Origin: a virus
Direction: 5' to 3' (one strand)
Virus record (IMG/VR): IMGVR_UViG_3300044620_001904
Span: 1 to 64,000 of that record
DNA: 64,000 nt
This document shows positions 1 through 64,000 of this stretch, piece after piece; positions within the stretch are counted from its first letter, which is position 1, and each line of letters begins with the position of its first letter. Under the pieces are notes generated by a model, which was not told where the DNA came from, did no database searches, and worked only from the letters and a program-made list of their open reading frames with translations. Made by a program: the position numbers and the translations under genes.

Positions 1-405
1 GAAAGTGACTATTCATTTATAAGATTAATTAAATCCGGTAATTTAAATAACAAAAAAATATCAGATAATCTATATGAGATTGAGTCGTCAAATGAAAATA
101 TTTTTTCTATGCAAGCAACGATATGGAAAACAGAAGATTATATTAAAATAATGAATGGAGTTAAAGACCCTAAATGGTTGGAAAATAAAAATTATAATAA
201 TTTTATGATACAAAATAACATAAAAGGGTTGTATTATTATAATAATGAACCTAAAAGGGGTGGAGCTCATTATGATAGTGAAATATACCCATATATTGCA
301 ACTGCACTAGTTAAAGGTAAATGGAATCTCAGTGAGTATAAAAAAGAATTAGGTGATATTTTAGAATCAAATAATATTGATATAAATCAAAGAGGAAAAT
401 TTTGA
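1..405 (+). CDS. C-terminal part of a putative glycosyltransferase-cluster protein (5' partial)
   Basis: The frame of ORF 109..405 is open from the window edge; it sits in the glycan-modification cluster. Confidence 0.4.
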   Translation, partial: ESDYSFIRLIKSGNLNNKKISDNLYEIESSNENIFSMQATIWKTEDYIKIMNGVKDPKWLENKNYNNFMIQNNIKGLYYYNNEPKRGGAHYDSEIYPYIATALVKGKWNLSEYKKELGDILESNNIDINQRGKF

Positions 406-409
406 GGAT

Positions 410-1018
410 ATGTTATTAGATTTAATTAATTTAAGAGGTAGATACAATATGGAGATAACTGGAGTTATCCATATTGGCGCTCATTTCGGTGAGGAACATC
501 AAACTTATAAGAGTTTAGGTATTGATAATATTATATATTTTGAACCTGTGAAAAAAACCTTTTCTGTTTTAGAAGAACGAGTAAAGGATGCGAAGTTATA
601 TAATTACGCATTGGGTAATGAAAATAAGATGGTTGAAATGTTTATTGAGGAAGCCGATGCGTACGGATGCTCATCAATCCTAAAACCAAGTTCAAATTAC
701 GATAATGTACCGTTTAGTCCAAATGAAATTGTAGAAATGAAAAGACTTGACGATTTTAATTTTACCGAATTTAATTTTTTAAACATTGATGTCCAAGGAT
801 ATGAATACGAAGTTTTAAAAGGCGCTAAAAAAACGTTGGAAAATGTTGACTACATTATTTGTGAAATAAATAGAGAAACTCCTGAGAAAAAATTAGATTA
901 TATTGGTAGCACAACTATTGAAAAAATAATAGAGTTTTTATCTCCTTACGGATTCAAATTAGTAGAATCGAATTGGGCCGGTGTATCTTGGGGGGATGGA
1001 TTTTTTAAAAAAAATTAA
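410..1018 (+). CDS. FkbM family methyltransferase
   Basis: IHIGAHFG (SAM motif I), YFEP, FLNIDVQGYEYEVLKGA and WGD motifs. Confidence 0.85.
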   Translation: MLLDLINLRGRYNMEITGVIHIGAHFGEEHQTYKSLGIDNIIYFEPVKKTFSVLEERVKDAKLYNYALGNENKMVEMFIEEADAYGCSSILKPSSNYDNVPFSPNEIVEMKRLDDFNFTEFNFLNIDVQGYEYEVLKGAKKTLENVDYIICEINRETPEKKLDYIGSTTIEKIIEFLSPYGFKLVESNWAGVSWGDGFFKKN

Positions 1019-1139
1019 ATATATTTTTATATATGAACAAAACATATCTTAGCGATAATATAATAGAATTATTTCAATATTTTAAAAATTATTTTTACAA
1101 TAAACAACAATGTATTGAGGATACAAAATATCTTTTAAA

Positions 1140-1982
1140 ATGATAGTTTATAATAACCAAGTATTTTCTGAAGACCCATTACATAAATTTCATTTAGAGG
1201 ATTTTCATAAAAATGATGATGTAATTATTCATTTAGGTTATAACCCATCTAATTTGATTAAAAAAAATCAAAACGAAAAACATATTTTAATAGAGTTAGA
1301 ACAACCAAATAGGTTCTTACATCCTGTAACACATGATAGTACTTTTATTTGTGAAAAGTTTTTTAACAAAATATTAACAATAAACCCTGAATTTGTTAAA
1401 AATAGAAATGAAAAATTAGGTTTTGAGTTATATACTTATGTTTTTTTTCCTTATAGTTTACGTTACGTATCGACAGATAGATTTAAAACAAATGATGTTA
1501 TCTATACAGGTAATAGAGATTATTATAACATTTGTAATAAAATAAATAACCGTAGTGTAATATGGGTCGGTCAAGGTGGTAACATACGTAATATAAGTTA
1601 TTTGGAAAAAATAAATTATACTAAAAATTCTAAAATATCAATAAGTCATAACATTGTTGAGTTTAGAGATTTAATTCCGTTTATGGATACGCAAAAGGAT
1701 ACGGTAAGTCACATAGATGGTATATTTGGACAACATAAAGCCAGAACTATTGAAGCTGCATTCAATAAATCAATAATAGTACATATAAATACCGGACAAA
1801 AATTAATAGAAGATTTCTTTAAAGAAGGTGAAGATTTTCTCTATTATAGAGAGGGTTTAATTGATGATATTTTGAATAATTATGATAGTTATAAATTTTT
1901 ATCTGAAAATGCATTTAATAAATCAATGAATAATTACACAACAGAACATTTCTATAATAGATATATAAAACCATTATTATGA
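1140..1982 (+). CDS. Putative glycosyltransferase (GT-B-like C-terminus)
   Basis: KARTIEAAF...IEDFFKEGEDFLYY resembles a Glyco_trans_1_2 tail; cluster context. Confidence 0.5.
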   Translation: MIVYNNQVFSEDPLHKFHLEDFHKNDDVIIHLGYNPSNLIKKNQNEKHILIELEQPNRFLHPVTHDSTFICEKFFNKILTINPEFVKNRNEKLGFELYTYVFFPYSLRYVSTDRFKTNDVIYTGNRDYYNICNKINNRSVIWVGQGGNIRNISYLEKINYTKNSKISISHNIVEFRDLIPFMDTQKDTVSHIDGIFGQHKARTIEAAFNKSIIVHINTGQKLIEDFFKEGEDFLYYREGLIDDILNNYDSYKFLSENAFNKSMNNYTTEHFYNRYIKPLL

Positions 1983-2911
1983 AAAAATTTATAGTAACAA
2001 CAACAATAAATAGTCCAACAATAGCCACAATTAAATTTGCCGAAATTGCCCAAAGAGATAACTGGACATTTATTATTGTTGGAGACACAAAAACACCACA
2101 TAATGAATATAAAGAATTAGAATCAAAGTATTCTAATGTTAAATACTTTTCACCTGAAGAACAAGAAATAGATTATAAAGAAATCAGTGATATTCTTGGG
2201 TGGAAAACTATTCAAAGGAGAAACATTGGTTTTATCAAGGCGTATCGAATGGGTGCTGATATTTTAGCAACTGTTGATGATGACAATATTCCTTACGATA
2301 ATTGGGGACAAAATTTATACATTGGTGAAACAATAAATGTTGATTTATATGAGCCTGAATTAAATGTGTTTGACCCATTGTCAATTACTATAAATAATCA
2401 AGTATGGCATCGTGGATATCCAATCGAATACTTACAAAAAAGACACAGAGTGGAGTATAAAGGGAAGACTAAAAGAAAAGTTTTGATACAAGCGGATTTG
2501 TGGGATGGGGACCCAGACATTGACGCAATGGCTAGATTAACCTTCAAACCTATCATCAAATATTCAGATATTAATTTTCCATATTGTTCTAACAAAATAT
2601 CACCTTTTAATTCCCAAAATACTTTTTTACATAGAGAAGTAATACCATATTATGCGGTATTACCGTTTGTTGGTAGAATGGATGATATTTGGGGTGCGTA
2701 TATTGTACAACATTATTTTCCTGATTCAGTTATATACTCACCTGCTAGCGTTTATCAGGATAGAAATGTCCAAGATTTAATAACAAATTTAGAAAAAGAA
2801 ATAATTGGATATAGAAACACATTAAGTTTAATAAATAATTTATTAAACTTTGAAAAGGAACTTCCTGAGGAAACCTTGTTTTTTTATGAGAAATATAAAA
2901 GTTTTTTTTAA
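1979..2911 (+). CDS. STELLO/GT75-like glycosyltransferase or UDP-sugar mutase
   Basis: IVTTTIN, IVGDTKTP, RRNIG, DDDN, HRGYP, GDPDIDA, FNSQNT and RMDDIW motifs. Confidence 0.75.
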   Translation: MKKFIVTTTINSPTIATIKFAEIAQRDNWTFIIVGDTKTPHNEYKELESKYSNVKYFSPEEQEIDYKEISDILGWKTIQRRNIGFIKAYRMGADILATVDDDNIPYDNWGQNLYIGETINVDLYEPELNVFDPLSITINNQVWHRGYPIEYLQKRHRVEYKGKTKRKVLIQADLWDGDPDIDAMARLTFKPIIKYSDINFPYCSNKISPFNSQNTFLHREVIPYYAVLPFVGRMDDIWGAYIVQHYFPDSVIYSPASVYQDRNVQDLITNLEKEIIGYRNTLSLINNLLNFEKELPEETLFFYEKYKSFF

Positions 2912-2920
2912 TATAAAAAT

Positions 2921-3412
2921 ATGATAGACATAATTGAATTTAAAAATAAAGTTTACCCTAAGTTCCAATCAACCGGATTCGCATCTAAATTCTGTTTTCC
3001 GTTCGCATTAGAAGTTTGTAAAGGTATAGGGTATGATATTGGGTGCATGAAAAAAGAATGGTCACTACCTAACTCAATACCAATTGATTTATCATTTAAT
3101 GACGGGTACCATGCAAATAATTTACCGGAAGGTGAAGTTGACTATATATTTAGTTCACACTGTTTGGAACATATTAATGATTGGGTAACTACACTTGATT
3201 ATTGGTATGATAAGTTAAAAACTGAAGGTACTTTATTTTTATATTTACCAGATTATTCGCAAGAATATTGGAGACCGTGGAATAATAGAAAACACGTAAA
3301 CATACTTAAACCTGAATTTATTCGAGATTATTTGGAGGATAAGGGATATCAAAAAATTTTTGTATCAAATGTTGACCTAAATAATAGTTTTATGTGTATT
3401 GCTGAAAAATGA
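2921..3412 (+). CDS. Class I SAM-dependent methyltransferase
   Basis: DIGC, DYIFSSHCLEH and LFLYLP motifs. Confidence 0.8.
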   Translation: MIDIIEFKNKVYPKFQSTGFASKFCFPFALEVCKGIGYDIGCMKKEWSLPNSIPIDLSFNDGYHANNLPEGEVDYIFSSHCLEHINDWVTTLDYWYDKLKTEGTLFLYLPDYSQEYWRPWNNRKHVNILKPEFIRDYLEDKGYQKIFVSNVDLNNSFMCIAEK

Positions 3413-4149
3413 AAAAAAAAATTCTAATACATCAACCCTACAAATATGGTGACTATCTTAATGTCATGCCATTAGTACAAAAATTATACAAATTAGGATA
3501 CGAAGTTTATTATCCGTATTCATCACATGTCTCCGATTTAATAGAATATTTCGATAACATAATATTTTTTGAGATAGGTACTGAAGATTTAAATTCGAGT
3601 AAAAGGTTTTGCGAAGAAAATAATTGTATTTTAATAAACTGTCAAAGTCCTAAAGGGTATGACGAACTATTTACAATACATGGTGGTAAATACTTCATAG
3701 AAGAAATGAAGTACTATGTTGCTGAAGACATATTAAAGTGCGGTATAAAATATGAAGATAAGTTTAATCTAAAATGGAATAGGAATTTTGAAAAAGAAAA
3801 TAAATTGATAGAATTATTGTCTCTTAATTTAACAACAGATTATAATATTTCTCACTTAGTTGGCGATAATGGAAGACGTGGGAACATACCAGAAAAATTT
3901 TTAAATCAAAAAACTATTGAGATTACTAAAATACCAGGGTTTTCATTATTGGATTGGTATCCAATAATAGTAAATTCAAAAAACATTTTAACAATTCAAA
4001 GCTCTATCCAATGTTATGTTGATATAATAAAAAAAGACATAAAACATAATAATTTTTATTTGTTAAATGACACATCAGAATACGATAGATTATTAGTGCC
4101 GGCCTACGGATGGAATATGGAATATTTCAACAATAAAAGATTAAGGTGA
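3409..4149 (+). CDS. Hypothetical protein, possible GT9-like glycosyltransferase
   Basis: N-terminal YGD...MP motif; cluster context. Confidence 0.35.
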   Translation: MKKKILIHQPYKYGDYLNVMPLVQKLYKLGYEVYYPYSSHVSDLIEYFDNIIFFEIGTEDLNSSKRFCEENNCILINCQSPKGYDELFTIHGGKYFIEEMKYYVAEDILKCGIKYEDKFNLKWNRNFEKENKLIELLSLNLTTDYNISHLVGDNGRRGNIPEKFLNQKTIEITKIPGFSLLDWYPIIVNSKNILTIQSSIQCYVDIIKKDIKHNNFYLLNDTSEYDRLLVPAYGWNMEYFNNKRLR

Positions 4150-4166
4150 TTAAAATTTAACGAAAA

Positions 4167-5168
4167 ATGATATTAGTTACTTACGGAACAAGACCTGAAT
4201 ATATTAAAATTAAACCATTGATTGATGAGATGGTTAAACAAAGAACACCATTTAAAACTCTTTTCACAGGGCAACATAAAGATATTGTCAATAATAATTC
4301 TGATTTTAGTTTAGAGATGAGAGAATTTGGTAACAACAGATTAGATAATATTATACAAAATTGCATGAACATACCTGAAAAATATTTTGAAGGTATCAAA
4401 TACATTTTAGTTCAAGGAGATACGACATCAGTAATGGGTCTGTCTTTATCGGCATTACATAGAAAAATAAAAATTATTCATTTGGAGGCAGGATTAAGAA
4501 GTTATGATGATGAAAACCCTTATCCCGAAGAAAATAATAGAAAAATAGTATCAACAATAGCGGACATACACTTATGTCCAACTGAAACCAACAAAAATAA
4601 TTTATTAAAAGAAAATATATCTGAGGATAAAATATTTGTTGTTGGTAATACATCACTTGATAATTTATTAGAATTAAAAAATAAATTATCATACACTGAT
4701 AAAGTTTTAGTTACACTTCATAGGAGAGAAAATCACGAAATAATGGATAAATGGTTTAATGAAATTAACAATATCGCATCTAAATATAAACATATTGAAT
4801 TTATATTACCGATACATCCAAACCCTAATGTCCAATTACATAAACACATATTAACTAATGTCAAAGTTATAAATCCATTAGTGCATGAAGATTTATTAAA
4901 TATTCTTATAGAGTGTAAATTGGTTATAACAGATAGTGGTGGGTTACAAGAAGAATGTTCTTTTTTGAATAAGAAATGTATTGTTTGTAGAAAAGTCACT
5001 GAGAGACCTGAATCTTTAGGATTAACGAGTTATTTGGTAAAACACAGTTATGAACTATCTGAAATATTTGACGTTCATTTAAATTCTTACGATAATATAA
5101 TTGGTGAATGCCCATATGGTGATGGTTATTCTTCTAAAAAAATATGCAATATTTTAAAAAAACTATAA
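4167..5168 (+). CDS. wecB: UDP-N-acetylglucosamine 2-epimerase
   Basis: GTRPE, TGQH, VQGDT, HLEAGLRS, PEENNR, TLHRREN, TDSGGLQEE and TERPE motifs. Confidence 0.93.
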   Translation: MILVTYGTRPEYIKIKPLIDEMVKQRTPFKTLFTGQHKDIVNNNSDFSLEMREFGNNRLDNIIQNCMNIPEKYFEGIKYILVQGDTTSVMGLSLSALHRKIKIIHLEAGLRSYDDENPYPEENNRKIVSTIADIHLCPTETNKNNLLKENISEDKIFVVGNTSLDNLLELKNKLSYTDKVLVTLHRRENHEIMDKWFNEINNIASKYKHIEFILPIHPNPNVQLHKHILTNVKVINPLVHEDLLNILIECKLVITDSGGLQEECSFLNKKCIVCRKVTERPESLGLTSYLVKHSYELSEIFDVHLNSYDNIIGECPYGDGYSSKKICNILKKL

Positions 5169-5169
5169 A

Positions 5170-6240
5170 ATGAAAAATATACTAATATTAGGTGGCGGTG
5201 GGTTCATAGGAGGACACTTAGCCAAAAGATTATTTAATGAAGGAAATTTCGTTAGAGTTGTGGATATTAAACAACACGAATATTTTAATATTGATGAGTT
5301 TTGTTCCGAATTTATTCAGGGTGATTTGAGAGACCCTCAATTAGTTAGTAAAATAATGTTCGCACCAAATCAAATATCAATCGACGATAAAGAAAATAGT
5401 TTTGATGAAGTATATCAATTGGCTGCGGATATGGGTGGAGCTGGTTATATTTTCACGGGAGATAACGATGCTAATGTAATGCACAATTCTGCGTTAATTA
5501 ATTTAAATGTATCGTATTATGCGTCTAAATTCGGAGTTAAAAAATTATTTTATTCATCCTCAGCATGTATGTATCCCGAACATAATCAATTAGACCCAAA
5601 CAATCCTAATTGTGAAGAATCATCCGCATATCCGGCAAATCCTGATAGTGAGTATGGTTGGGAAAAACTTTTTAGTGAGAGATTGTATTTGGCATTTAAT
5701 AGAAATTACGGACTAAATGTTAGAGTTGCCAGATTCCATAATATATTTGGACCTTATGGTACTTGGAGAGGTGGTAAAGAAAAGGCACCTGCCGCTATGT
5801 GTAGAAAAATTGCCGAGACGCCCAATGGAGGTGAAATTGAGGTTTGGGGCGATGGATTACAAACTAGGTCATTTTTATTTATTGATGAATGTGTGGAGGC
5901 AATATTAAAGTTAATGGAAAGCGATTTCAAAGGGCCTGTTAATATTGGTTCCGAAGAAATGGTAACCATAAATCAACTAGCTCAAATGGCTATTGATATT
6001 TCGGGAAAAAATATTAATATAAGTAATATATCAGGAGATGACTTTAGACAAAAATATGGATTTAAATGTCCTGTTGGCGTAAAAGGAAGAAATTCTGATA
6101 ATAAATTATATAAAGAAAAAGTCGGATGGTCGGTATCTGAACCATTGATTAAAGGATTAGAGAAAACCTATCAATGGATTAATGATAATGTTAAAAATGA
6201 TGACACAAAGAAAAAAACAAAACACACAGCCGAGACCTGA
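5170..6240 (+). CDS. NAD-dependent epimerase, GDP-mannose 3,5-epimerase-like
   Basis: GGGGFIG, LAADMGGAGYI, SSACMYP, YGWEK, GGKEKAPAA and GVKGRNSDN motifs. Confidence 0.88.
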   Translation: MKNILILGGGGFIGGHLAKRLFNEGNFVRVVDIKQHEYFNIDEFCSEFIQGDLRDPQLVSKIMFAPNQISIDDKENSFDEVYQLAADMGGAGYIFTGDNDANVMHNSALINLNVSYYASKFGVKKLFYSSSACMYPEHNQLDPNNPNCEESSAYPANPDSEYGWEKLFSERLYLAFNRNYGLNVRVARFHNIFGPYGTWRGGKEKAPAAMCRKIAETPNGGEIEVWGDGLQTRSFLFIDECVEAILKLMESDFKGPVNIGSEEMVTINQLAQMAIDISGKNINISNISGDDFRQKYGFKCPVGVKGRNSDNKLYKEKVGWSVSEPLIKGLEKTYQWINDNVKNDDTKKKTKHTAET

Positions 6241-6931
6241 ACAGGTTGATAGGAAACTAACCAAAAAAGAATATATTAATTCTTTGGTTAGTAAAAAAAT
6301 CAAAAATAAATTCTTAACGGAGAGTCAAAAAGAGTATTACGAGTTATTAACCAATAACCAAATTGTGTTGTGTTCAGGTCCTGCGGGTGTAGGTAAAAGT
6401 TACATCTCAATGAAAGCGGCGGTTGATTTATTGTTAGACCCTGCCAATTCATACGAAAAACTTGTGATTGTCAGACCGGCAGTTGAAGCGGAAGAAAAAT
6501 TAGGTTCACTGCCAGGAAACGTAGAAGAAAAATTGGACCCTTATATTTTCCCATCTTATTATCTTTTAAATAAAATTATTGGTAAAGAAGCCCGTGAAAA
6601 ATTAAAAGAGGCGGAAATTATTGAGGTGTTTGCATTGGCTTATATGAGAGGTATGAATATCGATAACACGATATTGATTTTTGAAGAAGCCCAAAACTCA
6701 ACACCAAACCAAATGAAATTATTATTAACACGTATTGGTTTTAACTCTAAATTTTTCATATCAGGAGATTTAGAACAAACTGATAGATATAAAGATAAAA
6801 AACAATCAGGATTGTGGGATGCCCTACAAAGATTTAAGGGGTTAAACGATGTTGGTGTATTTGAATTTTCAGATAAGGATGTTGTTAGGAATCCCCTTAT
6901 TGGTAAACTTTTAAAAAGATATGAAGAATGA
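6182..6931 (+). CDS. phoH: PhoH family ATPase
   Basis: GPAGVGKS, RPAVEAEEKLGSLPG, AYMRG, EEAQN, GDLEQTD and DVVRNPL motifs. Confidence 0.93.
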   Translation: MIMLKMMTQRKKQNTQPRPEQVDRKLTKKEYINSLVSKKIKNKFLTESQKEYYELLTNNQIVLCSGPAGVGKSYISMKAAVDLLLDPANSYEKLVIVRPAVEAEEKLGSLPGNVEEKLDPYIFPSYYLLNKIIGKEAREKLKEAEIIEVFALAYMRGMNIDNTILIFEEAQNSTPNQMKLLLTRIGFNSKFFISGDLEQTDRYKDKKQSGLWDALQRFKGLNDVGVFEFSDKDVVRNPLIGKLLKRYEE

Positions 6932-7590
6932 GAATCGGTATTGAACTTAATGGTGTTTTAAGAAACACGATTGGCAAATTTACACAGATTTACGAAAAAC
7001 TTGTTTTGGAGCAATCAGAGTTGGATACTGTCCATAAATTTGAATCAACCATTGGTGATGATGATTTTCAAGAAGTTTTTGATGACACATCAAAAGAATT
7101 TAAATATGAAATCAAAAGTGATGTAACGTCGCTTAATTTGCTTGATCATTTTTCATTTGAGTCAAATGAAGAATTATATGAATTTATGTATGAAGAACAC
7201 GCAATGTCAATTTTTGGCCACGCATCTTCGGCAGAATATTCTACATTTCACGATTTACAAGACATATATTTAAAATACCGAGACAAACACGAATTATTGA
7301 TTGTATCAGATGAAATGGGAAAATCAAAACCCGCTTCATTATTTTTTATATCTAAGTTCGGTTGCCAAATTGAAAAAATAAAATTTTATTCACAATTAAC
7401 ACTTAATTCAATGTGGAATGAAATTGATATTTTACTTACGGCAAATCCTGACTTATTATTGAATTATCCAAAAAATAAAATTTTGGTAAAATATGAAACA
7501 AATTACAATAAACACGTTTCTTCTGAATTTACAATTAGTTCAATAAAAGAATTTGACAATGTATTAGAAGGAATATTAAAACAAAATTAA
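6928..7590 (+). CDS. HAD/5'-nucleotidase-fold protein with degenerate motif I
   Basis: MRIGIELNGVL matches the usual IGIDxDGVL with both Asp replaced. Confidence 0.5.
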   Translation: MRIGIELNGVLRNTIGKFTQIYEKLVLEQSELDTVHKFESTIGDDDFQEVFDDTSKEFKYEIKSDVTSLNLLDHFSFESNEELYEFMYEEHAMSIFGHASSAEYSTFHDLQDIYLKYRDKHELLIVSDEMGKSKPASLFFISKFGCQIEKIKFYSQLTLNSMWNEIDILLTANPDLLLNYPKNKILVKYETNYNKHVSSEFTISSIKEFDNVLEGILKQN

Positions 7591-7592
7591 TT

Positions 7593-7856
7593 ATGTTCAA
7601 AGTTTTTAATGAAAACTATTATGTTGATATAGATCAGATTGAAAAATATATAAATATAAATCAAACATCTGGCGATAGTGAGATTCACATTAACGTTGTT
7701 AAATATGAAGCTGTTAAAATGATGTTGGAAGTTATTATGACCGAGGATGAAGAAATTGATGAATCATTAGGATTAAAAGGAGGTAATGGTGTTACAATTC
7801 CTTTTAAAATTGCTTTTAACACTCTTTTAAATAAAAAATTAATAAATAAATATTGA
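7593..7856 (+). CDS. Hypothetical protein
   Basis: Tightly packed ORF in the operon. Confidence 0.6.
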   Translation: MFKVFNENYYVDIDQIEKYININQTSGDSEIHINVVKYEAVKMMLEVIMTEDEEIDESLGLKGGNGVTIPFKIAFNTLLNKKLINKY

Positions 7857-7857
7857 T

Positions 7858-8916
7858 ATGACTCAAGAACAAATCCAAAAATTGGAAAAATCAATTGAAA
7901 ACTTAAAAAACAAATCTGCGAGAATTTATTTCTTGGTTCAGGACACTAAAGGAAATGCAAGGGCTTCTATATCCTACATTTATAGGATTGCTCTTACTTT
8001 GAAAAGAAATGGTTTTAACTCAATAATATTGCATGAAAAACCTGATTATAACGGCGTTTCAAATTGGTTGGGAAAAGAATTTATGGAAGAAATTCCCCAC
8101 CGTGCGATCGAAGGTCAAAATTTAGAAGTATCTCCCGAGGATTTTATTGTGGTATCTGAGCTATATGGGTTTGTAATGCCACAATTAACAAATTTGCCAT
8201 GTGCTAAAATTGTTTTATGTCAAGCGTATGATTATGTTTTGGAAACTTTGCAGCCAGGTCAAACTTGGTTACAATTTGGTTTTACAAAATGTATCACAAC
8301 ATCAGAAGACCAAAAGCAATATGTTTCATCGTTTATGAAGGGAATATCTTTTGACATTTTACCACCTGTTGTTTCTGAAGTTTTCACAAAACAAGAATTG
8401 CCCGCTAAACCAATCATTGCAATCCACACAAGAGACCAAAGGGACACAATGACCTTAATTAAAACTTTTTATTTAAAATACCCCCAATATAGGTGGGTAA
8501 CTTTTAGAGATATGAGAGGACTGTCTGAAAAAGAATTTGCAAACGCACTTAAAGATTGTTTTTTATCTGTATGGATAGATCCTACTAGCGGTTTTGGAAC
8601 ATTCCCACTTGAATCAATGAAAGTTGGTGTTCCTGTTATTGGTAAAATACCAAATTTATTTCCAGAATGGATGAATGAGGATAACGGAGTTTGGATCAGA
8701 GAACACAATCAAATTGTAGATTTTGTTTCTGACTTTTTACATAACTGGCTTGAAGATAATATTAGTGATGAACTGTATCAGAACATTGAAAAAACTGCAA
8801 ACAAATATTCAGATTATTCAAAATTTGAAGGTCAGGTGGTTGAACTTTTTTCAAAATACATTGAAACTAGATTGGAACCGTTCCAAGAACAATTAACTAA
8901 ACTTGAAACAACTTAA
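7858..8916 (+). CDS. GT4/GT-B glycosyltransferase-like protein
   Basis: GFGTFPLESMKVGVPVIG resembles the GT4 EGFGxxxxEAMxxGxPVI motif. Confidence 0.7.
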   Translation: MTQEQIQKLEKSIENLKNKSARIYFLVQDTKGNARASISYIYRIALTLKRNGFNSIILHEKPDYNGVSNWLGKEFMEEIPHRAIEGQNLEVSPEDFIVVSELYGFVMPQLTNLPCAKIVLCQAYDYVLETLQPGQTWLQFGFTKCITTSEDQKQYVSSFMKGISFDILPPVVSEVFTKQELPAKPIIAIHTRDQRDTMTLIKTFYLKYPQYRWVTFRDMRGLSEKEFANALKDCFLSVWIDPTSGFGTFPLESMKVGVPVIGKIPNLFPEWMNEDNGVWIREHNQIVDFVSDFLHNWLEDNISDELYQNIEKTANKYSDYSKFEGQVVELFSKYIETRLEPFQEQLTKLETT

Positions 8917-8919
8917 AAT

Positions 8920-9726
8920 ATGGAACAAAAATTAAATCTATCGGTTATTTTGCCGATAAAATCCGCGAGAGTAAAAGATTTTTCAGAGCTTTTTGATAAA
9001 GCGATAACATCTTTAAAAACACAAAAATTACCGTTTAACGAACTTATTATTGTTCATACCGATGAAGACACCTTGGTAAGCGCGATTGAGAGTTATGATT
9101 TTGGTGACATAAATGTTAAAAAACTTGTATGGACTGAAACCCCCAATTATGCGGCTCAGATAAATTATGGTGTAGAAAACACCGATTCTGAATGGATATC
9201 ATTTTTTGAATTTGATGATGAGTATTCAAGTATTTGGTTTAAAAATGTTCAGATATATGTTAACGCATATAAAGATGTTGACGCATTTTTGCCAATCGTT
9301 GTTGATATTGATGAGAAAGGAGTATTTGCCGGTTTCACAAACGAAGCGACCTTTGCGGCAAACTTCACGTCTGATATCGGAATTTTAAATAACGAAATTT
9401 TACAAAATTATCAAAACTTCCAATCTTCTGGTATGGTAATTAAAAAATCCATATTTGAAAGATTTGGTAAATTTAAACCATCATTCAAATTGACATTTGT
9501 TTATGAATTTATGTTAAGAATGACGCATAATTCAATAAAGATTATGTCTATTCCGAAAATCGGATATAAACATGTTAATCTCAGAGAAGGATCAATTTTT
9601 TGGAATTATAAAAATGGAACTGAAGTAATGGTTCCCGATGAAATCAAATTTTGGATTGATTCGGCAAAAAAAGAATATTTTTTCACTGTTGATAGACAAA
9701 TAAAATATGAACCACAAACTGTTTAA
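8920..9726 (+). CDS. GT2 family glycosyltransferase
   Basis: LSVILPI, INYGV and WISFFEFDD motifs. Confidence 0.7.
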   Translation: MEQKLNLSVILPIKSARVKDFSELFDKAITSLKTQKLPFNELIIVHTDEDTLVSAIESYDFGDINVKKLVWTETPNYAAQINYGVENTDSEWISFFEFDDEYSSIWFKNVQIYVNAYKDVDAFLPIVVDIDEKGVFAGFTNEATFAANFTSDIGILNNEILQNYQNFQSSGMVIKKSIFERFGKFKPSFKLTFVYEFMLRMTHNSIKIMSIPKIGYKHVNLREGSIFWNYKNGTEVMVPDEIKFWIDSAKKEYFFTVDRQIKYEPQTV

Positions 9727-10469
9727 TGACGTTAAGTGCAGACACGGTCAATGAAACAAAAAGAAAATCCAAAAAGAAAAATTCTGATAACTATTTTGAC
9801 GAAAAAGAAGAATCTGCTGTAAGGTTATATTTGTCAGCTTCAACATTTGAAGAAAAAAACAAAATTTATAACCAATCTTTGAGAAAACCTTTGGACAAAA
9901 TGATATCGTCAATTATAAGACGATATAAATTATACAGAAAAGATATGGATTTTAATGAAATTCATGCGGATACCCATTCTTTTTTGATGACAAAAATTGA
10001 AAAATTTAAACCATCAAAAGAAAAAAAGGCGTATTCGTATTTCGGAACAATATGTAAAAATTATCTTATGGGTCAAATTATAAAAGACCAAAAGGATATG
10101 AACCGAAAAATCTCATATGAAGACATTTCAAGTGATTTAGAAAATGAAGCAAGGGAGGATTTAATTTATTATCTTGATTCAGATACCATAGAAATCGAGG
10201 ATATTATAAACGGTTTTTTAGATAAGTTATATGAAATCTTACAAGAAAATGATTTAACAGACAACGAAAAAAAGTTGGGTGAATCATTATATGAAATATT
10301 CATAAACTACAACAATATCTTTATTAGTTCAGATAATAATAAATTTAATAAGAATGTTATTTTACTCTCACTTAGAGAAATGACAAATTTATCAACAAAA
10401 GAAATAAGAATTTGTCTTAAAAAATATAAAAAGGCTTACAACGATTTGTTGCAAAATATTGTAAAATAA
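9726..10469 (+). CDS. Phage late sigma factor (T4 gp55-like)
   Basis: NYF...KIEKFKPSKEKKAYSYFGTICKNY resembles region 2 of gp55-type sigmas; the first late-promoter motif lies directly downstream. Confidence 0.65.
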   Translation: MTLSADTVNETKRKSKKKNSDNYFDEKEESAVRLYLSASTFEEKNKIYNQSLRKPLDKMISSIIRRYKLYRKDMDFNEIHADTHSFLMTKIEKFKPSKEKKAYSYFGTICKNYLMGQIIKDQKDMNRKISYEDISSDLENEAREDLIYYLDSDTIEIEDIINGFLDKLYEILQENDLTDNEKKLGESLYEIFINYNNIFISSDNNKFNKNVILLSLREMTNLSTKEIRICLKKYKKAYNDLLQNIVK

Positions 10470-10482
10470 GATATTTATAAAT

Positions 10483-10845
10483 ATGTCTAGACCTCAAAAA
10501 AAGAAAATAGAATTAACTAAAGAGTCAATGCTCTCGTTAATGCAAGAAATCTATAACGAACTTGTTGAACAAAGAAGTACAGCGTTAAGAATTCAAAATA
10601 AGATGTTGTCAATGATGAAAGATCCTGAAGATATGACTCTGATCGGTCCTGTAATTGAAAAACAACAAAAAATTATTAACGACTGTGTAGAAAAAAAACT
10701 TCAACTCTCAAAATTACAATCATCTATATGGGAAAAATCTTCAAACAATCAAGAAAGTTTTTCTATTTCAGATATGGATGATGATTTGATTGACGATTTG
10801 ATAAAAAAAGACATTGAGTCAAACAAAACGTTCAAACTAAAGTAA
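10483..10845 (+). CDS. Hypothetical coiled-coil protein (late gene)
   Basis: ORF preceded by TATTTATA. Confidence 0.6.
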   Translation: MSRPQKKKIELTKESMLSLMQEIYNELVEQRSTALRIQNKMLSMMKDPEDMTLIGPVIEKQQKIINDCVEKKLQLSKLQSSIWEKSSNNQESFSISDMDDDLIDDLIKKDIESNKTFKLK

Positions 10846-10846
10846 A

Positions 10847-12739
10847 ATGTCTGATCTTGCAAAAGGATATTTTGATGCTGGTAGTAAAATCGCCAGTTTA
10901 AAAACTTTTCGCCAAATAAAGGGGGATATTAAATCTTTATCCGCCAAGGCAAATAGTTCAACAGAGCCTGCAAACAAAAATATTTCAAACACTTTATCAA
11001 AAATTGAGGACCAAAAAAACAGATTACAAAAGGAAGTTGAAGGTCAATTTCAGCAATTAATAAAATTAATCTTAGCCAATAGAGGTACCGGTTTATCTTC
11101 AACAAAATACTTAAAAGGAGTATTATTGAAATCAATAAAAACGATACGACCTGAGATCGAACAAATAGTTGTTGATGAAATAGTCAAACTTTTGGGATGT
11201 TCGCAACAGCAAACCTACGATGGTAATCAAAGTTTATACATTAAAGTTAAAAACGTTGATTTTAAAGGTAATTTGAAAATAGACCCGGAATCTAAAGTTG
11301 GAAAAACAAAGTACGAAAGGCAGAAAAATTTAAATACCGGTGATTTAAAATATCCGATGAATCGTCAATTACGTCAAAGAATTTTAGATGAGGGCATTTC
11401 TTACAAATTTAAAGGGGCTTCAGGTCAGGATTTGTTTGATATAACATATGTACAACAAGATAACTTAGGACAGCCAGGAGATTTTTTTAAAATTGATTTA
11501 ATTAATAGACAAAATTCTGTTAATAAAATAGCATCATTTTTAAGAGATTATTACAAAAGGATGTCCTTTGTTGAATTTAATGTTGTTATTTCTGAACTAA
11601 TGAATGCTATTACAGGTTGCGTATCATCAGAGTTAAACTTAGGGGTTAACAATACTAAAGATAGCACTAAGTTTGGTAGAATAATGGCAAGAGTTCTTGG
11701 TTTATGTTTTGACACAAGACAAGAAATTGATGTAAGCGGTGTTGCTAAAACAGGCGAGTTAGACAACTTGGATGATGATTTTTTTGAATTTAACGAAGTT
11801 GATTTGTTGGCCATAGATCAAGAAGTATACAATATTCAAAATAGAGCTGTTGAGTTTGAGGGTTGCGATAATGTAAAATTTCCGGTTAATTCATTGCAGA
11901 TTGTAGAATCAATCGATCAGTTAAATTTTATTGATGATGAGAATGATGATGAATTAATTAACGCATTTGATAATATTACCAATACATTCACAAACAATTC
12001 AGGATTTGGGTTAGAATTAAACGCATCGTTCAAACTAAGTTTTGATTTTTCTGCAATATTTAAATTACCACTTTCTTTGATCACATCCATATTTTCACCA
12101 AAAGTATTTTTGGGTTTTATGATAATGTTAAAATCATTACAAACAAATTCAGAAATTGATATTACATCTATGGAGGATTTTACAAAAAAATATAAAGGTT
12201 TTTTTGTTGGAATCGTTTCAAAAATTGGAGGGCTATTCATAAGAGAACTGTTCAAAATAATTAAACGAGAAATTGTTACATTAATAAGAAGTATAGCATC
12301 CGATTTATCTAGAGAAAATTCTCTAAAAAAATATGCAATGATATTAAATTTGGTAGCAATTCTAATTCAAATTATAAAAATAATACAAGATTGGAGACAA
12401 TGTAAAAACATATTAGATCAAATATTGGCACTTCTTAAATTACCCGGTATTGGAGGAAACTTAATTCCCGCACCATTATTGGCCGCGGCACCTTTATTAC
12501 CGGGTTATTCGGTAGAAAGGTCATTTGTTAATTCTATTACTGAATTACAAAAATTGGGGTTACCTACAGGTCCATTACCAGATGGTAGCCCTAATTTAGG
12601 TCTTGTTGCAATGTATTCACAATTAAAGGGTCAAGCTACAGAATTATGGGAGAACGGTAAAAGTGAAATTTTAATACCGCCACTTATATCGCCAACAGGA
12701 CCCACACTTCCAAAAACATGGGCTGGCAAATTTGTTTAA
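10847..12739 (+). CDS. Hypothetical protein, probable virion or baseplate component
   Basis: 630 aa, in a late operon upstream of the gp5-like gene. Confidence 0.5.
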   Translation: MSDLAKGYFDAGSKIASLKTFRQIKGDIKSLSAKANSSTEPANKNISNTLSKIEDQKNRLQKEVEGQFQQLIKLILANRGTGLSSTKYLKGVLLKSIKTIRPEIEQIVVDEIVKLLGCSQQQTYDGNQSLYIKVKNVDFKGNLKIDPESKVGKTKYERQKNLNTGDLKYPMNRQLRQRILDEGISYKFKGASGQDLFDITYVQQDNLGQPGDFFKIDLINRQNSVNKIASFLRDYYKRMSFVEFNVVISELMNAITGCVSSELNLGVNNTKDSTKFGRIMARVLGLCFDTRQEIDVSGVAKTGELDNLDDDFFEFNEVDLLAIDQEVYNIQNRAVEFEGCDNVKFPVNSLQIVESIDQLNFIDDENDDELINAFDNITNTFTNNSGFGLELNASFKLSFDFSAIFKLPLSLITSIFSPKVFLGFMIMLKSLQTNSEIDITSMEDFTKKYKGFFVGIVSKIGGLFIRELFKIIKREIVTLIRSIASDLSRENSLKKYAMILNLVAILIQIIKIIQDWRQCKNILDQILALLKLPGIGGNLIPAPLLAAAPLLPGYSVERSFVNSITELQKLGLPTGPLPDGSPNLGLVAMYSQLKGQATELWENGKSEILIPPLISPTGPTLPKTWAGKFV

Positions 12740-12941
12740 AATGGAAAATTTAGAAGAAATATTATCAGATTATCAAAATAAACCAAATAAGGATTTGGTT
12801 AAAGCTATGGATTATTTAAATTCAGAGTTTGATAGAACAAAAAATGGTATAATAACTTTAACTCATCATCTAGATAATATAGAATCTAATTATAATAAAA
12901 TATTAAAAGAATATCAAAAAAGACAAAATGGTGCAGGGTAA
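12738..12941 (+). CDS. Hypothetical protein
   Basis: Short coiled-coil ORF; probable start is MENLEE near 12741. Confidence 0.45.
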   Translation, partial: KMENLEEILSDYQNKPNKDLVKAMDYLNSEFDRTKNGIITLTHHLDNIESNYNKILKEYQKRQNGAG

Positions 12942-14502
12942 AATAGTATATCAAGGTACAGTATTAGATAATGACGACCCTTTAAGATTAGGTAGGTTAA
13001 GAGTTTTACCTGAGATTGAATTACTTGACGATATTAAAGAATCAATACCCAATCAATGTAAAGACTTGTCAGATGTTGAAACAAACGTAAAACAAACTTG
13101 TAAATGGAAAGAAAATGATCCTTTTGTTATTTTACCTTTACTACCATTTTCAATGAATATAACACCTAAAAAAGGTGAATTAGTTTATATTTTATATCCT
13201 TATGTCCAAGACCCATCCTCTCAATCAAGATATCTTTCTGACAGAAATAGATTTTATTTACCAACAACACCATCAACTCCACTATCGGTTATTTATGAAA
13301 CTGACAATCAAACAAAAACTAATTCTATAGGCGGAGAAAATTACAAGCAACAAAAATCTTTAAAAGAAGTAGGCGGTCAAATACCAAAAGAAACTTTTGG
13401 AGTTTTTCCAGAGCCTGATGATAACGCTTTACTTGGTAGGGGAACTTCCGATTTAATTTTACAACAAGAAAGAGCATTATTAAGAGCAGGAAAAACAAGA
13501 GATTTAGTAGGACCTACAACAAATTTACCAACATCAAATGAAAAGAGGGCTTTTTTAGATTTAGCTAGATTTTTGACGACACAATCCAAAGGAGAACAAG
13601 TTTCACGAACAAGACTAGTCACTGATGTACAGAAAATAAAGTTACTTATTGAATATGATATTAGTAACCCTGAAAATCAACAAGATTCTTTTACAGGTAA
13701 CATATACATTTATAACATAGATAAAAAAGGATTACCTGATAATATTAACACCAAGGATTTTAAAATTGATACAAATGTAGATGATTGGAAAGGAGTTCAA
13801 TTAGCCGCTAGCGCGCAATTTAAAGCATTAACCAGCATTGGTGTTTCAAATCTAATTAACCAATACATAAGAGGATTAAACGAAGGATTAATTGATATAC
13901 CAAACGTTACATTAATACCTTTTAGACCTGAACAAGGAAAACAATTTCCGTTTGTTTTTAGACCACACCCAAATTTTTATAAAAAAATGGTTGACGCTGA
14001 AGGAGGTCCAGTTGAATCAAATAATTTACTATCAATATTTCAGAAAGTCGGACTTACAGATGGTTCAAATTCTTACGGATTTGGTATTGTTTCAGCAAAA
14101 GATACTTTGGGACCTTTAATCAAAATAAAAAATGAAAGATTCAATCCAATAACGGTAAATGATCAAGACATTACTTATGGAACTTTGGGAGCTCAAAAAC
14201 TTTATTTATTATCCCACGATTCACAAATTGGAGATCTTAGAATTAATTTAAAAGATACTATATACGGTATCACACCAGAAGTTTATTTGGATATTGAATC
14301 AAAAACAGAACCTATGGTTAGAGGAGAAAAATTGATGGAATTATTAGAATTAATCGTCAAGTTTTTAGTATCTCACGTTCATCCTTATCATGGATTGGCG
14401 GCTGTACCTGTTGGTCAAGACGGTACGCAATCATCAGAAATATTGCAAAAATTATTGGATGCTCCAAATACTATACTAAATCAAAACATTAGGATTAACT
14501 AA
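12928..14502 (+). CDS. Baseplate central spike/hub protein (gp5/VgrG OB-fold)
   Basis: N-terminal GTVLDNDDPLRLGRLRV OB motif; C-terminal HVHPYHG metal-binding apex motif. Confidence 0.7.
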   Translation: MVQGKIVYQGTVLDNDDPLRLGRLRVLPEIELLDDIKESIPNQCKDLSDVETNVKQTCKWKENDPFVILPLLPFSMNITPKKGELVYILYPYVQDPSSQSRYLSDRNRFYLPTTPSTPLSVIYETDNQTKTNSIGGENYKQQKSLKEVGGQIPKETFGVFPEPDDNALLGRGTSDLILQQERALLRAGKTRDLVGPTTNLPTSNEKRAFLDLARFLTTQSKGEQVSRTRLVTDVQKIKLLIEYDISNPENQQDSFTGNIYIYNIDKKGLPDNINTKDFKIDTNVDDWKGVQLAASAQFKALTSIGVSNLINQYIRGLNEGLIDIPNVTLIPFRPEQGKQFPFVFRPHPNFYKKMVDAEGGPVESNNLLSIFQKVGLTDGSNSYGFGIVSAKDTLGPLIKIKNERFNPITVNDQDITYGTLGAQKLYLLSHDSQIGDLRINLKDTIYGITPEVYLDIESKTEPMVRGEKLMELLELIVKFLVSHVHPYHGLAAVPVGQDGTQSSEILQKLLDAPNTILNQNIRIN

Positions 14503-14539
14503 TTTAAGGTTTATTGATATTTATAGATAAACTTTTCAA

Positions 14540-16033
14540 ATGTCTATAAATAATTCTTATTTCAATAAAAATAATACAATCTTTCTTAATTCATTTGTAA
14601 ATGCTGGTCAAGAACCTATTGCAGAACTTGTATATGGGTTAGAAAATTTAAATGAACCAAGATATACGTACTCAAGGTTTATTTTTGATATTAATTTAGA
14701 TTTGTTAAAATCTAAAATAAATGACGGTCTAATTCAGACAGGTTGCACAAGTTCAATGACGCACACATTGATAATAACAAATACCGCAACTTTTGAAAAA
14801 GACCTTATAAATCAAAAAAGGTTTTTTGATTATCTAACAAGAGCTACCTCATTTGATTTGTTTTTATTTAGAATACCCCTATCTTCAGGAGATACAGGAG
14901 ACCCCCAAACTTGGGACGAAGGTATTGGAAAAAATATAAACTTAGAAACGCAAGTTGATTTGAATTTATTGGATAATGATTTATCTAACTATTCTATAAA
15001 TCCATCAAATTGGTTTGCAAGAAAAACAACATATAGTTGGTCAAATCCGGGAATTTATGATAATTCAAATTCTTTGACCGCTCAAACTGGTTTAAATTAT
15101 TCAGCCCTTACAATCATTGATCATCAGCACTTTGAATTCGGAAATGAGAACATTTCATTTGATATGACAGATGAAATAAACGGAATTTTAAATGGAACAA
15201 TTACAGGTGTGACAGGTTGGGGAATTGCATACACCCCAAATATCGAGAACTTCACCGCAACCACAAATTATTATTCGGTTGAGTTTTTTACAAGACATAC
15301 ACAAACATTTTATGAACCATATTTGCTAACATCGTATGATGATTTAATTGAGGATGATAGAGATTTATTTGCCTTAGGAAAGGCAAATAAGTTATATCTT
15401 TATGCTTATGATGATGGAAATCCGGTTAATTTGGATTCAAATCCTTATGTTACAATTTTTGATAGTTCGGGTGATCCCATCTCAGGATTAACATCATTGA
15501 ACACTTGTAGAAAAACAAAAGGAGTTTATGAAGTTACAATACCAGCACTTTTGGGGTATAAAACACCTTGTACATTTACTGACGTATGGAGTGGAATAAC
15601 ATTAAATGGGGTATCACTACCAAATATAGAAAATGAATTGATTGTAAGACCTTATTCGTCATCAATAACGATAGGAACATCAACAAACGACCCTTCGGTT
15701 TATGGGTTTGATTATTATGGTATAAAACAAGATGAAAAAATACTTAACACCGACATAAGAAAAGTTGGTGTAATAATCAAAAAAGAATATACATCAAACC
15801 AACCTTTAAATAAAATTAACGCTTATTATAGGGTATATGTAAAGGAGGGTCAAACCGAAGTTCAAGTGCAAGATTGGACAAAAATAAATAAAACACCAAA
15901 TGAATATTATTTCATTTTTGACACCAGAGATAAAATTCCAAATGAATATTTTATTGACATAAAATTGAATATTAATGGTGAGGTGAATACTTATAAAAGA
16001 CAAATTAAATTTCAAATTGTTAATAAAAAATGA
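14540..16033 (+). CDS. Putative virion structural protein
   Basis: Thr/Ser/Gly/Asn-rich, WDEG and FFTRHTQTFYEPYL motifs, late promoter upstream. Confidence 0.5.
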   Translation: MSINNSYFNKNNTIFLNSFVNAGQEPIAELVYGLENLNEPRYTYSRFIFDINLDLLKSKINDGLIQTGCTSSMTHTLIITNTATFEKDLINQKRFFDYLTRATSFDLFLFRIPLSSGDTGDPQTWDEGIGKNINLETQVDLNLLDNDLSNYSINPSNWFARKTTYSWSNPGIYDNSNSLTAQTGLNYSALTIIDHQHFEFGNENISFDMTDEINGILNGTITGVTGWGIAYTPNIENFTATTNYYSVEFFTRHTQTFYEPYLLTSYDDLIEDDRDLFALGKANKLYLYAYDDGNPVNLDSNPYVTIFDSSGDPISGLTSLNTCRKTKGVYEVTIPALLGYKTPCTFTDVWSGITLNGVSLPNIENELIVRPYSSSITIGTSTNDPSVYGFDYYGIKQDEKILNTDIRKVGVIIKKEYTSNQPLNKINAYYRVYVKEGQTEVQVQDWTKINKTPNEYYFIFDTRDKIPNEYFIDIKLNINGEVNTYKRQIKFQIVNKK

Positions 16034-16521
16034 AAAAAGTTATAAAATTAACAGAATCAGATATTCAAAATATAATTAAAAGAGTTCTCAATGAAAGTCA
16101 CGAAGATCGTTCAGATAGATATATGTTCTTTTCAAATTTAGAACAAATCAGAAGACAATGTGATATGTTATTAGAGTTAGACCAAGAAACAGTAGAACAA
16201 ATTTTAGATGATGGGCATGATTGGGCACAAGACCATATTGCTGAGGCAAAAAATAATATGGACCAAGTTTTTGATTTTATAATGAATCACATTAAAGGCG
16301 ATGGTGTAGAAGATGTAGAGGAAAAATCATTTGTCGGTATGATGGAAGAAAGTTCTGAAATTACTGAAAAAAAGAAAAAAAATACACCGACAAACCCAAA
16401 ATTGTGGCAACAATCTTTAGCATGGGCCAGATCAAGATATAAAGTTTGTCCAAGTGCGTATTGCAATGGGGCTGCGGCAAAAAGATACAAAAGGTTGGGC
16501 GGTAAGTGGAAGAAAAAATAA
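16030..16521 (+). CDS. Putative internal head protein with basic C-terminal domain
   Basis: N-terminal VIKLTESDIQNIIKRVLNE; C-terminal PSAYCNGAAAKRYKRLGGKW. Confidence 0.5.
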   Translation: MKKVIKLTESDIQNIIKRVLNESHEDRSDRYMFFSNLEQIRRQCDMLLELDQETVEQILDDGHDWAQDHIAEAKNNMDQVFDFIMNHIKGDGVEDVEEKSFVGMMEESSEITEKKKKNTPTNPKLWQQSLAWARSRYKVCPSAYCNGAAAKRYKRLGGKWKKK

Positions 16522-16566
16522 TTTACATAATTACACACTTTATCCGAAATCCATATATTTATATAT

Positions 16567-17475
16567 ATGGAAACAAAATATTGTAAAGAATGTGATGAAT
16601 ACAAACCAATTAGTGAATTCCACAAATCACAGAAATCATTATTGTGTAAATTTCACCACAATTTATATGGAAGAGAATCTAAAAAAAAGTATAGATTAGA
16701 CCCTAAAAAAAAAGAAAAAGAAAAATTAAAATATCAAGAAAGAAAGATTAGATTGTGGAGTAACTTTTTACTCAGTAATTCAAAATCAAGAGATTGTGAG
16801 AATACATTATCTGTAAATGATATAGAAGAAATCTATAAAAAACAAAACGGATTATGTTATTGGTTTAATGTCCCCCTCATTCCAACACTAACAAAAAAAC
16901 ACCCCCAACAACCCTCATTGGATAGATTGGATAGATTAAAAGGATATACGATAGACAATGTGGTTTTATGTTGTTATGCCGCCAACATAGGTAGAAATGA
17001 AACTGATGTTGAAACTTGGAATAACTTTATTGATGTATTACTTAATAAAAGTAGTAAAACAGAAGAAAAATTCAAAACAGAATTATCCATTTTAGAAAAA
17101 AAATTAGAGGATATAGACGATAGAGACGAATATGTTATATATGATGAAAACTTAAATCAGACCGTAGTCAAGAATTTAAATGAATATTGTAGAAATAATA
17201 ACATAAGTTTCAATACTTTGAAATCTTTGAGGAAAAAAATAAGTAGGAAAACACAAAAAGGAATGATAATTTTGAATAGAACCAAAGGAGAAGAATTGGA
17301 AAAAAGAATTTATAAAGTTACTTCACCTGATGGTCGTGAATATACCCTAAATTCTTTAAGAGATTTTTGTGTAAAAAACAATTTGAATGATAGTGCCTTA
17401 CATAGAGTTGGTAAAGGAGAAATCAAACAATTCAAAGGATGGAAATGTGAATATTATACAATTGTTTTGAAATAA
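16567..17475 (+). CDS. Free-standing homing endonuclease (HNH-like with NUMOD-type DNA-binding repeats)
   Basis: CKEC...C zinc motif, QNGLCY...PSLDRLD...GY...NVVLCCYAAN, LRDFCVKNNL...KGW. Confidence 0.75.
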   Translation: METKYCKECDEYKPISEFHKSQKSLLCKFHHNLYGRESKKKYRLDPKKKEKEKLKYQERKIRLWSNFLLSNSKSRDCENTLSVNDIEEIYKKQNGLCYWFNVPLIPTLTKKHPQQPSLDRLDRLKGYTIDNVVLCCYAANIGRNETDVETWNNFIDVLLNKSSKTEEKFKTELSILEKKLEDIDDRDEYVIYDENLNQTVVKNLNEYCRNNNISFNTLKSLRKKISRKTQKGMIILNRTKGEELEKRIYKVTSPDGREYTLNSLRDFCVKNNLNDSALHRVGKGEIKQFKGWKCEYYTIVLK

Positions 17476-17541
17476 AAATCCAACCCACCTTATTGTTAAA
17501 TAAAAAATTTTCCATACCTTTGTATTTCCAAAATTCAAGGT

Positions 17542-17961
17542 ATGACAATCTATAAATTTTTTAAAAGAAAAATTAGTCGGTTAATCACCAAATACAATAT
17601 TTGGTTAAATAGAAGACCGCTTGACCAAAAAATGGATCCCGATATGGATAGGTATCAAAAGACCTGTTTTCATATCGCAAGAAAACTACTCAAACAAAAT
17701 GATTCGGAATTAATTTACGCCCCCATCTCAGATAAGAAAATTATAATTAATGATAGGTTGGGTATGTATGTAACTTTGCAATATCAACAAGCTTTTGTGA
17801 CAAATCACGTATATCATTATTCAATACTTATGACGGCGAGAACTTGGAGTAGGGTTAATTATCTATTTAATAATGAGATAGAAAAACGCAGAAAATCTTA
17901 TGAGACGGTAATACATTCTCAAATTACCTGCTCTTTAACAGATATTCTCAAGAAGATTTAA
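17542..17961 (+). CDS. Hypothetical protein
   Basis: ORF preceded by a TACCTTTG promoter. Confidence 0.55.
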   Translation: MTIYKFFKRKISRLITKYNIWLNRRPLDQKMDPDMDRYQKTCFHIARKLLKQNDSELIYAPISDKKIIINDRLGMYVTLQYQQAFVTNHVYHYSILMTARTWSRVNYLFNNEIEKRRKSYETVIHSQITCSLTDILKKI

Positions 17962-18655
17962 CTTCGTTAAGAATATTTTTAATTAATAACCTAAGACCTT
18001 CATTTTTGGAGGTCTTTTTTTTTGGTTTGTATGATACCATTGTTGGCTTATTACCCGTTCCTGTTTTAGGTTTTGATTTTTCCGCTTTTCTTTTTTGTTG
18101 GCAAGCGGATCTTTTTTGAGAATCAGTCATTTTAGCCGCAACTCCAGCAGCTCTACATTTTGGATAACCTTTTGATGAGGCATCGGGTCTTCCACAAGGG
18201 GGGTGCCCACCACCTTCCTTTTTACGACAAATATTTACCCAAGGACCTTTTGGTTGTTTAGACCCTTTTGGTTTTTTCTTTGTACCAAACCAAACTGCCA
18301 AATCTTCAGTTAATAAATCAACATCAGTGTTTTGATCAATCTCAACCCAACCTTCATTTGTTTGTATAGGACCGGTTAAAATATTACCATCATCATCACT
18401 TTGTATTGGATGATTTTTTATGTATTTTGATATTCTTCTTGCCATTTTCTCTTTCTTTTCAATTTCTTTTTTTGGTGTGCTCATTTTCTTGTCGTAACTA
18501 TCATATGCCAATTCAGCGTTATCATATTTTGAAGTCGGTATATAAAATGGTTGCATTTGCTGTTTATTAAACAATCTTTCTCCCGGAACTAAAGGAACGT
18601 TTGAATATTTTCCTGAAGAAAGTGAGCCTGTAGCTTCATTAATTTTATTTGTCAT
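17948..18655 (-). CDS. Putative internal head protein with basic Cys-containing domain
   Basis: INE/LTE sites, PWVNIC...CGR...GYPKC motif, late promoter. Confidence 0.5.
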   Translation of the reverse strand: MTNKINEATGSLSSGKYSNVPLVPGERLFNKQQMQPFYIPTSKYDNAELAYDSYDKKMSTPKKEIEKKEKMARRISKYIKNHPIQSDDDGNILTGPIQTNEGWVEIDQNTDVDLLTEDLAVWFGTKKKPKGSKQPKGPWVNICRKKEGGGHPPCGRPDASSKGYPKCRAAGVAAKMTDSQKRSACQQKRKAEKSKPKTGTGNKPTMVSYKPKKKTSKNEGLRLLIKNILNEVKSS

Positions 18656-18832
18656 TTAAAAAAAATTGTTTATATTTGCATATAAATATCTAAAAACATA
18701 TAAAAATGAAAAATAAAAATGTAAATCCACCTTCTAATTTGTCTGAACAATTCAGTAAAGTGGTTTTGGATAACTATCAATATGTTAAAGATCTAAATCA
18801 AGAAATGATTTTATTTTTGAATTCAAAAAAAA

Positions 18833-19045
18833 ATGGAAAACAATCAACCTCTAGCCGTACTATTTAATAGATTAGAAATTAATTCTGAAGAACAATTAGA
18901 AACTATTTTGCAAACTATGGACAAAAGTATTGCATCAGTACTTTTGATTCATGCTGTGAAACACGCTTTTGAGAGGGGTGTTTATAATATAGGCGAAACT
19001 GAGGTCTTATCTAAAAGCATTAGAATTCTATCTAAAGAAACCTAA
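18833..19045 (+). CDS. Hypothetical protein
   Basis: ORF with A-rich initiation region. Confidence 0.5.
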   Translation: MENNQPLAVLFNRLEINSEEQLETILQTMDKSIASVLLIHAVKHAFERGVYNIGETEVLSKSIRILSKET

Positions 19046-19428
19046 TTATTCAACCCATTAAATCCGCCTAAAGCAACTGTATTATTTTGTCTAATCGCCC
19101 TATTTTGACCGTTTGTATAAATAGCTTGGTTAAAAGTGGTTGAGGTGAATGAGCCAGTCCCACAATCTTTACAGTCTCTAGCAGTAACACCTCCTGAGTT
19201 GGCTGGTGTTATGCATTGAGTGCAAGATGTGTATGGACCGAACGCTATGTTAGCTGTTTGAGCGCTTACTGTGGTTGCAGTTGAAATTGCGGTTATATTA
19301 ACACATAGTCCGCTATCAAATTGATATGCTCTTGATAACGGATTTCCCGCAGTTAACGCATCGTCAGCAACAAAAATTATTGTTGTATTTGGACCACATG
19401 TGGTTCCTGTCATTACTCTTAGTGCCAT
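19042..19428 (-). CDS. Small Thr/Cys-rich virion (decoration-like) protein
   Basis: YTSCTQC motif, late promoter, near the capsid gene. Confidence 0.45.
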   Translation of the reverse strand: MALRVMTGTTCGPNTTIIFVADDALTAGNPLSRAYQFDSGLCVNITAISTATTVSAQTANIAFGPYTSCTQCITPANSGGVTARDCKDCGTGSFTSTTFNQAIYTNGQNRAIRQNNTVALGGFNGLNN

Positions 19429-19486
19429 AATATTTACTTTTATTATAAATATCTTAATAAAGTAAAAAATTAGATGTATTCGTAAG

Positions 19487-20167
19487 TTAAATTATGTTAT
19501 TTGACTTACGAATATTTTCTTGACCCCACATAGGTTGGAGATTATTTAACGACCAACATTTCATAAACTCATCATCTCCGATTTCACTAATTTTAAAATA
19601 TGTTATTGGTTTAATATGGTCCACATGCCACTCACCGTAATTATCCCAAGTCATATTCTCAGTAAATTGATTTTCTAAATGGTTTATTAAGTCATTTGGG
19701 GTATATTGTAATATATTAAAATAATGACCGTTCTTCTGTACATTATTTTCTTTCAGTACTTGATATATTGCGGTTCTGAAATTGGCGATTAGTTTATAGA
19801 GGGGGTCATTATGTTTACGGGTTTTTTCGTAATTACGTTTTATACCTCTAATTTTATCTATATTTTTTTCTCGGTATTCTTTAAGATATTCTTTTCGATA
19901 TTCTTTGTTTTGTTCGTACCAAATTTTAGTATATTCATCTAATCTTTGTTTATTTTTTTGTCTGTATTTTTTATCTGAAATTTTTTTACCGCCAATAAAT
20001 CGTCTACCTGAAGGACCTAATTCTACACCATTTTCTTTAAGTATTCTCAAAACTTGTTGTTTGTTAAGTCCTATTCTTTCTGAAATAGTTTGACTACCTA
20101 ACAACTCTTCATTATACATTAATAGTATTTTATCTTTTTCTTCCTGTGTTGGTATATATTTTTTCAT
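19487..20167 (-). CDS. HNH homing endonuclease
   Basis: MTWDNYGEWHVDHIKP...CWSLNNLQPMW...N motif; directly downstream of the capsid gene. Confidence 0.85.
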   Translation of the reverse strand: MKKYIPTQEEKDKILLMYNEELLGSQTISERIGLNKQQVLRILKENGVELGPSGRRFIGGKKISDKKYRQKNKQRLDEYTKIWYEQNKEYRKEYLKEYREKNIDKIRGIKRNYEKTRKHNDPLYKLIANFRTAIYQVLKENNVQKNGHYFNILQYTPNDLINHLENQFTENMTWDNYGEWHVDHIKPITYFKISEIGDDEFMKCWSLNNLQPMWGQENIRKSNNII

Positions 20168-20220
20168 ACTTATAAATATATAACATTCATCCGAAAAACC
20201 AAGTGTTTTTACAATAAAAT

Positions 20221-20249
20221 AAAAAAAGGGACAATTTCTTGTCCCTTTT
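20221..20249 (-). terminator. Intrinsic terminator after the major capsid gene
   Basis: AAAAGGGACAA-GAAA-TTGTCCCTTTTTT on the minus strand. Confidence 0.8.
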
Positions 20250-20269
20250 CGTTAATATTAATTAATTGA

Positions 20270-22132
20270 TTATCTCAATTCATTCAAATCAAATGTACGA
20301 ACTCCATCAACGGTAATGCGGCCATAGAAGCGGTTATTTACCATTTTTTTCGCGTATCTTGTCATAATCCCTTTAATTGGTGTGAAATTAAATGGATTGT
20401 ACATAGTTGGAGTTAATTGAAGTGGTACATACGGTGCGTAAATGTAACCTGTGTCAAGTAACGAAGTACCTTTATGACCAATCAACACAGTGTTTGCTGG
20501 GAAGTATGGGTCACGATAAACTTGGTAACGACCAGCTAAAGTACCTACTCTTTCAATACCCATGTTGTATTGATCTTGCTCAGGTGAAGCGTTTGATACG
20601 TGGAAATATTCCAAATCATCAAAAATTGCTGAAATTTCAGAAGACACGATAATCCAGTTTGCTCCACCACGAAGTGTAGATTTGTGGATTTGTGCCGAAA
20701 TTTGGTTGATCGCAGTAATCAACGTTTGGTTCCAGTCTTTTTGAGTGTATGGAGTAGTTCCTGAAGACAGTCTCTTCCATCCGTTGTAATCCCAACGTAG
20801 GTTCCAAGCCGCACCTTTACGTAAGTCACGTAAAATTTCACGGTCAATTTCTGCCGCAACTTGTTCAGAAAGTAATGCTGTTAATTCAGCCTCTGCATCG
20901 ATGTTGTGGAATGCCGCAACGTCTTGTGCAAGTTCAGGTGACCATTGTGCTCTTAATTTTCTTTCAGTTACAGAAACTGTTACTGATTCAAGATCAAATG
21001 ATACTTCACCGATTTTATCTTCGAATTCAAGTTCTTCGTAACGTCTGAAAGCCGCTTTGATTGGTGCATTTTCACCAGTACCTGACCATGCTGCCGTAGT
21101 GATTGTCGCCCCTGAATAACCATCTGGTGTTGACTGACCGCAAGAAACGCAAACAGGTACTTGAGCGTCAATTTCCAAATAAATAACACCTTCTTGGTTA
21201 CATACGTTGTCGAAATATCCACCATTTCCGGTAGAACCGAAAGAAGTTGGTACTGAAGAATATGTCGGTGCTACAATTCCTTTACCGTATCTCTGAGTCA
21301 CCACTCTAAATAAAAGAGGTGTGTAAACATTAGCCGTACTATCTGTTAGTTCATCAGCAACTGTTGAATTTGCGGTATAAAGAACCAAATTCGATAGAAA
21401 TGATTCAGTATCAATTTCCTGACCATCAGGTCCAATTAATTTACCAACACCAAGATTTGTGAATCCTGATAGCGCAACAATAATTTTTCTATACTCCCCA
21501 GAAGTTAATCCTGTTGGTACTAACACACCGTTTGTCCATAGCACAGTTTGTGTGTTAGCGGTAATTGTTACAAAACGACCTTTAGAATAATCAAAAAGAC
21601 CGCCAGGGTTCAATCCAGGTTCAGTTCCTTCATAGAACAAATCATAAAGATTTTTAGCAGCAGTTCCGAATGGTTGACCTGTACCTGAATTATATCCAGC
21701 GTTAGGATCACCAGGATAATTTCCAGGAGAACCTACAGGTGCATAGTGGTCGCCTGATGTGATATTTACACCATTAACAACTGAACCACCTGAGTAACCC
21801 TGAATTTTAGGTACAAAGTAGAACAATTTACCGATTGGTAAGTTCATTGCTTGTACAGAAACGATTTCGTTCGCTAACAATTTAGAAAAAACACGTCTAA
21901 CAATAGGAAATACAACAGTTTCAAAAGAACCTGAAGATGAGTCAGAAGTTGCTTCGTTTATTAAAAATGACGCTTGGTTTTCGTAAAGCTGCGCCACATT
22001 TTCTTTTAGGTGACCTCTTAGGCCTTCAAGGAACCCTAATTTGTCCCATTTGTTGATTGTGTCTTCTTTGATAACTTTAAGGTGTTTCAACCCTATGTTA
22101 CCAACAAGACCTGATTCTAATAATGCTCCCAT
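20270..22132 (-). CDS. Major capsid protein (T4 gp23-like)
   Basis: VSVQAMNLPIG, RKLRAQWSPELAQD, HNIDAEAEL, EIDREI, YAPYVPL and KGIMTRY motifs. Confidence 0.96.
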   Translation of the reverse strand: MGALLESGLVGNIGLKHLKVIKEDTINKWDKLGFLEGLRGHLKENVAQLYENQASFLINEATSDSSSGSFETVVFPIVRRVFSKLLANEIVSVQAMNLPIGKLFYFVPKIQGYSGGSVVNGVNITSGDHYAPVGSPGNYPGDPNAGYNSGTGQPFGTAAKNLYDLFYEGTEPGLNPGGLFDYSKGRFVTITANTQTVLWTNGVLVPTGLTSGEYRKIIVALSGFTNLGVGKLIGPDGQEIDTESFLSNLVLYTANSTVADELTDSTANVYTPLLFRVVTQRYGKGIVAPTYSSVPTSFGSTGNGGYFDNVCNQEGVIYLEIDAQVPVCVSCGQSTPDGYSGATITTAAWSGTGENAPIKAAFRRYEELEFEDKIGEVSFDLESVTVSVTERKLRAQWSPELAQDVAAFHNIDAEAELTALLSEQVAAEIDREILRDLRKGAAWNLRWDYNGWKRLSSGTTPYTQKDWNQTLITAINQISAQIHKSTLRGGANWIIVSSEISAIFDDLEYFHVSNASPEQDQYNMGIERVGTLAGRYQVYRDPYFPANTVLIGHKGTSLLDTGYIYAPYVPLQLTPTMYNPFNFTPIKGIMTRYAKKMVNNRFYGRITVDGVRTFDLNELR

Positions 22133-22166
22133 TTTTTATTGGATTTTTATTTTTTTAGTTTATTTT

Positions 22167-23678
22167 TTATTTTGAAATTTTTGCCATGATATCTTTCATT
22201 CTCAAAAACTGAGGATTTTCATAAGTTTTTGATTCGATCAAATTGGTCGCAGATCCCGATGATGGTGATCTGTCAATTTTACCTTCAATTGATTCACTTA
22301 TCGAACCTTTTGTTTGAGAAGGCGAAAGTTCATTTTTGATTGTACGATACAAATTTTTAGATTCTTTGATAGTTTCAACATCGTCAAATCTTCTTAAAAT
22401 GTTAATTTTTTCTTGTTTTGATGTTGAGTGTTCAGTGAATAATCTTGTAGCGTAAGCTAGATTAGAATTGAAAACTGCAACTTCATTAAGTTTATCTCTA
22501 AAAACATTTAAAGCTTTGCGATATTCTTCATTTTTCTCTCTAAGAACTTGAATTTGTTGTTCGTATTTTTGTTCGTCAATGTTAATGTTGGATTTTGAGT
22601 AAGCTCTTGGTTTTGGTAAACCTCCTTTTCTAAATTTACTTCCCATACCTAATGTACGAGCAGCTTCCTTAGTTTCTTCTTTTTTCTTAAAAGGTTTCAT
22701 TTCCTTTTTAACAACATCGGAAATATCTTTTTTACCTTCTTTGAATTCGAATTTCGGACCTTTGCCAATACCAACACCTTTTGTTCCTTGTTTCATTTTT
22801 TCTTTGAATCCACCTGATGGTTTTTTATATGAGAATTTAGGTTTTCCGATTTTAGCTCCTTTTCCAATTTTTGGTTTTGTGGATTCCATTTGGTAACCTT
22901 CATCCTCTTCTTCATCAATTTCAATCTCATAAACTACCTCGTCATCATATGATTCTTCCATTTTTTCGGAATCAGAACCAAAAACTTGATTAACAATAGA
23001 GTCGATATCCATTTCTTCTTCGTCCATCGTAATTGTTTCATCTTCTTCTTGATAGGATTCTTCCATTTCGTCATAAGATTCATCTATTTCTTCTTCGGAT
23101 TCTTCCATTTCGTCATAAGATTCATCCATTTCTTCTTCGGATTCTTCCATCTCGTCGTACATTTCATCCATTTCTTCTTCGGATTCCATTTGGATCATAT
23201 ATTCCTTATCAGTGTTTTCGTCTTTTAAATTAACCATGTTGTTGTCTTTTTTTACTATAACACCATCATTCTCATCCATTGCTAAGAAAACCTTTAATAG
23301 ATCTTCATCAGAAATTTCAGAACCTGATAAATCTATTACATCTTCATCATCAGACATTGTGGTATCTTCAATATCAGAATCCGTATCAAAATCCATTTCA
23401 TCCTCATCGGAATCAATATCCATATCCATTTCATCCTCATCGGAATCAATATCCATATCCATTTCTTCTTCATCAGAATCAGTGTCAATTTCTACTTCAT
23501 CATCTGTTTCAATCTCGTCATCTTCACCTTGTTCAGATACGATAGATTCTTTTACTAAATCTTTGATTTCTTGCTTCATTGTAGATGCAAGTATTCCTTT
23601 TGCATTTTCGGCTACCGCTTCTTCCAAATTCCTCATTTGTATAAGAGCGTCTTCGACTAAATTTTTTTCTTTTGCCAT
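22167..23678 (-). CDS. Prohead scaffolding/core protein (gp22-like)
   Basis: Very acidic and coiled-coil; lies between protease and capsid genes. Confidence 0.75.
   Translation of the reverse strand: MAKEKNLVEDALIQMRNLEEAVAENAKGILASTMKQEIKDLVKESIVSEQGEDDEIETDDEVEIDTDSDEEEMDMDIDSDEDEMDMDIDSDEDEMDFDTDSDIEDTTMSDDEDVIDLSGSEISDEDLLKVFLAMDENDGVIVKKDNNMVNLKDENTDKEYMIQMESEEEMDEMYDEMEESEEEMDESYDEMEESEEEIDESYDEMEESYQEEDETITMDEEEMDIDSIVNQVFGSDSEKMEESYDDEVVYEIEIDEEEDEGYQMESTKPKIGKGAKIGKPKFSYKKPSGGFKEKMKQGTKGVGIGKGPKFEFKEGKKDISDVVKKEMKPFKKKEETKEAARTLGMGSKFRKGGLPKPRAYSKSNINIDEQKYEQQIQVLREKNEEYRKALNVFRDKLNEVAVFNSNLAYATRLFTEHSTSKQEKINILRRFDDVETIKESKNLYRTIKNELSPSQTKGSISESIEGKIDRSPSSGSATNLIESKTYENPQFLRMKDIMAKISK
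23058..23190 (-). repeat. 42-nt tandem repeat (about 3 copies, EMEESEEEMDESYD) in the scaffold gene
   Basis: Repeats of ttcttccatttcgtcataagattcat...; a second 30-nt repeat (DIDSDEDEMD) lies at about 23391-23470. Confidence 0.8.
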
Positions 23679-23770
23679 TTTAAAAATGTTTTATTTTTTC
23701 ATATAAATATTGCTATTTTGAAAAAAAACCATTTTTAATACGTTTTTGCTAAAAAAAACTTAAATAAATA

Positions 23771-23800
23771 AAAAAAGGGAACCTTTTGGGTTCCCTTTTT
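23771..23800. terminator. Intrinsic terminator
   Basis: AAAAAGGGAACC-TTTTG-GGTTCCCTTTTT. Confidence 0.75.
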
Positions 23801-23824
23801 CATAGAAAAAATTAATTAATATAA

Positions 23825-24040
23825 TTAAATGACCTCTATAACTTCGTCAATTTTACTTTCAGCGATTGAAGTAATTCTCCAATCAAATGTTAAATCTTGA
23901 TATCTTTTTGTAATTTTCGCTTCAATATCGGTAGGATTATAACCCTTGACAAGCTTTTCTTCTTTTACTTTTTTTATTTTTCCAGTTTCTTGATCAGGAA
24001 ATTCATAATAAAGTTTTGCGATAAAATATTTTTCGTTCAT
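23825..24040 (-). CDS. Small hypothetical protein (DUF4494-like)
   Basis: GKIKKVKEEKLV...TDIEAKI...SIAESKIDEV pattern. Confidence 0.45.
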   Translation of the reverse strand: MNEKYFIAKLYYEFPDQETGKIKKVKEEKLVKGYNPTDIEAKITKRYQDLTFDWRITSIAESKIDEVIEVI

Positions 24041-24089
24041 AAATTAAGTTTTAATGAAATATGATATTTTTTTTTTAGAAAATCAAGTT

Positions 24090-24818
24090 TTATTTATTTA
24101 AATAAGTGTTCAAACGTTTCATTAAATCTAATGACTTGTTCGCTTCAGGTCCAACTTGCCTTTCCCTTTGAATTTGTTTCTCTTCTTCCAAATTCTCTTC
24201 AAAGTTACTTTTATCTTCAGGATTTAAAAATAAATAAGCTCCAGGTGTTGATGGAGAAGAAACTAAGTCAAAACAAATAAGTTCAAAATCATCCTGAACT
24301 TCATTTTGTTCTCCAATCTTTTTTAAAGATCCAACACCCCTTGATGAAATTCCCAAAGTTACACCTTGTCTTAAATAATTTGCCGCCAAATCACCCTTAG
24401 TGGAACAAACCCCCCTTTCATGAAATCCTGGTGATGTTAATAATCTTAATTTACCCATTAAAATCTTACCGTCCCACCATACATCAGTTATAATGTGAGA
24501 TACTCTATCCAAATCAATCAATGATGATTCCGGGTGATTTAATTCAGATAATGAAACCCCTTTATTGATTATTTTTTTGTAATTTTCAGCCTCCCTTTTT
24601 AAAATTTTTTCAGGGTAAATTCTACCGTTCCTATTAGGTGTGTCATATTTCTGTAATACCGCATAAAATTCAAACGGTTTGCTATAATCCAAAAAATTTT
24701 TCGATTCCTTTAAAATATTTTGATTCCCAAATTCTTTAGGTGATATATATCCGGCATCTTCTTCAATCAAAATACCCTTACCTGATTCGTAGGCTTTTAA
24801 AATTTTAAGTTCTTTCAT
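24090..24818 (-). CDS. Prohead protease (T4 gp21-like)
   Basis: NRNGRIYP, ELNHP, RVSH, GISSRGVGS and FDLVSSPSTPGA motifs. Confidence 0.95.
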   Translation of the reverse strand: MKELKILKAYESGKGILIEEDAGYISPKEFGNQNILKESKNFLDYSKPFEFYAVLQKYDTPNRNGRIYPEKILKREAENYKKIINKGVSLSELNHPESSLIDLDRVSHIITDVWWDGKILMGKLRLLTSPGFHERGVCSTKGDLAANYLRQGVTLGISSRGVGSLKKIGEQNEVQDDFELICFDLVSSPSTPGAYLFLNPEDKSNFEENLEEEKQIQRERQVGPEANKSLDLMKRLNTYLNK

Positions 24819-24848
24819 TTTTATATTTTTATATAAATACTTTGAACT

Positions 24849-25307
24849 TTATATTTCTACCTCAACCAATTGTGATTTATCTTTTTTGGTAATGTGAAAA
24901 TTAAAATAATCGTTATTTTTGAATATTTCTTGATGAATACAGCTTACTATTTTTTTAACAGATTTTTTTAGAGTTGTTGATTTAAAATCCATTTCCTCTA
25001 AAAGATATAGATTAATCTCTAAATTCATAAATGACCTTTTTTTGTATTGTATTCCACTTGTTCGTAAATCTAAATCAACAATAAATTTTTCGTCAAATAA
25101 ACTTCTGTCAATACAGTTATAAACTGAATGTTTCACTGATCTTGACATATTTAACACAACCCTCGTCCAATTATTAAAATCGTCTTTTGGTTCTACCCAT
25201 GTTTGAATGTTTATGTAAATTGATTTTAAACTTTTTGAATCTACTGTACCATAATTAACTTTTGATGATCTAAACCCGCTTATTTTTGCGGTTTTTCCTT
25301 TTTTCAT
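24849..25307 (-). CDS. Hypothetical protein (head module)
   Basis: ORF within the head cluster. Confidence 0.55.
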   Translation of the reverse strand: MKKGKTAKISGFRSSKVNYGTVDSKSLKSIYINIQTWVEPKDDFNNWTRVVLNMSRSVKHSVYNCIDRSLFDEKFIVDLDLRTSGIQYKKRSFMNLEINLYLLEEMDFKSTTLKKSVKKIVSCIHQEIFKNNDYFNFHITKKDKSQLVEVEI

Positions 25308-25373
25308 TCTCTCATTTTTTCCATGTTTATTGTTATGAAAAAAAATTAGATGATTATTATCAAATTGTCAAAA

Positions 25374-26099
25374 TTATATGTTATTAACCAAGTTTTTCAA
25401 TCGGAAATATTCTAAACGATCAAATTTTTTTCTTTTGATGGTGTCTATTGTTTCTGAAATTGTATTTTTAACATTTTGGTCATCTTCATTTTCCATAGCA
25501 ACAACAAGTTTAACAACAGCCTCATCTTTAAAAGAATTATATTTTTCCATTAAAACCTGATCACTTTCGTTTAATAATGATGTAAGTTCTTTTTTTTCTG
25601 ATTCATTCAAAGTTGAAATAAAATCGTCAATTGTTTTATTTGCGATCTTAACCATAGAAGATATCGGAAGATAAATTGGAGTTTTTTCCTCAATTATCTC
25701 TTTTTTCATTAATGTCTCAACTATAGCATGTTTGCTTTTAACTTTATTTTCCAAAAATGCAACATCATATGAATTATAAAATAAATTATCAATTGTGATG
25801 TATTGATTATGCGAATTAATTCCAATTGTCCATTTTCTTATTCTATCCAAATCACTTCTATCTATTTTGTTTGATATGTTTTCAAACATAGTTATTGATT
25901 CAAAAACAAAATCTTCTGCAACATTTTTATCATATCCTTTGTTTGATGATAATTCATCATATAGATAAAATAATTTTGATATGTTTTTATTTGATAAAAC
26001 ATTCTTGTTAAAATTTTTTATTTCTTCTTTAAAAGTACCTTTTGTGTAAGCTTCAGATAATAATTTTTCAACTTTTGATTTTAATACACCTATTTTCAT
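25374..26099 (-). CDS. Hypothetical head-assembly protein
   Basis: Between portal and protease; late promoter. Confidence 0.55.
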   Translation of the reverse strand: MKIGVLKSKVEKLLSEAYTKGTFKEEIKNFNKNVLSNKNISKLFYLYDELSSNKGYDKNVAEDFVFESITMFENISNKIDRSDLDRIRKWTIGINSHNQYITIDNLFYNSYDVAFLENKVKSKHAIVETLMKKEIIEEKTPIYLPISSMVKIANKTIDDFISTLNESEKKELTSLLNESDQVLMEKYNSFKDEAVVKLVVAMENEDDQNVKNTISETIDTIKRKKFDRLEYFRLKNLVNNI

Positions 26100-26123
26100 T
26101 TTTTTTCTGTTTTAATATAAATA

Positions 26124-29039
26124 TCAATCATTTAATAATCTGTCAAGTTCATCGCCAATATCACCCAAAGAATTTCTTGCCTTTGACAAATCAATAAAAT
26201 CATCGTCACTTAGCATATCATTTCGTTCAAGCAAAATGTTCATATTATCTCTTATTTTTGATTCTGGCGTTACACCCGCTTCACCACCTGGTTCAGGTGC
26301 TGGTGGTGGAGGTGGAGGTGGTGGAGCTTCAGATCCCAATCCTCCCATATCTCCCATACCACCAGGCGGTGGTGGTGGAGCGGTACCGGCAGCTGCAGTT
26401 GTCCCTGTTTGCTGACCGTATAATTTATCAACATTGTCAAATATTCCTGTATGAACTATAATTGTTGCAGTATTTGTTAATTCAGCACCAACCGCTTTTT
26501 CAATTCTTTGCTGTTGTAGATCAAGTTTAATTTCTTCATCAGAAAAACCTAACACATGTTTTTTAGCCCACGAAACTGATACAGGGGCAATTCCTTCAAT
26601 AGCGGTAACTGCATCTTTATAAAGCAACATTTTTTCCTTCCAAACATCTATACCTAATAAATCCGCTTGTTTTGAAGGATTATTTAATCCCAACGTAAAA
26701 TTACTTAATTCATCTTCAAATCCCAATAAAAATAAATGAATAATTGCAATTTTATTCATTTCAGATAACATACTTTTTTGAATCCTATTTATTGTTCTTG
26801 CAAAACGAATATCCATTAAAGATAAATTTTTTCCATCGCCGACTGGTTCCTCAAAACCTAAAAACGCTTTTGGCACCCGAAGCGCGGTTAATAATTTCTT
26901 TTGAATATACTCGATGTCGGCAATTTCTGATAAGTTTTGAGCTCCGGGTAAAGTGTCTATTGGACTCGCTTGAGCCGGATCTCTAACAGGAACAAAATAA
27001 TCTTGATCAACTGCCATTTGATTAAATCTCATATCAACATTTCCTGTTTTATGATCAACAACTTGTTGGCGTTTGAATTTGTTTGCAACACGATTAACAT
27101 AAGCTTCAACATCTTGATCATCCATATTTCCCACAAACACTTTAAAGATTCTTCTTTCGGGTGCTCTTGATGTACGGTAAATTAACATCGCATCCTCGGC
27201 CAAAATTAATTGTTTCCAAATACGTCTTGCTTTTTCCAACATTGAATTATGAACAACGACTCCATTTGCATAAAAATTATGATTTTCGTTTTCAACGTAT
27301 ATATCATAAGTTTCAAATTCACCAATATCTATTATTTTGGTTATCGGTTCTAAAATGTAATCGGAGCTTTTTCTATTAATATTATCGTGCTTTAAAGTTT
27401 GTTCTAATAAAGTGTCATAAAATGTTAAGCTATAGCTTGGATTAGAGGAATTTATTTCTCTACCTTCAATAACAGCGTTTTTCTTTCTTTCTCTTTTTCT
27501 AATAGAACCTGATTTATATCCGATTCTTTGACAAAGATTTTTTACATCTTTAACTAAAGATTCGTTACATAATTCTATATTTAAATGAGTTGACCATTTA
27601 TCCTGAACGACCCAACCATCAGCGTCGATAAGACCCTCAAGAAATGATTTTTGAATTTTTTTATCACAATAAAAAATCCATTCAGGTAATCTTTTAGTCA
27701 TGGCTTTACCATAAAATCCCATACGTTCTAAAATTGTTTTTAAACATTTTGACCATACAAGACATTGGGATTCTCTACCCTTATCATCTTCTATTATTTT
27801 AACAGGATTTTTAGAATATTTATTTAAAACTCCAATATAAAAATCATTCAAATCATCATATTCCGATAATGCAAAATAAACACCGTTACCGGAAATCCAA
27901 CCATCACCAATCATAAATCCAAAAAATCTAGCAAATTCTTCATCAACAAAGTCAGGTATTAAATCAACGCTGTTGAACCATCCGTTTTTATTTTCGTCAG
28001 GTAACGATTTATCAATTGCAACTGGTACGTGTTTATGTTCGGATTTATCTATTATCAATAAATCACCAACTTTTAATTCTAAAGTGTTTTTATAGATAAA
28101 TTCATTATTCTCAATTGTCAAAATTTTATGTTCTTCAGACGCTTCAATAAAATTATGTTTTGTATGAATTTGATAACAAGTTTTAACACCAGACTTTACC
28201 GTATCTAACACTTTTGATAGTACTTTTTTTTCTGTGTTTAAATCGAAAGACCACACCAAGTCACCCTTTTGTATGTGTTGAATTTCCTTTATACCAAACT
28301 CAGTGTCAATTTTTGTATCAAATTTCAAGCAAGTTCCATAGGGAAGTTTTCTATCATCACCCAACAATCTGAAATGTGCAATTTCCCAAGAATTAAATTC
28401 CATATCCCTCGCTTTCCAAGTAAATTTTAAACCAGTGTTTCTTGGATCTGTCTCCTTATTGTAAGTTTTAGATGCCATACCCATTTCTAATCTTTCAATT
28501 TCTATGTTAGGTAATTGCATACAACCAACGACACCTTTTTCGGGGTCTAATTTTAAATAAACGAAATTATCACCATACTTACATGTATTACGAGTCCACA
28601 TAGGTAAGTTGGTATTAACATCAAGGGCATTGTTAAATAAATCTGATAATATAGATTTAATTCTTTGCGAATCAGAATAAACCTGAACCATTAACCCATC
28701 TTGATTTACTGTTGTTGATTCTTCACCGTATATGTCAAGAGCTGCTGAAATTTCGGGTGTGTACTCCATACTTTCAAAATCATAAAAAGATGCCAATCTT
28801 GTTGGTTCGTAATATGTTGCCTGTGTATATAAATTGTTTTCAATTTTTGTCCATTGGTTGGCAAGATAATAAGTTTGCTGAGCTTGCAACTTCTCTTTTT
28901 CAAATTGATCTTTAGAAGTTGTTTTTAATAATTCCTTTTTATCGTATTGGTATGTTGGATAATCTTGACCCAATAATGAATAAGGTCCGAATGTTTGTGT
29001 TAGGCGCTGCCAAACTGTAAGATTTTTATTATTTTCCAT
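26124..29039 (-). CDS. Portal protein (T4 gp20-like) containing an intein
   Basis: EDAMLIYRTSRAPERRIF, IDTLPG and ALRVPKAFL motifs; Pro-rich C-terminal tail. Confidence 0.93.
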   Translation of the reverse strand: MENNKNLTVWQRLTQTFGPYSLLGQDYPTYQYDKKELLKTTSKDQFEKEKLQAQQTYYLANQWTKIENNLYTQATYYEPTRLASFYDFESMEYTPEISAALDIYGEESTTVNQDGLMVQVYSDSQRIKSILSDLFNNALDVNTNLPMWTRNTCKYGDNFVYLKLDPEKGVVGCMQLPNIEIERLEMGMASKTYNKETDPRNTGLKFTWKARDMEFNSWEIAHFRLLGDDRKLPYGTCLKFDTKIDTEFGIKEIQHIQKGDLVWSFDLNTEKKVLSKVLDTVKSGVKTCYQIHTKHNFIEASEEHKILTIENNEFIYKNTLELKVGDLLIIDKSEHKHVPVAIDKSLPDENKNGWFNSVDLIPDFVDEEFARFFGFMIGDGWISGNGVYFALSEYDDLNDFYIGVLNKYSKNPVKIIEDDKGRESQCLVWSKCLKTILERMGFYGKAMTKRLPEWIFYCDKKIQKSFLEGLIDADGWVVQDKWSTHLNIELCNESLVKDVKNLCQRIGYKSGSIRKRERKKNAVIEGREINSSNPSYSLTFYDTLLEQTLKHDNINRKSSDYILEPITKIIDIGEFETYDIYVENENHNFYANGVVVHNSMLEKARRIWKQLILAEDAMLIYRTSRAPERRIFKVFVGNMDDQDVEAYVNRVANKFKRQQVVDHKTGNVDMRFNQMAVDQDYFVPVRDPAQASPIDTLPGAQNLSEIADIEYIQKKLLTALRVPKAFLGFEEPVGDGKNLSLMDIRFARTINRIQKSMLSEMNKIAIIHLFLLGFEDELSNFTLGLNNPSKQADLLGIDVWKEKMLLYKDAVTAIEGIAPVSVSWAKKHVLGFSDEEIKLDLQQQRIEKAVGAELTNTATIIVHTGIFDNVDKLYGQQTGTTAAAGTAPPPPPGGMGDMGGLGSEAPPPPPPPPAPEPGGEAGVTPESKIRDNMNILLERNDMLSDDDFIDLSKARNSLGDIGDELDRLLND
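27246..28331 (-). mobile_element. Intein with LAGLIDADG endonuclease (362 aa) in the portal
   Basis: LPYGT|CLKFDT ... NFYANGVVVHN|SMLEK junctions; GFMIGDG and EGLIDADG blocks. Confidence 0.93.
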
Positions 29040-29101
29040 AATATAATATTAACTACAACAATAAATAGATAAACATCTATTTTGTAGCTAAAAAATAAAT
29101 A

Positions 29102-30877
29102 TCACCTCATACCACCAAAAAGCCAACCATATTTGACATAATCTTCTCTTGATGGTCCTGAATTAAAATTTGGATCTTGATATCGTGATGGTATGTTTGG
29201 TGACTGTGGATTAAATGCAATTGTTTTTGATGGTGTATCATCCACTTGAACTGTCCAAGAATTAATCATGGCCTTGGTCTGTTCTGTAACTTTTGTTAAT
29301 TGGCTAAAAGATGACTCGGCAACATATAACGCCATTGCAATTGACATAATTAGATCGTCGTGACCCCCCTTTTGATGATCCGGTCTTCCATTTATATACA
29401 CAAAATTATTCATTTCACCCCACAACCTTGAGCTTTTAACTACAAAATCGTGTCTGATGGCCTCCTCAAAAGAAGCAACAATTTGTACCCTTTTTGAATT
29501 GAAGTTAATTCCAGGAATTTTTTCAGCTTGTTTTGGATCGTATTTCCATTTATTTTGATAATCAACGCCATCAACATATAGGTTTTTGTAACCAAGTTCT
29601 TGCATTTTTCTTGATGTTGAAACTCCCATTCCTCCGGTTATATCAATAACAACAAATGCCGAATACATATTTGCCCATTTAAAACAAATTTCAGCCATAA
29701 CATCTGGAGGTATTTTTCCAACATATTCCGCAACCTGCTCCCTTGTATCAAAATCAATAATTTCAAATGTAGAATAATCATCACTATCTCCTCTTGAAAC
29801 ATCCACACCCATCACGTACTTATGTCCCATAACAGGTTCTTTCCATATCCATAATGAGTTTGACATCATTCTATTTTCAGGTTCAGCAATAAAATTTTCT
29901 TTTATTTTTTGAAGTATTTTTGAATCAAATACGTTGTCACCAGATCCAAGAAAGTTTGTTTCTAATTCCTGACTAACTTTTCTTTTATCGTATTTTAATT
30001 TTTTAACCATAGATTCAAACCAACTTGAGCTAGGTTTGAATCCCTCGTGAATATAATCTTTGATTTTTTGCTGATGTTCTAAATTTGTAACATCATAATC
30101 ATCAAATAGTATTATTTGATTTGGATTATAATTTTGTTTATTTAAAAAATAATCAATTATGTCTTCAGTTTTTACAAAATATAAATCTTTGGTGTATCTT
30201 GGATCTTTATACCAATACATCTCAGAGATTTTGAAATCGTTCATACCACGATTTGCCTGATCATAAATTTCATAATAAATCGGATCGTGACCGTTAGGTG
30301 TTGAAATAACGATAACTTTACCACCAGTTGATAACGATGCCATACAAGCTGACCAAAAATCTGAATCCGCCTCAATATAAGCAGCTTCGTCAAAAATTAA
30401 TATTGTTGGAGTGTAACCCCTTAACGCATCTTTTGATGTCGCGACCGCTTTTACCTCACACCCGTTTGTTAATTTATAATGTCTTTGTGAATTTTTTTCT
30501 TTTGTAAAACCAATATCAACCCACGAAGGCCATTGTTCAACAAAAGCCCTTATTTTATTTGCCATTTCTTGCGCAGTGTCAAGTTTATTGGCGATAATCA
30601 ATATTTTTTCAGGTTTTTGTTTTTTCGCAAATGCTAATTTTTTTGAAGCCCACGCCGCTGTAACTGTTGATACTCCGGCCTGTCTATATTTTAAGGCAAT
30701 GTTTTCATTATAATTTTCATAGTCGTCAAGTAAAGCTACTTGATCTGGAAATAACTCTAATGGAACGTATTTAGATACTGTATTATCGTAGGTCTGTAAA
30801 TATGTGCGAAGTGCGTAAGGGGTATCCTTTACGCACTTCACATATTCAATTAATACTTGTTCTTTTGTGTATGACAT
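29102..30877 (-). CDS. Terminase large subunit (T4 gp17-like)
   Basis: KYRQAGVST Walker A, IFDEAAYI Walker B, ISTPNG, GVDVSRG and HDDLIM motifs. Confidence 0.93.
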   Translation of the reverse strand: MSYTKEQVLIEYVKCVKDTPYALRTYLQTYDNTVSKYVPLELFPDQVALLDDYENYNENIALKYRQAGVSTVTAAWASKKLAFAKKQKPEKILIIANKLDTAQEMANKIRAFVEQWPSWVDIGFTKEKNSQRHYKLTNGCEVKAVATSKDALRGYTPTILIFDEAAYIEADSDFWSACMASLSTGGKVIVISTPNGHDPIYYEIYDQANRGMNDFKISEMYWYKDPRYTKDLYFVKTEDIIDYFLNKQNYNPNQIILFDDYDVTNLEHQQKIKDYIHEGFKPSSSWFESMVKKLKYDKRKVSQELETNFLGSGDNVFDSKILQKIKENFIAEPENRMMSNSLWIWKEPVMGHKYVMGVDVSRGDSDDYSTFEIIDFDTREQVAEYVGKIPPDVMAEICFKWANMYSAFVVIDITGGMGVSTSRKMQELGYKNLYVDGVDYQNKWKYDPKQAEKIPGINFNSKRVQIVASFEEAIRHDFVVKSSRLWGEMNNFVYINGRPDHQKGGHDDLIMSIAMALYVAESSFSQLTKVTEQTKAMINSWTVQVDDTPSKTIAFNPQSPNIPSRYQDPNFNSGPSREDYVKYGWLFGGMR

Positions 30878-30880
30878 TAA

Positions 30881-32116
30881 TTAAACTGTCGGTTCATCCT
30901 CATCATCATCATAGTCTTCGTCACCAAACATTCCTCTCTTGTTTTGTTCTTTAAGCTCCTCAACAATTTCATCAACCATAAATTGTAAAGCTTGTTTACC
31001 TTTAGGATTATCAGATAAAATAAATTGAGTTAGTTTGAAAAACTTTTTTGGATCCAAGGCTGAAAATCTTTGGAATAGATAATGTTGAATATATTTTTTA
31101 TCCTCTTCAAATAATTCGTCGGGGTAAGCGGCGGTGAATTTTTCCCAAAAAATCGGACCTAATCTTAGATCCCAAATTTCTGCAGGTAATGTATCTTGTG
31201 ACGCAATTACCATTTCAGCTTGACGAGGATCATCAGGTAATCCGTGAGTTCCTAACACCTCGAAAACACCTTTAACTAATTCGTGTAGTAAAATTGGAAA
31301 AGAAATACCTCTAGCTATAACAGTCGGTGGATCAGTTTCTGTGTCTATTTCAGATTGTCCCGCTTGTCCTGAACCACCTGCGGCCATCATAGATGACATA
31401 TCTTCGGGATAAATCCAATATAGGTGGTCTAAAATTGATTGAGACATACCGTATAATCTAATTAGCTCAGGGTGAATTCTATTTAATTCATCCGCTACTA
31501 ATTGATACATATAGTGACCCTTTTTTGATGCTCCACCAATTAAAGCGTTAATAAACCTTCTTTTTGCTTTTTGTTGGTCAAATTGTTCCATAGCATCCAT
31601 AAAGGCCTCTAATTCGTCAGCGTTTTCGTTAGCACTTGCAAAAGCGTCCTTAATTTCTTCAGGTGAAGGTTCTTCAGGTGACCCTTGCATGCCTTCAGAC
31701 GCTCCCATCATCCCTGAAACTAATTGTGCGTCAAATTGTAAAGATCCTTCAGGTATTGCTAATTCCTTTTTAACAAGTTCTACCGCCAAATTTTCCAAAA
31801 ATTCTTTATTATTGGATTCAATTTGAGATATTTTTGGAAATAATCTCATTGCAGATTGCATCAATCCCATGAGAACTCTTTGTGGAGGTCCTTGTATTGA
31901 TGATGTATCACCCATAAATCTTCTTACATTTTCTACAGATTGTTTAAACCTCTGAGAGGAAATTAACTCAACAACATCTCTGTCTAATTTAGGAAGTCCA
32001 GGGTGACCTGCGTAAGGAGTAGTTTTAGATGTAATTTTTCTTTCTATACTTGGATCCATTCTCTCTGGACCTTCGTAATCAATTGGTGCTTCTTTGATTG
32101 TTCTATATTTTGCCAT
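30881..32116 (-). CDS. Hypothetical protein (head module)
   Basis: 411-aa ORF containing LLHELVKG. Confidence 0.55.
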   Translation of the reverse strand: MAKYRTIKEAPIDYEGPERMDPSIERKITSKTTPYAGHPGLPKLDRDVVELISSQRFKQSVENVRRFMGDTSSIQGPPQRVLMGLMQSAMRLFPKISQIESNNKEFLENLAVELVKKELAIPEGSLQFDAQLVSGMMGASEGMQGSPEEPSPEEIKDAFASANENADELEAFMDAMEQFDQQKAKRRFINALIGGASKKGHYMYQLVADELNRIHPELIRLYGMSQSILDHLYWIYPEDMSSMMAAGGSGQAGQSEIDTETDPPTVIARGISFPILLHELVKGVFEVLGTHGLPDDPRQAEMVIASQDTLPAEIWDLRLGPIFWEKFTAAYPDELFEEDKKYIQHYLFQRFSALDPKKFFKLTQFILSDNPKGKQALQFMVDEIVEELKEQNKRGMFGDEDYDDDEDEPTV

Positions 32117-32125
32117 AACTATTAA

Positions 32126-32914
32126 TTAAAAATTAAGACCAAGATTATCCCACTTTAACCATGTCGGTACTGATTTTTTTCCCGCTTTAGGTCTTGGGTT
32201 CACACCTGGTTTTGGACTAAATGGTGTTTTAGGTTTAGTAGTTGGTGTTTTTGGTTTTACTATCGGCTCTGCAGTTTCTTGCTCATTTGTTTCCTTTTTT
32301 GACTTAGCTTTTGGATTTGGTTTAACTCCAGGTTTAGGACTAAATGGCGTTTTTGGTTTAACCTTTTCCTTTTCTTTTTCCTTTGGTTTTGCTGGTGCGG
32401 TTTCCGTTTCAGAAATCATTTGTAAAAATTCTCCTTTTGTTATTTTTGGTTGAATGTGTTTTTCAAGCAAAGATATGATTTTTTCTTCTAAAAACAAATT
32501 TACGGGATCTTTTCCCTCTTTAATTGATTTTTTAACATCCATAACACATCTCTCATACTTTTTCTTATCTTTTCTACCAACAGATGCGGTGCAGATAGCC
32601 CAAGGATTATATTTTTTTGATTTCTTTTTACCTTCTTTCATTTCACCCTCATTTGGCGTTGCTGACATAGTACCATCAGTATTTTTTGTCATCGAATACC
32701 CTTTAGGTGATGAAGGTAAATTTCCACCTTTAGGTCCTATTTTATAGGAAGGTTTAGACGGTTCAGTGATTTGAGTGACCTGCTCTTTAGGTTCTTTCTT
32801 TCCTTCGTTTAGTTTGTTATATAACAATCTTAATTGAGATTCAGTTAAATTTGCTAATGTTTCTGCTTTAAGTCCCATGTCAATTAATTTAAATGCTAAT
32901 TTATTCTTTTTCAT
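32126..32914 (-). CDS. Lys/Pro-rich hypothetical head protein
   Basis: Repeated KPKTPFSPKPGV; NPWAICTASVG...YERCV motif. Confidence 0.55.
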   Translation of the reverse strand: MKKNKLAFKLIDMGLKAETLANLTESQLRLLYNKLNEGKKEPKEQVTQITEPSKPSYKIGPKGGNLPSSPKGYSMTKNTDGTMSATPNEGEMKEGKKKSKKYNPWAICTASVGRKDKKKYERCVMDVKKSIKEGKDPVNLFLEEKIISLLEKHIQPKITKGEFLQMISETETAPAKPKEKEKEKVKPKTPFSPKPGVKPNPKAKSKKETNEQETAEPIVKPKTPTTKPKTPFSPKPGVNPRPKAGKKSVPTWLKWDNLGLNF

Positions 32915-33314
32915 AAACAACTTGTTTATCAAATTCTAATACTATATCTCTTTCATATAGTTTATTTTTTATTGTTTTTTCATCCTCACCAAACCTGAAT
33001 ACTAATCTTTTTTCAATGTCAAAATTAACATCGGAATCTTCACTTTCCCAAGCCAATGCGATCACGTCATCTAACGCATCGGTCATAGAAAAAAAATCGG
33101 AGTCCTGAATTAACGACAATTTAACTTCGTCATTTTTTAGAACTCCAACCTTTCTAATAAGTTCTATGTCAGGTGGTAAAGGGTTTCCGTTTGATGGTTT
33201 TGATTCCCAACTTTCATCCCAAACATCATCTTTAACATCAGAGAAAATAAATTCATAGATGTTGTCACCCTTATAATTCGGACCTAAACCATTAACATAA
33301 ATTAGATAACTCAT
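32901..33314 (-). CDS. Hypothetical protein
   Basis: Overlapping operonic ORF. Confidence 0.55.
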   Translation of the reverse strand: MSYLIYVNGLGPNYKGDNIYEFIFSDVKDDVWDESWESKPSNGNPLPPDIELIRKVGVLKNDEVKLSLIQDSDFFSMTDALDDVIALAWESEDSDVNFDIEKRLVFRFGEDEKTIKNKLYERDIVLEFDKQVVYEKE

Positions 33315-34735
33315 AGAATCGCTCCGTCAGGTGTTATTTTATATTGTTTTCCATTAACTTCAAAAACCAAATTTTTCTTATTTGTTTTTCCGACAAATGA
33401 AGCTTTTGAATATCTATCTAAAAATTTGGATGATGTTGATTCTTGAATATAAGTTTCTGAAAGATTTTTAACTTCTCTCATCGTTTTAATTTTTTTTGCT
33501 TTTTCGGTTAAAAATTTTCTTTTATTTTGTTCTTGCAAATATTTTTTTTCCGATTCAGTTTCAACAAAATAAGATTTTATAATACTATCAACTTTTGATT
33601 CTGAAAAAATGTCATCAAATACACCACCTAATCCTTCAATCTCATCTTCTTCCATCATTTCACCCATCTTATTTTTGATTTCATTTGAAAACCTTCTTTT
33701 AACATAGTTGTTGAAATTCATCTCTTTTGTTTCTGATTTTGGTTTATCACTAAATCCTAAATCATATTTACCACCAATTAAACCTTCGTATTGCTCTTCA
33801 GTGTCATCTTCATACATTTCCATTTCAGGTAATTGTTCCTCAGACCCTTCCAATCCATCTTCAGGTTGGTCAATTTCCATATCATCTGATGGTTCTTCCA
33901 TTTCAGGTTCTTCATCAGATTGCATTTCAGAATCTTCTAATCTACCGATAATTTCTTCCATATCTTCATCAGATAGAACAGACAAATCAAGCGCTGATAA
34001 AATAGAATTAATAACATATTTTGTATCATCGGCAGAAATTGGCTCATCACCTTGATTTAATTTCCTTAATTTTTGACCCAATTTACCTGTTAATTTTTGA
34101 ATTGTTTTAAACGTAACAGTTCCTTCTCCATCAGTTTCGTCTTCAGATTTAGAACCCATATCGGGTTCATCCATTGATAACTCGTCGTCCGGCATTTCTT
34201 CATCTGACGGTTCTTGCATTTGATCGTCCATCGGTGGAACTTCTGATTCAGCACCAGGAGCTGGTGGTAAATCTTCAGGTACCGGGGCAGAAGGTGTTTC
34301 AGCCGGAGCTGGTGATGGTTCAGGCATAGGAGCTGGAATATCAGGCATTTCGGGTTTTGGAGTTTTTAAAACAAACTTTTTTTGTTCTCCAAACAAAGAA
34401 ACCCCACCGTCATTTCCTGTTGCGGTATTTATTTCTTTTGCAATTAAATTCAATCGTTTAAATGCTTGAGAATATGATGAATAATATTTCCTATTTTTCA
34501 TAGGCTCTAAATATTCAGTAACACCTTCACTAAGGGTTCTTTTTATTACGTATCCATTTTTTTCCTTATCAATACGATATACATTACCATCAGTTAATTG
34601 AATTGAATACTCGTTTGAAGTGTTTTCATTAACAGAATTTGGTTCAGCAAATCTATATTTGGATATTTCCAAAATTCGTGCGATTTTATCCTGACCTTCC
34701 AATTTTTCACTTCCTATCGGTTTTAATTTTCCCAT
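33311..34735 (-). CDS. Acidic/Pro-rich hypothetical head protein
   Basis: Late promoter; low-complexity linkers. Confidence 0.55.
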   Translation of the reverse strand: MGKLKPIGSEKLEGQDKIARILEISKYRFAEPNSVNENTSNEYSIQLTDGNVYRIDKEKNGYVIKRTLSEGVTEYLEPMKNRKYYSSYSQAFKRLNLIAKEINTATGNDGGVSLFGEQKKFVLKTPKPEMPDIPAPMPEPSPAPAETPSAPVPEDLPPAPGAESEVPPMDDQMQEPSDEEMPDDELSMDEPDMGSKSEDETDGEGTVTFKTIQKLTGKLGQKLRKLNQGDEPISADDTKYVINSILSALDLSVLSDEDMEEIIGRLEDSEMQSDEEPEMEEPSDDMEIDQPEDGLEGSEEQLPEMEMYEDDTEEQYEGLIGGKYDLGFSDKPKSETKEMNFNNYVKRRFSNEIKNKMGEMMEEDEIEGLGGVFDDIFSESKVDSIIKSYFVETESEKKYLQEQNKRKFLTEKAKKIKTMREVKNLSETYIQESTSSKFLDRYSKASFVGKTNKKNLVFEVNGKQYKITPDGAIL

Positions 34736-34808
34736 TTTGTTTTTTTTAAAAAAAAGTTGATAATCCTTTTAGATTTTTTAATATAAATATATCGTTGTTA
34801 TCAATTAT

Positions 34809-36773
34809 TTAGTTTGACCTATCATATTGATCTAAAAATTGTTTCGCATACCTTATTCTTTTTGACATATTAGCTTCAAATATACCCATACGTTCATATT
34901 TTCTCGCAAATGTTTTAACCATATCTTTAAGATTATCTTGATTTATAAAATCATTATATGCACTTTTTTCTGTAGTTTGTAATTCCTCCCAAATAAATTC
35001 CAATTGACCAATTGGATTTGATAATTCATACCCTTTTGATTGCATAAATTGTTTCAAACTATCAAAACGTGTTTTATACCATTGAGCGAGTCCGAAAGCT
35101 TTTGACCTTTTATTTACCGCTGATGGATTTAGATTTGATTCCTGAAACAAATTTCCAGCAATTGCCGCAGAATGTTCTTTAGTTAATCCTTTTTTAACGA
35201 AAAAGGAAATGACTTGATTAGAATTTATAGGGCCTGTTTGAGGTATTTCATTATAATCAATTTCCTCTTCATATTCTATTTGAGATAGATCACTTTGCTC
35301 AAAACCTTTCAAAAGTAACAAGACATACAATTTTTTTAAGTCATCAGGCGCCGCAACGCCAGTTGCCGAAATATTGTTATTTTCTTGAAATACTTTAACA
35401 GCTCTTTGCGTTTCTGGCCCGAACAATCCGTCAACACCCCATCTAGGTAATGAATATCCCAAAAATTGCAAAGCTATCTGTAATTTTTCAACCTCAGGTT
35501 GATAAGGAATTTTTTTTCCTTGTAATTTTTCGTATTTAAATTGTTTTGCTGAGTTTGCAATATCTTTGAATTCATTCATAAATTTGGATCTTTCCGCTTG
35601 ATCCATTAATTTTTGTAACTTGTCTGATTGAATTCCTTGACTTGAACTAACTGGACTTTTTTTACCTATTTGTAAATGGAAGTGTGGCGCGGTGGCGTGT
35701 TTTGAAGGTCTTGAATATTCGTCTATATAAGTAAATTCTGAATTTTTTTTCTTGTATTCATCCATCACTTTAATAAATTTATTTCTTTCTGATGGGGGAT
35801 CCACAGTTAAGTCAATTGCCAATCCTTTAGGATGTTTGCTATTCATTCCTTGGTGGTATTTATCATTACCACCAGTTACTCTAACCTTGGCATTTGGACT
35901 TACTTGTTTAAAAGCGGTCAATATCTCAGAAACAGCTGTTGATATTTCCTTACTTATTTCACCACCACTGGTTATTTCAGATCCTTTTTCTTCATACCCT
36001 AAATTATCTAGTGTTGATCTTAATTGTGATGAGCTTTCTGATAATGATAATTCTTTATCAACCTTTTTTGTTTTGAAATCGAACAATTTCTCGATATGCC
36101 CACTTCTTCTCAAGTATTTGAATACAAGATTTTCATATGACATCTCACCTTTTTTTTCTAAACCTGATTTGCGATATTGCTTTAATTTATCTTTTAATTT
36201 ATCAATAATTTTCTTTGATTTTTGAAGGTCTTCTTCTTCGTTTGCATCATTTAAAACAGTATCTATTTTTGATGCCCATTGGTCAATTTTAGTTTTCAAA
36301 ATTGATTTATTAACTTCAAATTTTTCTTTTTTTGGTTTTTCCAACCATTCGTTTTTTATTAACGAATAAACTCCAGTTGATGTGTGCTCTTCATTTTCAT
36401 CTTGAACATATAATTCAACGTCATATCCATATATTTTTATGTTTTGGTCAGAATTAAATATTGTTTTTTTTAATGTGAAAAGTTCCTTATATAAATCAAT
36501 TTGTTTTTTTGAAAATTGATTAAAATCAGCAATGATGTGTAAGTCAAAATCCGAATACTGTGACCAATTATAATTCGCTAAAGATCCGGTAAGATGAACA
36601 TCAGAAACAATAATATCAACCTTTAAAAATTGAATAAATTCATATGCAATCTCCAAAAGTTTTTCTCTAACCTTTGCGGATAAAACATAACTATTTTCAG
36701 CCGTTTTTTTCCAAATCTTTGAATTTAAATTATCTTGTAACTCAAAACTTTTAAGAATATTACTAGTTTCCAT
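34809..36773 (-). CDS. Multidomain protein: Pol-beta nucleotidyltransferase, M15-like peptidase, peptidoglycan-binding domain, phage tail lysozyme
   Basis: LTGSLANYNW...SDFDLH; SKHPKGLAIDL...HFH; GVDGLFGPETQRAVKVFQ; AIAGNLFQES...GLAQW. Confidence 0.75.
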   Translation of the reverse strand: METSNILKSFELQDNLNSKIWKKTAENSYVLSAKVREKLLEIAYEFIQFLKVDIIVSDVHLTGSLANYNWSQYSDFDLHIIADFNQFSKKQIDLYKELFTLKKTIFNSDQNIKIYGYDVELYVQDENEEHTSTGVYSLIKNEWLEKPKKEKFEVNKSILKTKIDQWASKIDTVLNDANEEEDLQKSKKIIDKLKDKLKQYRKSGLEKKGEMSYENLVFKYLRRSGHIEKLFDFKTKKVDKELSLSESSSQLRSTLDNLGYEEKGSEITSGGEISKEISTAVSEILTAFKQVSPNAKVRVTGGNDKYHQGMNSKHPKGLAIDLTVDPPSERNKFIKVMDEYKKKNSEFTYIDEYSRPSKHATAPHFHLQIGKKSPVSSSQGIQSDKLQKLMDQAERSKFMNEFKDIANSAKQFKYEKLQGKKIPYQPEVEKLQIALQFLGYSLPRWGVDGLFGPETQRAVKVFQENNNISATGVAAPDDLKKLYVLLLLKGFEQSDLSQIEYEEEIDYNEIPQTGPINSNQVISFFVKKGLTKEHSAAIAGNLFQESNLNPSAVNKRSKAFGLAQWYKTRFDSLKQFMQSKGYELSNPIGQLEFIWEELQTTEKSAYNDFINQDNLKDMVKTFARKYERMGIFEANMSKRIRYAKQFLDQYDRSN

Positions 36774-36793
36774 TAATAGTAAATATCCTTTAT

Positions 36794-37036
36794 TTATGAT
36801 TTTTTATAAGGATATGATTTTGCTATTTTTGAACTAAAGAATTTTCCTTGAGATTCAGACATTCTAAACTGAGTATATATTTGATGTGGTACATTTTCAT
36901 AGATATATTTTAAATCATTATTGAATGTAACCTCTAACAATTTGGTTTCAGTGTCATATTCAGTGTGTTTGATATTAGATGACTGAATGTCATTTATAAT
37001 TTTTGTTCCTTTAATTTCTTCTTTTATAATTGCCAT
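36794..37036 (-). CDS. KTSC domain protein
   Basis: SSNIKHTEYD...LEVTF...Y.YENVP...ESQGKFF. Confidence 0.85.
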   Translation of the reverse strand: MAIIKEEIKGTKIINDIQSSNIKHTEYDTETKLLEVTFNNDLKYIYENVPHQIYTQFRMSESQGKFFSSKIAKSYPYKKS

Positions 37037-37114
37037 AATTTTTTTGCAATAAAAATAAATATGACATAAAAAAAGAAAACCCCTCTTTTTGGGGAGGGGT
37101 CTTGTTTTAAAGTT

Positions 37115-37498
37115 TTAAAGTAAAGAAATTTTCTTTCGGACTTCCTTTTCACTTGGAGTCGGTATAAAAATGGCTAAAATACCGTCCTCAATTGTTGCTT
37201 CAAGTTTAGAAGTATCAACTTTATTTCCTAAATCATAAATTTTATGGAAAACCTTAGTTTTTTCACCATTTGATGTTTTATAAACCCTTTTTCCGTCAAT
37301 GGTTAGTTTAGAACCCTCAACCTCTACTTTAAGATTTGATTTGTTAAAACCTGGCACTTCAAAAATTTGATAAAAACCATCCTCTGTTTTATAAAATTCA
37401 TAATCCGTAGAAAAATAATTTTTACGTGTCGATTCAAAAAATTCTTTTGATAAGTCCTCAAAAGTTGTTGGTGTGAATAAAGAAATTGTGTTAAACAT
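37115..37498 (-). CDS. Hsp20 small heat-shock protein
   Basis: EVPGFNKSNLKVEV, LTIDGKR and ATIEDGILAIFIP motifs. Confidence 0.85.
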   Translation of the reverse strand: MFNTISLFTPTTFEDLSKEFFESTRKNYFSTDYEFYKTEDGFYQIFEVPGFNKSNLKVEVEGSKLTIDGKRVYKTSNGEKTKVFHKIYDLGNKVDTSKLEATIEDGILAIFIPTPSEKEVRKKISLL

Positions 37499-37565
37499 AT
37501 TTTATAATAATTTAAAAGTTTATTTTGATAAACCGATTAGCAATATCTGTACCAAAATTAAAAAC

Positions 37566-37600
37566 TGACAAAATGTCATATATGACCTGACAAATTGACA
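37566..37600. promoter_or_regulatory. TGACA-N3-TGTCA palindrome plus TGACA-N3-TGACA repeat between the divergent hsp20 and clpC genes
   Basis: tgacaaaatgtca...tgacaaattgaca read directly. Confidence 0.5.
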
Positions 37601-37649
37601 CTGTTGAATTTATAAATCATATTACTATATTTTATAAAAAATTGTAATT

Positions 37650-39689
37650 ATGAACGAGACAATGGATGACGGACCGTCACAAAGAAAAAAATCTGAAAAC
37701 GATCACGGTACTCCTGTACTAGATAACTTTTCAAAAGATTTAATAAAATACGCAGAAGAAGGTAAATTAGACCCTGTTATTGGTAGAGATAAAGAAATTT
37801 TGAGAATCGCTCAAATTTTATCCCGAAGAAAAAAAAATAACCCCATTATAATTGGTGAGCCTGGTTGCGGAAAGACCGCAATTGTAGAGGGTTTAGCCAT
37901 GAAAATTCAACAAGGTGAATGTCCGAGAAATTTATTAGATAAAAGGATTGTTCTTTTGGACATGACATCAATTGTTGCCGGAACAAAATATCGTGGTCAA
38001 TTTGAAGAAAGGATGAAAGTTATAATCGAAGAACTTCAATCGCATCCAAATATTATTGTTTTTATTGATGAAATACATACAATAGTCGGCGCGGGTAATT
38101 CGTCAGGATCAATGGACGCATCAAACATATTTAAACCGGCATTGGCAAGAGGTGAAATACAGTGCATAGGTGCTACCACACTAGATGAATATCGCAAAAA
38201 CTTTGAGAAAGATGGAGCTTTGGAAAGAAGGTTTCAAAAAGTCATAGTAGATCCATCAACAAAAGAAGAAACATTACAAATTCTACGAAATTCAAAATCA
38301 AAATACGAAGAATATCACAAAGTGATTTTTTCTGACGAAGTTTTAACATTATGTGTTGATTTGGCAGATAGATATATAACTGACAGAGAATTTCCTGACA
38401 AAGCGTTTGATATTATTGATGAAGTAGGGGCAAGAAGTCAAGTTGATGTAAAGATGCCAGAATCAATAGAAAAGTTAAAACAAGAGGCTGCAGATATCAA
38501 ACAATTAAAAATAGATGTTGTCAAAAGACAAAATTACGAACAAGCTGCAGAATTGAGAGATAAAGAAAAAAAGGTTTTAAATAGACTAACCATTGAGAAA
38601 CAAAAATTTGAGGAGGAAATGAACATAAATAAAAAAAATGTTCAAATTGAGTTGGTTTATGAGGTGGTTTCCAATATGACAAAAATTCCTGTTGGAAAAT
38701 TAAACATTGATGACACCAAATCACTTATTAATTTGGAATCAATGATTGAAAGTAAAGTTATTGGTCAAACTGAAGCGGTGAGCAAAATCTCAAAAGCTAT
38801 TAGAAGAAATAGATTAGGAATTAAAGATCCAAATAGACCAATAGGGTCTTTTATCTTCCTAGGTAGTACTGGGGTGGGTAAAACACATTTGGCAAAACAA
38901 TTGGCAAGAGAAATTTTCGGAAGCGAAGATTCATTAATTAGGGTTGATATGTCCGAGTTTCAGGAAAAACATTCAATATCAAGACTAATAGGGTCACCTC
39001 CCGGTTATGTTGGTTATGATGAAGGTGGTCAATTAACAGAACAAGTTAAAAACAAACCATATTCTGTTGTTTTATTTGATGAAATTGAGAAGGCAAATAA
39101 AGACGTATTCTCAACTTTACTTCAAGTTTTAGACGATGGACATTTGACTGATGGACTCGGTCGTAAAATCAACTTTAAAAATTGTTTGATAATTATGACA
39201 TCCAATCTTGGTGTAAAAAAAATACAAGATTTTGGAACAGGTATAGGTTTTCAAAAAAAGGATTATATTGTTGAAGAACAAAAAAGGGATACACTAAAAA
39301 AAGAATTACAGAAATTTTTTGCACCTGAATTTTTAAACCGTATTGATGACATTATCGTATTTAACACGTTAAAAGAAGAACACGTTAAAGAAATTGTCAA
39401 AATTGAAATAGAAAAATTAAAAAGTAGATTATCCAAGATAAAATACAACCTATCATTTGATGATACAATTATTGATATGATATCAAAAGTTGGTTTTGAT
39501 GAAATGTATGGCGCTCGGCCTCTAAAAAGAGCAATACAAGATAAAATTGAGGATCATATTTCAGAAGAGGTTTTAAAAGGAAATATTTTAACAGATATCC
39601 AATATCTTGTTAAATCTGAAGATGATGAAATAAAAATTATTGAAGAAAAAAAACCAAAAAGGGGTAAATCAAAAAAGGAGGGTGAATAA
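37650..39689 (+). CDS. clpC: ClpC-type AAA+ unfoldase lacking the N-terminal domain
   Basis: Two AAA modules (GEPGCGKT, GSTGVGKT), UVR-type middle domain NYEQAAELRD, ClpP-docking GIGF loop; starts just before TPVLDNF. Confidence 0.88.
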   Translation: MNETMDDGPSQRKKSENDHGTPVLDNFSKDLIKYAEEGKLDPVIGRDKEILRIAQILSRRKKNNPIIIGEPGCGKTAIVEGLAMKIQQGECPRNLLDKRIVLLDMTSIVAGTKYRGQFEERMKVIIEELQSHPNIIVFIDEIHTIVGAGNSSGSMDASNIFKPALARGEIQCIGATTLDEYRKNFEKDGALERRFQKVIVDPSTKEETLQILRNSKSKYEEYHKVIFSDEVLTLCVDLADRYITDREFPDKAFDIIDEVGARSQVDVKMPESIEKLKQEAADIKQLKIDVVKRQNYEQAAELRDKEKKVLNRLTIEKQKFEEEMNINKKNVQIELVYEVVSNMTKIPVGKLNIDDTKSLINLESMIESKVIGQTEAVSKISKAIRRNRLGIKDPNRPIGSFIFLGSTGVGKTHLAKQLAREIFGSEDSLIRVDMSEFQEKHSISRLIGSPPGYVGYDEGGQLTEQVKNKPYSVVLFDEIEKANKDVFSTLLQVLDDGHLTDGLGRKINFKNCLIIMTSNLGVKKIQDFGTGIGFQKKDYIVEEQKRDTLKKELQKFFAPEFLNRIDDIIVFNTLKEEHVKEIVKIEIEKLKSRLSKIKYNLSFDDTIIDMISKVGFDEMYGARPLKRAIQDKIEDHISEEVLKGNILTDIQYLVKSEDDEIKIIEEKKPKRGKSKKEGE

Positions 39690-39702
39690 CCCTCCTTTTT
39701 TT
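39672..39702. terminator. Bidirectional terminator
   Basis: AAAAAGGAGGGT-GAATA-ACCCTCCTTTTTTT between convergent genes. Confidence 0.8.
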
Positions 39703-39707
39703 AAAAT

Positions 39708-40541
39708 TTAAAATGGACTATAAAACCTATCAGGTTTTTCCATTTTGAACCTGTATTTTTGATTTCCAAGTCTTTCTATCATTTTCTTGCCGACCTCAAT
39801 ACCGTTATATACATCCTCTACAACAACATATTCATTTTTAGTATGATAATCATAATATCCTATAGAAATATTTATGCAAGAAAAATCAAATAATTCCTTC
39901 AGTGCGTATACATCAGTATATGGGTGTGAAAAATAAGTTAACTTAGATGGAAATGATTCAACCAAAACTTTATTACATTTTGAAAAAAAATCTGAATCTC
40001 TTTCAAAAAGGACTGTACCAAAACATCTTTCGGTTATCATCCAATTTTCAGGGGCATCAAACTGAATAGCATACCCTACATTACTAAAAAAAGACACATC
40101 GGCTTTCCTTGAGCCGTGACATCCAGTTTCTTCTGAAACAAAAAACGCAGCCTTTAAAAAGGGTAGTTCTTTTAATAGTTCTAAACACGCATACACGCCA
40201 CATTTATCATCTCCACCTATCCCTGTCGGATTTCCACTGTTATTGTAAGCTTTTAGTGATAATTTATATTCACCTTGAGCATTTAGTTTTTGTTCTTCAA
40301 CAACATTAATTGTGTCTATGTCATGAACAGTGTCTGTGTGTGATACAACGCAAGGGAAATAAAAATCATCATCAATATGTCCGCTTGTTTTTGTTGCATA
40401 AACATTCATATGATTATCAACCACATAATCAATTTTATTTTCGGCAAGCCAATTTACAATAAATTGAACCATCCTCTCTTCATTATAGGTTTTTGATGGT
40501 ACCGATAATACGTCCTTTAATAATTGATAGTTTCTTTCCAT
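39708..40541 (-). CDS. M20/M28 family metallopeptidase
   Basis: SHTDTVH, GGDDKCG, EETGC and GYYDYHT..E motifs. Confidence 0.85.
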   Translation of the reverse strand: MERNYQLLKDVLSVPSKTYNEERMVQFIVNWLAENKIDYVVDNHMNVYATKTSGHIDDDFYFPCVVSHTDTVHDIDTINVVEEQKLNAQGEYKLSLKAYNNSGNPTGIGGDDKCGVYACLELLKELPFLKAAFFVSEETGCHGSRKADVSFFSNVGYAIQFDAPENWMITERCFGTVLFERDSDFFSKCNKVLVESFPSKLTYFSHPYTDVYALKELFDFSCINISIGYYDYHTKNEYVVVEDVYNGIEVGKKMIERLGNQKYRFKMEKPDRFYSPF

Positions 40542-40581
40542 TTCACAAATTTAGTAAATATTTGTGACAAAAAAAAGTTTT

Positions 40582-41757
40582 TTATGATGGTGATATAGCT
40601 TTTGCCAATTTAGAAGTTTTATCAAAAACTTTTACCGCAGTGCCTAATCCAGGTGTTACATTGTTTGCCAAATTCGTAGATTTTTTTTCTATTGCTTTAG
40701 AAACTTCTTTAGTCGAATACTTTTCTACACCTTTTTCAGCCGCTTTAACAGCAGTTTTACCACTAAGAACCTCCAAATAGCTTATCGCCTTTAAGTAAAA
40801 ATTCTTTAATCCAATTATCAATTCTCCAAAAATTGGAAGCTTTTCTAAAAAAGAAACAACTTTTCCAATAGTGTTTTTTAAAACCGATTCGAAATTAAAT
40901 TTGGAAAAATATTTCATAACCTCAGGATTTCTCTTAACCCACAAAGATAGTTCTTGCAAAGTAGCAGTTTTTGAAATAGGAATTCGTTCGAATAACCCCC
41001 AAATATATTTACCTCCAGGCCCGAAAGTTATTACACCTGCAAGATCTGTCAATATATTGATTATATCAAAATTACCTTTGCTTGCTTGATAAACATCCCA
41101 TGATAACAATATACCCCAAACAATTTCAACGGCGATACCACCACCAAATAAATCAATAATCACCTGTGAGGCCGCTCCAACACCTGATGTCATCGCCTCT
41201 CTGATTGATCTAAATACATAATCCCAACCTTCCTTTTTAATTGTTTCAACAAATCTATCAATTTCATCCTTAGCTTTTGGGGTGGTCTTAACTAAATTAT
41301 ACATTTTGGTATAATCGACCGTATTATAGTCTCTAGCCATTACTGAGTAAAAACTATACCCTTGAGGACATTTCCAAGTTTTGGCTAGTAAGTTACTATT
41401 TAAACATATTTTATTATTTTTAATATCTTTACTTAATGACCCTGAAATTGTAGTACTACAAGCGTTACAAGGTTGTGACCCCCAACCCTTTTGGGATTTA
41501 ATTAACTCTAATTGATACCCTAAATAAATTGCCGCTTTCTCAATCCAATCTCGTCTATCTTTTGCTTTCAGATTTGGAAACCCTTGAGGGTAATTAAAAA
41601 TTTTTAAATCCTGTTGGGTTGGTTTATATCCGCTATATTTACCTAAGTTAGTTGGTATAATTTTTTGATCAGGATTATTTTGAATCGCTTGTTGCTCTAA
41701 CAGCCCATAAAGACCCAAAATATGGTTTTTTTCAGATTCAGAAATAACTAATTTCAT
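40582..41757 (-). CDS. Hypothetical protein, putative head-packaged or ejected
   Basis: N-terminal ISESEKNHILGLY motif; hydrophobic helical C-terminal half. Confidence 0.5.
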   Translation of the reverse strand: MKLVISESEKNHILGLYGLLEQQAIQNNPDQKIIPTNLGKYSGYKPTQQDLKIFNYPQGFPNLKAKDRRDWIEKAAIYLGYQLELIKSQKGWGSQPCNACSTTISGSLSKDIKNNKICLNSNLLAKTWKCPQGYSFYSVMARDYNTVDYTKMYNLVKTTPKAKDEIDRFVETIKKEGWDYVFRSIREAMTSGVGAASQVIIDLFGGGIAVEIVWGILLSWDVYQASKGNFDIINILTDLAGVITFGPGGKYIWGLFERIPISKTATLQELSLWVKRNPEVMKYFSKFNFESVLKNTIGKVVSFLEKLPIFGELIIGLKNFYLKAISYLEVLSGKTAVKAAEKGVEKYSTKEVSKAIEKKSTNLANNVTPGLGTAVKVFDKTSKLAKAISPS

Positions 41758-42392
41758 TTATTACTATATCTCTCTTTAGTGAAAAGAATTAATTTTCTAA
41801 CAAGATAAACTATTAAAAACGCAATCATTGATACTATCAATGATACTGGAGGTGAAACCTTCAGATTAAATAAAAAATCAGTTAGTACCGATCCAATTAA
41901 CCCGAAACTTAACACATTAACCCCTAATATTTTTTGTAAAATAGCACCTACCTTTTGCACCAAACCACCTTCTATTTGACTTATTGGTGTTTCAAACCTT
42001 TCCGTACCAGATGAATAATCTTTTTTAAAAAAGTCACTCCAAAAACCTTCTTTCAATGAATCAGATTTAAGTTCACTTTTGATTATTGATTCTACCTCTG
42101 AAATAGGCATATCTAATACGTTTCCTCCAAAGAAATTATTAACATTATCAATTATCTTACTTGGGTTAGAAATTTTCATAAGATCTGAAGTTGAAATAGA
42201 TTCCACCTTATTTTTAAAACTTTTAAATAAATCCTTTACTGTATTTCCAATGTCTTTTGTATAATCATCACCCGGATAAAACATAGAATCCATCGGAGCT
42301 TCAGAAATTATAGTTTTATACCCCCCCTTTTTATGCATTTCCAAAATTCTTTTTTTCTCATTCTCATTAATTGAGTTGTATGTATTTTTCAT
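41754..42392 (-). CDS. Hypothetical membrane protein, putative head-packaged
   Basis: Probable start MKNTYN; INENEKKRILEMH motif; two C-terminal hydrophobic helices. Confidence 0.5.
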   Translation of the reverse strand: MKNTYNSINENEKKRILEMHKKGGYKTIISEAPMDSMFYPGDDYTKDIGNTVKDLFKSFKNKVESISTSDLMKISNPSKIIDNVNNFFGGNVLDMPISEVESIIKSELKSDSLKEGFWSDFFKKDYSSGTERFETPISQIEGGLVQKVGAILQKILGVNVLSFGLIGSVLTDFLFNLKVSPPVSLIVSMIAFLIVYLVRKLILFTKERYSNK

Positions 42393-42485
42393 AATATTTT
42401 TTTTTAAATAAATATATTCAAATTGAAAAAACCTCACCTATTAATAAAAAAAGATGAGGTTTTATATCCTTGTGATAAATTTATT

Positions 42486-43217
42486 TTAGCTGAATTGTAA
42501 GTCCTCTCCGCACGATGGGCAAAATTTCCAAGATGTTTTTTTTATGGTAGAACCACATTCGGGACAATATTTTTTCAAATCCTTTGACGAATATACTTTT
42601 TCAGATATGGGTAATATTTTCCAATACGATTTTGTACAATAAAAAAATTCAAATTGTTTGTCTGAAAAACTAAATGATTGATCACTATACGAACCTTTTT
42701 CCACTGTTCCCGTTTCAATTTTATCACTAAACGTACTAGTGTTATACGAAAGATTGGTTGTCGTTCCAATATTTCCTGACATATTTAAACCATTGGTTGT
42801 AAAAGTATTAGTATTTCCACCCGTTGTTGTTCCAATATGTGGAAAAACAATATTTTTTGGATAAACTAAACTTTCATCATAAAATTCAACTTCAACATCA
42901 CCGTTATTTTGAATTGCTTGTTTTGCTTGATTTGAATTTTTATCGACCTGATAAGTTTCAAATTTAAATTTTTTTGGTTGATCCAAAAATCTTTCAATAA
43001 AAACTCTTTGACCTGGTTTTAAAACAATTCCACCATTTGAGATGTAATTTCCGTTTAATTTGATCTTTGCCAACACCGATATATTTTTCGGGTTAAAAAG
43101 CTCAATTTCAAATTCATCGTTGTTTGCCAAATAAACACGATCTGAATTTTGTTTTAATCTTTGTTTTGATTTTGTAATGTAGGCGCAAGGTGCCGCTGTT
43201 TGTGTTTGATAATACAT
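42486..43217 (-). CDS. Hypothetical protein with C-terminal zinc ribbon
   Basis: YCPECG...KFCPSCG. Confidence 0.65.
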   Translation of the reverse strand: MYYQTQTAAPCAYITKSKQRLKQNSDRVYLANNDEFEIELFNPKNISVLAKIKLNGNYISNGGIVLKPGQRVFIERFLDQPKKFKFETYQVDKNSNQAKQAIQNNGDVEVEFYDESLVYPKNIVFPHIGTTTGGNTNTFTTNGLNMSGNIGTTTNLSYNTSTFSDKIETGTVEKGSYSDQSFSFSDKQFEFFYCTKSYWKILPISEKVYSSKDLKKYCPECGSTIKKTSWKFCPSCGEDLQFS

Positions 43218-43328
43218 AATTTCCTTATTTTTTTAAAAGTTTATTTGAACTCCTTTTTGTTGGGTTTTAACCAACTCAAATGCCTTTAAGACACAAGGAC
43301 CTCAATCACAAGGTTTAATTTAAAAATA

Positions 43329-44660
43329 TTAAAATAATGATAAATTGTGAATAGTATTATAAAAATCCTCCAATGATAACTTTCTAGTTCCTGATTCCAA
43401 ATTTCCACCATACATTCTAACAACAAGTTTTGCCGTTTCCAAATCAATTTTAAGAATCAAAAATTGTTTGTTTTTATCGGCCGGAAAATCATACCATTTA
43501 TTGAATTTATATTTTTTGGTTATTTCATCATAAACCTCTCTTACTTCAGCGATATTGTCCTCCTCTACTTTATCTAAAGCTTTATCAATATAATAACCAA
43601 CAGAATTATTAAAACTTTCACTATCAAAATCATCTGCATAAGTTTCATATATATAATCATACCAATCTGAAACATCTAATGATTTTCCTATTTTTTTTAT
43701 TAATTCATAAATTGTCAGATCTTGCGAATCCGTTTTTTCATACAATTTAATCAAATTCCAAACTGGCGTTTTATAATTGTAAAAACAGTATTTTTTAAAA
43801 AAATTAAACTTTTCATATATATCACAATATTCATCTTTGATTCCTTGTTTAGCCTTTTCGTTTTTTGCTTGATTATCCAAATAATTGTATTGATAAACAG
43901 CGTCATCACCAATGTCAGGGTAAAATTGATCCAAAACTTTTGTGATTTGTTCATTTGTATCACCTTCTCCGCCAATTTGTAAATGAGGAGCGATAAATTT
44001 TAAAATCGTGTTAATTTTTTCTTTATTTTCATCGTTAAAATAATTTAACAAATAACCATCTTCCCTCCAAGAATAATCATCCGAAAGATCGTTGAATTCA
44101 AAACCCTCACCATAGTTGCTCATAATTAAATCAATCACCCAAATACTATCATCACTCATTTCAAATGTCTCCAAATAATCTTTAACAGAATCAAATTCCA
44201 ATTCAACAATTGAATTTCTTGGATTTCCTGCAATATATTTGAAATTTTCAATCATACCATCCGCATGTTGCATAGTCCAATCAGACAAAGGTTTAACCCC
44301 ATTTGCAATAGCTTTTAAAGCATAATATGACCCCATGCTAAAAGGATTAACTTTATCCATTATCGTATCATAAACAAAAGGATATTTTTTTAATAATTCG
44401 GTTAATGATAATTCATTATCTTTAAACGTGAAAATTTGTATAGTATTAACAGAAGGTATAAATATTGATATAGAATCATCATAATTAATCCTATCAATTA
44501 TGAAGTATAAGTCGCCGTTTCTATATTTTCTTGACCACGAATCATAAAAATCTTTACCGCCGAAATACTTTGCGGAGTTTGCGTCCAAGATTTCCATAAA
44601 AATAAAATTATTATTTTCAAAAATAACATTTCTTCCTTCATTTATTTCTTCTTCGGTCAT
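43329..44660 (-). CDS. Acidic hypothetical protein
   Basis: 443-aa ORF with late-type promoter. Confidence 0.6.
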   Translation of the reverse strand: MTEEEINEGRNVIFENNNFIFMEILDANSAKYFGGKDFYDSWSRKYRNGDLYFIIDRINYDDSISIFIPSVNTIQIFTFKDNELSLTELLKKYPFVYDTIMDKVNPFSMGSYYALKAIANGVKPLSDWTMQHADGMIENFKYIAGNPRNSIVELEFDSVKDYLETFEMSDDSIWVIDLIMSNYGEGFEFNDLSDDYSWREDGYLLNYFNDENKEKINTILKFIAPHLQIGGEGDTNEQITKVLDQFYPDIGDDAVYQYNYLDNQAKNEKAKQGIKDEYCDIYEKFNFFKKYCFYNYKTPVWNLIKLYEKTDSQDLTIYELIKKIGKSLDVSDWYDYIYETYADDFDSESFNNSVGYYIDKALDKVEEDNIAEVREVYDEITKKYKFNKWYDFPADKNKQFLILKIDLETAKLVVRMYGGNLESGTRKLSLEDFYNTIHNLSLF

Positions 44661-44712
44661 AAAACTTTTTTACATAAATATTAGTTTTTTTTGGTTTTTA
44701 CAAAAACTTTCG

Positions 44713-44720
44713 TATATTTG
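44713..44720 (+). promoter_or_regulatory. Bacteroidota-type -7 promoter element of the tmRNA gene
   Basis: TATATTTG (TAnnTTTG) with an upstream TTTG, followed by boxA-like GTTCTTTAAAA at 44734. Confidence 0.75.
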
Positions 44721-44748
44721 TAAAAGAAAACAAGTTCTTTAAAATATT

Positions 44749-45138
44749 GGGCCTATAATTGGAATCGACTGGCGTAGTTAATTATAAAGAGCGTACCGAG
44801 GCTGAGTTAACCTTGTAAAACTGACTTATTAATTAGACGGAAACGTTATCAACAAACTTTCAGCAGTAGGACTTGTTCGTACTTCTGAAAAAGTAGCAGT
44901 AGCCTAAGGCAAACCTACAACGGGTCGGCGTACATTAAACCTTGGAACAGAAGTGCTTGCAAAGGGTGTGGTTTCTATCCAAAAAGAAACAAGTGGAGGA
45001 TTAGTTCTCAGTAAACCGAACCACTTTAAAAATAAGGGAATTGTGAAGTTTCGGATTGGTTAGAAAACCAATGTCCTATGTACGTAGAACTTTATACTTA
45101 GTATGAGCAGGACGGGAGTTCGAACCTCCCTAGGTCCA
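44749..45138 (+). ncRNA. ssrA: tmRNA
   Basis: GGGCCUA/UAGGUCC-A acceptor with G3:U; T-arm GGGAG-UUCGAAC-CUCCC; tag ORF 44839-44907 GNVINKLSAVGLVRTSEKVAVA* after a UAGAC resume context. Confidence 0.93.
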
Positions 45139-45143
45139 CATTA

Positions 45144-45175
45144 AAACCTCATTCCTTATCGGAGTGGGGTTTTTT
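45144..45175. terminator. Bidirectional terminator after tmRNA
   Basis: AAAACCTCATTCC-TTATC-GGAGTGGGGTTTTTT. Confidence 0.8.
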
Positions 45176-45479
45176 AATTATTAGATATTCGTTTAGTAAA
45201 ATAATCAATTAAAGGTTTTTCGTATTTTAAATACGATTCCCAATATGATTGTTCATTACCATGCTCGTCAATATCAGGAAAATTTTTACTTTTGATAAAT
45301 TCTCTCACCGCATCATACATTGCGGTATATGGATCAGCCCCATATATTATTAATTCCTCTATATCATCCATTATAGAATCTAATTCTTCTTCATTAAATC
45401 TTCTTCTAAACCAAGGATCATAATCTTCACTTATCCCCATCATTTCTCTGATCCTTTGTATGTTTTCTTGTAAGTTCAT
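45174..45479 (-). CDS. Hypothetical protein, putative head-packaged
   Basis: Probable start MNLQENIQRIREMMG directly after TATTTATA. Confidence 0.55.
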   Translation of the reverse strand: MNLQENIQRIREMMGISEDYDPWFRRRFNEEELDSIMDDIEELIIYGADPYTAMYDAVREFIKSKNFPDIDEHGNEQSYWESYLKYEKPLIDYFTKRISNN

Positions 45480-45502
45480 ATGATATAAATATTGTATAAA
45501 CG

Positions 45503-45534
45503 AAAAAAGGGTCATCACCGAAGCGACAACCCTT
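45503..45534 (-). terminator. Terminator of the ncRNA operon
   Basis: GGGUUGUCGC-UUCG-GUGAUGACCC-UUUUUU. Confidence 0.85.
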
Positions 45535-45874
45535 ATTGGCTATTGGTTTGGTGGTTGGGTTTCCAATAGACCCAAGTTAATTTGTAGTGAGCAAATAACT
45601 CGAATACGTTCGACCACTTGACGGATGCGTTAAATAGAAGGCTAATTCTATTTTTTATTCGTTTTGCTGAACCCCAAACGAAAAGTGTGGTATCACATCT
45701 TCTCACACTATAAAAAGGTGGTCTATTTTTTCTGATTTCACGGGTTGGGGTGTGAAACTAATAACAAGACCAAGAACATAAACAAAATACCCCCGAACAC
45801 TATATTTTTTTTGTTTTTAAAACTCCCTAAAAATTAGGTGGCTTCATCCGATTCCACCGTAAAAGGGTCACTAG

Positions 45875-45949
45875 TTGCGTCGCTCTGGAGTTGAACCAAA
45901 TTTATGGAGTGCTTATGAGACACCCGCAGATCCGACCTGCCCGCCCGCA
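45875..45949 (-). tRNA. tRNA-Met(CAU)-like with distorted acceptor and D arms
   Basis: Anticodon loop CUCAUAA, T-loop UUCAACU; mismatch and bulge in the acceptor stem. Confidence 0.55.
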
Positions 45950-45952
45950 ATA

Positions 45953-46832
45953 TGGCTTACGCTGAGATTACACGTTTTATTGGAAATCTTTTATAGGATT
46001 ATGGGTTCCCTATGTATCCACCATCTTTTGAATGGTAATTTCCAGTGACGGTTAGTTAGACTAACCACTCCTTGAGGTACTAGTTACTCTTTTATTACTC
46101 AACTCTCCCCGAGAATGCCTCCCCAGTTAATCCTTGCGAGATTAGAGGTATTTCATAAAAATCTCATCAAACTTGCGGTTATCAGAGGCAATGAACGGCT
46201 CATTACTATGTAGTCACCTTTCACTAATACCTGACGGACACTTTTGCTCTTTTTTAAAAGTTGAATTTTAAATCGAAGTTACGTGTTGTGGATTATAGAA
46301 GTAGTGGTCCGCCACCGACTTAGTAATCTTTTGAATTACCAAATATCAAACTACTCCTTGAAGTGTCCCCACCTCCATATTTTAAGATTACTTCAAAAAG
46401 AGACTTTGGTAAGTCATCTTTAAGGATAATAGCGACACCACTCGTTCTTTATCATACCTTTGAGGTTGCCCCTTCGGTTTTAAGTATCCTTTCATATTGG
46501 AACTCGTAATAATATTATCGGATAATAACATTTTTTACAAAGTTCCTACGGGTTATTCTTATTGGTGTTCCCACCTCAACAGGACGACCCACATCGCCCC
46601 ATCAATAATCCATTTCCCTACGAAGTTATCCTCGGTACTACAGGTTTATTGATATCCCGCTTGTGTACTCGAGTTCAAAACAACCGAAGTTATTTCAAAC
46701 CGCAAACCCCTTACACTTGAGGATTCACTTTATCCCACTTTCGTGGTTTATTTAAGGACTATACACAGCCCATTATCGTTTACAAGTTATCATCATCCCG
46801 AAGGACTACTTTCACTTGATGGATAATCCATT
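45953..46832 (-). ncRNA. Large structured ncRNA (~880 nt), GOLLD-like
   Basis: ORF-free and GC-elevated; many GNRA/UUCG hairpins on the minus strand; upstream promoter and boxA; tRNA immediately downstream. Confidence 0.6.
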
Positions 46833-46846
46833 ATTTTAAAGAACAT

Positions 46847-46932
46847 AATTCGAAACATGCTACCGACTCGCGTAAATGGTGAGTTTCCTCACACTATTTA
46901 GTCGGGTTCACACCAGACCTCCTTTTCGAATT
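46847..46932 (-). ncRNA. Small stem-closed RNA or structured leader
   Basis: AAUUCGAAA...UUUCGAAUU closing stem, CCGACU/AGUCGG, GUGAG-GAAA-CUCAC; starts just after TAACTTTG at 46939-46946. Confidence 0.45.
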
Positions 46933-46995
46933 GTTTGACAAAGTTACGAAATTTTTTTCACTTGTCAAGTTTTTTTTAAATTTTTTTTTCACTCG

Positions 46996-47056
46996 TTCCC
47001 CCCACCCTATCGAACTCAAATTAAATAACCTAAAAACTGATAGGGTGGGGTGACAT
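46996..47056 (-). ncRNA. Small hairpin RNA with its own promoter
   Basis: 12-bp stem CCCCACCCUAUC/GAUAGGGUGGGG; TATCTTTG at 47069-47076. Confidence 0.4.
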
Positions 47057-47257
47057 CTAAATCTTTTACAAAGATAAAACAACTTTTTTAATTTGCCAAA
47101 TTATTTTTAAAAAAAAATTGGAGAAATTGTTTTTCATTTAAAGAACTAATGTTTGACAAAATTAGTGAATTCAAGTAAACAAATCAATTTAAAAATCATA
47201 TTGACTTGTTAAAAAATGTTAATTATCATTAAACTCACAAATAAACAAACTTAATAT

Positions 47258-47425
47258 ATGAAAAAACTAATTTATTCTTTGGTGGTGGTTGTAGGACTAT
47301 CATCTTGCGGTGGTTCTCAAAGTGAAACCACTCAAACTGACTCAACTTCAGTTGATAGTTCTAAAGTTGATACCACAATTGTAGATACTGTATCAGCAGT
47401 AATCAAAAAAGATTCGGTTAAATAA
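47258..47425 (+). CDS. 55-aa lipoprotein with D-S/T-x motifs (not in the ORF track)
   Basis: MKKLIYSLVVVVGLSS|CGGSQSETTQTDSTSVDSSKVDTTIVDTVSAVIKKDSVK; followed by a terminator at 47445-47472. Confidence 0.8.
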   Translation: MKKLIYSLVVVVGLSSCGGSQSETTQTDSTSVDSSKVDTTIVDTVSAVIKKDSVK

Positions 47426-47495
47426 TTTTTTATCTAGAATTTTTAAAACCTCACCTAATAAGTGGGGTTTTTTGTTTTTTAATGTATTTATCTGT

Positions 47496-48317
47496 ATGAA
47501 TATTGATTTATATAATGTCGCTAAAAGATTAGTAAGACTACTACCAGATGATCTTAAATTAAATAAAATATATGGTTATATATTATTGGATAATACTTTC
47601 AAACAATTGACAGGCCAATTATCAATAGAACAAAATTTAAAATTGACCTTTTATTTGGACGCAATAAAAAGAGGTCTTGATAGAAAAACAGTTGATTGGT
47701 CTATAAATAATAATTTATATGTCATTGATAAAATTTGTTTTGGTAGGTATCCTGCTGAGATAAATTGTCCTGACTGTAATGGAAATGGATATAAAAACTG
47801 CGGTAATTGCGGTGGGTCAGGTGATGAATCTTGTAATCAATGCGGTGGTGACGGGACTATTGAAGGCGATGAAGGTGAAGAAGATTGTGAATACTGTGAT
47901 GGTTCTGGATATGAATCTTGTGATGAATGTGGCGGAAATGGTTCAGATGATTGTGATACCTGTAAAGGCGATGGAACGATTGATGATGATGTAAATGTTC
48001 CCGAAATTACTGTAACTTCCTATATTTCTTATGATTTAAATTTATTAACTATTGCCGAAGAATATATGTCGGAAGTTAAAGACATTTCAGACCAACCTTT
48101 TTTAAGTACAAATTATCCAGCAATAATTACACTTGATATGGATTATAATTCAAATCATTTGGAGGTAGGCTCAATTGATGAAGACTTTTGGGATAAATGT
48201 TTTATAAATGATATCTACGATTTTCATTTTGATGATTTTTTAAGTAAAGGCGCGTATGGGTATAGATTACATAGAAAAAGACAATCAATACTCAAAATAA
48301 ACGATAAATTAACGTAA
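47496..48317 (+). CDS. Protein with DnaJ-type CxxCxGxG zinc-finger repeats
   Basis: Six CxxCxGxG repeats; no J-domain HPD motif. Confidence 0.75.
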   Translation: MNIDLYNVAKRLVRLLPDDLKLNKIYGYILLDNTFKQLTGQLSIEQNLKLTFYLDAIKRGLDRKTVDWSINNNLYVIDKICFGRYPAEINCPDCNGNGYKNCGNCGGSGDESCNQCGGDGTIEGDEGEEDCEYCDGSGYESCDECGGNGSDDCDTCKGDGTIDDDVNVPEITVTSYISYDLNLLTIAEEYMSEVKDISDQPFLSTNYPAIITLDMDYNSNHLEVGSIDEDFWDKCFINDIYDFHFDDFLSKGAYGYRLHRKRQSILKINDKLT

Positions 48318-48602
48318 AAACCTGTAGGTTATTACTCCTCCTGAAACTGCAAGTCCTACACCTACTCCGAAAAATAAATTTCTCGGATAAGTTCTAAAAA
48401 AATTTGGTCTATAATATATGGTTGGATAAGGACCGTAAAAATTATAGTCAAACATGGAAGCTCCTAACATCATAGTTCCAGCCGATATCATAAAAGTTGA
48501 AGACTTTAACTTTTTTTGGTATAAAATGGCCTGAGATTTGCCGATTTGACAAATACTCAGACCAATTATTAATGATATTAAAAATAATTTAAAGTTTTTC
48601 AT
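48309..48602 (-). CDS. Small membrane protein
   Basis: Signal-like N-terminus and two hydrophobic segments. Confidence 0.5.
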   Translation of the reverse strand: MKNFKLFLISLIIGLSICQIGKSQAILYQKKLKSSTFMISAGTMMLGASMFDYNFYGPYPTIYYRPNFFRTYPRNLFFGVGVGLAVSGGVITYRFLR

Positions 48603-49650
48603 ATTTTGGTTTAATTAATTTCCATATTATTTGACTATAATCTTTTCTATCCCACATTGCAAACATTACAGAATGTAATTCTCTTTTATTAATATTAGTT
48701 TGAACGAACTTTGCAAATTCAGATTTGGTTGGTTCAGGATCGACATCATTATATTTTCCATATCTGAAATAATCGTGCATTTTACCACAATATTCAGATA
48801 TTTGAAAATGATGATATTTTAGATTTCCAACATATAATTTTATTTTTTTATAAAATTCGTCAGGAACATCTTTAAGTAAAGATTCTATATCGTCTCCATT
48901 TTTAAGACATTCCCATATTGAGGTGGTCGATATTTGTGTCATTATTTTATGTAATCTCAAATATTCATCACCTTTTATTTTTATTCTATCTCCGTTAGAA
49001 AACTTAACAACAAAACCTTCCTCATTATCTTTTATCATAGATTTAAGTTCTTTGTAGTCCTTGATTCCATCGTATTTTTTGGCCAATTTGAACCCCAAAT
49101 TTTTTATCATATTAGAAAATCTAACGTCATAATTGTCTGAGTATAAATCAACTTCTTGACCGGTTTTGGTGTTTATCATACCAAGTAGAATGACATCTTC
49201 AAAATCATATTGGCACACTATTCTATTTTGTTTGTATATGATTTCAAACAAATAAGTATAATCCTTATGTAAGGACGCGAAATCATATTTAAACATCATT
49301 TCATACCCCTTAACCGCTTGATCAGAAGTAAATGATCCGCGAGTTGCCATAATCCAACCACCGTTATAATAGAAAAAAATACCAAGTGAGCCGTCTAATT
49401 TATCATACACATCAAACTTTTCGGTTGCGGAGTGTTTTTGTTCACTAAGATTAAAAAATTTTTTAAACGGGCGAGCAACAACATTCCCATTGTCATCAGT
49501 TACCAAACCACGGCACATTAGAGTAATATCGTCCCACAGATTTTCATATTGAACCTTTTCATTATAGTTCCATATAGTTAATGGTAAAGTTGGATGTACT
49601 TGTTTATAAAGTAATCCCTCGTTATAATATTTCTCTAAGGTTTCTAACAT
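48589..49650 (-). CDS. RNA ligase, T4 Rnl1-like
   Basis: CRGLV, PFKKFFN, KLDGSL (motif I), ATRGSF, FEII, EGFVV and IKIK motifs. Confidence 0.88.
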   Translation of the reverse strand: MLETLEKYYNEGLLYKQVHPTLPLTIWNYNEKVQYENLWDDITLMCRGLVTDDNGNVVARPFKKFFNLSEQKHSATEKFDVYDKLDGSLGIFFYYNGGWIMATRGSFTSDQAVKGYEMMFKYDFASLHKDYTYLFEIIYKQNRIVCQYDFEDVILLGMINTKTGQEVDLYSDNYDVRFSNMIKNLGFKLAKKYDGIKDYKELKSMIKDNEEGFVVKFSNGDRIKIKGDEYLRLHKIMTQISTTSIWECLKNGDDIESLLKDVPDEFYKKIKLYVGNLKYHHFQISEYCGKMHDYFRYGKYNDVDPEPTKSEFAKFVQTNINKRELHSVMFAMWDRKDYSQIIWKLIKPKYEKL

Positions 49651-49670
49651 TTTGCTAAATTACAAAAAAA

Positions 49671-50285
49671 TTATGACATATACAAAAGGGTGGGATTATC
49701 TTTTTGAACCGCAATTTTTTCACCGTGCATTTTTCTAAATTCTTCTAAATTGAAAGGTCTTGTGATTAGGTGAAAACCATTTTTGGTCGGAATTGTGGTT
49801 ATAGTATCATCTTTACCGGTTTGAAAAATTAAACTTTGGATGTTTGAAATTAAATTATTGTAAAATACATGTCTTTTAACCTCGCTCAAATCAAAATCTT
49901 TATGGTCAATATCAATAATCCATTTTTTATCTTTTTCATTTGAAAATGAACCGCAGACAGATTCGTAAGCCTTTCTAACCGATTTAAAATCCTTATTCAT
50001 AATTTGATCAGTAACCTTTTTTAAGGTATGAAAAGCGATTTTTTCATATGACCTACGATTAAGATTTATACAAGCCCTCGCATTATGGAAATTACAAAGA
50101 TGAATAATTTCATCAATTTTTGAATCCAAATATTCTATTGAATTGATGTAATATGTTTTGACCACATAAGAATTTGATCCAAGCTCAGGATTTTCTTTTT
50201 TGCGTTTCAAAATCTGAAGATGATAAAAATCATCCTCAGATTCAAAAGTTAGTAAATCTTTTATTGCAACTATATTATCTATCAT
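49671..50285 (-). CDS. Hypothetical protein (possible AEP/primpol-like fold)
   Basis: KWIIDID and TKNGFH motifs. Confidence 0.45.
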   Translation of the reverse strand: MIDNIVAIKDLLTFESEDDFYHLQILKRKKENPELGSNSYVVKTYYINSIEYLDSKIDEIIHLCNFHNARACINLNRRSYEKIAFHTLKKVTDQIMNKDFKSVRKAYESVCGSFSNEKDKKWIIDIDHKDFDLSEVKRHVFYNNLISNIQSLIFQTGKDDTITTIPTKNGFHLITRPFNLEEFRKMHGEKIAVQKDNPTLLYMS

Positions 50286-50950
50286 TTTTCTGAAAGTAAA
50301 AATTTGTTTGAGATGACTTTGAATGAAACTGATTTGTCATAAGACCTAATAACGATACCTTCTCTATCAAAATTTTGATTTAATTGTGATTTATCATCTG
50401 CAAAGTTAATTAATTCATCAATAGTTTCAGGTAGTTTGAAATCCTCAGATAATACAGGTACGTAACTAAGACCTAAAAAAGCCATAACATAAATAAAATC
50501 CGCGAATTCGTAATATTTGAAATTATCAATATCAAATATATTAAAAAATTTAACAGTTTGACCGATAACTTTATATGGATTTCCTTGTATACCTTCACCT
50601 ATAAGTTCACCCTGAAATGAAATATTTTTATTCAAACTTTTCATTTTATTTTCTAAATCCAAAATTCTTGCAACTCTCCAAAATGTGTTGGTTTCACTTT
50701 CTAAAAGTTCCAAATTACGAGAACATATACCAAACTCACCATCTTTGACATAAAATGTTGCAGAGGAACCATCAAGTTTTTCTGTAACATAGTAGGTATG
50801 TTTTTTCATTTCTTCATACTCAGAAGATAAGTTCTGACAATTATGAACAAGCACACCATTAGCGTAAAAATTATTTACATTTTCAACCCCAACATCGTAA
50901 CGCTTAGATTTATTTTTTATTTTTTTTATTGTTTTAATCTTATCTAACAT
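50282..50950 (-). CDS. Split intein C-half (37 aa) fused to the C-terminal half of a DRB0094-family RNA ligase
   Basis: YDVGVENVNNFYANGVLVHN|CQN; then TEKLDGSS, CSRN, QGELIG, REGIV and SFKVISNKFLL motifs. Confidence 0.9.
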   Translation of the reverse strand: MLDKIKTIKKIKNKSKRYDVGVENVNNFYANGVLVHNCQNLSSEYEEMKKHTYYVTEKLDGSSATFYVKDGEFGICSRNLELLESETNTFWRVARILDLENKMKSLNKNISFQGELIGEGIQGNPYKVIGQTVKFFNIFDIDNFKYYEFADFIYVMAFLGLSYVPVLSEDFKLPETIDELINFADDKSQLNQNFDREGIVIRSYDKSVSFKVISNKFLLSEK

Positions 50951-51912
50951 AATATTTCTTTTAATGCATTTAACAATTCAAAGTCACTCATATGATTAAT
51001 ATCACTTTCCCAAAGATAATAAACCTTATAGCCTTTTGATTCGATTAATTTAAGTTTTTTTTTATCTTTTTCCCAAACATCCTTAACGGTTAACCCATTT
51101 AGTAAAATATCAGATTCTTTATATAATTTAGGGCTACCATGCCAGAAGTCCCCCTGAACTTCAATTATGATTTTATTTTTAAAAATTAAATCCCAATTAT
51201 AACTATATAAAAAACCATTTGCCGTATAAGTAATATTTAATTCATTTAGAATTGATTGTATCCTTAATTCTTGTTTACTAACATATTTTAAATTACCTCT
51301 GGCCTTTTCAGTTAAAGATCTTAATTCATCTGTTGATAGTTTAGATAATCTATCTTTTTGAGATTTTGATATTTTTTCTTTAACCCAACCTAGTTGAGCT
51401 GGATTAATTATATTATCGCCATATCTTAACTTTAAAGTTTCTTTACTTTTTTTCAATACTTCGGTGTAGTTAATTTTTGAAATTGCATATTTTCTTATTG
51501 TTTCATTATTAAAATTGTTTTCATATCCATAGTTTTTAAAAAATGTGTTTTTCTTTTTTAATTTCACATCTTCGGATTGAGAAGGATTTTTAACACCGTA
51601 GCGATCAATTAAAGTTTTTTCAAATTTGTCTTTATATTGTTTAGTTTTTTTACTTTCGCTAGCAGTTCGTTTAATACCCAATAATAAAATATAATTACCA
51701 ACACTAACACCATATTTTTTTTTGATATCATCAATAGTACTCCCATCCAAATACATATTTTTAATATCGATCAAATTAATAGGTATTTTGGTTTCTAATG
51801 ATTTTAAATATAGAACCTCATTTTCAAGCTTATTATTAGGGTGATGATGATTAATATGTATTTTTAAATGATTTTTTTTTATAAACTCTTTTTTACAAAT
51901 TAGACATTCCAT
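50944..51912 (-). CDS. Free-standing endonuclease (Vsr/DUF559-like PD-(D/E)XK) between the split-intein halves
   Basis: C2H2 N-terminus, RYGVKNPSQ-type repeats, IIEVQGDFWHG...GYKVYYLWE motif. Confidence 0.82.
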   Translation of the reverse strand: MECLICKKEFIKKNHLKIHINHHHPNNKLENEVLYLKSLETKIPINLIDIKNMYLDGSTIDDIKKKYGVSVGNYILLLGIKRTASESKKTKQYKDKFEKTLIDRYGVKNPSQSEDVKLKKKNTFFKNYGYENNFNNETIRKYAISKINYTEVLKKSKETLKLRYGDNIINPAQLGWVKEKISKSQKDRLSKLSTDELRSLTEKARGNLKYVSKQELRIQSILNELNITYTANGFLYSYNWDLIFKNKIIIEVQGDFWHGSPKLYKESDILLNGLTVKDVWEKDKKKLKLIESKGYKVYYLWESDINHMSDFELLNALKEILC

Positions 51913-51961
51913 AACATATTTATTTACATATAAATATCTAACTTTATATAAAAAACAGAAC

Positions 51962-52714
51962 TTAATCCGTTATTTTTACAACTTCATCACCTAAAAGTTC
52001 TTTAACTTCTCTATAACAATTAAGTTCTGGTAACCAAATTCTATGGTTACCTGTTAGTTTAAGAATTTTACCTGAAATTAATTCAATTTCATACCAATCA
52101 TTATTATTTTTTTGTACTGAGTGAGAATTTATGGTGTTCATTTCGTTTTTGTTTTCAAAAACATTAAAACTCAAAACTTTACCAATATATTTAGTTTCAC
52201 AAATTTCTTTGATTGTTTTAATACCATCTTCAGTTATTAATTCGGTTTCTTCAGATAAACATCTCACCTCGTCGGTTTTAGATATAAATGATGGAAACAA
52301 ACCTTTTACCTTACCAGCAAGTTCTGCCGGAATTGGAGGCTCGTATTTATTAATCCCCAACATCATAGTTACATCCATACCAACCTTAAAATCTAAGTTA
52401 GTGTAATTAATTAACGATAAAGGTAAAATCAAACCTTGACTAACCTGTCCGCGAAGTTTTACGGTTCTCAAACGAAAACCTTCAGAACCGTCGGCCATCT
52501 TTTTATATGATGATTTTCGCAAAAATTCGAATTCAGGTTTAATAGGTAAAAATGAGTCAATTTCGCAATAAACTACTTTGTCACCAACTTTGTGACCTAC
52601 ATCTTTTGCAACAACTACTTTCCATCCATCAACGATGGCCAATTCTATTTTATCAGCACCCTCAATTGGGCGCAAATCAGATATAATTCTAATACTTGCT
52701 AATTTTCTTTCCAT
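51962..52714 (-). CDS. N-terminal half of the DRB0094-family RNA ligase fused to the split intein N-half (99 aa)
   Basis: RKLASI...PIEGADKIE...YCEIDSFLP...LRGQVSQGL...KTDEVR|CLSEET...LTGNHRIW. Confidence 0.9.
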   Translation of the reverse strand: MERKLASIRIISDLRPIEGADKIELAIVDGWKVVVAKDVGHKVGDKVVYCEIDSFLPIKPEFEFLRKSSYKKMADGSEGFRLRTVKLRGQVSQGLILPLSLINYTNLDFKVGMDVTMMLGINKYEPPIPAELAGKVKGLFPSFISKTDEVRCLSEETELITEDGIKTIKEICETKYIGKVLSFNVFENKNEMNTINSHSVQKNNNDWYEIELISGKILKLTGNHRIWLPELNCYREVKELLGDEVVKITD

Positions 52715-52719
52715 TTTTT

Positions 52720-53094
52720 TTAAATTTTTTCAGTAAATAAACCATCTTTTATTGCCAAATCAAACATCTCTAAGATATCTTTATAAAATAGTTCATATTT
52801 CAAAATTTCAAGCTCACCTTCTTTTTCAATATCAATGTCATCAAACCATTCGGGTTTTAAGTCATATAGATTAATATTATCTTTTACCGCATGTTTTAAA
52901 ACAGGATAAAACTCATTCAACAACCATTTAGTATTATCCCAAATAAATTCATATGAAAAACCACCATTAGAGTTCTTACGATTGACGCAATTAAAAGAAC
53001 GATTATAAAAATTACCATCATTATCAACCAATGCCGATAATTCAAATTGAATATATTCAATTTGTTCTGAGCAATATTTAACTACTTTAAACAT
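52720..53094 (-). CDS. Hypothetical protein
   Basis: Operonic ORF. Confidence 0.5.
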   Translation of the reverse strand: MFKVVKYCSEQIEYIQFELSALVDNDGNFYNRSFNCVNRKNSNGGFSYEFIWDNTKWLLNEFYPVLKHAVKDNINLYDLKPEWFDDIDIEKEGELEILKYELFYKDILEMFDLAIKDGLFTEKI

Positions 53095-53313
53095 TTTATA
53101 AAAAATCGATTTTCATCCCACAAACTAAATATTTGTCGGTTTTTCGGTGGGGTTATATAAAATTAATTGATAATTTCTAATTATCAAAATCATCTGAACG
53201 GAATTTTCCTTTTTTGTCCTGATTTTTTTTGTTTGACTTGTTTTTGTTGTGATTACCGTTTGAACTCTTAGATTTCGGCATATCACCTTTCTGATTACGA
53301 TACGTTTTACCCA

Positions 53314-53559
53314 TTAGTATTTTGTAACTGAATAATTTCCACAAACAATTTGTTCATTATCAAATATATCATTAAAGAAAATACAACCACTTTCTTGTTT
53401 GATAATGTTTTTTGCCTGATAACACCTTCCTATTTCGTTTGAAGTTATTTCATAATAAGTCTTGTTTGAACTTATATTTGTATTAAAAATAAAATTCATC
53501 GCAAATATTAGAACAATTGAAACTATAACAAATATTGAGTTTTTTTTCAAACCGAGCAT
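53314..53559 (-). CDS. Small membrane-anchored hypothetical protein
   Basis: N-terminal transmembrane helix. Confidence 0.5.
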   Translation of the reverse strand: MLGLKKNSIFVIVSIVLIFAMNFIFNTNISSNKTYYEITSNEIGRCYQAKNIIKQESGCIFFNDIFDNEQIVCGNYSVTKY

Positions 53560-53573
53560 TTTTTTACAAAAAT

Positions 53574-53795
53574 CTAAAACTTTACCAAAAAGTCAATATG
53601 TGCAAAACCTTTATTTGTATGAACTGTAATTTCATTTTCATCAATTCTAGGCTCAAAACTCAAAATTGTTGCAAAACCAGCTTCTTTATCTTCATGTCTT
53701 ACAACTTCTCCTACGGTAAAAATATTACCATATGAATTTATAGCTGTGTTATTATCAACAGATATGAAATTTTGTCTTTTTGATATATTTTCCAT
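53574..53795 (-). CDS. Hypothetical protein
   Basis: Operonic ORF. Confidence 0.45.
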   Translation of the reverse strand: MENISKRQNFISVDNNTAINSYGNIFTVGEVVRHEDKEAGFATILSFEPRIDENEITVHTNKGFAHIDFLVKF

Positions 53796-53796
53796 G

Positions 53797-54465
53797 TTAA
53801 CCAACAACATTTTTTAATTCATCAGTATGGTGATCAAACTCCATATCTGAAATGATATTACGTTTAATCATAATCGGAATAATCTCTTCAATTAAATTAT
53901 AAGGTCTAAATTCTGTGGAACCATCAATACCAACATCCATTTTGCGACCTTTACCAAATTTTTTGTGGTTTGGTAAATGAACATGCCCGTGAAGATGGAT
54001 CACACCTTTATTTAAACCATTCCAAGATGAGAGGGGGTAGTGCATTAAAACAAATTTTTTACCACCAACAGATAATTCAACATAATCATTTACGCTTTTA
54101 AATAATCCTTTACACCCACCTCTATTTCTTTCAATGTTATGATCGTGATTACCTAAAATCAAATGTATGTTTTTACAAACAATTCTATCCCAAAAATTAC
54201 GAATGTTCTCAAAACCTCCAAAAGACCAATCACCAAGATGAAATAAAATATCATCTTGATTAACAAATTCATTAATATTATTGACAATAGATGCATTCAT
54301 ACTATCTATGGATTCAAAATCTCTAGTCTGATCAATAGGAATTGATCCATCGTTTAACCTCCAATCTGTAACTCCACGACAAATATTTTTGTGCCCATAA
54401 TGAGTATCTGAGGTGATCCAAATATTTTGAGATGAACTTGATAGTTCTATTTTAATACTACTCAT
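53797..54465 (-). CDS. Calcineurin-like metallophosphoesterase
   Basis: SDTH, LGD, GNHD, HYP and HGHVH motifs. Confidence 0.9.
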   Translation of the reverse strand: MSSIKIELSSSSQNIWITSDTHYGHKNICRGVTDWRLNDGSIPIDQTRDFESIDSMNASIVNNINEFVNQDDILFHLGDWSFGGFENIRNFWDRIVCKNIHLILGNHDHNIERNRGGCKGLFKSVNDYVELSVGGKKFVLMHYPLSSWNGLNKGVIHLHGHVHLPNHKKFGKGRKMDVGIDGSTEFRPYNLIEEIIPIMIKRNIISDMEFDHHTDELKNVVG

Positions 54466-54503
54466 AGATTACAAAGGTATAAAAAAATTTTAAAAAAACA
54501 AAA

Positions 54504-54911
54504 TCAAAATTGAAATTGTTCAAATGCTTTTAAGTATGATGAAATATTTTCAGCCCCTACCGGATTCATTGAATGGACGACAAATTTTGGTAATTTTAAA
54601 CTATTATCTAAGCAATAATCAACCAACCATTTGGCACAATCTAAACCTGTTTTTTCTTTAAAAGATTTTGACATGTCATCATAATTTGTCAAATACAATG
54701 ATTGATCATAATGTTCGTCAGCAAGATCGTGATCAAATGAAATTAAATAAGGTAATCCATTTGTTGATATGTAGTTAACAAATTCATCGTAGTTTTTAAC
54801 CACAATCCATTCTTCTCGGGTATACATTGCAGAATCCTCGGTTCTTAACCTCATATATGAAACGCAATGATCAGGATTTCTGAAATCGTCTAAAAATAAG
54901 TAAGTTTTCAT
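54504..54911 (-). CDS. Cyclic-phosphate-processing receiver domain protein
   Basis: LFLDDFR, ISFDHDL, TGLDCAKWL and HSMNPVG motifs. Confidence 0.8.
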   Translation of the reverse strand: MKTYLFLDDFRNPDHCVSYMRLRTEDSAMYTREEWIVVKNYDEFVNYISTNGLPYLISFDHDLADEHYDQSLYLTNYDDMSKSFKEKTGLDCAKWLVDYCLDNSLKLPKFVVHSMNPVGAENISSYLKAFEQFQF

Positions 54912-54937
54912 ATTACAAAGATAGTAAAAAAATGATG

Positions 54938-55022
54938 CGGAGAACAGAGGAATCGAACCTCACACAAAATTTGTGCGTCATTCTTAGCAGGAAGGCCCCA
55001 TCGCCATCAGGGATTATTCTCC
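54938..55022 (-). tRNA. tRNA-Ser(GCU)
   Basis: GGAGAAU/GUUCUCC-G acceptor, loop CU-GCU-AA, long variable arm. Confidence 0.85.
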
Positions 55023-55028
55023 GTATTG

Positions 55029-55101
55029 TTGTTTAGGAGGGAATCGAACCCCCACCTTAGCGTCCGTTGCGCTAAATTCTAATCCATTAAACTACTAAAC
55101 A
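55029..55101 (-). tRNA. tRNA-Arg(ACG) with A33
   Basis: UAGCG-CA-ACG-GA-CGCUA. Confidence 0.75.
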
Positions 55102-55391
55102 ATAAATCCAACAATTTGGTTTTTTTCACTTTTATATTGTGTTAAAAGCATAAGTTCGGTAACTTCATCTTTAGTGCAGTATCCTTGAACATCTTCTTGC
55201 CAACTTGTCCAAACTTCAAAAGTGGTTTCACCATCACCATAAAGACCAGTTCCTCCTCCAACGACAGATATTGCATGGCCATTTGGAAATTCCATAACCG
55301 CATGAATGGCTCCCACATTAAAATAGTTACGATGCGGTTTGAAAACCAAATCATCAAATGTTTTTACTTTATATTTTTCAAAAAAATCCAT
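55095..55391 (-). CDS. Hypothetical protein within the tRNA array
   Basis: 98-aa ORF with FPNGHAISVV...YGDGETTFEV. Confidence 0.6.
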   Translation of the reverse strand: MDFFEKYKVKTFDDLVFKPHRNYFNVGAIHAVMEFPNGHAISVVGGGTGLYGDGETTFEVWTSWQEDVQGYCTKDEVTELMLLTQYKSEKNQIVGFIV

Positions 55392-55424
55392 AATATATTT
55401 TTTTAAATTGTTGGTATAATTTTG

Positions 55425-55507
55425 TGAGTAAGGTAGGATTCGAACCTACACGAATTTCTCCACCGGCTTCTAAGGACGGCGCGTTCTACCAGTTTCGCCA
55501 CTTACTC
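55425..55507 (-). tRNA. tRNA-Leu(UAG)
   Basis: Leu-type D arm; loop CU-UAG-AA. Confidence 0.85.
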
Positions 55508-55514
55508 AATTTTT

Positions 55515-55590
55515 GGGTGTTGTATGGGATTTGAGCCCATGACCTTCTGAACCACAATCAGACGTTCTCACCAACTGAACTAACAACACC
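55515..55590 (-). tRNA. tRNA-His(GUG)
   Basis: UCUGA-UU-GUG-GU-UCAGA; G-1 present. Confidence 0.85.
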
Positions 55591-55595
55591 ATATT

Positions 55596-55683
55596 TGGCG
55601 GAAAAGAGAGGTGTCGATCCCCACACCACGAAGGTGCCACTAGTTTTCAAGACTAGGTTTAGCGCCGGCTAAATTTCTCTTCC
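55596..55683 (-). tRNA. tRNA-Ser(UGA)
   Basis: CUAGU-CU-UGA-AA-ACUAG; long variable arm; GCCA end encoded. Confidence 0.85.
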
Positions 55684-55691
55684 ATTTGTTG

Positions 55692-55764
55692 TGGAACAGA
55701 AAAGAATCGAACTTTTATTGCTCGCTCTTCATGCGAGTGCCTTGACCAACTAGGCTACTGTTCC
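55692..55764 (-). tRNA. tRNA-Phe(GAA)
   Basis: CUCGC-AU-GAA-GA-GCGAG. Confidence 0.8.
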
Positions 55765-55797
55765 ATATATTTTACAAATATACAAAAAATATTTCGT

Positions 55798-55869
55798 ACC
55801 GCCAACAAGAATCGAACTTGTAATTAAACCTTATGAGAGTTCCGTGATAAACCGTTTCACTATGGCGGC
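55798..55869 (-). tRNA. tRNA-Met(CAU)
   Basis: Loop CU-CAU-AA; full cloverleaf. Confidence 0.8.
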
Positions 55870-55875
55870 ATTTAG

Positions 55876-55947
55876 AGCACCATGAGAATTTTGAAATCTC
55901 GACTTCTAGTTTGGAAGACTAGCGCTCTGCCTCTGAGCTAATGATGC
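55876..55947 (-). tRNA. tRNA-Gly(UCC)
   Basis: CUAGU-CU-UCC-AA-ACUAG; U73. Confidence 0.85.
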
Positions 55948-55954
55948 TTTTATG

Positions 55955-56038
55955 TTACCGGGGTAGGGTTCGAACCTACACAGGGATTTCTCCCAACAGA
56001 TCCAAAATCTGCTCGCTTGCCAATTTGCATACCCGGCA
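55955..56038 (-). tRNA. tRNA-Gln(UUG) with long variable arm
   Basis: GCAGA-UU-UUG-GA-UCUGU; variable arm GGGA-GAAA-UCCC; U1-A72. Confidence 0.75.
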
Positions 56039-56181
56039 ATTTTGATGAGTCACGGACTTGTGTACCGTATGTCCCCCTTTAAATTATTCACTAACCCAGG
56101 GTGTGGGGAAACTCATCATAATAACCCCCTTGATCGGATTAACGGACCGACTGCCATATCGGAAGTGGGGGTTAGACTCCG

Positions 56182-56268
56182 TAGTCCTGGTCGGATTCGA
56201 ACCGACACGGGCTTCTCAGCCCAACAGATTTTAAGTCTGTCGCGTCCTACCAATTTCGCCACAGGACC
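56182..56268 (-). tRNA. tRNA-Leu(UAA)
   Basis: ACAGA-CU-UAA-AA-UCUGU; long variable arm. Confidence 0.9.
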
Positions 56269-56273
56269 ATATA

Positions 56274-56461
56274 AAACACCCTAATTTATCCAACTTACAG
56301 GTGTTGCGGTTGTCCTCATTTCTGAGTTAGGAATAGTCATTTGTCCTTACGAGGTCGAGTTGACTTGCTCTGAAGTTATCCCCCTCCACTCCAATGTAGG
56401 TTCCCATACGGCGATCAAACCGTTTTTCATCGTATTGGGCGTACTATCCGTTGTCGTGTTT
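56274..56461 (-). ncRNA. Unknown ~188-nt structured RNA
   Basis: GC-elevated, closed by AAACAC/GUGUUU, internal hairpins. Confidence 0.45.
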
Positions 56462-56470
56462 CGGAACGTG

Positions 56471-56576
56471 TAGTCAGGACAGGATTCGAACCTGTATGGG
56501 TTTTTGAGACATCACTTCCTCTCGGTGTTCCACCCAGTTTATTTCAACTTGCGTCTACCAATTCCGCCACCTGACT
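56471..56576 (-). ncRNA. tRNA-like element A (AGUCAGG acceptor, no canonical anticodon arm)
   Basis: AGUCAGG-UGGCGGAAUUGGUAGACGC-[variable]-UACAGGUUCGAAUCCUGU-CCUGACU-A. Confidence 0.7.
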
Positions 56577-56581
56577 ATTCG

Positions 56582-56725
56582 TTATTTCATTTTTTGTACT
56601 TCTTCAATTAACTCAATAAACATTGATTTTGTTATATGTTCCTGCTTTACCCACATATAAATTACCCCCATTCTTTCGTGGTAATCTTTTTTAACTTGTA
56701 ATTTTTCAATCAAATCTTTTATCAT
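56582..56725 (-). CDS. 47-aa hypothetical protein between tRNA-like elements A and B
   Basis: Probable start MIKDLIEKLQ; the longer ORF call runs into element B. Confidence 0.45.
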   Translation of the reverse strand: MIKDLIEKLQVKKDYHERMGVIYMWVKQEHITKSMFIELIEEVQKMK

Positions 56726-56744
56726 AACCTCGTATTTTATTTTG

Positions 56745-56858
56745 TAGTCAGGACAGGATTCGAACCTGTAATGATATGCCCCGCACATATCTGGATGGTC
56801 TAGAATTAGTTGTATAATTCGGAATTCACCACAATGTTACCAATTACACCACCTGACT
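56745..56858 (-). ncRNA. tRNA-like element B
   Basis: Acceptor and T arm identical to A; unrelated middle region with two hairpins. Confidence 0.7.
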
Positions 56859-56860
56859 AT

Positions 56861-56940
56861 TTGAGGATGAGAAGTCCTCTGTGTTGTAAGTTTTAGAACC
56901 AAAGGAACCGCACTCATCCATCCTTTCTCAAGGGAACAAC
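56861..56940 (-). ncRNA. Small RNA with loop-loop (kissing) pseudoknot
   Basis: UCC[CUUGAGAAA]GGA and GAGGA[CUUCUCA]UCCUC have complementary loops UGAGAA/UUCUCA; GUUGU/ACAAC stem. Confidence 0.5.
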
Positions 56941-56947
56941 AAATTAG

Positions 56948-57021
56948 TAGTCAGGATTGGACTCGAACCTGTTTTTCCTCCTTCCCTTTGTCGGAAGTTG
57001 TGCTCCTTACACCACCTGACT
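56948..57021 (-). ncRNA. tRNA-like element C
   Basis: Same AGUCAGG/CCUGACU-A acceptor; CUUCC-GACAAAG-GGAAG arm; imperfect T stem. Confidence 0.6.
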
Positions 57022-57023
57022 AT

Positions 57024-57234
57024 TCACCCCACCTTGAGATTTGAGGTGAGTAGTTATTTCGGTTTTCTATTTCTTAAAAACCTGCGGGGCGTCCCCCATT
57101 AAAACAGCCAACACTACTGGGAGAGATTGTGTCAGTCCCTTTATCCCACGATGTCCCACTCTAGCCGTAGACATTCTGCTAGTCCATTGTTAAATGAGTC
57201 TTGGACAAAAGACTGCTGAGTATCTCTTACTCAT
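57024..57234 (-). ncRNA. Unknown ~210-nt structured RNA
   Basis: UGAGUA-AGAGA-UACUCA hairpin; AGUCUU-UUGUCC-AAGACU with GUCCA/UGGAC pseudoknot potential; further stems. Confidence 0.45.
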
Positions 57235-57236
57235 TG

Positions 57237-57324
57237 TGGGTAGGGAGGGACTCGAACCCCCGATGTTGTGTCTAAAGACCTTTGATTTACAGTCAAAGCC
57301 GTTCGCCGCTACGGTAACCTACCC
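57237..57324 (-). tRNA. tRNA-Tyr(GUA)
   Basis: UUUGA-CU-GUA-AA-UCAAA; long variable arm. Confidence 0.88.
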
Positions 57325-57332
57325 GACGATAA

Positions 57333-57429
57333 AATAGGAAAATAGAAGATGGGCGCGTGGACATCTATTTTTATGATTAGCATTACTATAAACACCTCCA
57401 CCAAAATGGTATTCCCTAATCAACCTATT
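57333..57429 (-). ncRNA. Unknown ~97-nt stem-closed RNA
   Basis: AAUAGG/CCUAUU closing stem, UGAUUAG/CUAAUCA, AGAUG/CAUCU, GUGGA/UCCAC loop complementarity. Confidence 0.4.
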
Positions 57430-57430
57430 G

Positions 57431-57504
57431 TACCCCCTCTAAGAATCGAACTTAGGACATATTGCTTGTAAAACAATCACTCTTAACCACTGAGTTAAGG
57501 GGGT
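57431..57504 (-). tRNA. tRNA-Val(UAC)
   Basis: AUUGU-UU-UAC-AA-GCAAU. Confidence 0.85.
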
Positions 57505-57510
57505 GTATTG

Positions 57511-57583
57511 CGTACCTCCAAGGATTCGAACCCTGAACAAACGGGTTGGAACCGTTTATGATAAACCATTTCACCAGAGATAC
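57511..57583 (-). tRNA. tRNA-Trp(CCA)
   Basis: AACGG-UU-CCA-AC-CCGUU. Confidence 0.85.
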
Positions 57584-57589
57584 GTATTG

Positions 57590-57662
57590 AGAGCAGTGAG
57601 GGATTCAAACCCCCGTGTTTCTCCTTTGCAGGGAGTTGCCTAATCGCTCGAGCCAACTGCTC
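57590..57662 (-). tRNA. tRNA-Cys(GCA)
   Basis: Loop CU-GCA-AA; U73. Confidence 0.85.
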
Positions 57663-57667
57663 TTATG

Positions 57668-57742
57668 TCTTCAGGGGCGGGCTCGAACCGCCGACCTCTT
57701 GGATATCAGCCAAGGATTCTAAACCAACTGAACTACCTGAAG
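57668..57742 (-). tRNA. tRNA-Ile(GAU)
   Basis: CUUGG-CU-GAU-AU-CCAAG. Confidence 0.88.
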
Positions 57743-57748
57743 ATTATG

Positions 57749-57822
57749 TAGTGAGGATGGGACTTGAACCCATGACTGCATGTGTATAAGACATGTATTC
57801 TAACCAACTGAATTACCTCACT
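57749..57822 (-). tRNA. tRNA-Ile(UAU)
   Basis: CAUGU-CU-UAU-AC-ACAUG. Confidence 0.82.
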
Positions 57823-57831
57823 ATAATTAAG

Positions 57832-57905
57832 TGATTCCGGTGGGATTCAAACCCACGTTTACCATTTTAAAAGAATGGTGCCTACAATCACTCGGCCACG
57901 AAATC
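57832..57905 (-). tRNA. tRNA-Lys(UUU)
   Basis: CCAUU-CU-UUU-AA-AAUGG. Confidence 0.82.
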
Positions 57906-58003
57906 ATTTTTTATACCAACAATGTCAAAGAACCTTGTTCTAATCTTTCACAAAGGTAAATCAAATTTTTTAATCCAACAAATCTATGTGAAAGATTTTT
58001 TTG

Positions 58004-58085
58004 AGGAAAGGGTGGGAATCGAACCCACGTTGAGAATTAACTCGCAGATTAACAGTCTGCTGCCTGGCCTCTAGGCTACCAATCC
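58004..58085 (-). tRNA. tRNA-Asn(GUU), atypical body
   Basis: GCAGA-CU-GUU-AA-UCUGC; long variable arm; two U-U mismatches in the acceptor; U73. Confidence 0.7.
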
Positions 58086-58101
58086 ATTTTATATTGTATT
58101 A

Positions 58102-58650
58102 CTAAGTGTTTTTTTTCAAAAAATTGTCCCTAAACATATCAACAATTCCAATAATTTCATTTTTGAATTTTGAATGTATATATAGATGATGTGTTGGACA
58201 CAAAGGAATCAAATTTTCCGGTGAGTTATTTTTTTTATTACAATCATAATGGTGGATTGCCACTATTTTAGATTCACCACATACCACGCATCGTTTTTGG
58301 TGATGTTCAAAACCTATTCTACGGTATCCATTTCTTTCTCTATTTTCAACAGAACCGACCCAATTAGGGTTATTAGGACCACTTCTGAAAAAACTATTTG
58401 AGCAAGAATAAGAACAAGTTGTTTTTTCATGTTTATGATTTGTAATAGTAACGAACACATTACCACAAATTGGACATTTTTTTTCCAAGTAATCGTATTT
58501 AGTTTTTTTCTTTTTCAAATGTGAAATATCTACACTATGAAGTTCTATAAACTCAAAAAATTTTTTTCTAGTTTTACCATTATCATAACCATAAATTGAT
58601 TTTATTGCGTCAGTAATAGTTTGAGAATTTTTTATTATTTCTGTTTCCAT
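58102..58650 (-). CDS. HNH homing endonuclease inserted in the tRNA operon
   Basis: CPICG...CSYSC; CVVCG...HHYD.NKKNN.PENLIPLCPTHH. Confidence 0.85.
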   Translation of the reverse strand: METEIIKNSQTITDAIKSIYGYDNGKTRKKFFEFIELHSVDISHLKKKKTKYDYLEKKCPICGNVFVTITNHKHEKTTCSYSCSNSFFRSGPNNPNWVGSVENRERNGYRRIGFEHHQKRCVVCGESKIVAIHHYDCNKKNNSPENLIPLCPTHHLYIHSKFKNEIIGIVDMFRDNFLKKNT

Positions 58651-58712
58651 ACATATAAATATGTTAGAAATCGTAAAAAACTAATTTGGTCAAACTTTTT
58701 CAATACGACAAG

Positions 58713-58785
58713 TAGAGTAGACAGGACTCGAACCTGCACGCACTTGCTCCCAAAGCAAGGGACCTTCCAATTGGTCAACTACTCT
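58713..58785 (-). tRNA. tRNA-Pro(UGG)
   Basis: CUUGC-UU-UGG-GA-GCAAG. Confidence 0.87.
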
Positions 58786-58841
58786 ATATGAAAAACATAA
58801 TTTTGTAATTACAACACTTAATAACCAATATTTCAAAGAAC

Positions 58842-58879
58842 AAAAAAAAACCCCGAACTTTTTACGGTTCAGGGTTTTT
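58842..58879 (-). terminator. Attenuator terminator of tRNA operon 1
   Basis: AAAAACCCUGAAC-CGUAAAAA-GUUCGGGG-U9; the CUGAACC in its 5' arm is complementary to GGUUCAG in the leader ORF. Confidence 0.85.
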
Positions 58880-58899
58880 ATATGATAATTTTAACTATA

Positions 58900-59004
58900 T
58901 CAACTTTTAACTACTGAACCAATGAATGTACGAAACATCCCAGGATACCAACAATTACCTTGTGGTTTCGAACTAATGACGTTATGTAAATTTATTGTTT
59001 TCAT
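58900..59004 (-). CDS. Leader peptide 1 (34 aa) of the tRNA operon attenuator
   Basis: MKTINLHNVISSKPQGNCWYPGMFRTFIGSVVKS*; promoter TACTTTTG at 59025-59032. Confidence 0.8.
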   Translation of the reverse strand: MKTINLHNVISSKPQGNCWYPGMFRTFIGSVVKS

Positions 59005-59419
59005 AGTTTGTTATATAAGTATTACAAAAGTAGTAAAAATATCAATACAAGTCAAATATTTTTTTCACCACCTAAAATAAATTGTTGCTATTCCTATCGC
59101 AAATGTTAAGACTCTACGTTTTTCAGGATGATAAGGAGTTTTTTGATATGAAATACCAATATCAAACCACCATTCGCCATCAAAATTGTTCCAAACAAAT
59201 TCTGTTTTCATGTCTTATCGTTTAATTTTAAAACATTAAAGTTCTAACCAAGTATCCAATTAATTCATTAAGTAATGCAAAAAAACCAACTATGGATCCA
59301 ATTCCAAATACCGACATCAATATAAATTGTGTCATAATTGCAAAAGTTGATGGTTCCCTTTTGAATTGGTTTTTCTTGTAAAATTTTGAAAAAAAAGATG
59401 TTTGCATATGGTTTTATTT

Positions 59420-59632
59420 TTAGATTTCGCTCAAATATGATTTCAGGTTAGCAAGTTCAATTTTTAATCTTACGATTTCATCGTTTTGCAATTTTATATC
59501 TTCCAGTCTTTCCTTTAAAACCTCAAAAGAATAATCGATAATTTGTTGTTCAATTTCGGTCAAATCTTCTTTTTTTACAAGAATTTTCTCCAAAATAAAC
59601 TCACAATATTTGTCTTTTTGAGATTTAAACAT
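59420..59632 (-). CDS. Hypothetical protein
   Basis: ORF after a TATCTTTG promoter. Confidence 0.5.
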   Translation of the reverse strand: MFKSQKDKYCEFILEKILVKKEDLTEIEQQIIDYSFEVLKERLEDIKLQNDEIVRLKIELANLKSYLSEI

Positions 59633-59685
59633 TTTGTTTTTTGTTGGGCAAAGATATAACTTTTATCTATCTCTGCCAAATTTTT

Positions 59686-59919
59686 TTAAAAAATCGTGTG
59701 ATCCCCAAAGTTATCGTCCCAAGGACAAGGGATGGACTTTCTATCATCATCACGAGTTGGTTGGATGATATCAGAAATTTCAGATAATATCTGTAAAGCA
59801 TCCGTTTGAGCATTATCAGATTGGAAGATAGTTTCAGCATAAGGATATTTTTTGAAATAATCATCAAGAACATTGATAACTTCAGATTTTTTTTCGGGTG
59901 TCCAATTTATTTTATACAT
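59686..59919 (-). CDS. Hypothetical protein
   Basis: ORF downstream of tRNA-Thr. Confidence 0.5.
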   Translation of the reverse strand: MYKINWTPEKKSEVINVLDDYFKKYPYAETIFQSDNAQTDALQILSEISDIIQPTRDDDRKSIPCPWDDNFGDHTIF

Positions 59920-59933
59920 ATTCTATTTTTGTG

Positions 59934-60019
59934 AGCCAAGGGCCGGATTCGAACCGGCGTGTGAGTAAACTCATCCTCATTACAAGTGAGGTGCAATCGA
60001 CCATCTATGCGACCTAGGC
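59934..60019 (-). tRNA. tRNA-Thr(UGU) with long variable arm
   Basis: CCUCA-CU-UGU-AA-UGAGG; variable arm UGAG-UUUA-CUCA. Confidence 0.82.
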
Positions 60020-60026
60020 AAATTGT

Positions 60027-60102
60027 TGGTGACCCTGGCACGATTCGAACGTGCGACTGATTGCTTAGAAGGCAATTACTCTATCCTCTGAGTTACAGGG
60101 CC
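60027..60102 (-). tRNA. tRNA-Arg(UCU)
   Basis: AUUGC-CU-UCU-AA-GCAAU; ACCA end encoded. Confidence 0.92.
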
Positions 60103-60108
60103 TTATAA

Positions 60109-60285
60109 TTATATTTTCTTCACTTCATATCTATGACCACTGTCAGAATTTATCTCCATTAATTTTCTTGTGTTTTCTGCGTCTTCAAAAGTTTCAAACT
60201 CTAATACTTCCTCATGAGTGTCCAATATAATTACCGGCATCTCTACATTTCTGTCATTTTTTACAAATTTTACAATTACATACAT
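60109..60285 (-). CDS. 58-aa hypothetical protein (not in the ORF track)
   Basis: MYVIVKFVKNDRNVEMPVIILD...SDSGHRYEVKKI*. Confidence 0.55.
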   Translation of the reverse strand: MYVIVKFVKNDRNVEMPVIILDTHEEVLEFETFEDAENTRKLMEINSDSGHRYEVKKI

Positions 60286-60302
60286 AATAATTAGTTTTTT
60301 TT

Positions 60303-60377
60303 TGGCGGTCTATAAGGGAATCGAACCCTTACCATATCATAGACAGTGATATATCCTTGCCGTTAGACGAATAGACC
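60303..60377 (-). tRNA. tRNA-Asp(GUC)
   Basis: UAUCA-CU-GUC-UA-UGAUA (U37); GCCA end encoded. Confidence 0.88.
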
Positions 60378-60437
60378 AATTTTGTTTTACAAAGGTAGTA
60401 TAAACTTTTCAATTATACAACACATTTATTTTTTTTG

Positions 60438-60513
60438 TGGAGAAGATGGGAATCGAACCCACCACAAAAACATTGCAAGTGTTTCTCGCCAAAGCCTTGG
60501 TACATGCTCCCCC
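60438..60513 (-). tRNA. tRNA-Ala(UGC)
   Basis: AAACA-CU-UGC-AA-UGUUU; G3:U70. Confidence 0.85.
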
Positions 60514-60524
60514 AAATTATTTTG

Positions 60525-60610
60525 TAGTGCCGATGGGATTCGAACCCACGATTATCCTTTCGGATTCCAGATTGAAAGTCTGGTAGCCTAAACCACTAGC
60601 CGACGGCACC
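60525..60610 (-). tRNA. tRNA-Glu(UUC) with long variable arm
   Basis: CCAGA-CU-UUC-AA-UCUGG; variable arm AUCC-GAAA-GGAU. Confidence 0.82.
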
Positions 60611-60654
60611 ATTTATGATACAAAATTACAAAATATATTTCAAAGAACCAAAAA

Positions 60655-60683
60655 TAAAAAACCCACCTTTTTGGGGTGGGTTT
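60655..60683 (-). terminator. Attenuator terminator of tRNA operon 2
   Basis: AAACCCACC-CCAAAAA-GGUGGGUUUUUU; its CACCCC is complementary to GGGGUG in the leader ORF. Confidence 0.85.
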
Positions 60684-60706
60684 CAATATTTTAGAAAACT
60701 ACAATA

Positions 60707-60784
60707 TTATACCACACCCCGTAGAGTAAGTTCTGCTTCCGTTCTATCGGCAGTGGTGATATATATGTAGTTCAAATTTTTCAT
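60707..60784 (-). CDS. Leader peptide 2 (25 aa) of the tRNA operon attenuator
   Basis: MKNLNYIYITTADRTEAELTLRGVV*; promoter TATCTTTG at 60789-60796, 4 nt before the ATG. Confidence 0.82.
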   Translation of the reverse strand: MKNLNYIYITTADRTEAELTLRGVV

Positions 60785-60830
60785 AACACAAAGATACAAA
60801 GAATTTTTATAAAATCAATACCCTTATCCT

Positions 60831-61352
60831 TTATTTTCTTAATTTAGGTTTAGATTTCATTTTATCATATATCCTAACGAAATAATAAGGATCTTCCATC
60901 ACATAACAAAATTCATTCCTTGTTGTCGCGTTAAGGATTTTAACTTCTTTGATCGGATATTTTGACAATAAATCCATATCTTTGTCGTTATATCTAAACC
61001 ACATATCAATTCTACATGAAATACCAGGTCTAATATTCCACAAAGCAACGGAATCATTTTCTAAATAGAATGTAACACGACTTATTCTACTGCAAAAATG
61101 ATCGTCTTTGTAGGTTAACCTAAATTCGTGTAAATATTGATATTTTTTATCCATATCAACATTTGTTATTACCGGTTGGATTTCAAATAACGAATCCGAA
61201 TGGATATACGGCTTTGGTTGAAGAGGATCGGTCTCGGATCTTTCTTCGTACTTAGCGATGTGCTCACAGTGAGGACATGGTTTGTCTGTTTCAAATGGTG
61301 TGAAAGCCATAAACACCAATAAACAGATTGCGATAATTATAGAAGTTTTCAT
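60831..61352 (-). CDS. Secreted hypothetical protein
   Basis: Signal peptide; CPHCEH motif. Confidence 0.55.
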   Translation of the reverse strand: MKTSIIIAICLLVFMAFTPFETDKPCPHCEHIAKYEERSETDPLQPKPYIHSDSLFEIQPVITNVDMDKKYQYLHEFRLTYKDDHFCSRISRVTFYLENDSVALWNIRPGISCRIDMWFRYNDKDMDLLSKYPIKEVKILNATTRNEFCYVMEDPYYFVRIYDKMKSKPKLRK

Positions 61353-61549
61353 ATCTATAAATATTTGATTATTTTTAATATTTACATTTTTAAAAAAATA
61401 TTTATTCTTCTAAATTTTTAATTTCTTTACATTAAAATTACATTAATTTAAAACTAAAAAAAAGTTATTTGATATTTATTATAGTGACTTTAATTTTTTT
61501 TTATTGAAAATTTTATTATATTTGTATCTAATTTGTAATGATTATTAAC

Positions 61550-62050
61550 ATGGAAAGAGTTTTAGTTTTAAATTCTGATTATAGTCCTTTGAACGTAACG
61601 ACTGTCATTCGTGGTTTTAACTTAGTTAATAAAGGAAAGGCCGAGATATTAAAATCGGGCGAAAAACCGATAAGTGCTGGTTCATTATCATTTGCTCGCC
61701 CTTTGATAATAAGACTATTGGTTTATGTTAAATACAGGGTTAAAAACTTAAAAGTTAATAGGGCTAGAATTTATAAACGTGATGGTCATAAATGTGTATA
61801 TTGTGGGGCGAATAAAAATCTTACAATAGACCACGTTTTACCAAAATCTCGTGGTGGAACAAATAGATGGACTAATTTGGTTACATGCTGCGGTACTTGT
61901 AATAGAAAAAAAGGTGATAGAACTCCATATGAAGCAAATATGACTTTAAGTGTAAAACCTTATGAACCATCATTGTTTTCTGATGTATTTCATAATCACA
62001 TAAGTGATCTGTGGGATGAATTCAAACAAACGATGGGGTTGAATTATTGA
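61550..62050 (+). CDS. HNH endonuclease (McrA-like)
   Basis: VLVLNSDYSPL; RDGHKCVYCG...TIDHVLPKSRGG...WTNLVTCC..CN..K. Confidence 0.9.
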   Translation: MERVLVLNSDYSPLNVTTVIRGFNLVNKGKAEILKSGEKPISAGSLSFARPLIIRLLVYVKYRVKNLKVNRARIYKRDGHKCVYCGANKNLTIDHVLPKSRGGTNRWTNLVTCCGTCNRKKGDRTPYEANMTLSVKPYEPSLFSDVFHNHISDLWDEFKQTMGLNY

Positions 62051-62165
62051 TTCACAAATATACCAAAAACAAAAGAGAGTCCGAAAACTCTCTTTTGTTA
62101 GATTTGGAACACCCCCTTTTTTTAGATGTTTATACTAAACAGGACTCTCGTCCCGAAAAGTCAAT

Positions 62166-63806
62166 TTACTTACTTAAAGCCTTTGATTTCATTTCTTTAG
62201 CTTTATTTTCCATTTTATCTTTAATACCTCCTAATATTGAACATACACTTCCTGATATTGATGATTGTATGCTTTTCATAAATGATTGCTCATAAAGTAA
62301 ATCTGTTAAAGAGTTTCTAACAGCATCAGGAACGATACCACTTGCAACATACTTATCACCTAAAGAACCAATAATCGATTCTACGATGCTTTTTGAAAGT
62401 AACTCGCTTACATAATTGCAATCTGTAAATAGTTTTGGTATATCAGAAAAAGATTGAATGTTACCTAAAGATGTAATGAATAATCTTCCAATAGCGCTTT
62501 TTGGATTTAAACCTAGTTTCGATAATAGAGTTTTAACCGCAAATTCAACCAAAGTACCTCTTAAAGTACCCATTAGATTTTTTTTAACACCTGATCCACC
62601 AAATATACCACTCAATAAATTAACAAAAGACTCCATCTCACTTAATATTACCTTATTATCAAAACCAACTTCACGTAACTTTATTGTCTCTACTAAAAAA
62701 TCTAAAAATGAAATTTCAATATTATTATGTAATTTTGAAGATTCTATAATTAAATTAAAACGGTTTTTAATTATTGATTGCTCAACCAAAAATGATTTTT
62801 TATTTTCTTTCATTTCCAAAAGATTTTTCTTCACGGTTTTTGATAAATTTGATTCTTGCAATGAATATTTTTTATTTGAATCTTTACTCAAATTATTTAT
62901 AATTTCTAAATTTTTTAATGTACCAAAAGAAAATTTGTGAATTTTATCGCATCTTTGAATCAATTGTTTGGCCGTCAATAACATTGCAGAATTTCCAACC
63001 GGATAATCGTTACTAATCGCATTTGCATAATTATTAATTAATTTGCGACAATATGATTTCTGTGGATTTGCCAGATTTTTCCGAAAATTATCCTTCTCAG
63101 TATTAAGATAATCATTCCATTGATTAGAATTTCCTGATTCACTGAAATCTATTTTTTGTACTAAACAAAAATCTGTAGTAAATACTGATGGATATTTTTG
63201 TTTTAGATTAACAATAGGACCCGCAAAATCATCAGTGTCTTGAGTTTTACAATCTATTACAGTATAACCGGCACCTGTAAATTTGGCGATAATAGGATCT
63301 TGTTCAGAAGAAATTGGTGTCAATTCTGTTTTTTTTAAATAAAGAAAATCTTTTCCTGGTTGTGGAAATGCGTCAGGGTTTCCATATTCAGGATGTGAAT
63401 TAAGGTCTATTTTTTCATATTTTCCTGCTCTGATATCCACCTCTGACACATTTTCAGGACTTACGATACCCTGATTTCTTTTCATCACCGCGGCAATATG
63501 TTGGTTTTGTTTTTCTTTTAAAGGTGTTATTTTATTTTGATCGGTAACATCAGGAGTGGTTAAAGCTTCGCAAGACCATCTTTTTTTTACTTTTGTTACT
63601 GCGTTTATAACTATTCCATCATCAAAAAACAATATACTTTCGTTTTTTCCATTCTTACCCGATATAACCAATTTACCTGATTTAGTTTTTTTTGGTTGTC
63701 TTCCAGTATCTTTGGTAAACCATTTGTAGTTATCGAAACATTTTTTTTGGTCGGCAACCACTAAATCTATTTCTTTTTGTGACTGCTCATTAATATTTTT
63801 TTTCAT
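62166..63806 (-). CDS. Hypothetical protein, putative head-packaged
   Basis: 546 aa with several [LI]xE sites (INEQ, LQES, LVEQ, IIES). Confidence 0.55.
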   Translation of the reverse strand: MKKNINEQSQKEIDLVVADQKKCFDNYKWFTKDTGRQPKKTKSGKLVISGKNGKNESILFFDDGIVINAVTKVKKRWSCEALTTPDVTDQNKITPLKEKQNQHIAAVMKRNQGIVSPENVSEVDIRAGKYEKIDLNSHPEYGNPDAFPQPGKDFLYLKKTELTPISSEQDPIIAKFTGAGYTVIDCKTQDTDDFAGPIVNLKQKYPSVFTTDFCLVQKIDFSESGNSNQWNDYLNTEKDNFRKNLANPQKSYCRKLINNYANAISNDYPVGNSAMLLTAKQLIQRCDKIHKFSFGTLKNLEIINNLSKDSNKKYSLQESNLSKTVKKNLLEMKENKKSFLVEQSIIKNRFNLIIESSKLHNNIEISFLDFLVETIKLREVGFDNKVILSEMESFVNLLSGIFGGSGVKKNLMGTLRGTLVEFAVKTLLSKLGLNPKSAIGRLFITSLGNIQSFSDIPKLFTDCNYVSELLSKSIVESIIGSLGDKYVASGIVPDAVRNSLTDLLYEQSFMKSIQSSISGSVCSILGGIKDKMENKAKEMKSKALSK

Positions 63807-63822
63807 TTTATAAGAAAATTTT

Positions 63823-64000
63823 TAAAGTCCGTTATCAGTATTAACTTCAGGATCTAACTCAAGATCAGGGTCTTTAGTTGACAACCCTTGACTCAAATAT
63901 TCATTTTTATGAGATTTCCATGCTTTTTGTGTTCTAGGTCCGAACCTACCATAACCTTTACCTCTCTCGACTTTACCTGTAGGATAAATTGAACCATAGG
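63823..64000 (-). CDS. C-terminus of a peptidoglycan-binding-like protein (partial)
   Basis: Minus-strand frame reads ...GKGYGRFGPRTQKAWKSH... Confidence 0.4.

Follow-up and report, generated by a model that had tools for sequence, protein, structure and literature searches.

Organization of the tRNA region

The window analyzed was a 64,000-nt stretch (positions 1 to 64,000 of IMG/VR record IMGVR_UViG_3300044620_001904) from a freshwater phage with a 95-kb genome. It carries two tRNA blocks, both on the minus strand and both with the same order of elements from 5′ to 3′: a Bacteroidota-type promoter, a short ATG-initiated ORF (the leader), an intrinsic terminator, the motif GTTCTTTGAAATAT and the tRNAs. 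The initial annotation had proposed this common layout, and every element was found at its minus-strand position. The terminator stem starts 22 nt (leader 2) or 21 nt (leader 1) after the stop codon, within the 20-25 nt estimated earlier. The promoters, leaders and tRNA blocks are:

60789-60818, minus strand: leader 2 promoter, TTG, 19-nt spacer and -7 box TATCTTTG at 60796-60789, from sequence and a motif scan
60707-60784, minus strand: leader ORF 2, 25 codons plus TAA
59933-60610, minus strand: tRNA block 2, Glu-UUC, Ala-UGC, Asp-GUC, a 58-codon ORF (60285-60109), Arg-UCU and Thr-UGU
59025-59056, minus strand: leader 1 promoter, TTTG, 20-nt spacer and -7 box TACTTTTG at 59032-59025
58900-59004, minus strand: leader ORF 1, 34 codons plus TGA
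54937-58785, minus strand: tRNA block 1, 20 tRNAs from Pro-UGG to Ser-GCU

Block 2 opens with tRNA-Glu at 60610 and block 1 with tRNA-Pro at 58785. The 20 tRNAs of block 1 include a tRNA-Ser(UGA) at 55679-55596 that was overlooked by default ARAGORN; the block also contains three tRNA-like elements and an HNH ORF (58650-58102). The array is followed on the same strand by RNA-repair genes, encoding a cREC_REC domain protein, a metallophosphoesterase and two RNA ligases, one of them Rnl1-like (ORF 49650-48589).

Both leader promoters are putative, being inferred from the Bacteroidota -33/-7 consensus. The -7 box ends 20 nt before the ATG of leader 1 and 4 nt before that of leader 2, so the leader 2 mRNA may be leaderless. 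Among 41 related leader families (see below), 26 have a -7 box no more than 70 nt from the ATG. Leader-peptide attenuators have a short ORF with a start codon between the promoter and the regulated genes, and an intrinsic terminator between that ORF and the genes; both leaders have the former, and the latter was likewise found.

Leader composition

Leader 1 contains 17 different amino acids and no Ala, Asp or Glu. The initial annotation had described it as holding every amino acid served by a 19-tRNA operon and lacking these three; the composition was as described, and the operon has 20 tRNAs, not 19. With tRNA-Ser(UGA) in block 1, the Ser codons TCG and TCA in leader 1 are cognate. Two Thr codons are present without a Thr tRNA in block 1.

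The run of Thr, Ala, Asp, Arg and Glu reported for leader 2 was located at codons 10-18 (60757-60731), which read TTADRTEAE and use the five amino acids of the tRNAs behind this leader. Leader 2 also has a CGG codon, located in the antiterminator strand. Homologues of leader 2 were identified (L128, L136, L174, L032, L385 and L399), and homologues of leader 1 were aligned in a set of 14 leaders (alignment A1).

Chance was rejected as the origin of these compositions on null tests with protein windows and on a Fisher test. None of 23,887 33-residue windows from the phage's own proteins lacked A, D and E yet held all operon-1 amino acids, and no nine-residue window out of 26,239 was built exclusively from E, A, D, R and T while containing each of them. 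The Fisher test, which compared both leaders with both operon classes, gave p = 8e-4.

Some leader 1 residues are set by RNA helices, namely K-T at the start, C-W in an apical hairpin and G-S-V at the end. The variety of residues in leader 1 is thus partly dictated by RNA pairing and not by tRNA matching.

Alternative RNA pairings

Leader transcripts were folded with ViennaRNA. Each leader examined folded into 1:2 and 3:4 helices, and the 2:3 helix formed when the 3′ arm of the terminator was omitted. These folds are those of a classical four-segment attenuator, in which 2:3 is the antiterminator and 3:4 the terminator. Segment 2 comprises the final 12-15 nt of the ORF and stops 0-5 nt short of the stop codon. 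The paired elements are:

60749-60766, minus strand: segment 1 of attenuator 2, codons 7-12, paired with segment 2 in the minimum-energy fold (ViennaRNA)
60710-60721, minus strand: segment 2 of attenuator 2, CGGGGTGTGGTA, antiterminator strand, ending at the stop codon
60649-60684, minus strand: terminator 2 and T tail, segments 3 and 4, stem 60684-60658, -14.0 kcal/mol
58948-58965, minus strand: apical hairpin in leader 1, CCACAA..TTGTTGG, codons 14-19
58908-58922, minus strand: segment 2 of attenuator 1, core GGTTCAG, ending 5 nt before the stop codon
58842-58879, minus strand: terminator 1 and T tail, stem 58879-58846, -15.5 kcal/mol

Complementarity between the 3′ end of each ORF and the 5′ arm of its terminator, noticed in the initial annotation, was borne out by duplex energies of -17.1 kcal/mol (attenuator 2) and -11.5 kcal/mol (attenuator 1). 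In attenuator 1, segment 2 can pair with either segment 1 (59003-58985) or the terminator 5′ arm. Two further features of the class were therefore satisfied by these leaders: a 2:3 pairing that is incompatible with the terminator and whose segment 2 lies where it would be masked by a ribosome at the stop codon (ending 5 nt before it in attenuator 1 and directly at it in attenuator 2), and a 1:2 anti-antiterminator or pause pairing.

Compensatory changes between antiterminator and terminator, which the initial annotation had suggested looking for in relatives, were seen in the 14-leader alignment. Here the pairs GGTTCAG/CTGAACC, GGTTCGG/CCGAACC, AGTTCAG/CTGAACT and AGTTCGG/CCGAACT occur; type-A relatives of attenuator 2 have the variants GAGATGG/CCATCTC and GGAGAGGG/CCCTCTCC. 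Across the 14 leaders the terminator was 98% paired, the antiterminator 82% (5 pairs altered on both sides) and the 1:2 helix 75% (4 doubly altered pairs), weaker than the other helices; slid controls in the same alignment were 23-50% paired. An antiterminator duplex at the 3′ end of the ORF was found in each of 28 distinct leaders analyzed, with energies of -9 to -18.6 kcal/mol. The strongest partner of each leader was its own terminator arm, with a mean of -13.3 kcal/mol vs -9.1 kcal/mol for other arms (0 of 20,000 permutations).

The apical hairpin of leader 1 (helix 43-48 with 57-62) was 95% paired in the 14 leaders and may be a pause hairpin. This hairpin fixes the Q and C-W codons.

boxA motifs and internal promoters

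The remaining elements of the two leader regions and of the arrays are:

60635-60648, minus strand: boxA 2, GTTCTTTGAAATAT, antitermination site of the rRNA-operon type
58825-58841, minus strand: boxA 1, GTTCTTTGAAATATTGG
60621-60652, minus strand: P2, a possible second promoter, TTTG (60652-60649), 20-nt spacer containing boxA and TAATTTTG (60628-60621), 10 nt before tRNA-Glu
60397-60390, minus strand: promoter-like site in block 2, from a motif scan
57982-57920, minus strand: internal promoter and boxA 3 ahead of tRNA-Lys, promoter-like site at 57958
55782-55775, minus strand: promoter-like site in block 1, from a motif scan

Exact copies of GTTCTTTGA occur only three times in the 95-kb genome, all on the minus strand within the tRNA region. 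The 17-mer GTTCTTTGA(A/C)ATATTGG is identical in Bacteroidota rRNA operons: 61 of its 122 matches in Bacteroidota genomes fell in the 16S-23S spacer and 2 just upstream of 16S, both of which are known positions of rrn boxA (PMC10250234). On sequence identity, and without NusB/S10 binding data, the motif first annotated as boxA-like is the boxA of Bacteroidota rRNA operons. boxA would be transcribed in read-through from the leader promoters, and also at site 57933; it would not be in transcripts starting at P2, because boxA 2 sits in the P2 spacer.

The TTTG inside boxA was rejected as the -33 element of P2, its 12-nt spacing being unfit; the TTTG in the T tail has a suitable spacing of 20 nt. 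It had been cautioned that the tRNAs might be made from internal sites, and this caveat is real: full promoter-like sites lie at 60628, 60397, 57958 and 55782. Judged from their motifs alone, the internal promoters could account for the bulk of tRNA synthesis without the attenuators. In this phage, strict dependence on leader 1 read-through is confined to tRNA-Pro, the HNH gene and tRNA-Asn. A -7 box lies between the terminator and the first tRNA in 15 of the 41 leader families.

Comparison across phages

An unbiased search of 303 phage loci (IMG/VR contigs) was made for a terminator before a tRNA, together with an ORF and a duplex. The 139 candidate sites obtained were reduced to 118 by filtering and comprised 78 distinct peptides in 41 leader families (<50% identity). 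The search admitted only leaders with an ATG frame of 12-50 codons and a stop at segment 2, so the occurrence of such a frame in all 78 leaders reflects how they were selected and is no independent result.

Codons read by a tRNA of the leader's own operon numbered 781, with 609 expected (z = 11.3); upstream of segment 2 the numbers were 555 observed and 397 expected (z = 12.9). In a permutation test the own-operon value was 0.678 vs 0.486 ± 0.018, and was reached in 0 of 100,000 shuffles. By frame, the codon match gave z = 10.9 in the ORF frame and -0.6 (+1), -3.7 (+2) and -2.0 (reverse complement) elsewhere. This restriction to the ORF frame speaks in favour of translation, and against common descent as the source of the match. 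In genomes with two or three operons, too, leader content follows the tRNAs of its own operon. The predicted co-variation of leader codons with operon tRNAs in related phages was thus obtained over 41 families, in frame 0 only, and with it regulatory codons cognate to the supply of the operon, a further property of attenuators of this class, were present (frame-specific, z about 11). The division of Arg codons by isoacceptor, pointed out from the two leaders alone, holds across the data set, AGR vs CGN codons tracking the Arg isoacceptor present (p = 0.01).

Periodicity by codon position among close leader variants was not significant (33, 30 and 41 variable columns), so the peptide itself is not conserved. 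An unconserved peptide is expected for a leader peptide, but gives no independent sign of coding.

Proposed mechanism

The locus is interpreted, with good confidence, as two ribosome-dependent leader-peptide transcription attenuators, one per tRNA block, each followed by a copy of the host rRNA-operon boxA. The layout of the elements, their conserved alternative pairings, the match of codons to tRNAs in the ORF frame alone and the identity of the boxA sequence were observed directly; the steps below are inferred from them. Host RNA polymerase would start at the -33/-7 promoter and transcribe the 25- or 34-codon ORF, whose translation is itself inferred. When translation proceeds smoothly to the stop codon, the ribosome would cover segment 2, the 3:4 terminator would form and transcription would end, presumably at the T tail. 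If an aminoacyl-tRNA were scarce, the ribosome is predicted to stall early and leave segment 2 free to pair with the emerging terminator 5′ arm, giving read-through. Without a ribosome, segment 1 would sequester segment 2 and termination would follow. Polymerase that reads through would transcribe boxA and presumably recruit NusB/S10 and other Nus factors, and the Nus-loaded polymerase would resist termination over the long, untranslated and highly structured tRNA array.

As each leader is spelled in codons of its own block, the circuit would dose each block by the decoding of those codons. Slow decoding might be caused by tRNAs rare in the host, by nuclease-cut tRNAs or by phage tRNAs that are still accumulating, and the accumulated phage tRNAs would shut the circuit down. 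The natural trigger is inferred: ribosomes could stall for reasons other than an anticodon nuclease, and simple feedback from the tRNA supply is no less likely. Most regulatory codons are present once per leader, where classical attenuators use runs, and sensitivity to a mild shortage may be low.

A wider proposal, towards which the evidence leans only somewhat, is that Bacteroidota phages have a multiplexed, codon-resolved feedback in which block-wise leaders measure decoding, only tRNAs in short supply are transcribed and the polymerase is kept processive by a borrowed rRNA boxA. Such a system would also respond to defence nucleases that cleave tRNA, by inducing replacement tRNAs beside the RNA-repair genes.

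Alternative explanations

The hairpins could instead be insulators that stop upstream transcription, with the tRNAs made from P2 and the internal sites and the ORFs being chance or ordinary small genes without any sensing. The full -33/-7 site upstream of tRNA-Glu, which overlaps boxA and the T tail, the further sites within both arrays, the -7 box at the corresponding position in 15 of 41 families and the lack of codon periodicity among close variants are all compatible with this. No such promoter is present, however, in 26 of the 41 families or at leader 1, an insulator has no need for the 3′ end of the ORF and the terminator 5′ arm to change together, the codon/tRNA match is confined to the ORF frame, and a boxA that is not transcribed would have no role; the explanation is regarded as very unlikely. 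It is also very unlikely that the attenuators are real and their codons irrelevant, the leaders acting as general sensors of translation capacity, for example during host shut-off or under a ribosome-targeting defence. A stall at almost any codon before segment 2 would free the antiterminator and most amino acids appear once, as such a sensor would allow, but leader content tracks the tRNAs of its own operon down to isoacceptor classes, over 41 families and in genomes with two or three operons, and a codon-blind sensor would not be under selection for a match in frame 0 only.

An untranslated leader RNA binding tRNA or another ligand directly, in the manner of a T-box or riboswitch, would account for conserved alternative helices and for the link to tRNA identity. 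No T-box or other Rfam family was matched at E up to 0.1, though, the Rfam scan of the leaders returning only a sub-threshold match on the terminator, and up to 17 different cognate codons are distributed along the frame, vs one specifier triplet in a T-box. Together with the ATG frame ending at segment 2 in all leaders, although the search had required it, this makes an RNA-only switch scarcely tenable. Identity as a T-box riboswitch was rejected in particular, as no stem I, specifier loop or T-box signature was found in the same scan.

Relation to known systems

The proposed attenuators resemble the trpL, hisL, pheL, leuL, thrL and ilvGMEDA leaders in their promoter-proximal short ORF, their choice between 1:2 plus 3:4 and 2:3 pairings, the regulatory codons before segment 2, a stop codon positioned so that the ribosome there masks segment 2, and the intrinsic terminator before the genes. 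The leaders of biosynthesis operons regulate enzymes, whereas those of the phage would regulate tRNAs, and the output would feed directly back on the sensed quantity. In classical leaders one to three amino acids are present as runs (thrL and ilvGMEDA being multivalent), whereas phage leaders have 5 to 17, mostly as single copies. Unlike trpL-type leaders they are phage-encoded, may be present as several differently written leaders per array and are followed by boxA. Phenylalanyl-tRNA synthetase (pheST) of E. coli is attenuated by the Phe-rich pheM leader. This is likewise a gene of the translation apparatus under a leader peptide that senses its own aminoacyl-tRNA, but only one amino acid is involved, and the target is cellular and encodes protein, not tRNA.

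In a T-box, too, tRNA status sets the balance of antiterminator and terminator before genes that serve that tRNA; in contrast to the phage leaders, uncharged tRNA is bound directly via one specifier codon and translation is not needed. As in rrn boxA/Nus antitermination (rrnTAC) and lambda nut, boxA would lie in the transcript, at least in read-through from the leader promoters, before long, untranslated, structured RNA genes; the phage boxA differs from that of rrn in its position directly behind an attenuator terminator and, in some operons, within the spacer of a second promoter. The tRNA cluster of phage T4 is associated with repair of PrrC-cut tRNA by Rnl1/Pnk. There too a phage tRNA array adjoins RNA-ligase genes, which suggests a contest over host tRNA; we know of no leader-peptide control of the T4 cluster. 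Among open-access papers and bioRxiv preprints, no account of tRNA genes preceded by leader peptides was found.

Why phages carry tRNAs, and how these are expressed, has been debated for decades, codon compensation and evasion of tRNA-targeting defences being the leading ideas. Codon-matched leaders would provide direct evidence, from genomes, that phages regulate their tRNA supply according to decoding demand. With them, ribosome-mediated attenuation would reach beyond amino-acid metabolism to tRNA genes, beyond one to three amino acids to up to 17, and beyond cells to viruses. The leaders would also be a readable record of the codons that each phage treats as limiting, and the cassette of leader, attenuator and boxA could serve as a compact translation-stress sensor in Bacteroidota.

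Occurrence in public sequence data

A blastn search with the 6.3-kb region against cultured and GenBank phages returned only scattered tRNA matches and no relative. Nothing convincing was obtained among cultured phages with a 66-nt query spanning terminator and boxA, for which the best match was a 636-kb uncultured phage, and a search for homologous loci with the 173-aa upstream protein gave no match. These searches did not turn up a laboratory model phage. The phage was contained in 24 sequencing runs, all of DNA (freshwater or lake-water metagenome, eight fungus metagenome), with no RNA run listed among the 24. Only fragmentary variants were recovered, in contigs from four runs, and they were too few for a population test. 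Leader 1 showed two changes, one synonymous and the other Arg to Cys, and 52 nt were deleted between boxA and tRNA-Pro.

Organization of the tRNA blocks

The phage genome is a single contig of 95,261 bp with 31% G+C, of which the window is the first 64 kb. The 24 runs in which the phage was found are DNA runs with freshwater, lake-water or fungus metagenome labels; no RNA runs were listed. The tRNA genes of the window are all on the minus strand (54937-60610) and number 25 with the class-II tRNA-Ser(UGA) included (lower-threshold ARAGORN and Rfam). As this gene is in block 1, the TCG and TCA codons of leader 1, the short ORF that opens the block, are cognate. The layout that the initial annotation had ascribed to both blocks (promoter, ORF, terminator, motif, tRNAs) was present and its coordinates were verified; the stop codon precedes the terminator stem by 22 nt in leader 2 and 21 nt in leader 1.

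Features of the two tRNA blocks
60796-60789, minus strand, -7 box of the block 2 promoter, TTG-N19-TATCTTTG
60784-60707, minus strand, leader ORF 2, 25 codons
60684-60658, minus strand, terminator stem, block 2
60648-60635, minus strand, motif of block 2, GTTCTTTGAAATAT
From 60610, minus strand, tRNA-Glu, first tRNA of block 2
59032-59025, minus strand, -7 box of the block 1 promoter, TTTG-N20-TACTTTTG
59004-58900, minus strand, leader ORF 1, 34 codons
58879-58846, minus strand, terminator stem, block 1
58841-58825, minus strand, motif of block 1, GTTCTTTGAAATATTGG
From 58785, minus strand, tRNA-Pro, first tRNA of block 1
55679-55596, minus strand, tRNA-Ser(UGA), found by ARAGORN at a lower threshold and by the Rfam class-II (tRNA-Sec) model (44 bits), missed by default ARAGORN

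Three tRNA-like elements at 56471-57021 (minus strand) have common acceptor and T arms and enlarged, unrelated middles, with Rfam tRNA scores of 38.4, 40.9 and 27 bits. Two of them were called as tRNAs with 21- and 29-nt inserts by ARAGORN with introns allowed.

Folding and covariation of the leader RNAs

Both window leaders and ten relatives were folded with ViennaRNA, and the same picture was obtained for all. In the full-length RNA the 5' codons of the ORF paired with its 3' codons (segments 1:2) and the terminator was formed (3:4). When the terminator 3' arm was left out of the fold, the ORF 3' end paired with the terminator 5' arm (2:3, the antiterminator). In leader 1, segment 2 ends 5 nt ahead of the stop codon, and in leader 2 it ends 0 nt ahead, where a terminating ribosome would cover it. 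These folds give the window leaders the classical four-segment design of an attenuator. A further apical hairpin lies in mid-ORF in leader 1 and its homologues (CAACAA..TTGTTG; CCACAA..TTGTTGG in the window).

RNA pairing sets some residues of leader 1: the initial Lys/Arg-Thr, Gln-Gln and Cys-Trp of the hairpin, and the closing Gly-Ser-Val. The earlier statement that leader 1 holds all 16 amino acids served by its operon therefore needs qualifying.

Helix pairing was counted in A1, an alignment of 14 leader-1 homologues.

Pairing and two-sided changes in A1
Terminator (3:4): 98.4% of cells paired, 3 pairs changed on both sides
Antiterminator (2:3): 81.9% of cells paired, 5 pairs changed on both sides
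1:2 helix: 74.6% of cells paired, 4 pairs changed on both sides
Control, partner slid by 1-3 columns: 23-50% of cells paired

At two positions of the antiterminator core all four combinations occur, each with its matching partner (GGTTCAG/CTGAACC, GGTTCGG/CCGAACC, AGTTCAG/CTGAACT and AGTTCGG/CCGAACT). Three lineages related to leader 2 carry GGGGTG/CACCCC, GAGATGG/CCATCTC and GGAGAGGG/CCCTCTCC. The compensatory changes that the initial annotation had proposed to look for in relatives were thus found for both leader types. Across 15 lineages, the ORF 3' end paired with its own terminator arm at a mean of -13.3 kcal/mol and with other arms at -9.1 kcal/mol, a preference reached in 0 of 20,000 permutations.

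Codon content and tRNA content

Chance occurrence was assessed against the 98 long ORFs of the phage itself. Among 23,887 windows of 33 residues, 103 were without Ala, Asp and Glu, 26 held all 15 non-Met amino acids of block 1, and none combined both properties as leader 1 does. No 24-residue background window had a nine-residue run composed solely of E, A, D, R and T, and no nine-residue background window had exactly these five, a property of codons 10-18 in leader 2. When both leaders were set against both operon classes in a 2x2 test, p was 8e-4. The division of Arg codons by isoacceptor was borne out, with CGT in leader 1 and tRNA-Arg(ACG) in its operon, and AGA in leader 2 with tRNA-Arg(UCU); leader 2 additionally has CGG, within the antiterminator strand.

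No relatives were present among cultured-phage records. In IMG/VR, relatives were sought by scanning for the motif with its T-rich left flank, and dozens of contigs were found in which a hairpin and T run are followed by GTTCTTTGA(A/C)ATATTGG and, 13-30 nt further on, by a tRNA, with short ORFs upstream of the hairpin recognizably homologous to the two window leaders. Contig L128 (158 kb) follows the two-operon plan of the window, with gains of G-G and Met codons in the first leader and of tRNA-Gly and three tRNA-Met in the first operon. The group of contig L032 is without tRNA-Thr and tRNA-Ala and has tRNA-Leu(UAA), and its leader contains four Leu codons of the TTR type and no more than one Thr. 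Leader-1 homologues whose operons start with tRNA-Glu carry Glu in the hairpin loop (Q-Q-E-I-C-W), and those whose operons start with tRNA-Pro and have no tRNA-Glu have Y-P and no loop Glu. Upstream of segment 2, the same dependence on the presence of the tRNA is seen for Val, Phe, Gly and TCN-Ser codons.

The criteria of a composition-blind search were an intrinsic terminator no more than 170 nt ahead of a tRNA, a 12-50-codon ORF starting with ATG and ending nearby, and duplex formation of the ORF with the terminator arm. The search returned 139 sites in 303 phage loci, of which 118 were left after filtering (78 distinct peptides in 41 families at <50% identity). Many phages have several sub-operons with separate leaders: one leader rich in N, T, P, G and D precedes Pro, Asn, Asp, Gly, Thr and Ala tRNAs, a Leu/Arg-rich one precedes Leu(UAA), Arg(UCU) and Leu(UAG), one with a Ser run, Arg and Tyr precedes Arg, Ser and Tyr tRNAs, and I-E-A-I-G-Y-A-Y-E-A-G precedes Tyr, Glu, Ile, Gly and Ala tRNAs. 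With expectations from pooled phage codon usage, cognate codons numbered 781 against 609 expected in whole leaders (z = 11.3), 555 against 397 upstream of segment 2 (z = 12.9), and 140 against 70 for closed operons serving <45% of codon usage (z = 10.5). Permutation of operons among the 40 families whose sensor part could be scored never reached the own-operon match of 0.678 (permuted, 0.486 ± 0.018).

Shared ancestry of leader and operon would show in every frame and is excluded as the cause, since the match was confined to frame 0 (z = 10.9; +1, -0.6; +2, -3.7; reverse strand, -2.0). This contrast is the decisive control for the codon-tRNA match, and the frame must matter biologically. Co-variation of leader codons with operon tRNAs in related phages, the other check proposed, thus holds across the 41 families. 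Arg codon classes track the Arg isoacceptor present (p = 0.01), and Ser and Leu classes trend in the same direction. Close leader variants had no third-position excess, which indicates that the peptide as such is not under selection, as expected of a leader peptide.

Seven contigs (L038, L097, L132, L175, L312, L338 and L386) share the ORF tail D-T-D-V-G or D-T-D-L-G in otherwise unrelated leaders; attenuators may swap their segment-2 and terminator modules, or the tail may have a role at termination. A conserved 20-nt element of unknown function, TTCCTGAAGAGTTATATATAC, lies between leader stop and terminator in L023, L024, L028, L073 and L126 and is not present in the window. Suppressor-like tRNAs were called at a low ARAGORN threshold in L013, L027 and L358 (UUA), L345 and L385 (CUA) and L336 (UCA); if some of these phages recode stop codons, the table-11 calls of their leader ORF ends could be in error.

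Internal promoters and the boxA motif

The minus strand of the tRNA region was searched for full -33/-7 sites.

Promoter sites, by start of the -7 box
60796, minus strand, leader 2
60628, minus strand, P2; -33 at the T-tail end, boxA in the spacer
60397, minus strand, ahead of tRNA-Asp
59656, minus strand
59032, minus strand, leader 1
57958, minus strand, followed by boxA, ahead of tRNA-Lys
55782, minus strand, ahead of tRNA-Phe

The caveat of internal promoter-like sites was well founded, full sites being present at 60628, 60397, 57958 and 55782, and the attenuators are thus not the sole route into the arrays. Only tRNA-Pro, an HNH ORF (58650-58102) and tRNA-Asn depend strictly on leader-1 read-through in this phage. 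Contigs L151 and L128 have a contiguous array directly after the homologous leader, and 26 of the 41 families have no -7 box between terminator and first tRNA.

Two HNH endonuclease ORFs were seen, 58102-58650 (minus strand) and 61538-62050 (plus strand). The former, a weak match (HNH_3, under the Pfam cut-off) between tRNA-Pro and tRNA-Asn in block 1, has a fresh promoter and boxA after it, as though the operon had been divided by an insertion.

The genome as a whole has three exact copies of GTTCTTTGA, all of them on the minus strand within the tRNA region; the third copy (57933-57925) directly follows a promoter ahead of tRNA-Lys, without ORF or terminator. The 17-mer GTTCTTTGA(A/C)ATATTGG is common in Bacteroidota genomes (e.g. 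Pedobacter, Mucilaginibacter, Chitinophaga, Niabella), where 61 of 122 matches fall in the 16S-23S spacer and 2 of 122 lie 89-179 nt upstream of 16S, the two sites of rrn boxA elements; the remainder are mostly on truncated rRNA contigs. The boxA-like designation is therefore supported by an identical 17-mer. For recruitment of the E. coli rrn antitermination complex, boxA is both necessary and sufficient (PMC10250234). Judged from the boxA match and the TAnnTTTG promoters, the evidence points to a Bacteroidota host. The motif follows the terminator in 30 of the 41 leader families.

Contigs of related lake metagenomes join 58789 to 58842, dropping 52 nt between boxA and tRNA-Pro, so that the tRNA directly follows boxA as in L151 and L128. 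In a large leader family (L032, L106, L345, L364, L379, L385 and others) a tRNA-Thr-like gene comes first after the terminator, and boxA only after it, ahead of tRNA-Gln.

Comparison with known attenuators

The best reading is ribosome-mediated attenuation acting on tRNA genes, coupled to rrn-type antitermination, with stall-dependent read-through inferred. At the level of sequence every criterion of the leader-peptide attenuator family is met; the read-through itself would still be an inference. An Rfam scan ruled out a T-box. The principle is that of the trp, his, thr and ilv attenuators, but the phage elements differ in targeting tRNA genes, which feeds back directly on the sensed quantity, in their mixed, mostly single-copy codon sets, in being viral and multiplexed, and in being followed by boxA. 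A mismatch in codon supply early in infection, defence nucleases that cleave tRNA, or starvation may act as the trigger, and the circuit could not distinguish between them. No published description of leader-peptide attenuation of tRNA genes was found in open-access papers and bioRxiv; leaders, promoters and attenuation all go unmentioned in a 2023 paper on phage tRNAs and anticodon nucleases.

Neighboring genes

Genes downstream of the tRNA array
54911-54504, minus strand, cyclic-phosphate receiver domain (cREC_REC), directly downstream of the array
54465-53797, minus strand, metallophosphoesterase
52714-51962 and 50950-50282, minus strand, RNA ligase, intein-split
49650-48589, minus strand, Rnl1-like RNA ligase

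This gene row (48589-54911, minus strand) looks RNA-repair-like, which fits a contest over tRNA integrity without proving it. Between the halves of the intein-split ligase lies an endonuclease-like ORF (DUF7487, weak Vsr match).

Follow-up and report, generated by a model that had tools for sequence, protein, structure and literature searches.

L1, a short module ahead of phage tRNA genes, is, with a probability that we would put at roughly three in four, a ribosome-dependent (leader-peptide) transcription attenuator, and all of the evidence for that is computational. In it a Bacteroidota-type promoter is followed in turn by a 34-codon ORF, an intrinsic terminator, a boxA-like motif and tRNA genes. 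Shortage of these tRNAs at the ribosome is probably what prompts the phage to make them, a view for which there are no expression data. Directly observable are the parts themselves, with their geometry, conservation and covariation, and the correspondence of leader codons to downstream tRNAs.

Parts and setting of the L1 module

The window, by which is meant the whole stretch of DNA that was analysed, comprises the opening 64 kb of a virus record of 95 kb in IMG/VR, judged by CheckV to be 32% complete. The phage, with a GC content of ~30%, is T4-like, having a gp20 portal split by an intein, gp23 and a T4-type TerL. Gene promoters in the window are of the Bacteroidota type, TTTG-N19-21-TAnnTTTG, Shine-Dalgarno sequences are lacking, and, as judged by a neighbouring phosphoesterase, the closest cultured relatives are Flavobacterium and Cellulophaga phages. 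Lake-water metagenomes are the main source of DNA reads containing the sequence. ARAGORN finds 24 tRNA genes on the minus strand, from 60610 to 54937, to which Rfam adds three further tRNA-clan matches including Ser-UGA at 55600-55683. Directly downstream of the tRNA genes lie RNA-ligase and phosphoesterase genes (48589-54465).

A preliminary description had given the ORF as 34 codons and a TGA on the minus strand, and exactly that is what is there, from 59004 to 58900. The parts that matter, including those of a sister module, L2, are as follows.

59053..59056, minus strand: -33 element TTTG of the leader promoter, 20 nt upstream of the -7 box and matching the TTTG-N19-21-TAnnTTTG promoters of the window and of relatives
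59025..59032, minus strand: -7 box TACTTTTG, of the Bacteroidota type TAnnTTTG
58900..59004, minus strand: leader ORF L1, 34 codons and TGA
58924..58983, minus strand: inferred sensing window, codons 8-27 including NCWYPGMF, placed by the family-wide position profile
58914..58921, minus strand: antiterminator 5' strand (U)GGUUCAG, in codons 28-31, 12-20 nt ahead of the stop
58846..58879, minus strand: intrinsic terminator hairpin (5' arm 58879-58867, loop 58866-58859, 3' arm 58858-58846; -14.9 kcal/mol)
58842..58850, minus strand: terminator U-tract, nine U, directly adjoining boxA
58830..58841, minus strand: boxA-like element GTTCTTTGAAAT
58712..58785, minus strand: tRNA-Pro(UGG), first gene behind the attenuator
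58650-58102, minus strand: HNH-like ORF
58085-58003, minus strand: tRNA-Asn
57923..57982, minus strand: internal leaderless unit just ahead of tRNA-Lys, made up of TTTG (57982-57979), N20, TACCTTTG (57958-57951), 17 nt and boxA GTTCTTTGACA (57933-57923)
within 54937..57905, minus strand: remaining tRNAs sampled by L1, first part: Lys, Ile (two), Cys, Trp, Val, Tyr, Leu-like elements and Leu-UAA
within 54937..57905, minus strand: remaining tRNAs sampled by L1, the rest: Gln, Gly, Met, Phe, Ser-UGA, His, Leu-UAG, Arg-ACG and Ser-GCU
60638..60796, minus strand: sister module L2 (-7 box 60796-60789, 25-codon ORF 60784-60707, terminator 60684-60658, boxA 60648-60638)

The L1 promoter, TTTG-N20-TACTTTTG, ends 20 nt ahead of the ATG at 59004, and the transcript is expected to start at about 59020-59017. 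As no terminator separates the upstream ORFs (59065-59919) from that promoter, the leader may also receive polymerases that started further upstream. The 48-nt spacer ahead of tRNA-Pro(UGG) is without a TAnnTTTG box. Among 15 aligned L1-like leaders, which share the C-W-Y core of L1, the ATG and the fourth base are invariant.

Could the element be a known RNA in disguise? No match to the curated families of Rfam 15 reaches the gathering threshold at L1, and the best scores over 58841-58911, those of ohsC (36.2 bits, threshold 50), Thr_leader (25.9, threshold 55) and NsiR1 (22.1, threshold 39), come from matches that span essentially the terminator alone. A TTCGAAA-like stretch in codons 12-13 suggested a degenerate tRNA, but there is no tRNA or Rfam match over the ORF and the notion was dropped. 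A blastn search of 58600-59400 against cultured phages gave zero matches, the 173-aa gene adjoining L2 led to no relatives, and the module is absent from the cultured relatives that are nearest by phosphoesterase, Flavobacterium phage immuto and Cellulophaga phage phi17:2. The contigs of the two closest relatives of all by that gene, L003 (97% identity) and L004 (76%), stop short of the leaders. No RNA sequencing runs containing the sequence of 58000-61000 were found. DNA contigs from four lake or 'fungus' metagenomes provide strain variants only, with the stems kept and the peptide altered, and their assembly breaks at 58835-58845; neither the variants nor the breaks have any bearing on expression.

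Correspondence between leader codons and downstream tRNA genes

The preliminary description drew attention to the 17 different residues in the first 25 codons of L1 and considered them unexpected. The count is right, and the surprise is only moderate, being shared by 2 of 271 small ATG ORFs of the genome and by 1.9% of random peptides drawn from phage codon usage; over the 34 codons 17 or more residue types are met in 10-20% of controls. Being so common there, residue diversity is weak evidence and was rejected as a test statistic; the strong statistic is how fully the tRNA set is covered. All 16 of the 16 amino-acid types of the downstream tRNAs are represented in the 34 codons of L1 (P = 2e-4 under phage codon usage, 2.7e-3 under a mononucleotide model), which among 131 comparable small ORFs of the genome is true of L1 alone. 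It had been proposed that the idea would fall if random intergenic ORFs of the genome often equalled L1 in diversity and overlap: over 34 codons 10-20% of controls have such diversity, and of the 131 small ORFs none but L1 has 16-type coverage.

Within the inferred sensing window, 19 of the 20 codons specify amino acids served by downstream tRNAs. L1 is without codons for Ala, Asp and Glu, whose tRNAs sit in the other, upstream, block, and Thr (ACA, at codons 3 and 26) is, as had been noted, the sole L1 residue with its tRNA in that block, accounting for two codons. The individual codon-to-tRNA matches put forward at the outset are also borne out, with Ile-TAT, Ile-GAT, Ser-GCT, Leu-TAA, Pro-TGG, Gln-TTG and Arg-ACG all being called downstream by ARAGORN, while Ser-TGA, which that program does not call in the window, is the Rfam tRNA-clan match at 55600-55683, where the anticodon loop is CTTGAAA and where ARAGORN does call Ser-TGA in the 97%-identical relative. 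Leu-TAG (UAG) reads no L1 codon, again in agreement, and neither does a weak Leu-CAA-like element at 56947-57021. Six L1 codons (GTC, GTT, GGT three times and CCT) require four-way U34 wobble by phage tRNA.

L2 heads the other tRNA block, that of Glu, Ala, Asp, Arg-UCU and Thr. Its -7 box ends 4 nt ahead of its ATG, and after its terminator comes the same GTTCTTTGAAAT motif. Its codons 10-18, TTADRTEAE, are nine consecutive codons taken solely from its five tRNAs, with Arg as AGA to suit Arg-UCU; such a run has P ~5e-5 and zero occurrences in the phage's real genes. This run, together with the contrast between the L1 and L2 windows (Fisher p = 2.5e-5), indicates that the two leaders divide the tRNA set between them.

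Is this a peculiarity of one genome? IMG/VR phage contigs were scanned for a U-tract followed by a boxA-like motif, and the counts of modules so obtained are lower bounds. Where a same-strand tRNA lies within 600 nt, 101 of the 102 matches listed have the order short ATG ORF, terminator hairpin, motif, the ORF being required to start with ATG, to have at least 12 codons and to end no more than 90 nt from the hairpin; the single failure lacks a terminator hairpin. There are at least 97 modules with leaders of 14-60 codons, on at least 95 phage contigs, and 80 distinct peptides among the matches listed. Clustering of leaders left 54 non-redundant modules, for which the ORFs were picked blind to tRNA content and the tRNA sets were taken from ARAGORN alone. 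Stop codon and terminator stem are 25 nt apart (IQR 22-28), and median leader length is 31 codons. In 28 of the 54 the 70 nt upstream of the leader ATG include a strict TAnnTTTG, and in 36 of the 54 a relaxed -7 form, compared with 24% of shuffled sequences. Searching bacterial genomes for the U-tract and motif yielded no module: of 120 matches listed only two are near a tRNA, both without a leader, and so far as those matches go the class seems absent from bacterial genomes and is apparently phage-specific.

Over the 54 modules, recall by a leader of its own downstream tRNA set is 0.963, compared with 0.715 when the sets are permuted (z = 10; 0 of 5000 permutations), and precision is 0.554 compared with 0.366 (z = 14; again 0 of 5000). 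The match of codons to tRNAs is 0.69 in the frame of the ORF and 0.31-0.36 in the other five, which implies that the leader is translated. It also depends on position, peaking at ~0.8 at codons 10-18, close to where the preliminary description had its 'sensing window', and being at background at codons 1-7 and over the last seven; codons 1-7 have a conserved MK(T/N) start irrespective of the tRNA set. Individual cases can be striking to the eye: a leader with LVLLLNNLLL (L260) is ahead of seven tRNA-Leu genes, one with QQQPQQHPQ (L183) is ahead of Pro, Pro, His and Gln, one with YYYEE (L206) is ahead of Glu and Tyr genes, and one with LPETYHNDQPEDN (L177) is ahead of Thr, Tyr, Glu, His, Asp, Asn, Gln, Pro and Leu. 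The C-W-Y and G-M-F-R of L1 had hinted at colinearity of codon order with tRNA gene order, a hunch given up since across modules it is unsupported (mean tau 0.05, p = 0.15).

A ribosome senses only charged tRNA, and this leaves room for the same switch to be answering to amino-acid supply, i.e., to charging level rather than tRNA amount, and so to be reporting general amino-acid starvation. Sequence data cannot tell low charging from low tRNA abundance, and the match at the level of amino acids is very strong. Nevertheless we regard this as unlikely, as the genes regulated are those for tRNAs, extra copies of which give no relief from amino-acid starvation, and as two features of the leaders follow properties of tRNAs and not of amino acids. 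Where there is a sole downstream isoacceptor family, the codon family in the sensing window tracks it for Arg (AGR versus CGN, p = 0.005) and Leu (p = 0.03), no tracking being detected for Ser (p = 0.23), with a pooled p of 0.0014; and codon share follows the share of tRNA gene copies (Spearman 0.43, p = 2e-19). Shortage of particular tRNAs remains the signal that we favour.

Terminator, antiterminator and the boxA-like motif

The complementary heptamers pointed out at the start are where they were said to be, GGTTCAG at 58920-58914 and CTGAACC at 58872-58866, the latter inside the 5' arm of the terminator at 58879-58846; with the additional U of the first strand taken into account, the partner is bases 58872-58865 of the terminator 5' arm and loop. 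The arrangement is found in every module: the terminator 3' arm is copied, often in a form weakened by G-U pairs, in the final codons of the ORF, and the 3' end of a leader pairs with the 5' arm of its own terminator at a mean of -14.7 kcal/mol, compared with -9.6 for the arms of other modules (z = -15.7). The L2 antiterminator has -19.8 kcal/mol. The pairing strand occupies the stretch from 24 to 8 nt ahead of the stop codon, which is why no match to the tRNA set is seen in the last codons. Among the 15 L1-like sequences 92% of the alignment cells of the antiterminator are paired, compared with 11-52% when the partner is slid, and four of its eight pairs show compensatory changes, e.g., one position that is A-U in six sequences and G-C in six; for the terminator 98% of cells are paired. 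Thus the leader-attenuator idea has computational support on independent sequences from match to the own tRNA set, from frame, from position and from the specificity of the antiterminator.

What would a ribosome on the leader do to the folding? In a comparison of masked ribosome positions, as the preliminary description had suggested, nascent L1 RNA not yet including the 3' arm forms the antiterminator with a 30-nt footprint placed at codons 12-24 and does not form it with the footprint on the stop. With full-length RNA the terminator (-14.9 kcal/mol) beats the antiterminator (-11.5) in every minimum-energy fold, and a full-length thermodynamic competition between the two helices was rejected as a model. 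The greater strength of the terminator means that regulation must be kinetic, with the antiterminator competing only co-transcriptionally. No conserved anti-antiterminator or pause hairpin (1:2) was found, RNAalifold on the 15 relatives giving only a 4-bp helix in the coding part; L1 by itself folds into a long imperfect hairpin, which is not conserved. In the absence of a conserved anti-antiterminator, an untranslated leader would read through by default.

That last point lends something to the view that the leader measures translation capacity in general and is not codon-specific, tRNA synthesis being off when there is translation and on when there is none, and retention of an MK(T/N) start whatever the tRNA set can be added in its favour. 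That view is nonetheless very unlikely to be right, since such a gauge would need no mirroring of downstream tRNAs by central codons, nor any splitting of the tRNA set between two leaders of one genome.

The boxA-like motif in a T-run context is present just twice in the window, with 0 expected by chance. In related phages GTT(C/A)TTTGA(A/C)A stands ahead of tRNA arrays, of a tmRNA-like gene and of other RNAs, with a small hairpin sometimes in front of it, and the 16S leaders of the four Bacteroidota genomes examined contain GTTCTTTGAG, GTTATTTGAAA, GTTCTTTGGG or GTTCnTAGACATATTG. We read it as an rRNA-type boxA, from whose sequence NusB/NusE binding and a processive effect are inferred. In phages related by the phosphoesterase gene (53797-54465) tRNA arrays mostly start with a promoter, ~20 nt, GTTATTTGAAATATTGG and the first tRNA, without ORF or terminator. 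From these leaderless units it follows that the motif is a constant start to stable-RNA units, and the ORF-terminator cassette an extra that may be inserted ahead of it, downstream of the promoter. From boxA to the first tRNA the median distance is ~21-29 nt, too short in most modules for a separate promoter, and as boxA also adjoins the U-tract it can in most modules be transcribed only from the promoter of the leader.

The preliminary description had L1 as the gate of an 'operon 1', and this has to be narrowed. The unit at 57982-57923, just ahead of tRNA-Lys, shares the architecture of the leaderless promoter-boxA units in the relatives L012, L025, L056 and L032, and, to go by that likeness, could drive tRNA-Lys and everything downstream without L1. 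Should it be active, only tRNA-Pro, the HNH ORF and tRNA-Asn have L1 as their sole gate, and for the other tRNAs L1 merely adds to transcription. Internal boxA copies are found in 9 of the 54 modules, and as the leaders there still cover the tRNAs behind them (recall 0.91), read-through seems to matter.

The same unit speaks for L1 being a small gene or small RNA independent of the tRNAs, with a promoter and a terminator of its own; the tRNAs would then be expressed from other promoters, and the likeness to the tRNA set would have no regulatory meaning. The terminator is, in addition, strong, and a -7-like box stands between boxA and the first tRNA in 8 of the 54 modules, including L2. Little credence can be given to this, as it leaves unexplained the in-frame-only tracking of their own tRNA sets by 54 unrelated modules, the complementarity, with covariation, of the ORF 3' end to its own terminator, and the fixed distance from stop to terminator. 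Besides, a boxA must be transcribed to act, yet it adjoins the U-tract with no promoter between.

Proposed operation and relation to known systems

Leader translation, stalling, read-through, Nus recruitment and tRNA supply as the signal are inferences, and the sequence of events that follows is offered as such. Transcription would start from the TTTG-N20-TACTTTTG promoter, and the 34-codon leader would be translated by a ribosome while RNA polymerase covers the next ~100 nt. If codons ~8-27 are decoded fast, the ribosome would come to the last codons and the stop and mask (U)GGUUCAG, so permitting the terminator to form and transcription to end at the U-tract. If a tRNA is scarce, the ribosome would stall in the sensing window and leave (U)GGUUCAG free to pair with CUGAACC(G) of the terminator 5' arm as it emerges, and polymerase would read on. 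It would pass boxA, which would probably recruit the host rRNA-type Nus complex for processive transcription, and would enter tRNA-Pro, tRNA-Asn and the rest of the array. Positioning boxA behind the attenuator would, we infer, have the consequence that only polymerases past the checkpoint become processive. With one to three codons for each amino acid served, the sensing window would act as an OR-gate over many tRNA species, and sufficiency of phage tRNA would restore termination, closing a negative feedback loop.

Whether there is more to it than a homeostat is a matter for speculation. L1 and L2 may together provide two-channel surveillance of the host tRNA pool and be an inducible counter-defence switch, a reading that is possible and that we hold only tentatively. 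On it any limiting isoacceptor, due to a host anticodon nuclease or to phage-induced tRNA loss, would fire the OR-gate and call forth replacement tRNAs, and products of the RNA-ligase and phosphoesterase genes would mend the cut ones.

Many large phages carry tRNA genes, and to our knowledge the control of their expression is for the most part not understood. Leader-peptide attenuation, a textbook mechanism, has so far as we are aware been linked with amino-acid operons and with a small number of synthetase genes. In the present case the product sensed would be the decoding capacity that the operon itself supplies. If confirmed, the module would be a direct, self-limiting feedback on tRNA supply, and may have built into it a trigger for the replacement of tRNAs that host defences have destroyed. 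In each leader there would be a natural and compact reporter of codon-specific translation speed, and the codons of its sensing window would predict which tRNAs a given phage depends on. With at least 97 examples and none among the bacterial matches listed, the module is a testable and apparently phage-specific regulatory class.

Enterobacterial leader attenuators can be multivalent, as with thr (Thr/Ile) and ilvGMEDA (Ile/Val/Leu), or respond to a single amino acid, as with his, trp, leu and pheA. L1 shares with them a short ORF directly behind the promoter, a cluster of regulatory codons whose distance from the stop is fixed, an intrinsic terminator and, as its alternative, an antiterminator with a 5' strand that a ribosome at the end of the ORF would mask, and, with the multivalent ones, the sensing of several amino acids together. 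It differs in regulating tRNAs rather than biosynthetic enzymes, in sampling as many as 16 amino-acid types, for the most part with one or two codons apiece, where those leaders have a run of one to three types, in having no conserved 1:2 helix that could be found, and in the boxA-like element behind the terminator. L1 is, moreover, phage-borne, with Bacteroidota-type signals and no Shine-Dalgarno sequence, and its score with the Rfam Thr_leader model is 25.9 bits against a threshold of 55. In the pheM leader of the pheST operon an attenuator does control a component of the decoding machinery through decoding of its own codons, but there the component is an aminoacyl-tRNA synthetase, one amino acid is sensed and the setting is cellular.

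T-box riboswitches bind one uncharged tRNA directly, by way of a specifier codon and the T-box sequence and without a ribosome. Common to them and L1 are translation-related genes and a choice between terminator and antiterminator governed by tRNA status. Rfam has no T-box match in 54000-62000, and the signal of the L1 type, unlike that of a T-box, is frame-specific, implying translation. The boxA of rRNA operon leaders mediates NusB/NusE-dependent processive antitermination; a GTTCTTTGA-type motif heading an untranslated stable-RNA unit is common to those leaders and L1, where, in contrast, it stands after a regulated terminator, Nus-factor binding being inferred from sequence alone.

The nearest published concept is the trn array of Anabaena sp. 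PCC 7120, with accessory tRNA genes that are off until translation is impaired and with RNA-repair genes co-regulated (PMC8421152). Control of that array is at the promoter, by direct repeats and the repressor TrcR (PMC8421152, PMC10272220), with no mention in either paper of attenuation, a terminator or a leader peptide. What it has in common with the L1 module, if our proposal for the latter is right, is a tRNA array switched on under translational stress. A full-text literature search found no description of leader-peptide control of tRNA genes, and Rfam has no family for the L1 element. What would be new here is classical ribosome-mediated attenuation applied to tRNA genes, by means of a leader with many inputs.

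Promoter-like units inside and behind the modules

Two promoter-like units lie beyond the leaders themselves:

57923-57982, minus strand: leaderless promoter plus boxA unit, within the tRNA array and immediately ahead of tRNA-Lys
60610-60637, minus strand: TAATTTTG, resembling the Bacteroidota-type -7 box (TAnnTTTG), between the boxA of L2, the sister module, and tRNA-Glu

The first divides 'operon 1' into an attenuated head (tRNA-Pro, an HNH ORF and tRNA-Asn) and a possibly constitutive body, and internal boxA copies of a similar kind are present elsewhere in 9 of the 54 non-redundant phage modules among the matches listed. TAATTTTG, which starts 12 nt past the TTTG of L2's boxA, may be a second promoter; the arrangement TTTG-N12-TAnnTTTG is common to L2 and another phage contig, L082, and, again among the matches listed, the spacer from boxA to first tRNA carries a -7 box in 8/54 modules.

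The boxA-like motif is not confined to tRNA arrays. In related phages it also heads a tmRNA-like gene (in contig L044) and two unidentified structured RNAs, at which a small boxB-like hairpin precedes it. The other boxA-headed RNA loci are:

L044: 14780-14900 (tmRNA-like)
L005: 5000-5450
L007: 15200-15600
L030: 11900-12400

Possible turnover of leaders and arrays

The leaders of L044 (8700-9350) and L259, a further phage contig, are near-identical. Downstream of that of L259 are eight tRNA types, matched by the leader, and downstream of that of L044 are Gly and Leu tRNAs only, so that L044 looks like an array that has lost genes while retaining its leader. The terminator/boxA junction (window 58835-58845) is the exact point of break or divergence of contigs from four metagenomes, with co-occurring strains having the same terminator and then different sequence, which fits cassette sharing or recombination between arrays.

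Unusual tRNA-like elements and other genes of the window

56471-57021, minus strand: three tRNA-like elements with identical 5′ and 3′ ends and divergent middles
58102-58650, minus strand: HNH-type endonuclease ORF within the tRNA array, flanked by tRNA-Pro and tRNA-Asn
61538-62050, plus strand: HNH-type endonuclease ORF, the second of two in the window
26124-29039, minus strand: T4-type portal gene, split by an intein bearing a LAGLIDADG domain
37650-39689, plus strand: full-length phage-encoded ClpB-like double AAA+ protein
48589-54465, minus strand: T4 Rnl1-type RNA ligase, DUF7487/Vsr-like ORF and calcineurin-like phosphoesterase, immediately downstream of the tRNA array

Two of the three elements (106 and 114 nt) have Rfam tRNA matches of 38-41 bits; the third, Leu-CAA according to ARAGORN, scores no more than 27 bits there. 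Insertions or introns within tRNAs are a possible explanation for these elements. The gene neighbourhood at 48589-54465, with its ligase of T4 Rnl1 type, is RNA-repair-like.

Follow-up and report, generated by a model that had tools for sequence, protein, structure and literature searches.

The window analysed here comprises the first 64 kb (64,000 nucleotides) of a single 95,261-bp contig with a G+C content of 31%. The contig codes for a portal protein, a major head protein and a large terminase, and is therefore taken to be that of a phage. Its minus strand carries an array of 24 tRNA genes between 54.9 and 60.6 kb. Directly 3' of this array, on the same strand, are genes for two RNA ligases, a metallophosphoesterase and a protein with a cyclic-phosphate receiver domain. 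HNH endonuclease genes are found within the array (58102-58650) and beside it (61538-62050); the tRNA arrays of relatives have many gaps of 600-2000 nt, which suggest that insertions into these arrays are frequent. DNA of the locus is present in 24 sequencing runs labelled as freshwater, lake-water or fungus metagenomes, and a search of sequencing runs listed no RNA sequencing run carrying it. When contigs from four DNA runs were compared with positions 58780-60860, no Leader 2 variant was among the variants listed, so that no population-level covariation could be used.

Five of the tRNA genes and a small ORF form a putatively regulated unit at 59933-60610 (minus strand, as are all features described below unless stated otherwise). 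As identified by ARAGORN and by Rfam tRNA matches, the genes are, in order of transcription, tRNA-Glu(ttc) (60610-60524), tRNA-Ala(tgc) (60510-60437), tRNA-Asp(gtc) (60377-60303), tRNA-Arg(tct) (60102-60027) and tRNA-Thr(tgt) (60019-59933); a 58-aa acidic ORF (60285-60109) lies between tRNA-Asp and tRNA-Arg. tRNA-Glu(UUC) and tRNA-Thr(UGU) each measure 87 nt and possess a long variable arm that is class-II-like and includes a 4-bp stem. Such an arm is unusual for the Glu and Thr identities; relatives have a tRNA-Thr(tgt) of 82-84 nt.

The region ahead of this unit, designated Leader 2, is a module of about 190 nt. The order on the one strand is promoter, 25-codon ORF, terminator, box and tRNA genes. 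The promoter, P1, is made of a -33 element, TTG (60816-60818), placed 19 nt upstream of a -7 box of the Bacteroidota sigma-A type, TATCTTTG (60796-60789). The same 19-nt spacing is also found in other promoters of the array. The ORF (60784-60707) starts with the ATG at 60784-60782 and runs for 25 codons to a TAA stop at 60709-60707. Codons 10-18 (60757-60731) read ACC ACT GCC GAT AGA ACG GAA GCA GAA and specify TTADRTEAE, a run drawn from the amino acids of the five downstream tRNAs. An earlier note, made from the letters alone, had described a -7 box ending 4 nt before the ATG, a 25-codon ORF ahead of the Glu, Ala, Asp, Arg and Thr tRNAs and this nine-codon run; all three descriptions agree with the positions just given.

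The remainder of the module has the parts of a transcription attenuator. Segment 1 (60773-60743), which overlaps codons 4-14, is the 5' strand of an anti-antiterminator hairpin in the minimum free energy (MFE) structure. Segment 2 (60725-60696), defined by folding and pairing scores, has its core GGGGUGUGGU at 60720-60711, in codons 22-25, where the minus strand within the leader ORF reads GGGGTGTGGT. An intrinsic terminator (60684-60650), recognized from sequence and folding, has a GC-rich, 10-bp stem (60684-60658) and a T-run (60660-60650); its two arms contain segment 3, ACCCACCCC (60681-60673), and segment 4, GGUGGGU (GGTGGGT in the DNA; 60667-60661). The terminator is followed by a boxA-like box, GTTCTTTGAAATAT (60648-60635).

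In Flavobacterium psychrophilum, the sigma-A box TAnnTTTG occupies positions -12 to -5 (PMC9723704). The start of the P1 transcript is thus predicted at 60784, that is, at the A of the ATG. We regard a leaderless start as plausible only, since leaderless mRNAs are rare in Bacteroidota, amounting to about 4-5% (3.7-5.5%) in Bacteroides and Flavobacterium (PMC7366714, PMC9723704), since those homologous leaders (see below) that have a recognizable -7 box mostly carry it some 20-65 nt ahead of the start codon, and since no RNA data exist. The geometry of the promoter is the sole basis for this prediction. A few homologous leaders do have a -7-like box only 6 or 10 nt from the start codon. The ORF could also be delivered by readthrough from the upstream gene.

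Thr, Ala, Asp, Arg and Glu account for 26.6% of the codons in the phage's long ORFs. When the six frames of the whole genome (95,261 bp) are considered, TTADRTEAE is the only run of seven or more residues confined to these five amino acids. Runs of nine are expected 0.02 times genome-wide, and their frequency in 514,562 six-frame residues from related phage loci is 3.9e-6 per window; the run is thus beyond what chance would produce. At the codon level, strict cognates of the downstream anticodons make up six of the nine codons in the run, and six of the 11 in-set codons in the entire ORF. Four of these 11 can be read by the phage tRNAs through U34 superwobble alone (within the run, ACC, ACT and GCC), and one, the CGG at codon 22, cannot be read by tRNA-Arg(UCU). 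ACA, which is the best codon for tRNA-Thr(UGU) and the commonest Thr codon of the phage, is absent from the leader. The third positions of ACC, ACT and GCC find an explanation in the RNA structure, because these bases (codons 10-12) pair directly with GGGGUGUGG in the helix formed by segments 1 and 2.

To characterize this structure, the 135-nt leader RNA was folded in silico. Its computed free energy is -40.4 kcal/mol, as compared to -23.0 +/- 3.1 kcal/mol for shuffled sequences (z = -5.64), and none of 200 shuffles is as stable. In the MFE structure of the free RNA, a 1:2 hairpin (nt 12-42 paired with nt 60-89) stands next to the terminator. Segment 2, through GGGGUGUGGU, can pair alternatively with segment 1 or with the 5' arm of the terminator. 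With a ribosome footprint modelled on codons 10-13, the 1:2 hairpin opens, GGGGUG(U)GG pairs with CCCACCCC and the terminator is lost; with the modelled ribosome at the stop codon, the terminator alone forms. Equilibrium folding gives antitermination solely for stalls at codons 10-13, and stalls at codons 14-18 would need a kinetic argument. If the 3' arm of the terminator has not yet been transcribed, the 2:3 antiterminator is the best predicted structure, later stall sites included. The GGGGUG(U)GG/CCCACCCC duplex scores -15.9 kcal/mol, while the mean for 300 control windows is -5.5 +/- 3.2 kcal/mol and none of the 300 does as well, in line with the previous suggestion that the segment following the run can pair with the terminator. 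A scan of positions 58700-61000 against Rfam (E <= 1) gave no T-box match, and within the leader the gathering score was not attained for any family. Matches to Thr_leader and Phe_leader are sub-threshold and rest on the terminator hairpin.

Four routes were followed to gather relatives of the module: the phosphoesterase gene below the array, the box, a terminator-plus-box pattern and, in metagenomes, the antiterminator-terminator pattern of the family. An unsupervised pipeline was used that takes the longest ATG ORF ending no more than 100 nt from a terminator that precedes a box. Its output, together with the leader of contig L067, added by hand (its terminator is further from the box), constitutes a set of 20 non-redundant modules. 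Homologous ORFs of 20-25 codons are present in L176, L073, L074, L186, L018, L012, L066 and L054 (alignment A1). Metagenomes provided 48 distinct variants of the leader ORF and its peptide, which are not assembly duplicates of one sequence, and one sub-family alone has more than 120 matches in freshwater metagenomes. Other routes yielded no relative: a blastn search of phage GenBank records returned matches at the tRNA level only and no homologous leader; a degenerate back-translation of TTADRTEAE had no match in viral contigs; and no relatives of the upstream 173-aa protein or of a 546-aa protein were found in viral contigs. The contig behind L001, which is 97% identical, breaks inside the tRNA array and does not include the leader.

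Conservation in alignment A1 extends to the start, to the 3' end and to the terminator, and the middle of the ORF varies but remains open, in frame and of constant length. The peptide sequence as such is not conserved; its start, its end and its composition are. The composition changes along with the tRNA genes that follow. The closest homologue on a viral contig (L176:6622-6754, minus strand) precedes genes for Glu, Ala, Met, Met, Gly, Asp, Asp, Arg, Thr and Met tRNAs, and its run, GGTDRTEATT..MEM, has gained Gly and Met codons. In L067 (position 3513 onward), a 14-residue run of Ser, Tyr, His and Leu, LSLHSSLSYLLSYH, precedes Ser(tga), Tyr, His, His, Ser(gct), Leu(taa), Leu(tag) and Leu(caa), and all 18 in-set codons are cognate, covering the three Leu isoacceptors and the two for Ser. 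The run ahead of Pro, Pro, Asp, Asp, Tyr, Tyr, Pro, Ala, Ala, Gly, Gly, Gly and Met in L094 is composed of M, P, A, G, Y and D; LLGADLEAGD is found in L073 ahead of Leu, Met, Gly, Ala, Glu, Asp and Met; and RNINIHIN..WRRN in L069 ahead of Trp, His, His, Ile, Asn, Asn and Arg.

The match between peptide and tRNA set was evaluated by permutation. Across the 20 modules it amounts to 355, with 265 +/- 15 expected, and none of 20,000 permutations reaches as high. For 10 family representatives the values are 144 observed and 93 +/- 10 expected (0 of 200,000 permutations); within the family of Leader 2 itself (24 distinct leaders), they are 309 and 277 +/- 6 (0 of 100,000). In this latter family, leaders ahead of a Thr tRNA contain a mean of 4.9 Thr residues versus 1.9 otherwise, and those ahead of an Arg tRNA contain 1.2 Arg residues versus 0.6 otherwise; Ala content does not track the presence of an Ala tRNA. 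The alternative pairings are conserved as well. All 15 other modules that were folded display the same three-state behaviour, with terminators that are unrelated in sequence. In 15 of 19 modules, pairing between the 3' end of the ORF and the 5' arm of the terminator beats at least 94% of control windows. In alignment A1, the antiterminator pairing is kept in 94% of cells, as opposed to 36-60% when the partner is slid, and the terminator is paired in 98% of cells, with two covarying pairs. The earlier note had named in advance what would refute its proposal, namely homologues that keep the same peptide in front of different tRNA sets. The peptides differ and follow the sets, and no permutation attains the observed match. 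Its central idea, that the codons of the run report on the five downstream tRNAs and are coupled to a terminator/antiterminator switch, is thus supported by folding and comparative data; RNA data are lacking.

Altogether, we think it likely that Leader 2 is a ribosome-mediated attenuator of the leader-peptide type, controlling the entry of transcription from P1 into the Glu-Ala-Asp-Arg-Thr tRNA unit. The analysis shows the anatomy, the alternative pairings and their conservation, and the covariation between leader composition and tRNA set; translation of the ORF, ribosome stalling and readthrough are inferred. The proposed sequence of events is as follows. RNA would be made from P1, its start lying probably at or near the AUG. 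On RNA that is not translated, codons 4-14 would bind GGGGUGUGGU in the 1:2 hairpin, leaving the terminator free to form and causing termination. A ribosome that is not slowed would reach the UAA and mask GGGGUGUGGU; again the terminator would form and transcription would end at the T-run. If a usable tRNA is lacking, a ribosome would stall in the Thr/Ala/Asp/Arg/Glu run and the 1:2 hairpin would melt. The freed GGGGUGUGG could then pair with CCCACCCC in the 5' arm of the terminator before the 3' arm is made, and RNA polymerase would read through the boxA-like box into the tRNA genes. The box, whose role is likewise inferred, would render polymerases that have passed the attenuator resistant to terminators in preparation for the hairpin-rich array. 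The tRNAs produced would relieve the slow decoding of their own codons, closing a supply-on-demand feedback loop. With a mini-gene spelled in the amino acids of five tRNAs and joined to a switchable stop, the phage probably makes these tRNAs only when they are short.

The physiological trigger is also an inference, and the signal that is sensed is not settled, as stalling in a leader also answers amino-acid starvation. One could thus envisage a translated ORF, coupled to the terminator, that obeys a different logic or signal: general translation stress or amino-acid starvation instead of tRNA supply, an effect exerted via transcription-translation coupling or Rho, or mainly the processing or stability of the readthrough RNA. 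Any shortage of charged tRNA would stall the leader, ACC, ACT, GCC and CGG are not the best codons for the phage tRNAs, and secondary promoter-like boxes exist downstream, all of which could be accommodated in this way. We nonetheless find such an explanation unlikely: a general stress sensor would have no need for a peptide whose composition changes with the tRNA set from one cluster to the next, even inside a single family, and the arrangement of the 1:2, 2:3 and 3:4 pairings is the classical one in which a stall leads to readthrough.

The downstream boxes deserve consideration in their own right. A -7-like sequence, TAATTTTG (60628-60621), with a TTG 20 nt upstream (60651-60649), is a possible secondary promoter located past the terminator and 10 nt ahead of tRNA-Glu. 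Its TTG-N20 geometry recurs in the boxes before tRNA-Asp, where the element is TACCTTTG (60397-60390), and before tRNA-Phe. Judged by their sequence, the TAATTTTG and TACCTTTG elements look like real promoters. Being placed downstream of the terminator, they may allow basal or partial expression of the tRNA unit that bypasses the attenuator. In one branch of relatives (L018, L012 and L054), the stretch separating the terminator from tRNA-Glu contains two promoters along with a small acidic ORF. Taken to the extreme, the arrangement could mean that the leader is a separate small transcription unit, encoding a small protein or an sRNA and ending at its own terminator, and that the tRNAs are made from the TAATTTTG and TACCTTTG promoters without any regulatory link. 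The promoter-like boxes downstream of the terminator here, and the promoters that follow it in the L018-type relatives, would be in keeping with this possibility, which we rate as less likely still than a difference in signal. It leaves unexplained the agreement between the composition of the peptide and the tRNA set in 20 modules, as well as the complementarity of the 3' end of the ORF to the terminator arm where terminators are unrelated, and a peptide conserved just in start, end and composition also speaks against it. Furthermore, 13 of 17 modules have no promoter-like box between the terminator and the first tRNA gene, so that the tRNAs in these modules depend on readthrough. Finally, we give almost no credence to the idea that the ORF arose by chance in the 3' UTR of the upstream 173-aa gene and that the hairpin is that gene's terminator: the ORF does start only 46 nt after the stop of the upstream ORF (60831-61352), and AT-rich DNA commonly contains short open frames, but with about 0.02 such runs expected genome-wide the sole one is located here, the module is kept beside tRNA clusters in contigs without the 173-aa gene, and the fold is far more stable than that of shuffled sequences (z score as above).

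The small acidic ORFs of the relatives belong to a protein family with the motif M-D/E-Y-S-P-I-L-G-V, encoded from a promoter of its own between the leader module and tRNA-Glu (L018:2049-2159, L012:3886-4002 and relatives). The phage carrying Leader 2 has no acidic gene before tRNA-Glu and has instead the 58-aa acidic ORF situated further down in the unit (60109-60285). The possibility that the leader ORF might be a decayed copy of this protein was considered and dropped, as the true leader homologue is found upstream of the acidic gene in the same loci.

The array contains a second module with the same layout. In Leader 1 (58842-59004), the promoter reads TTTG-N20-TACTTTTG, the ORF has 34 codons and specifies 17 different residues, and a terminator (58879-58846) is followed by the same 14-nt box as in Leader 2 (58841-58828) and by tRNA-Pro. 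Homologues of Leader 1 occur in L176, L079, L015 and L025. A third box, GTTCTTTGA, is found at 57906-58002, directly behind a TACCTTTG promoter-like box and before tRNA-Lys; neither a leader ORF nor a terminator accompanies it, and not every sub-unit of the array is therefore gated.

The box exists elsewhere in a 21-nt form, GTT(A/C)TTTGA(A/C)ATAT(C/T)GGT(A/T)AT, of which Leader 2 keeps only the first 14 nt. In 28 of 32 viral contigs, the 21-mer is located at the head of tRNA clusters, with widely differing tRNA sets behind it. It is also found in bacterial genomes, mostly of Bacteroidota. In the rrn operons of two Bacteroidales MAGs (L239:2245-2265; L219:5900-5920 and L219:398-418), it is positioned 27-28 nt upstream of the 23S rRNA gene, after the spacer tRNAs. 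In L227, L230 and L233 (MAGs of Sediminibacterium and other Bacteroidota), the 21-mer follows a tRNA gene. The core of the box, GTTCTTTGA, presumably corresponds to the boxA of other bacteria, which it resembles. By analogy, given its position in rrn operons and the core GUUCUUUGA, the box fits an rrn boxA, the site of NusB/S10 binding; no data on NusB/S10 binding to it are available, and it could instead be a processing site. The same 21-mer is thus shared with the region upstream of Bacteroidales 23S rRNA, with the difference that the phage box heads tRNA clusters.

Attenuators that respond to more than one amino acid are familiar from enterobacteria, where the thr leader contains Thr and Ile codons and the ilvGMEDA leader Ile, Val and Leu codons; trpL, hisL and pheL are further examples. 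Leader 2 shares with attenuators of the thr, ilvGMEDA and trpL type a short ORF rich in regulatory codons, the 1:2, 2:3 and 3:4 hairpins, the use of several amino acids in one leader, a stop codon placed such that the terminating ribosome masks segment 2, and an intrinsic terminator before the regulated genes. It differs from them in that they regulate biosynthetic enzymes whereas the phage leader would regulate tRNAs, and in that its regulatory codons name the downstream tRNAs, with five amino acids represented here and up to about 18 in sister modules. A Bacteroidota-type promoter, a possibly leaderless mRNA and a boxA-like box after the terminator further set it apart. The pheST attenuator, with its pheM leader, controls a synthetase, responds to one amino acid and belongs to a cellular genome; like the phage leader, it subjects a gene of the translation apparatus to leader-peptide attenuation through codons for the matching amino acid. 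T-box riboswitches also sense tRNA status, switch between terminator and antiterminator and control translation-related genes, but they bind uncharged tRNA directly, without an ORF. As an attenuator, Leader 2 is a classical mechanism with a new target (tRNA genes) and a new matching rule. A literature search found no paper on leader-peptide, trp-operon-style control of tRNA genes.

The nearest published case is the trn operon of Anabaena sp. PCC 7120, a silent array of 26 tRNA genes that is induced by translational stress and is controlled by the repressor TrcR acting on direct repeats over the promoter (PMC8421152, PMC10272220). An accessory tRNA array is kept off until translation is impaired in Anabaena, as it would be in the phage, and RNA-repair genes are associated with it, rtcB in the Anabaena operon and RNA ligases in the phage. 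The difference resides in the control, exerted by TrcR in Anabaena; the paper on it makes no reference to a leader peptide, to attenuation or to a terminator.

How phages express their tRNA genes, and why they have such genes at all, is an open question. Through a leader peptide spelled by codons of the downstream tRNAs, the phage would be gauging decoding capacity one codon at a time and replenishing only the tRNAs that are scarce, in a feedback loop acting on the translation apparatus itself. Attenuation of the kind described by Yanofsky would be extended from amino-acid supply to tRNA supply, and the sequence of a leader would read out which tRNAs share one regulatory unit. Such a leader would also provide a connection, open to testing, with host defences that target tRNAs and with RNA repair in phages. 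Speculatively, and with considerable reservation, one may propose that these leaders are a widespread, unpublished class of phage tRNA-supply sensors, each turning its tRNA block on only when the matching codons are decoded slowly, for example after the loss of host tRNAs to an anticodon nuclease of the host or to some other tRNA-depleting defence, and that they act together with the downstream island of RNA ligase, phosphoesterase and cyclic-phosphate repair functions.

Some further observations concern the array and the repair genes. Three G+C-rich spacers of the array, 142-678 nt in length (57022-57235, 56039-56180 and 56269-56946), appear to be structured and contain neither a tRNA call nor a long ORF. 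The spacer between tRNA-Phe and tRNA-His (55590-55690) resembles a tRNA-Ser(UGA) whose T-arm and acceptor stem are degenerate, and it is not called by ARAGORN; in the 97%-related L001 contig, a tRNA-Ser(tga) is called at this position. Downstream of the array, at 50282-52714, an RNA ligase is apparently split across three ORFs, encoding in order a PHA02142 OB domain with the N-terminal part of an intein, a DUF7487 protein, and the C-terminal part of the intein with the RNA_ligase domain, which suggests an intein-bearing or a disrupted ligase gene. A ligase resembling T4 Rnl1 is encoded at 48589-49650.
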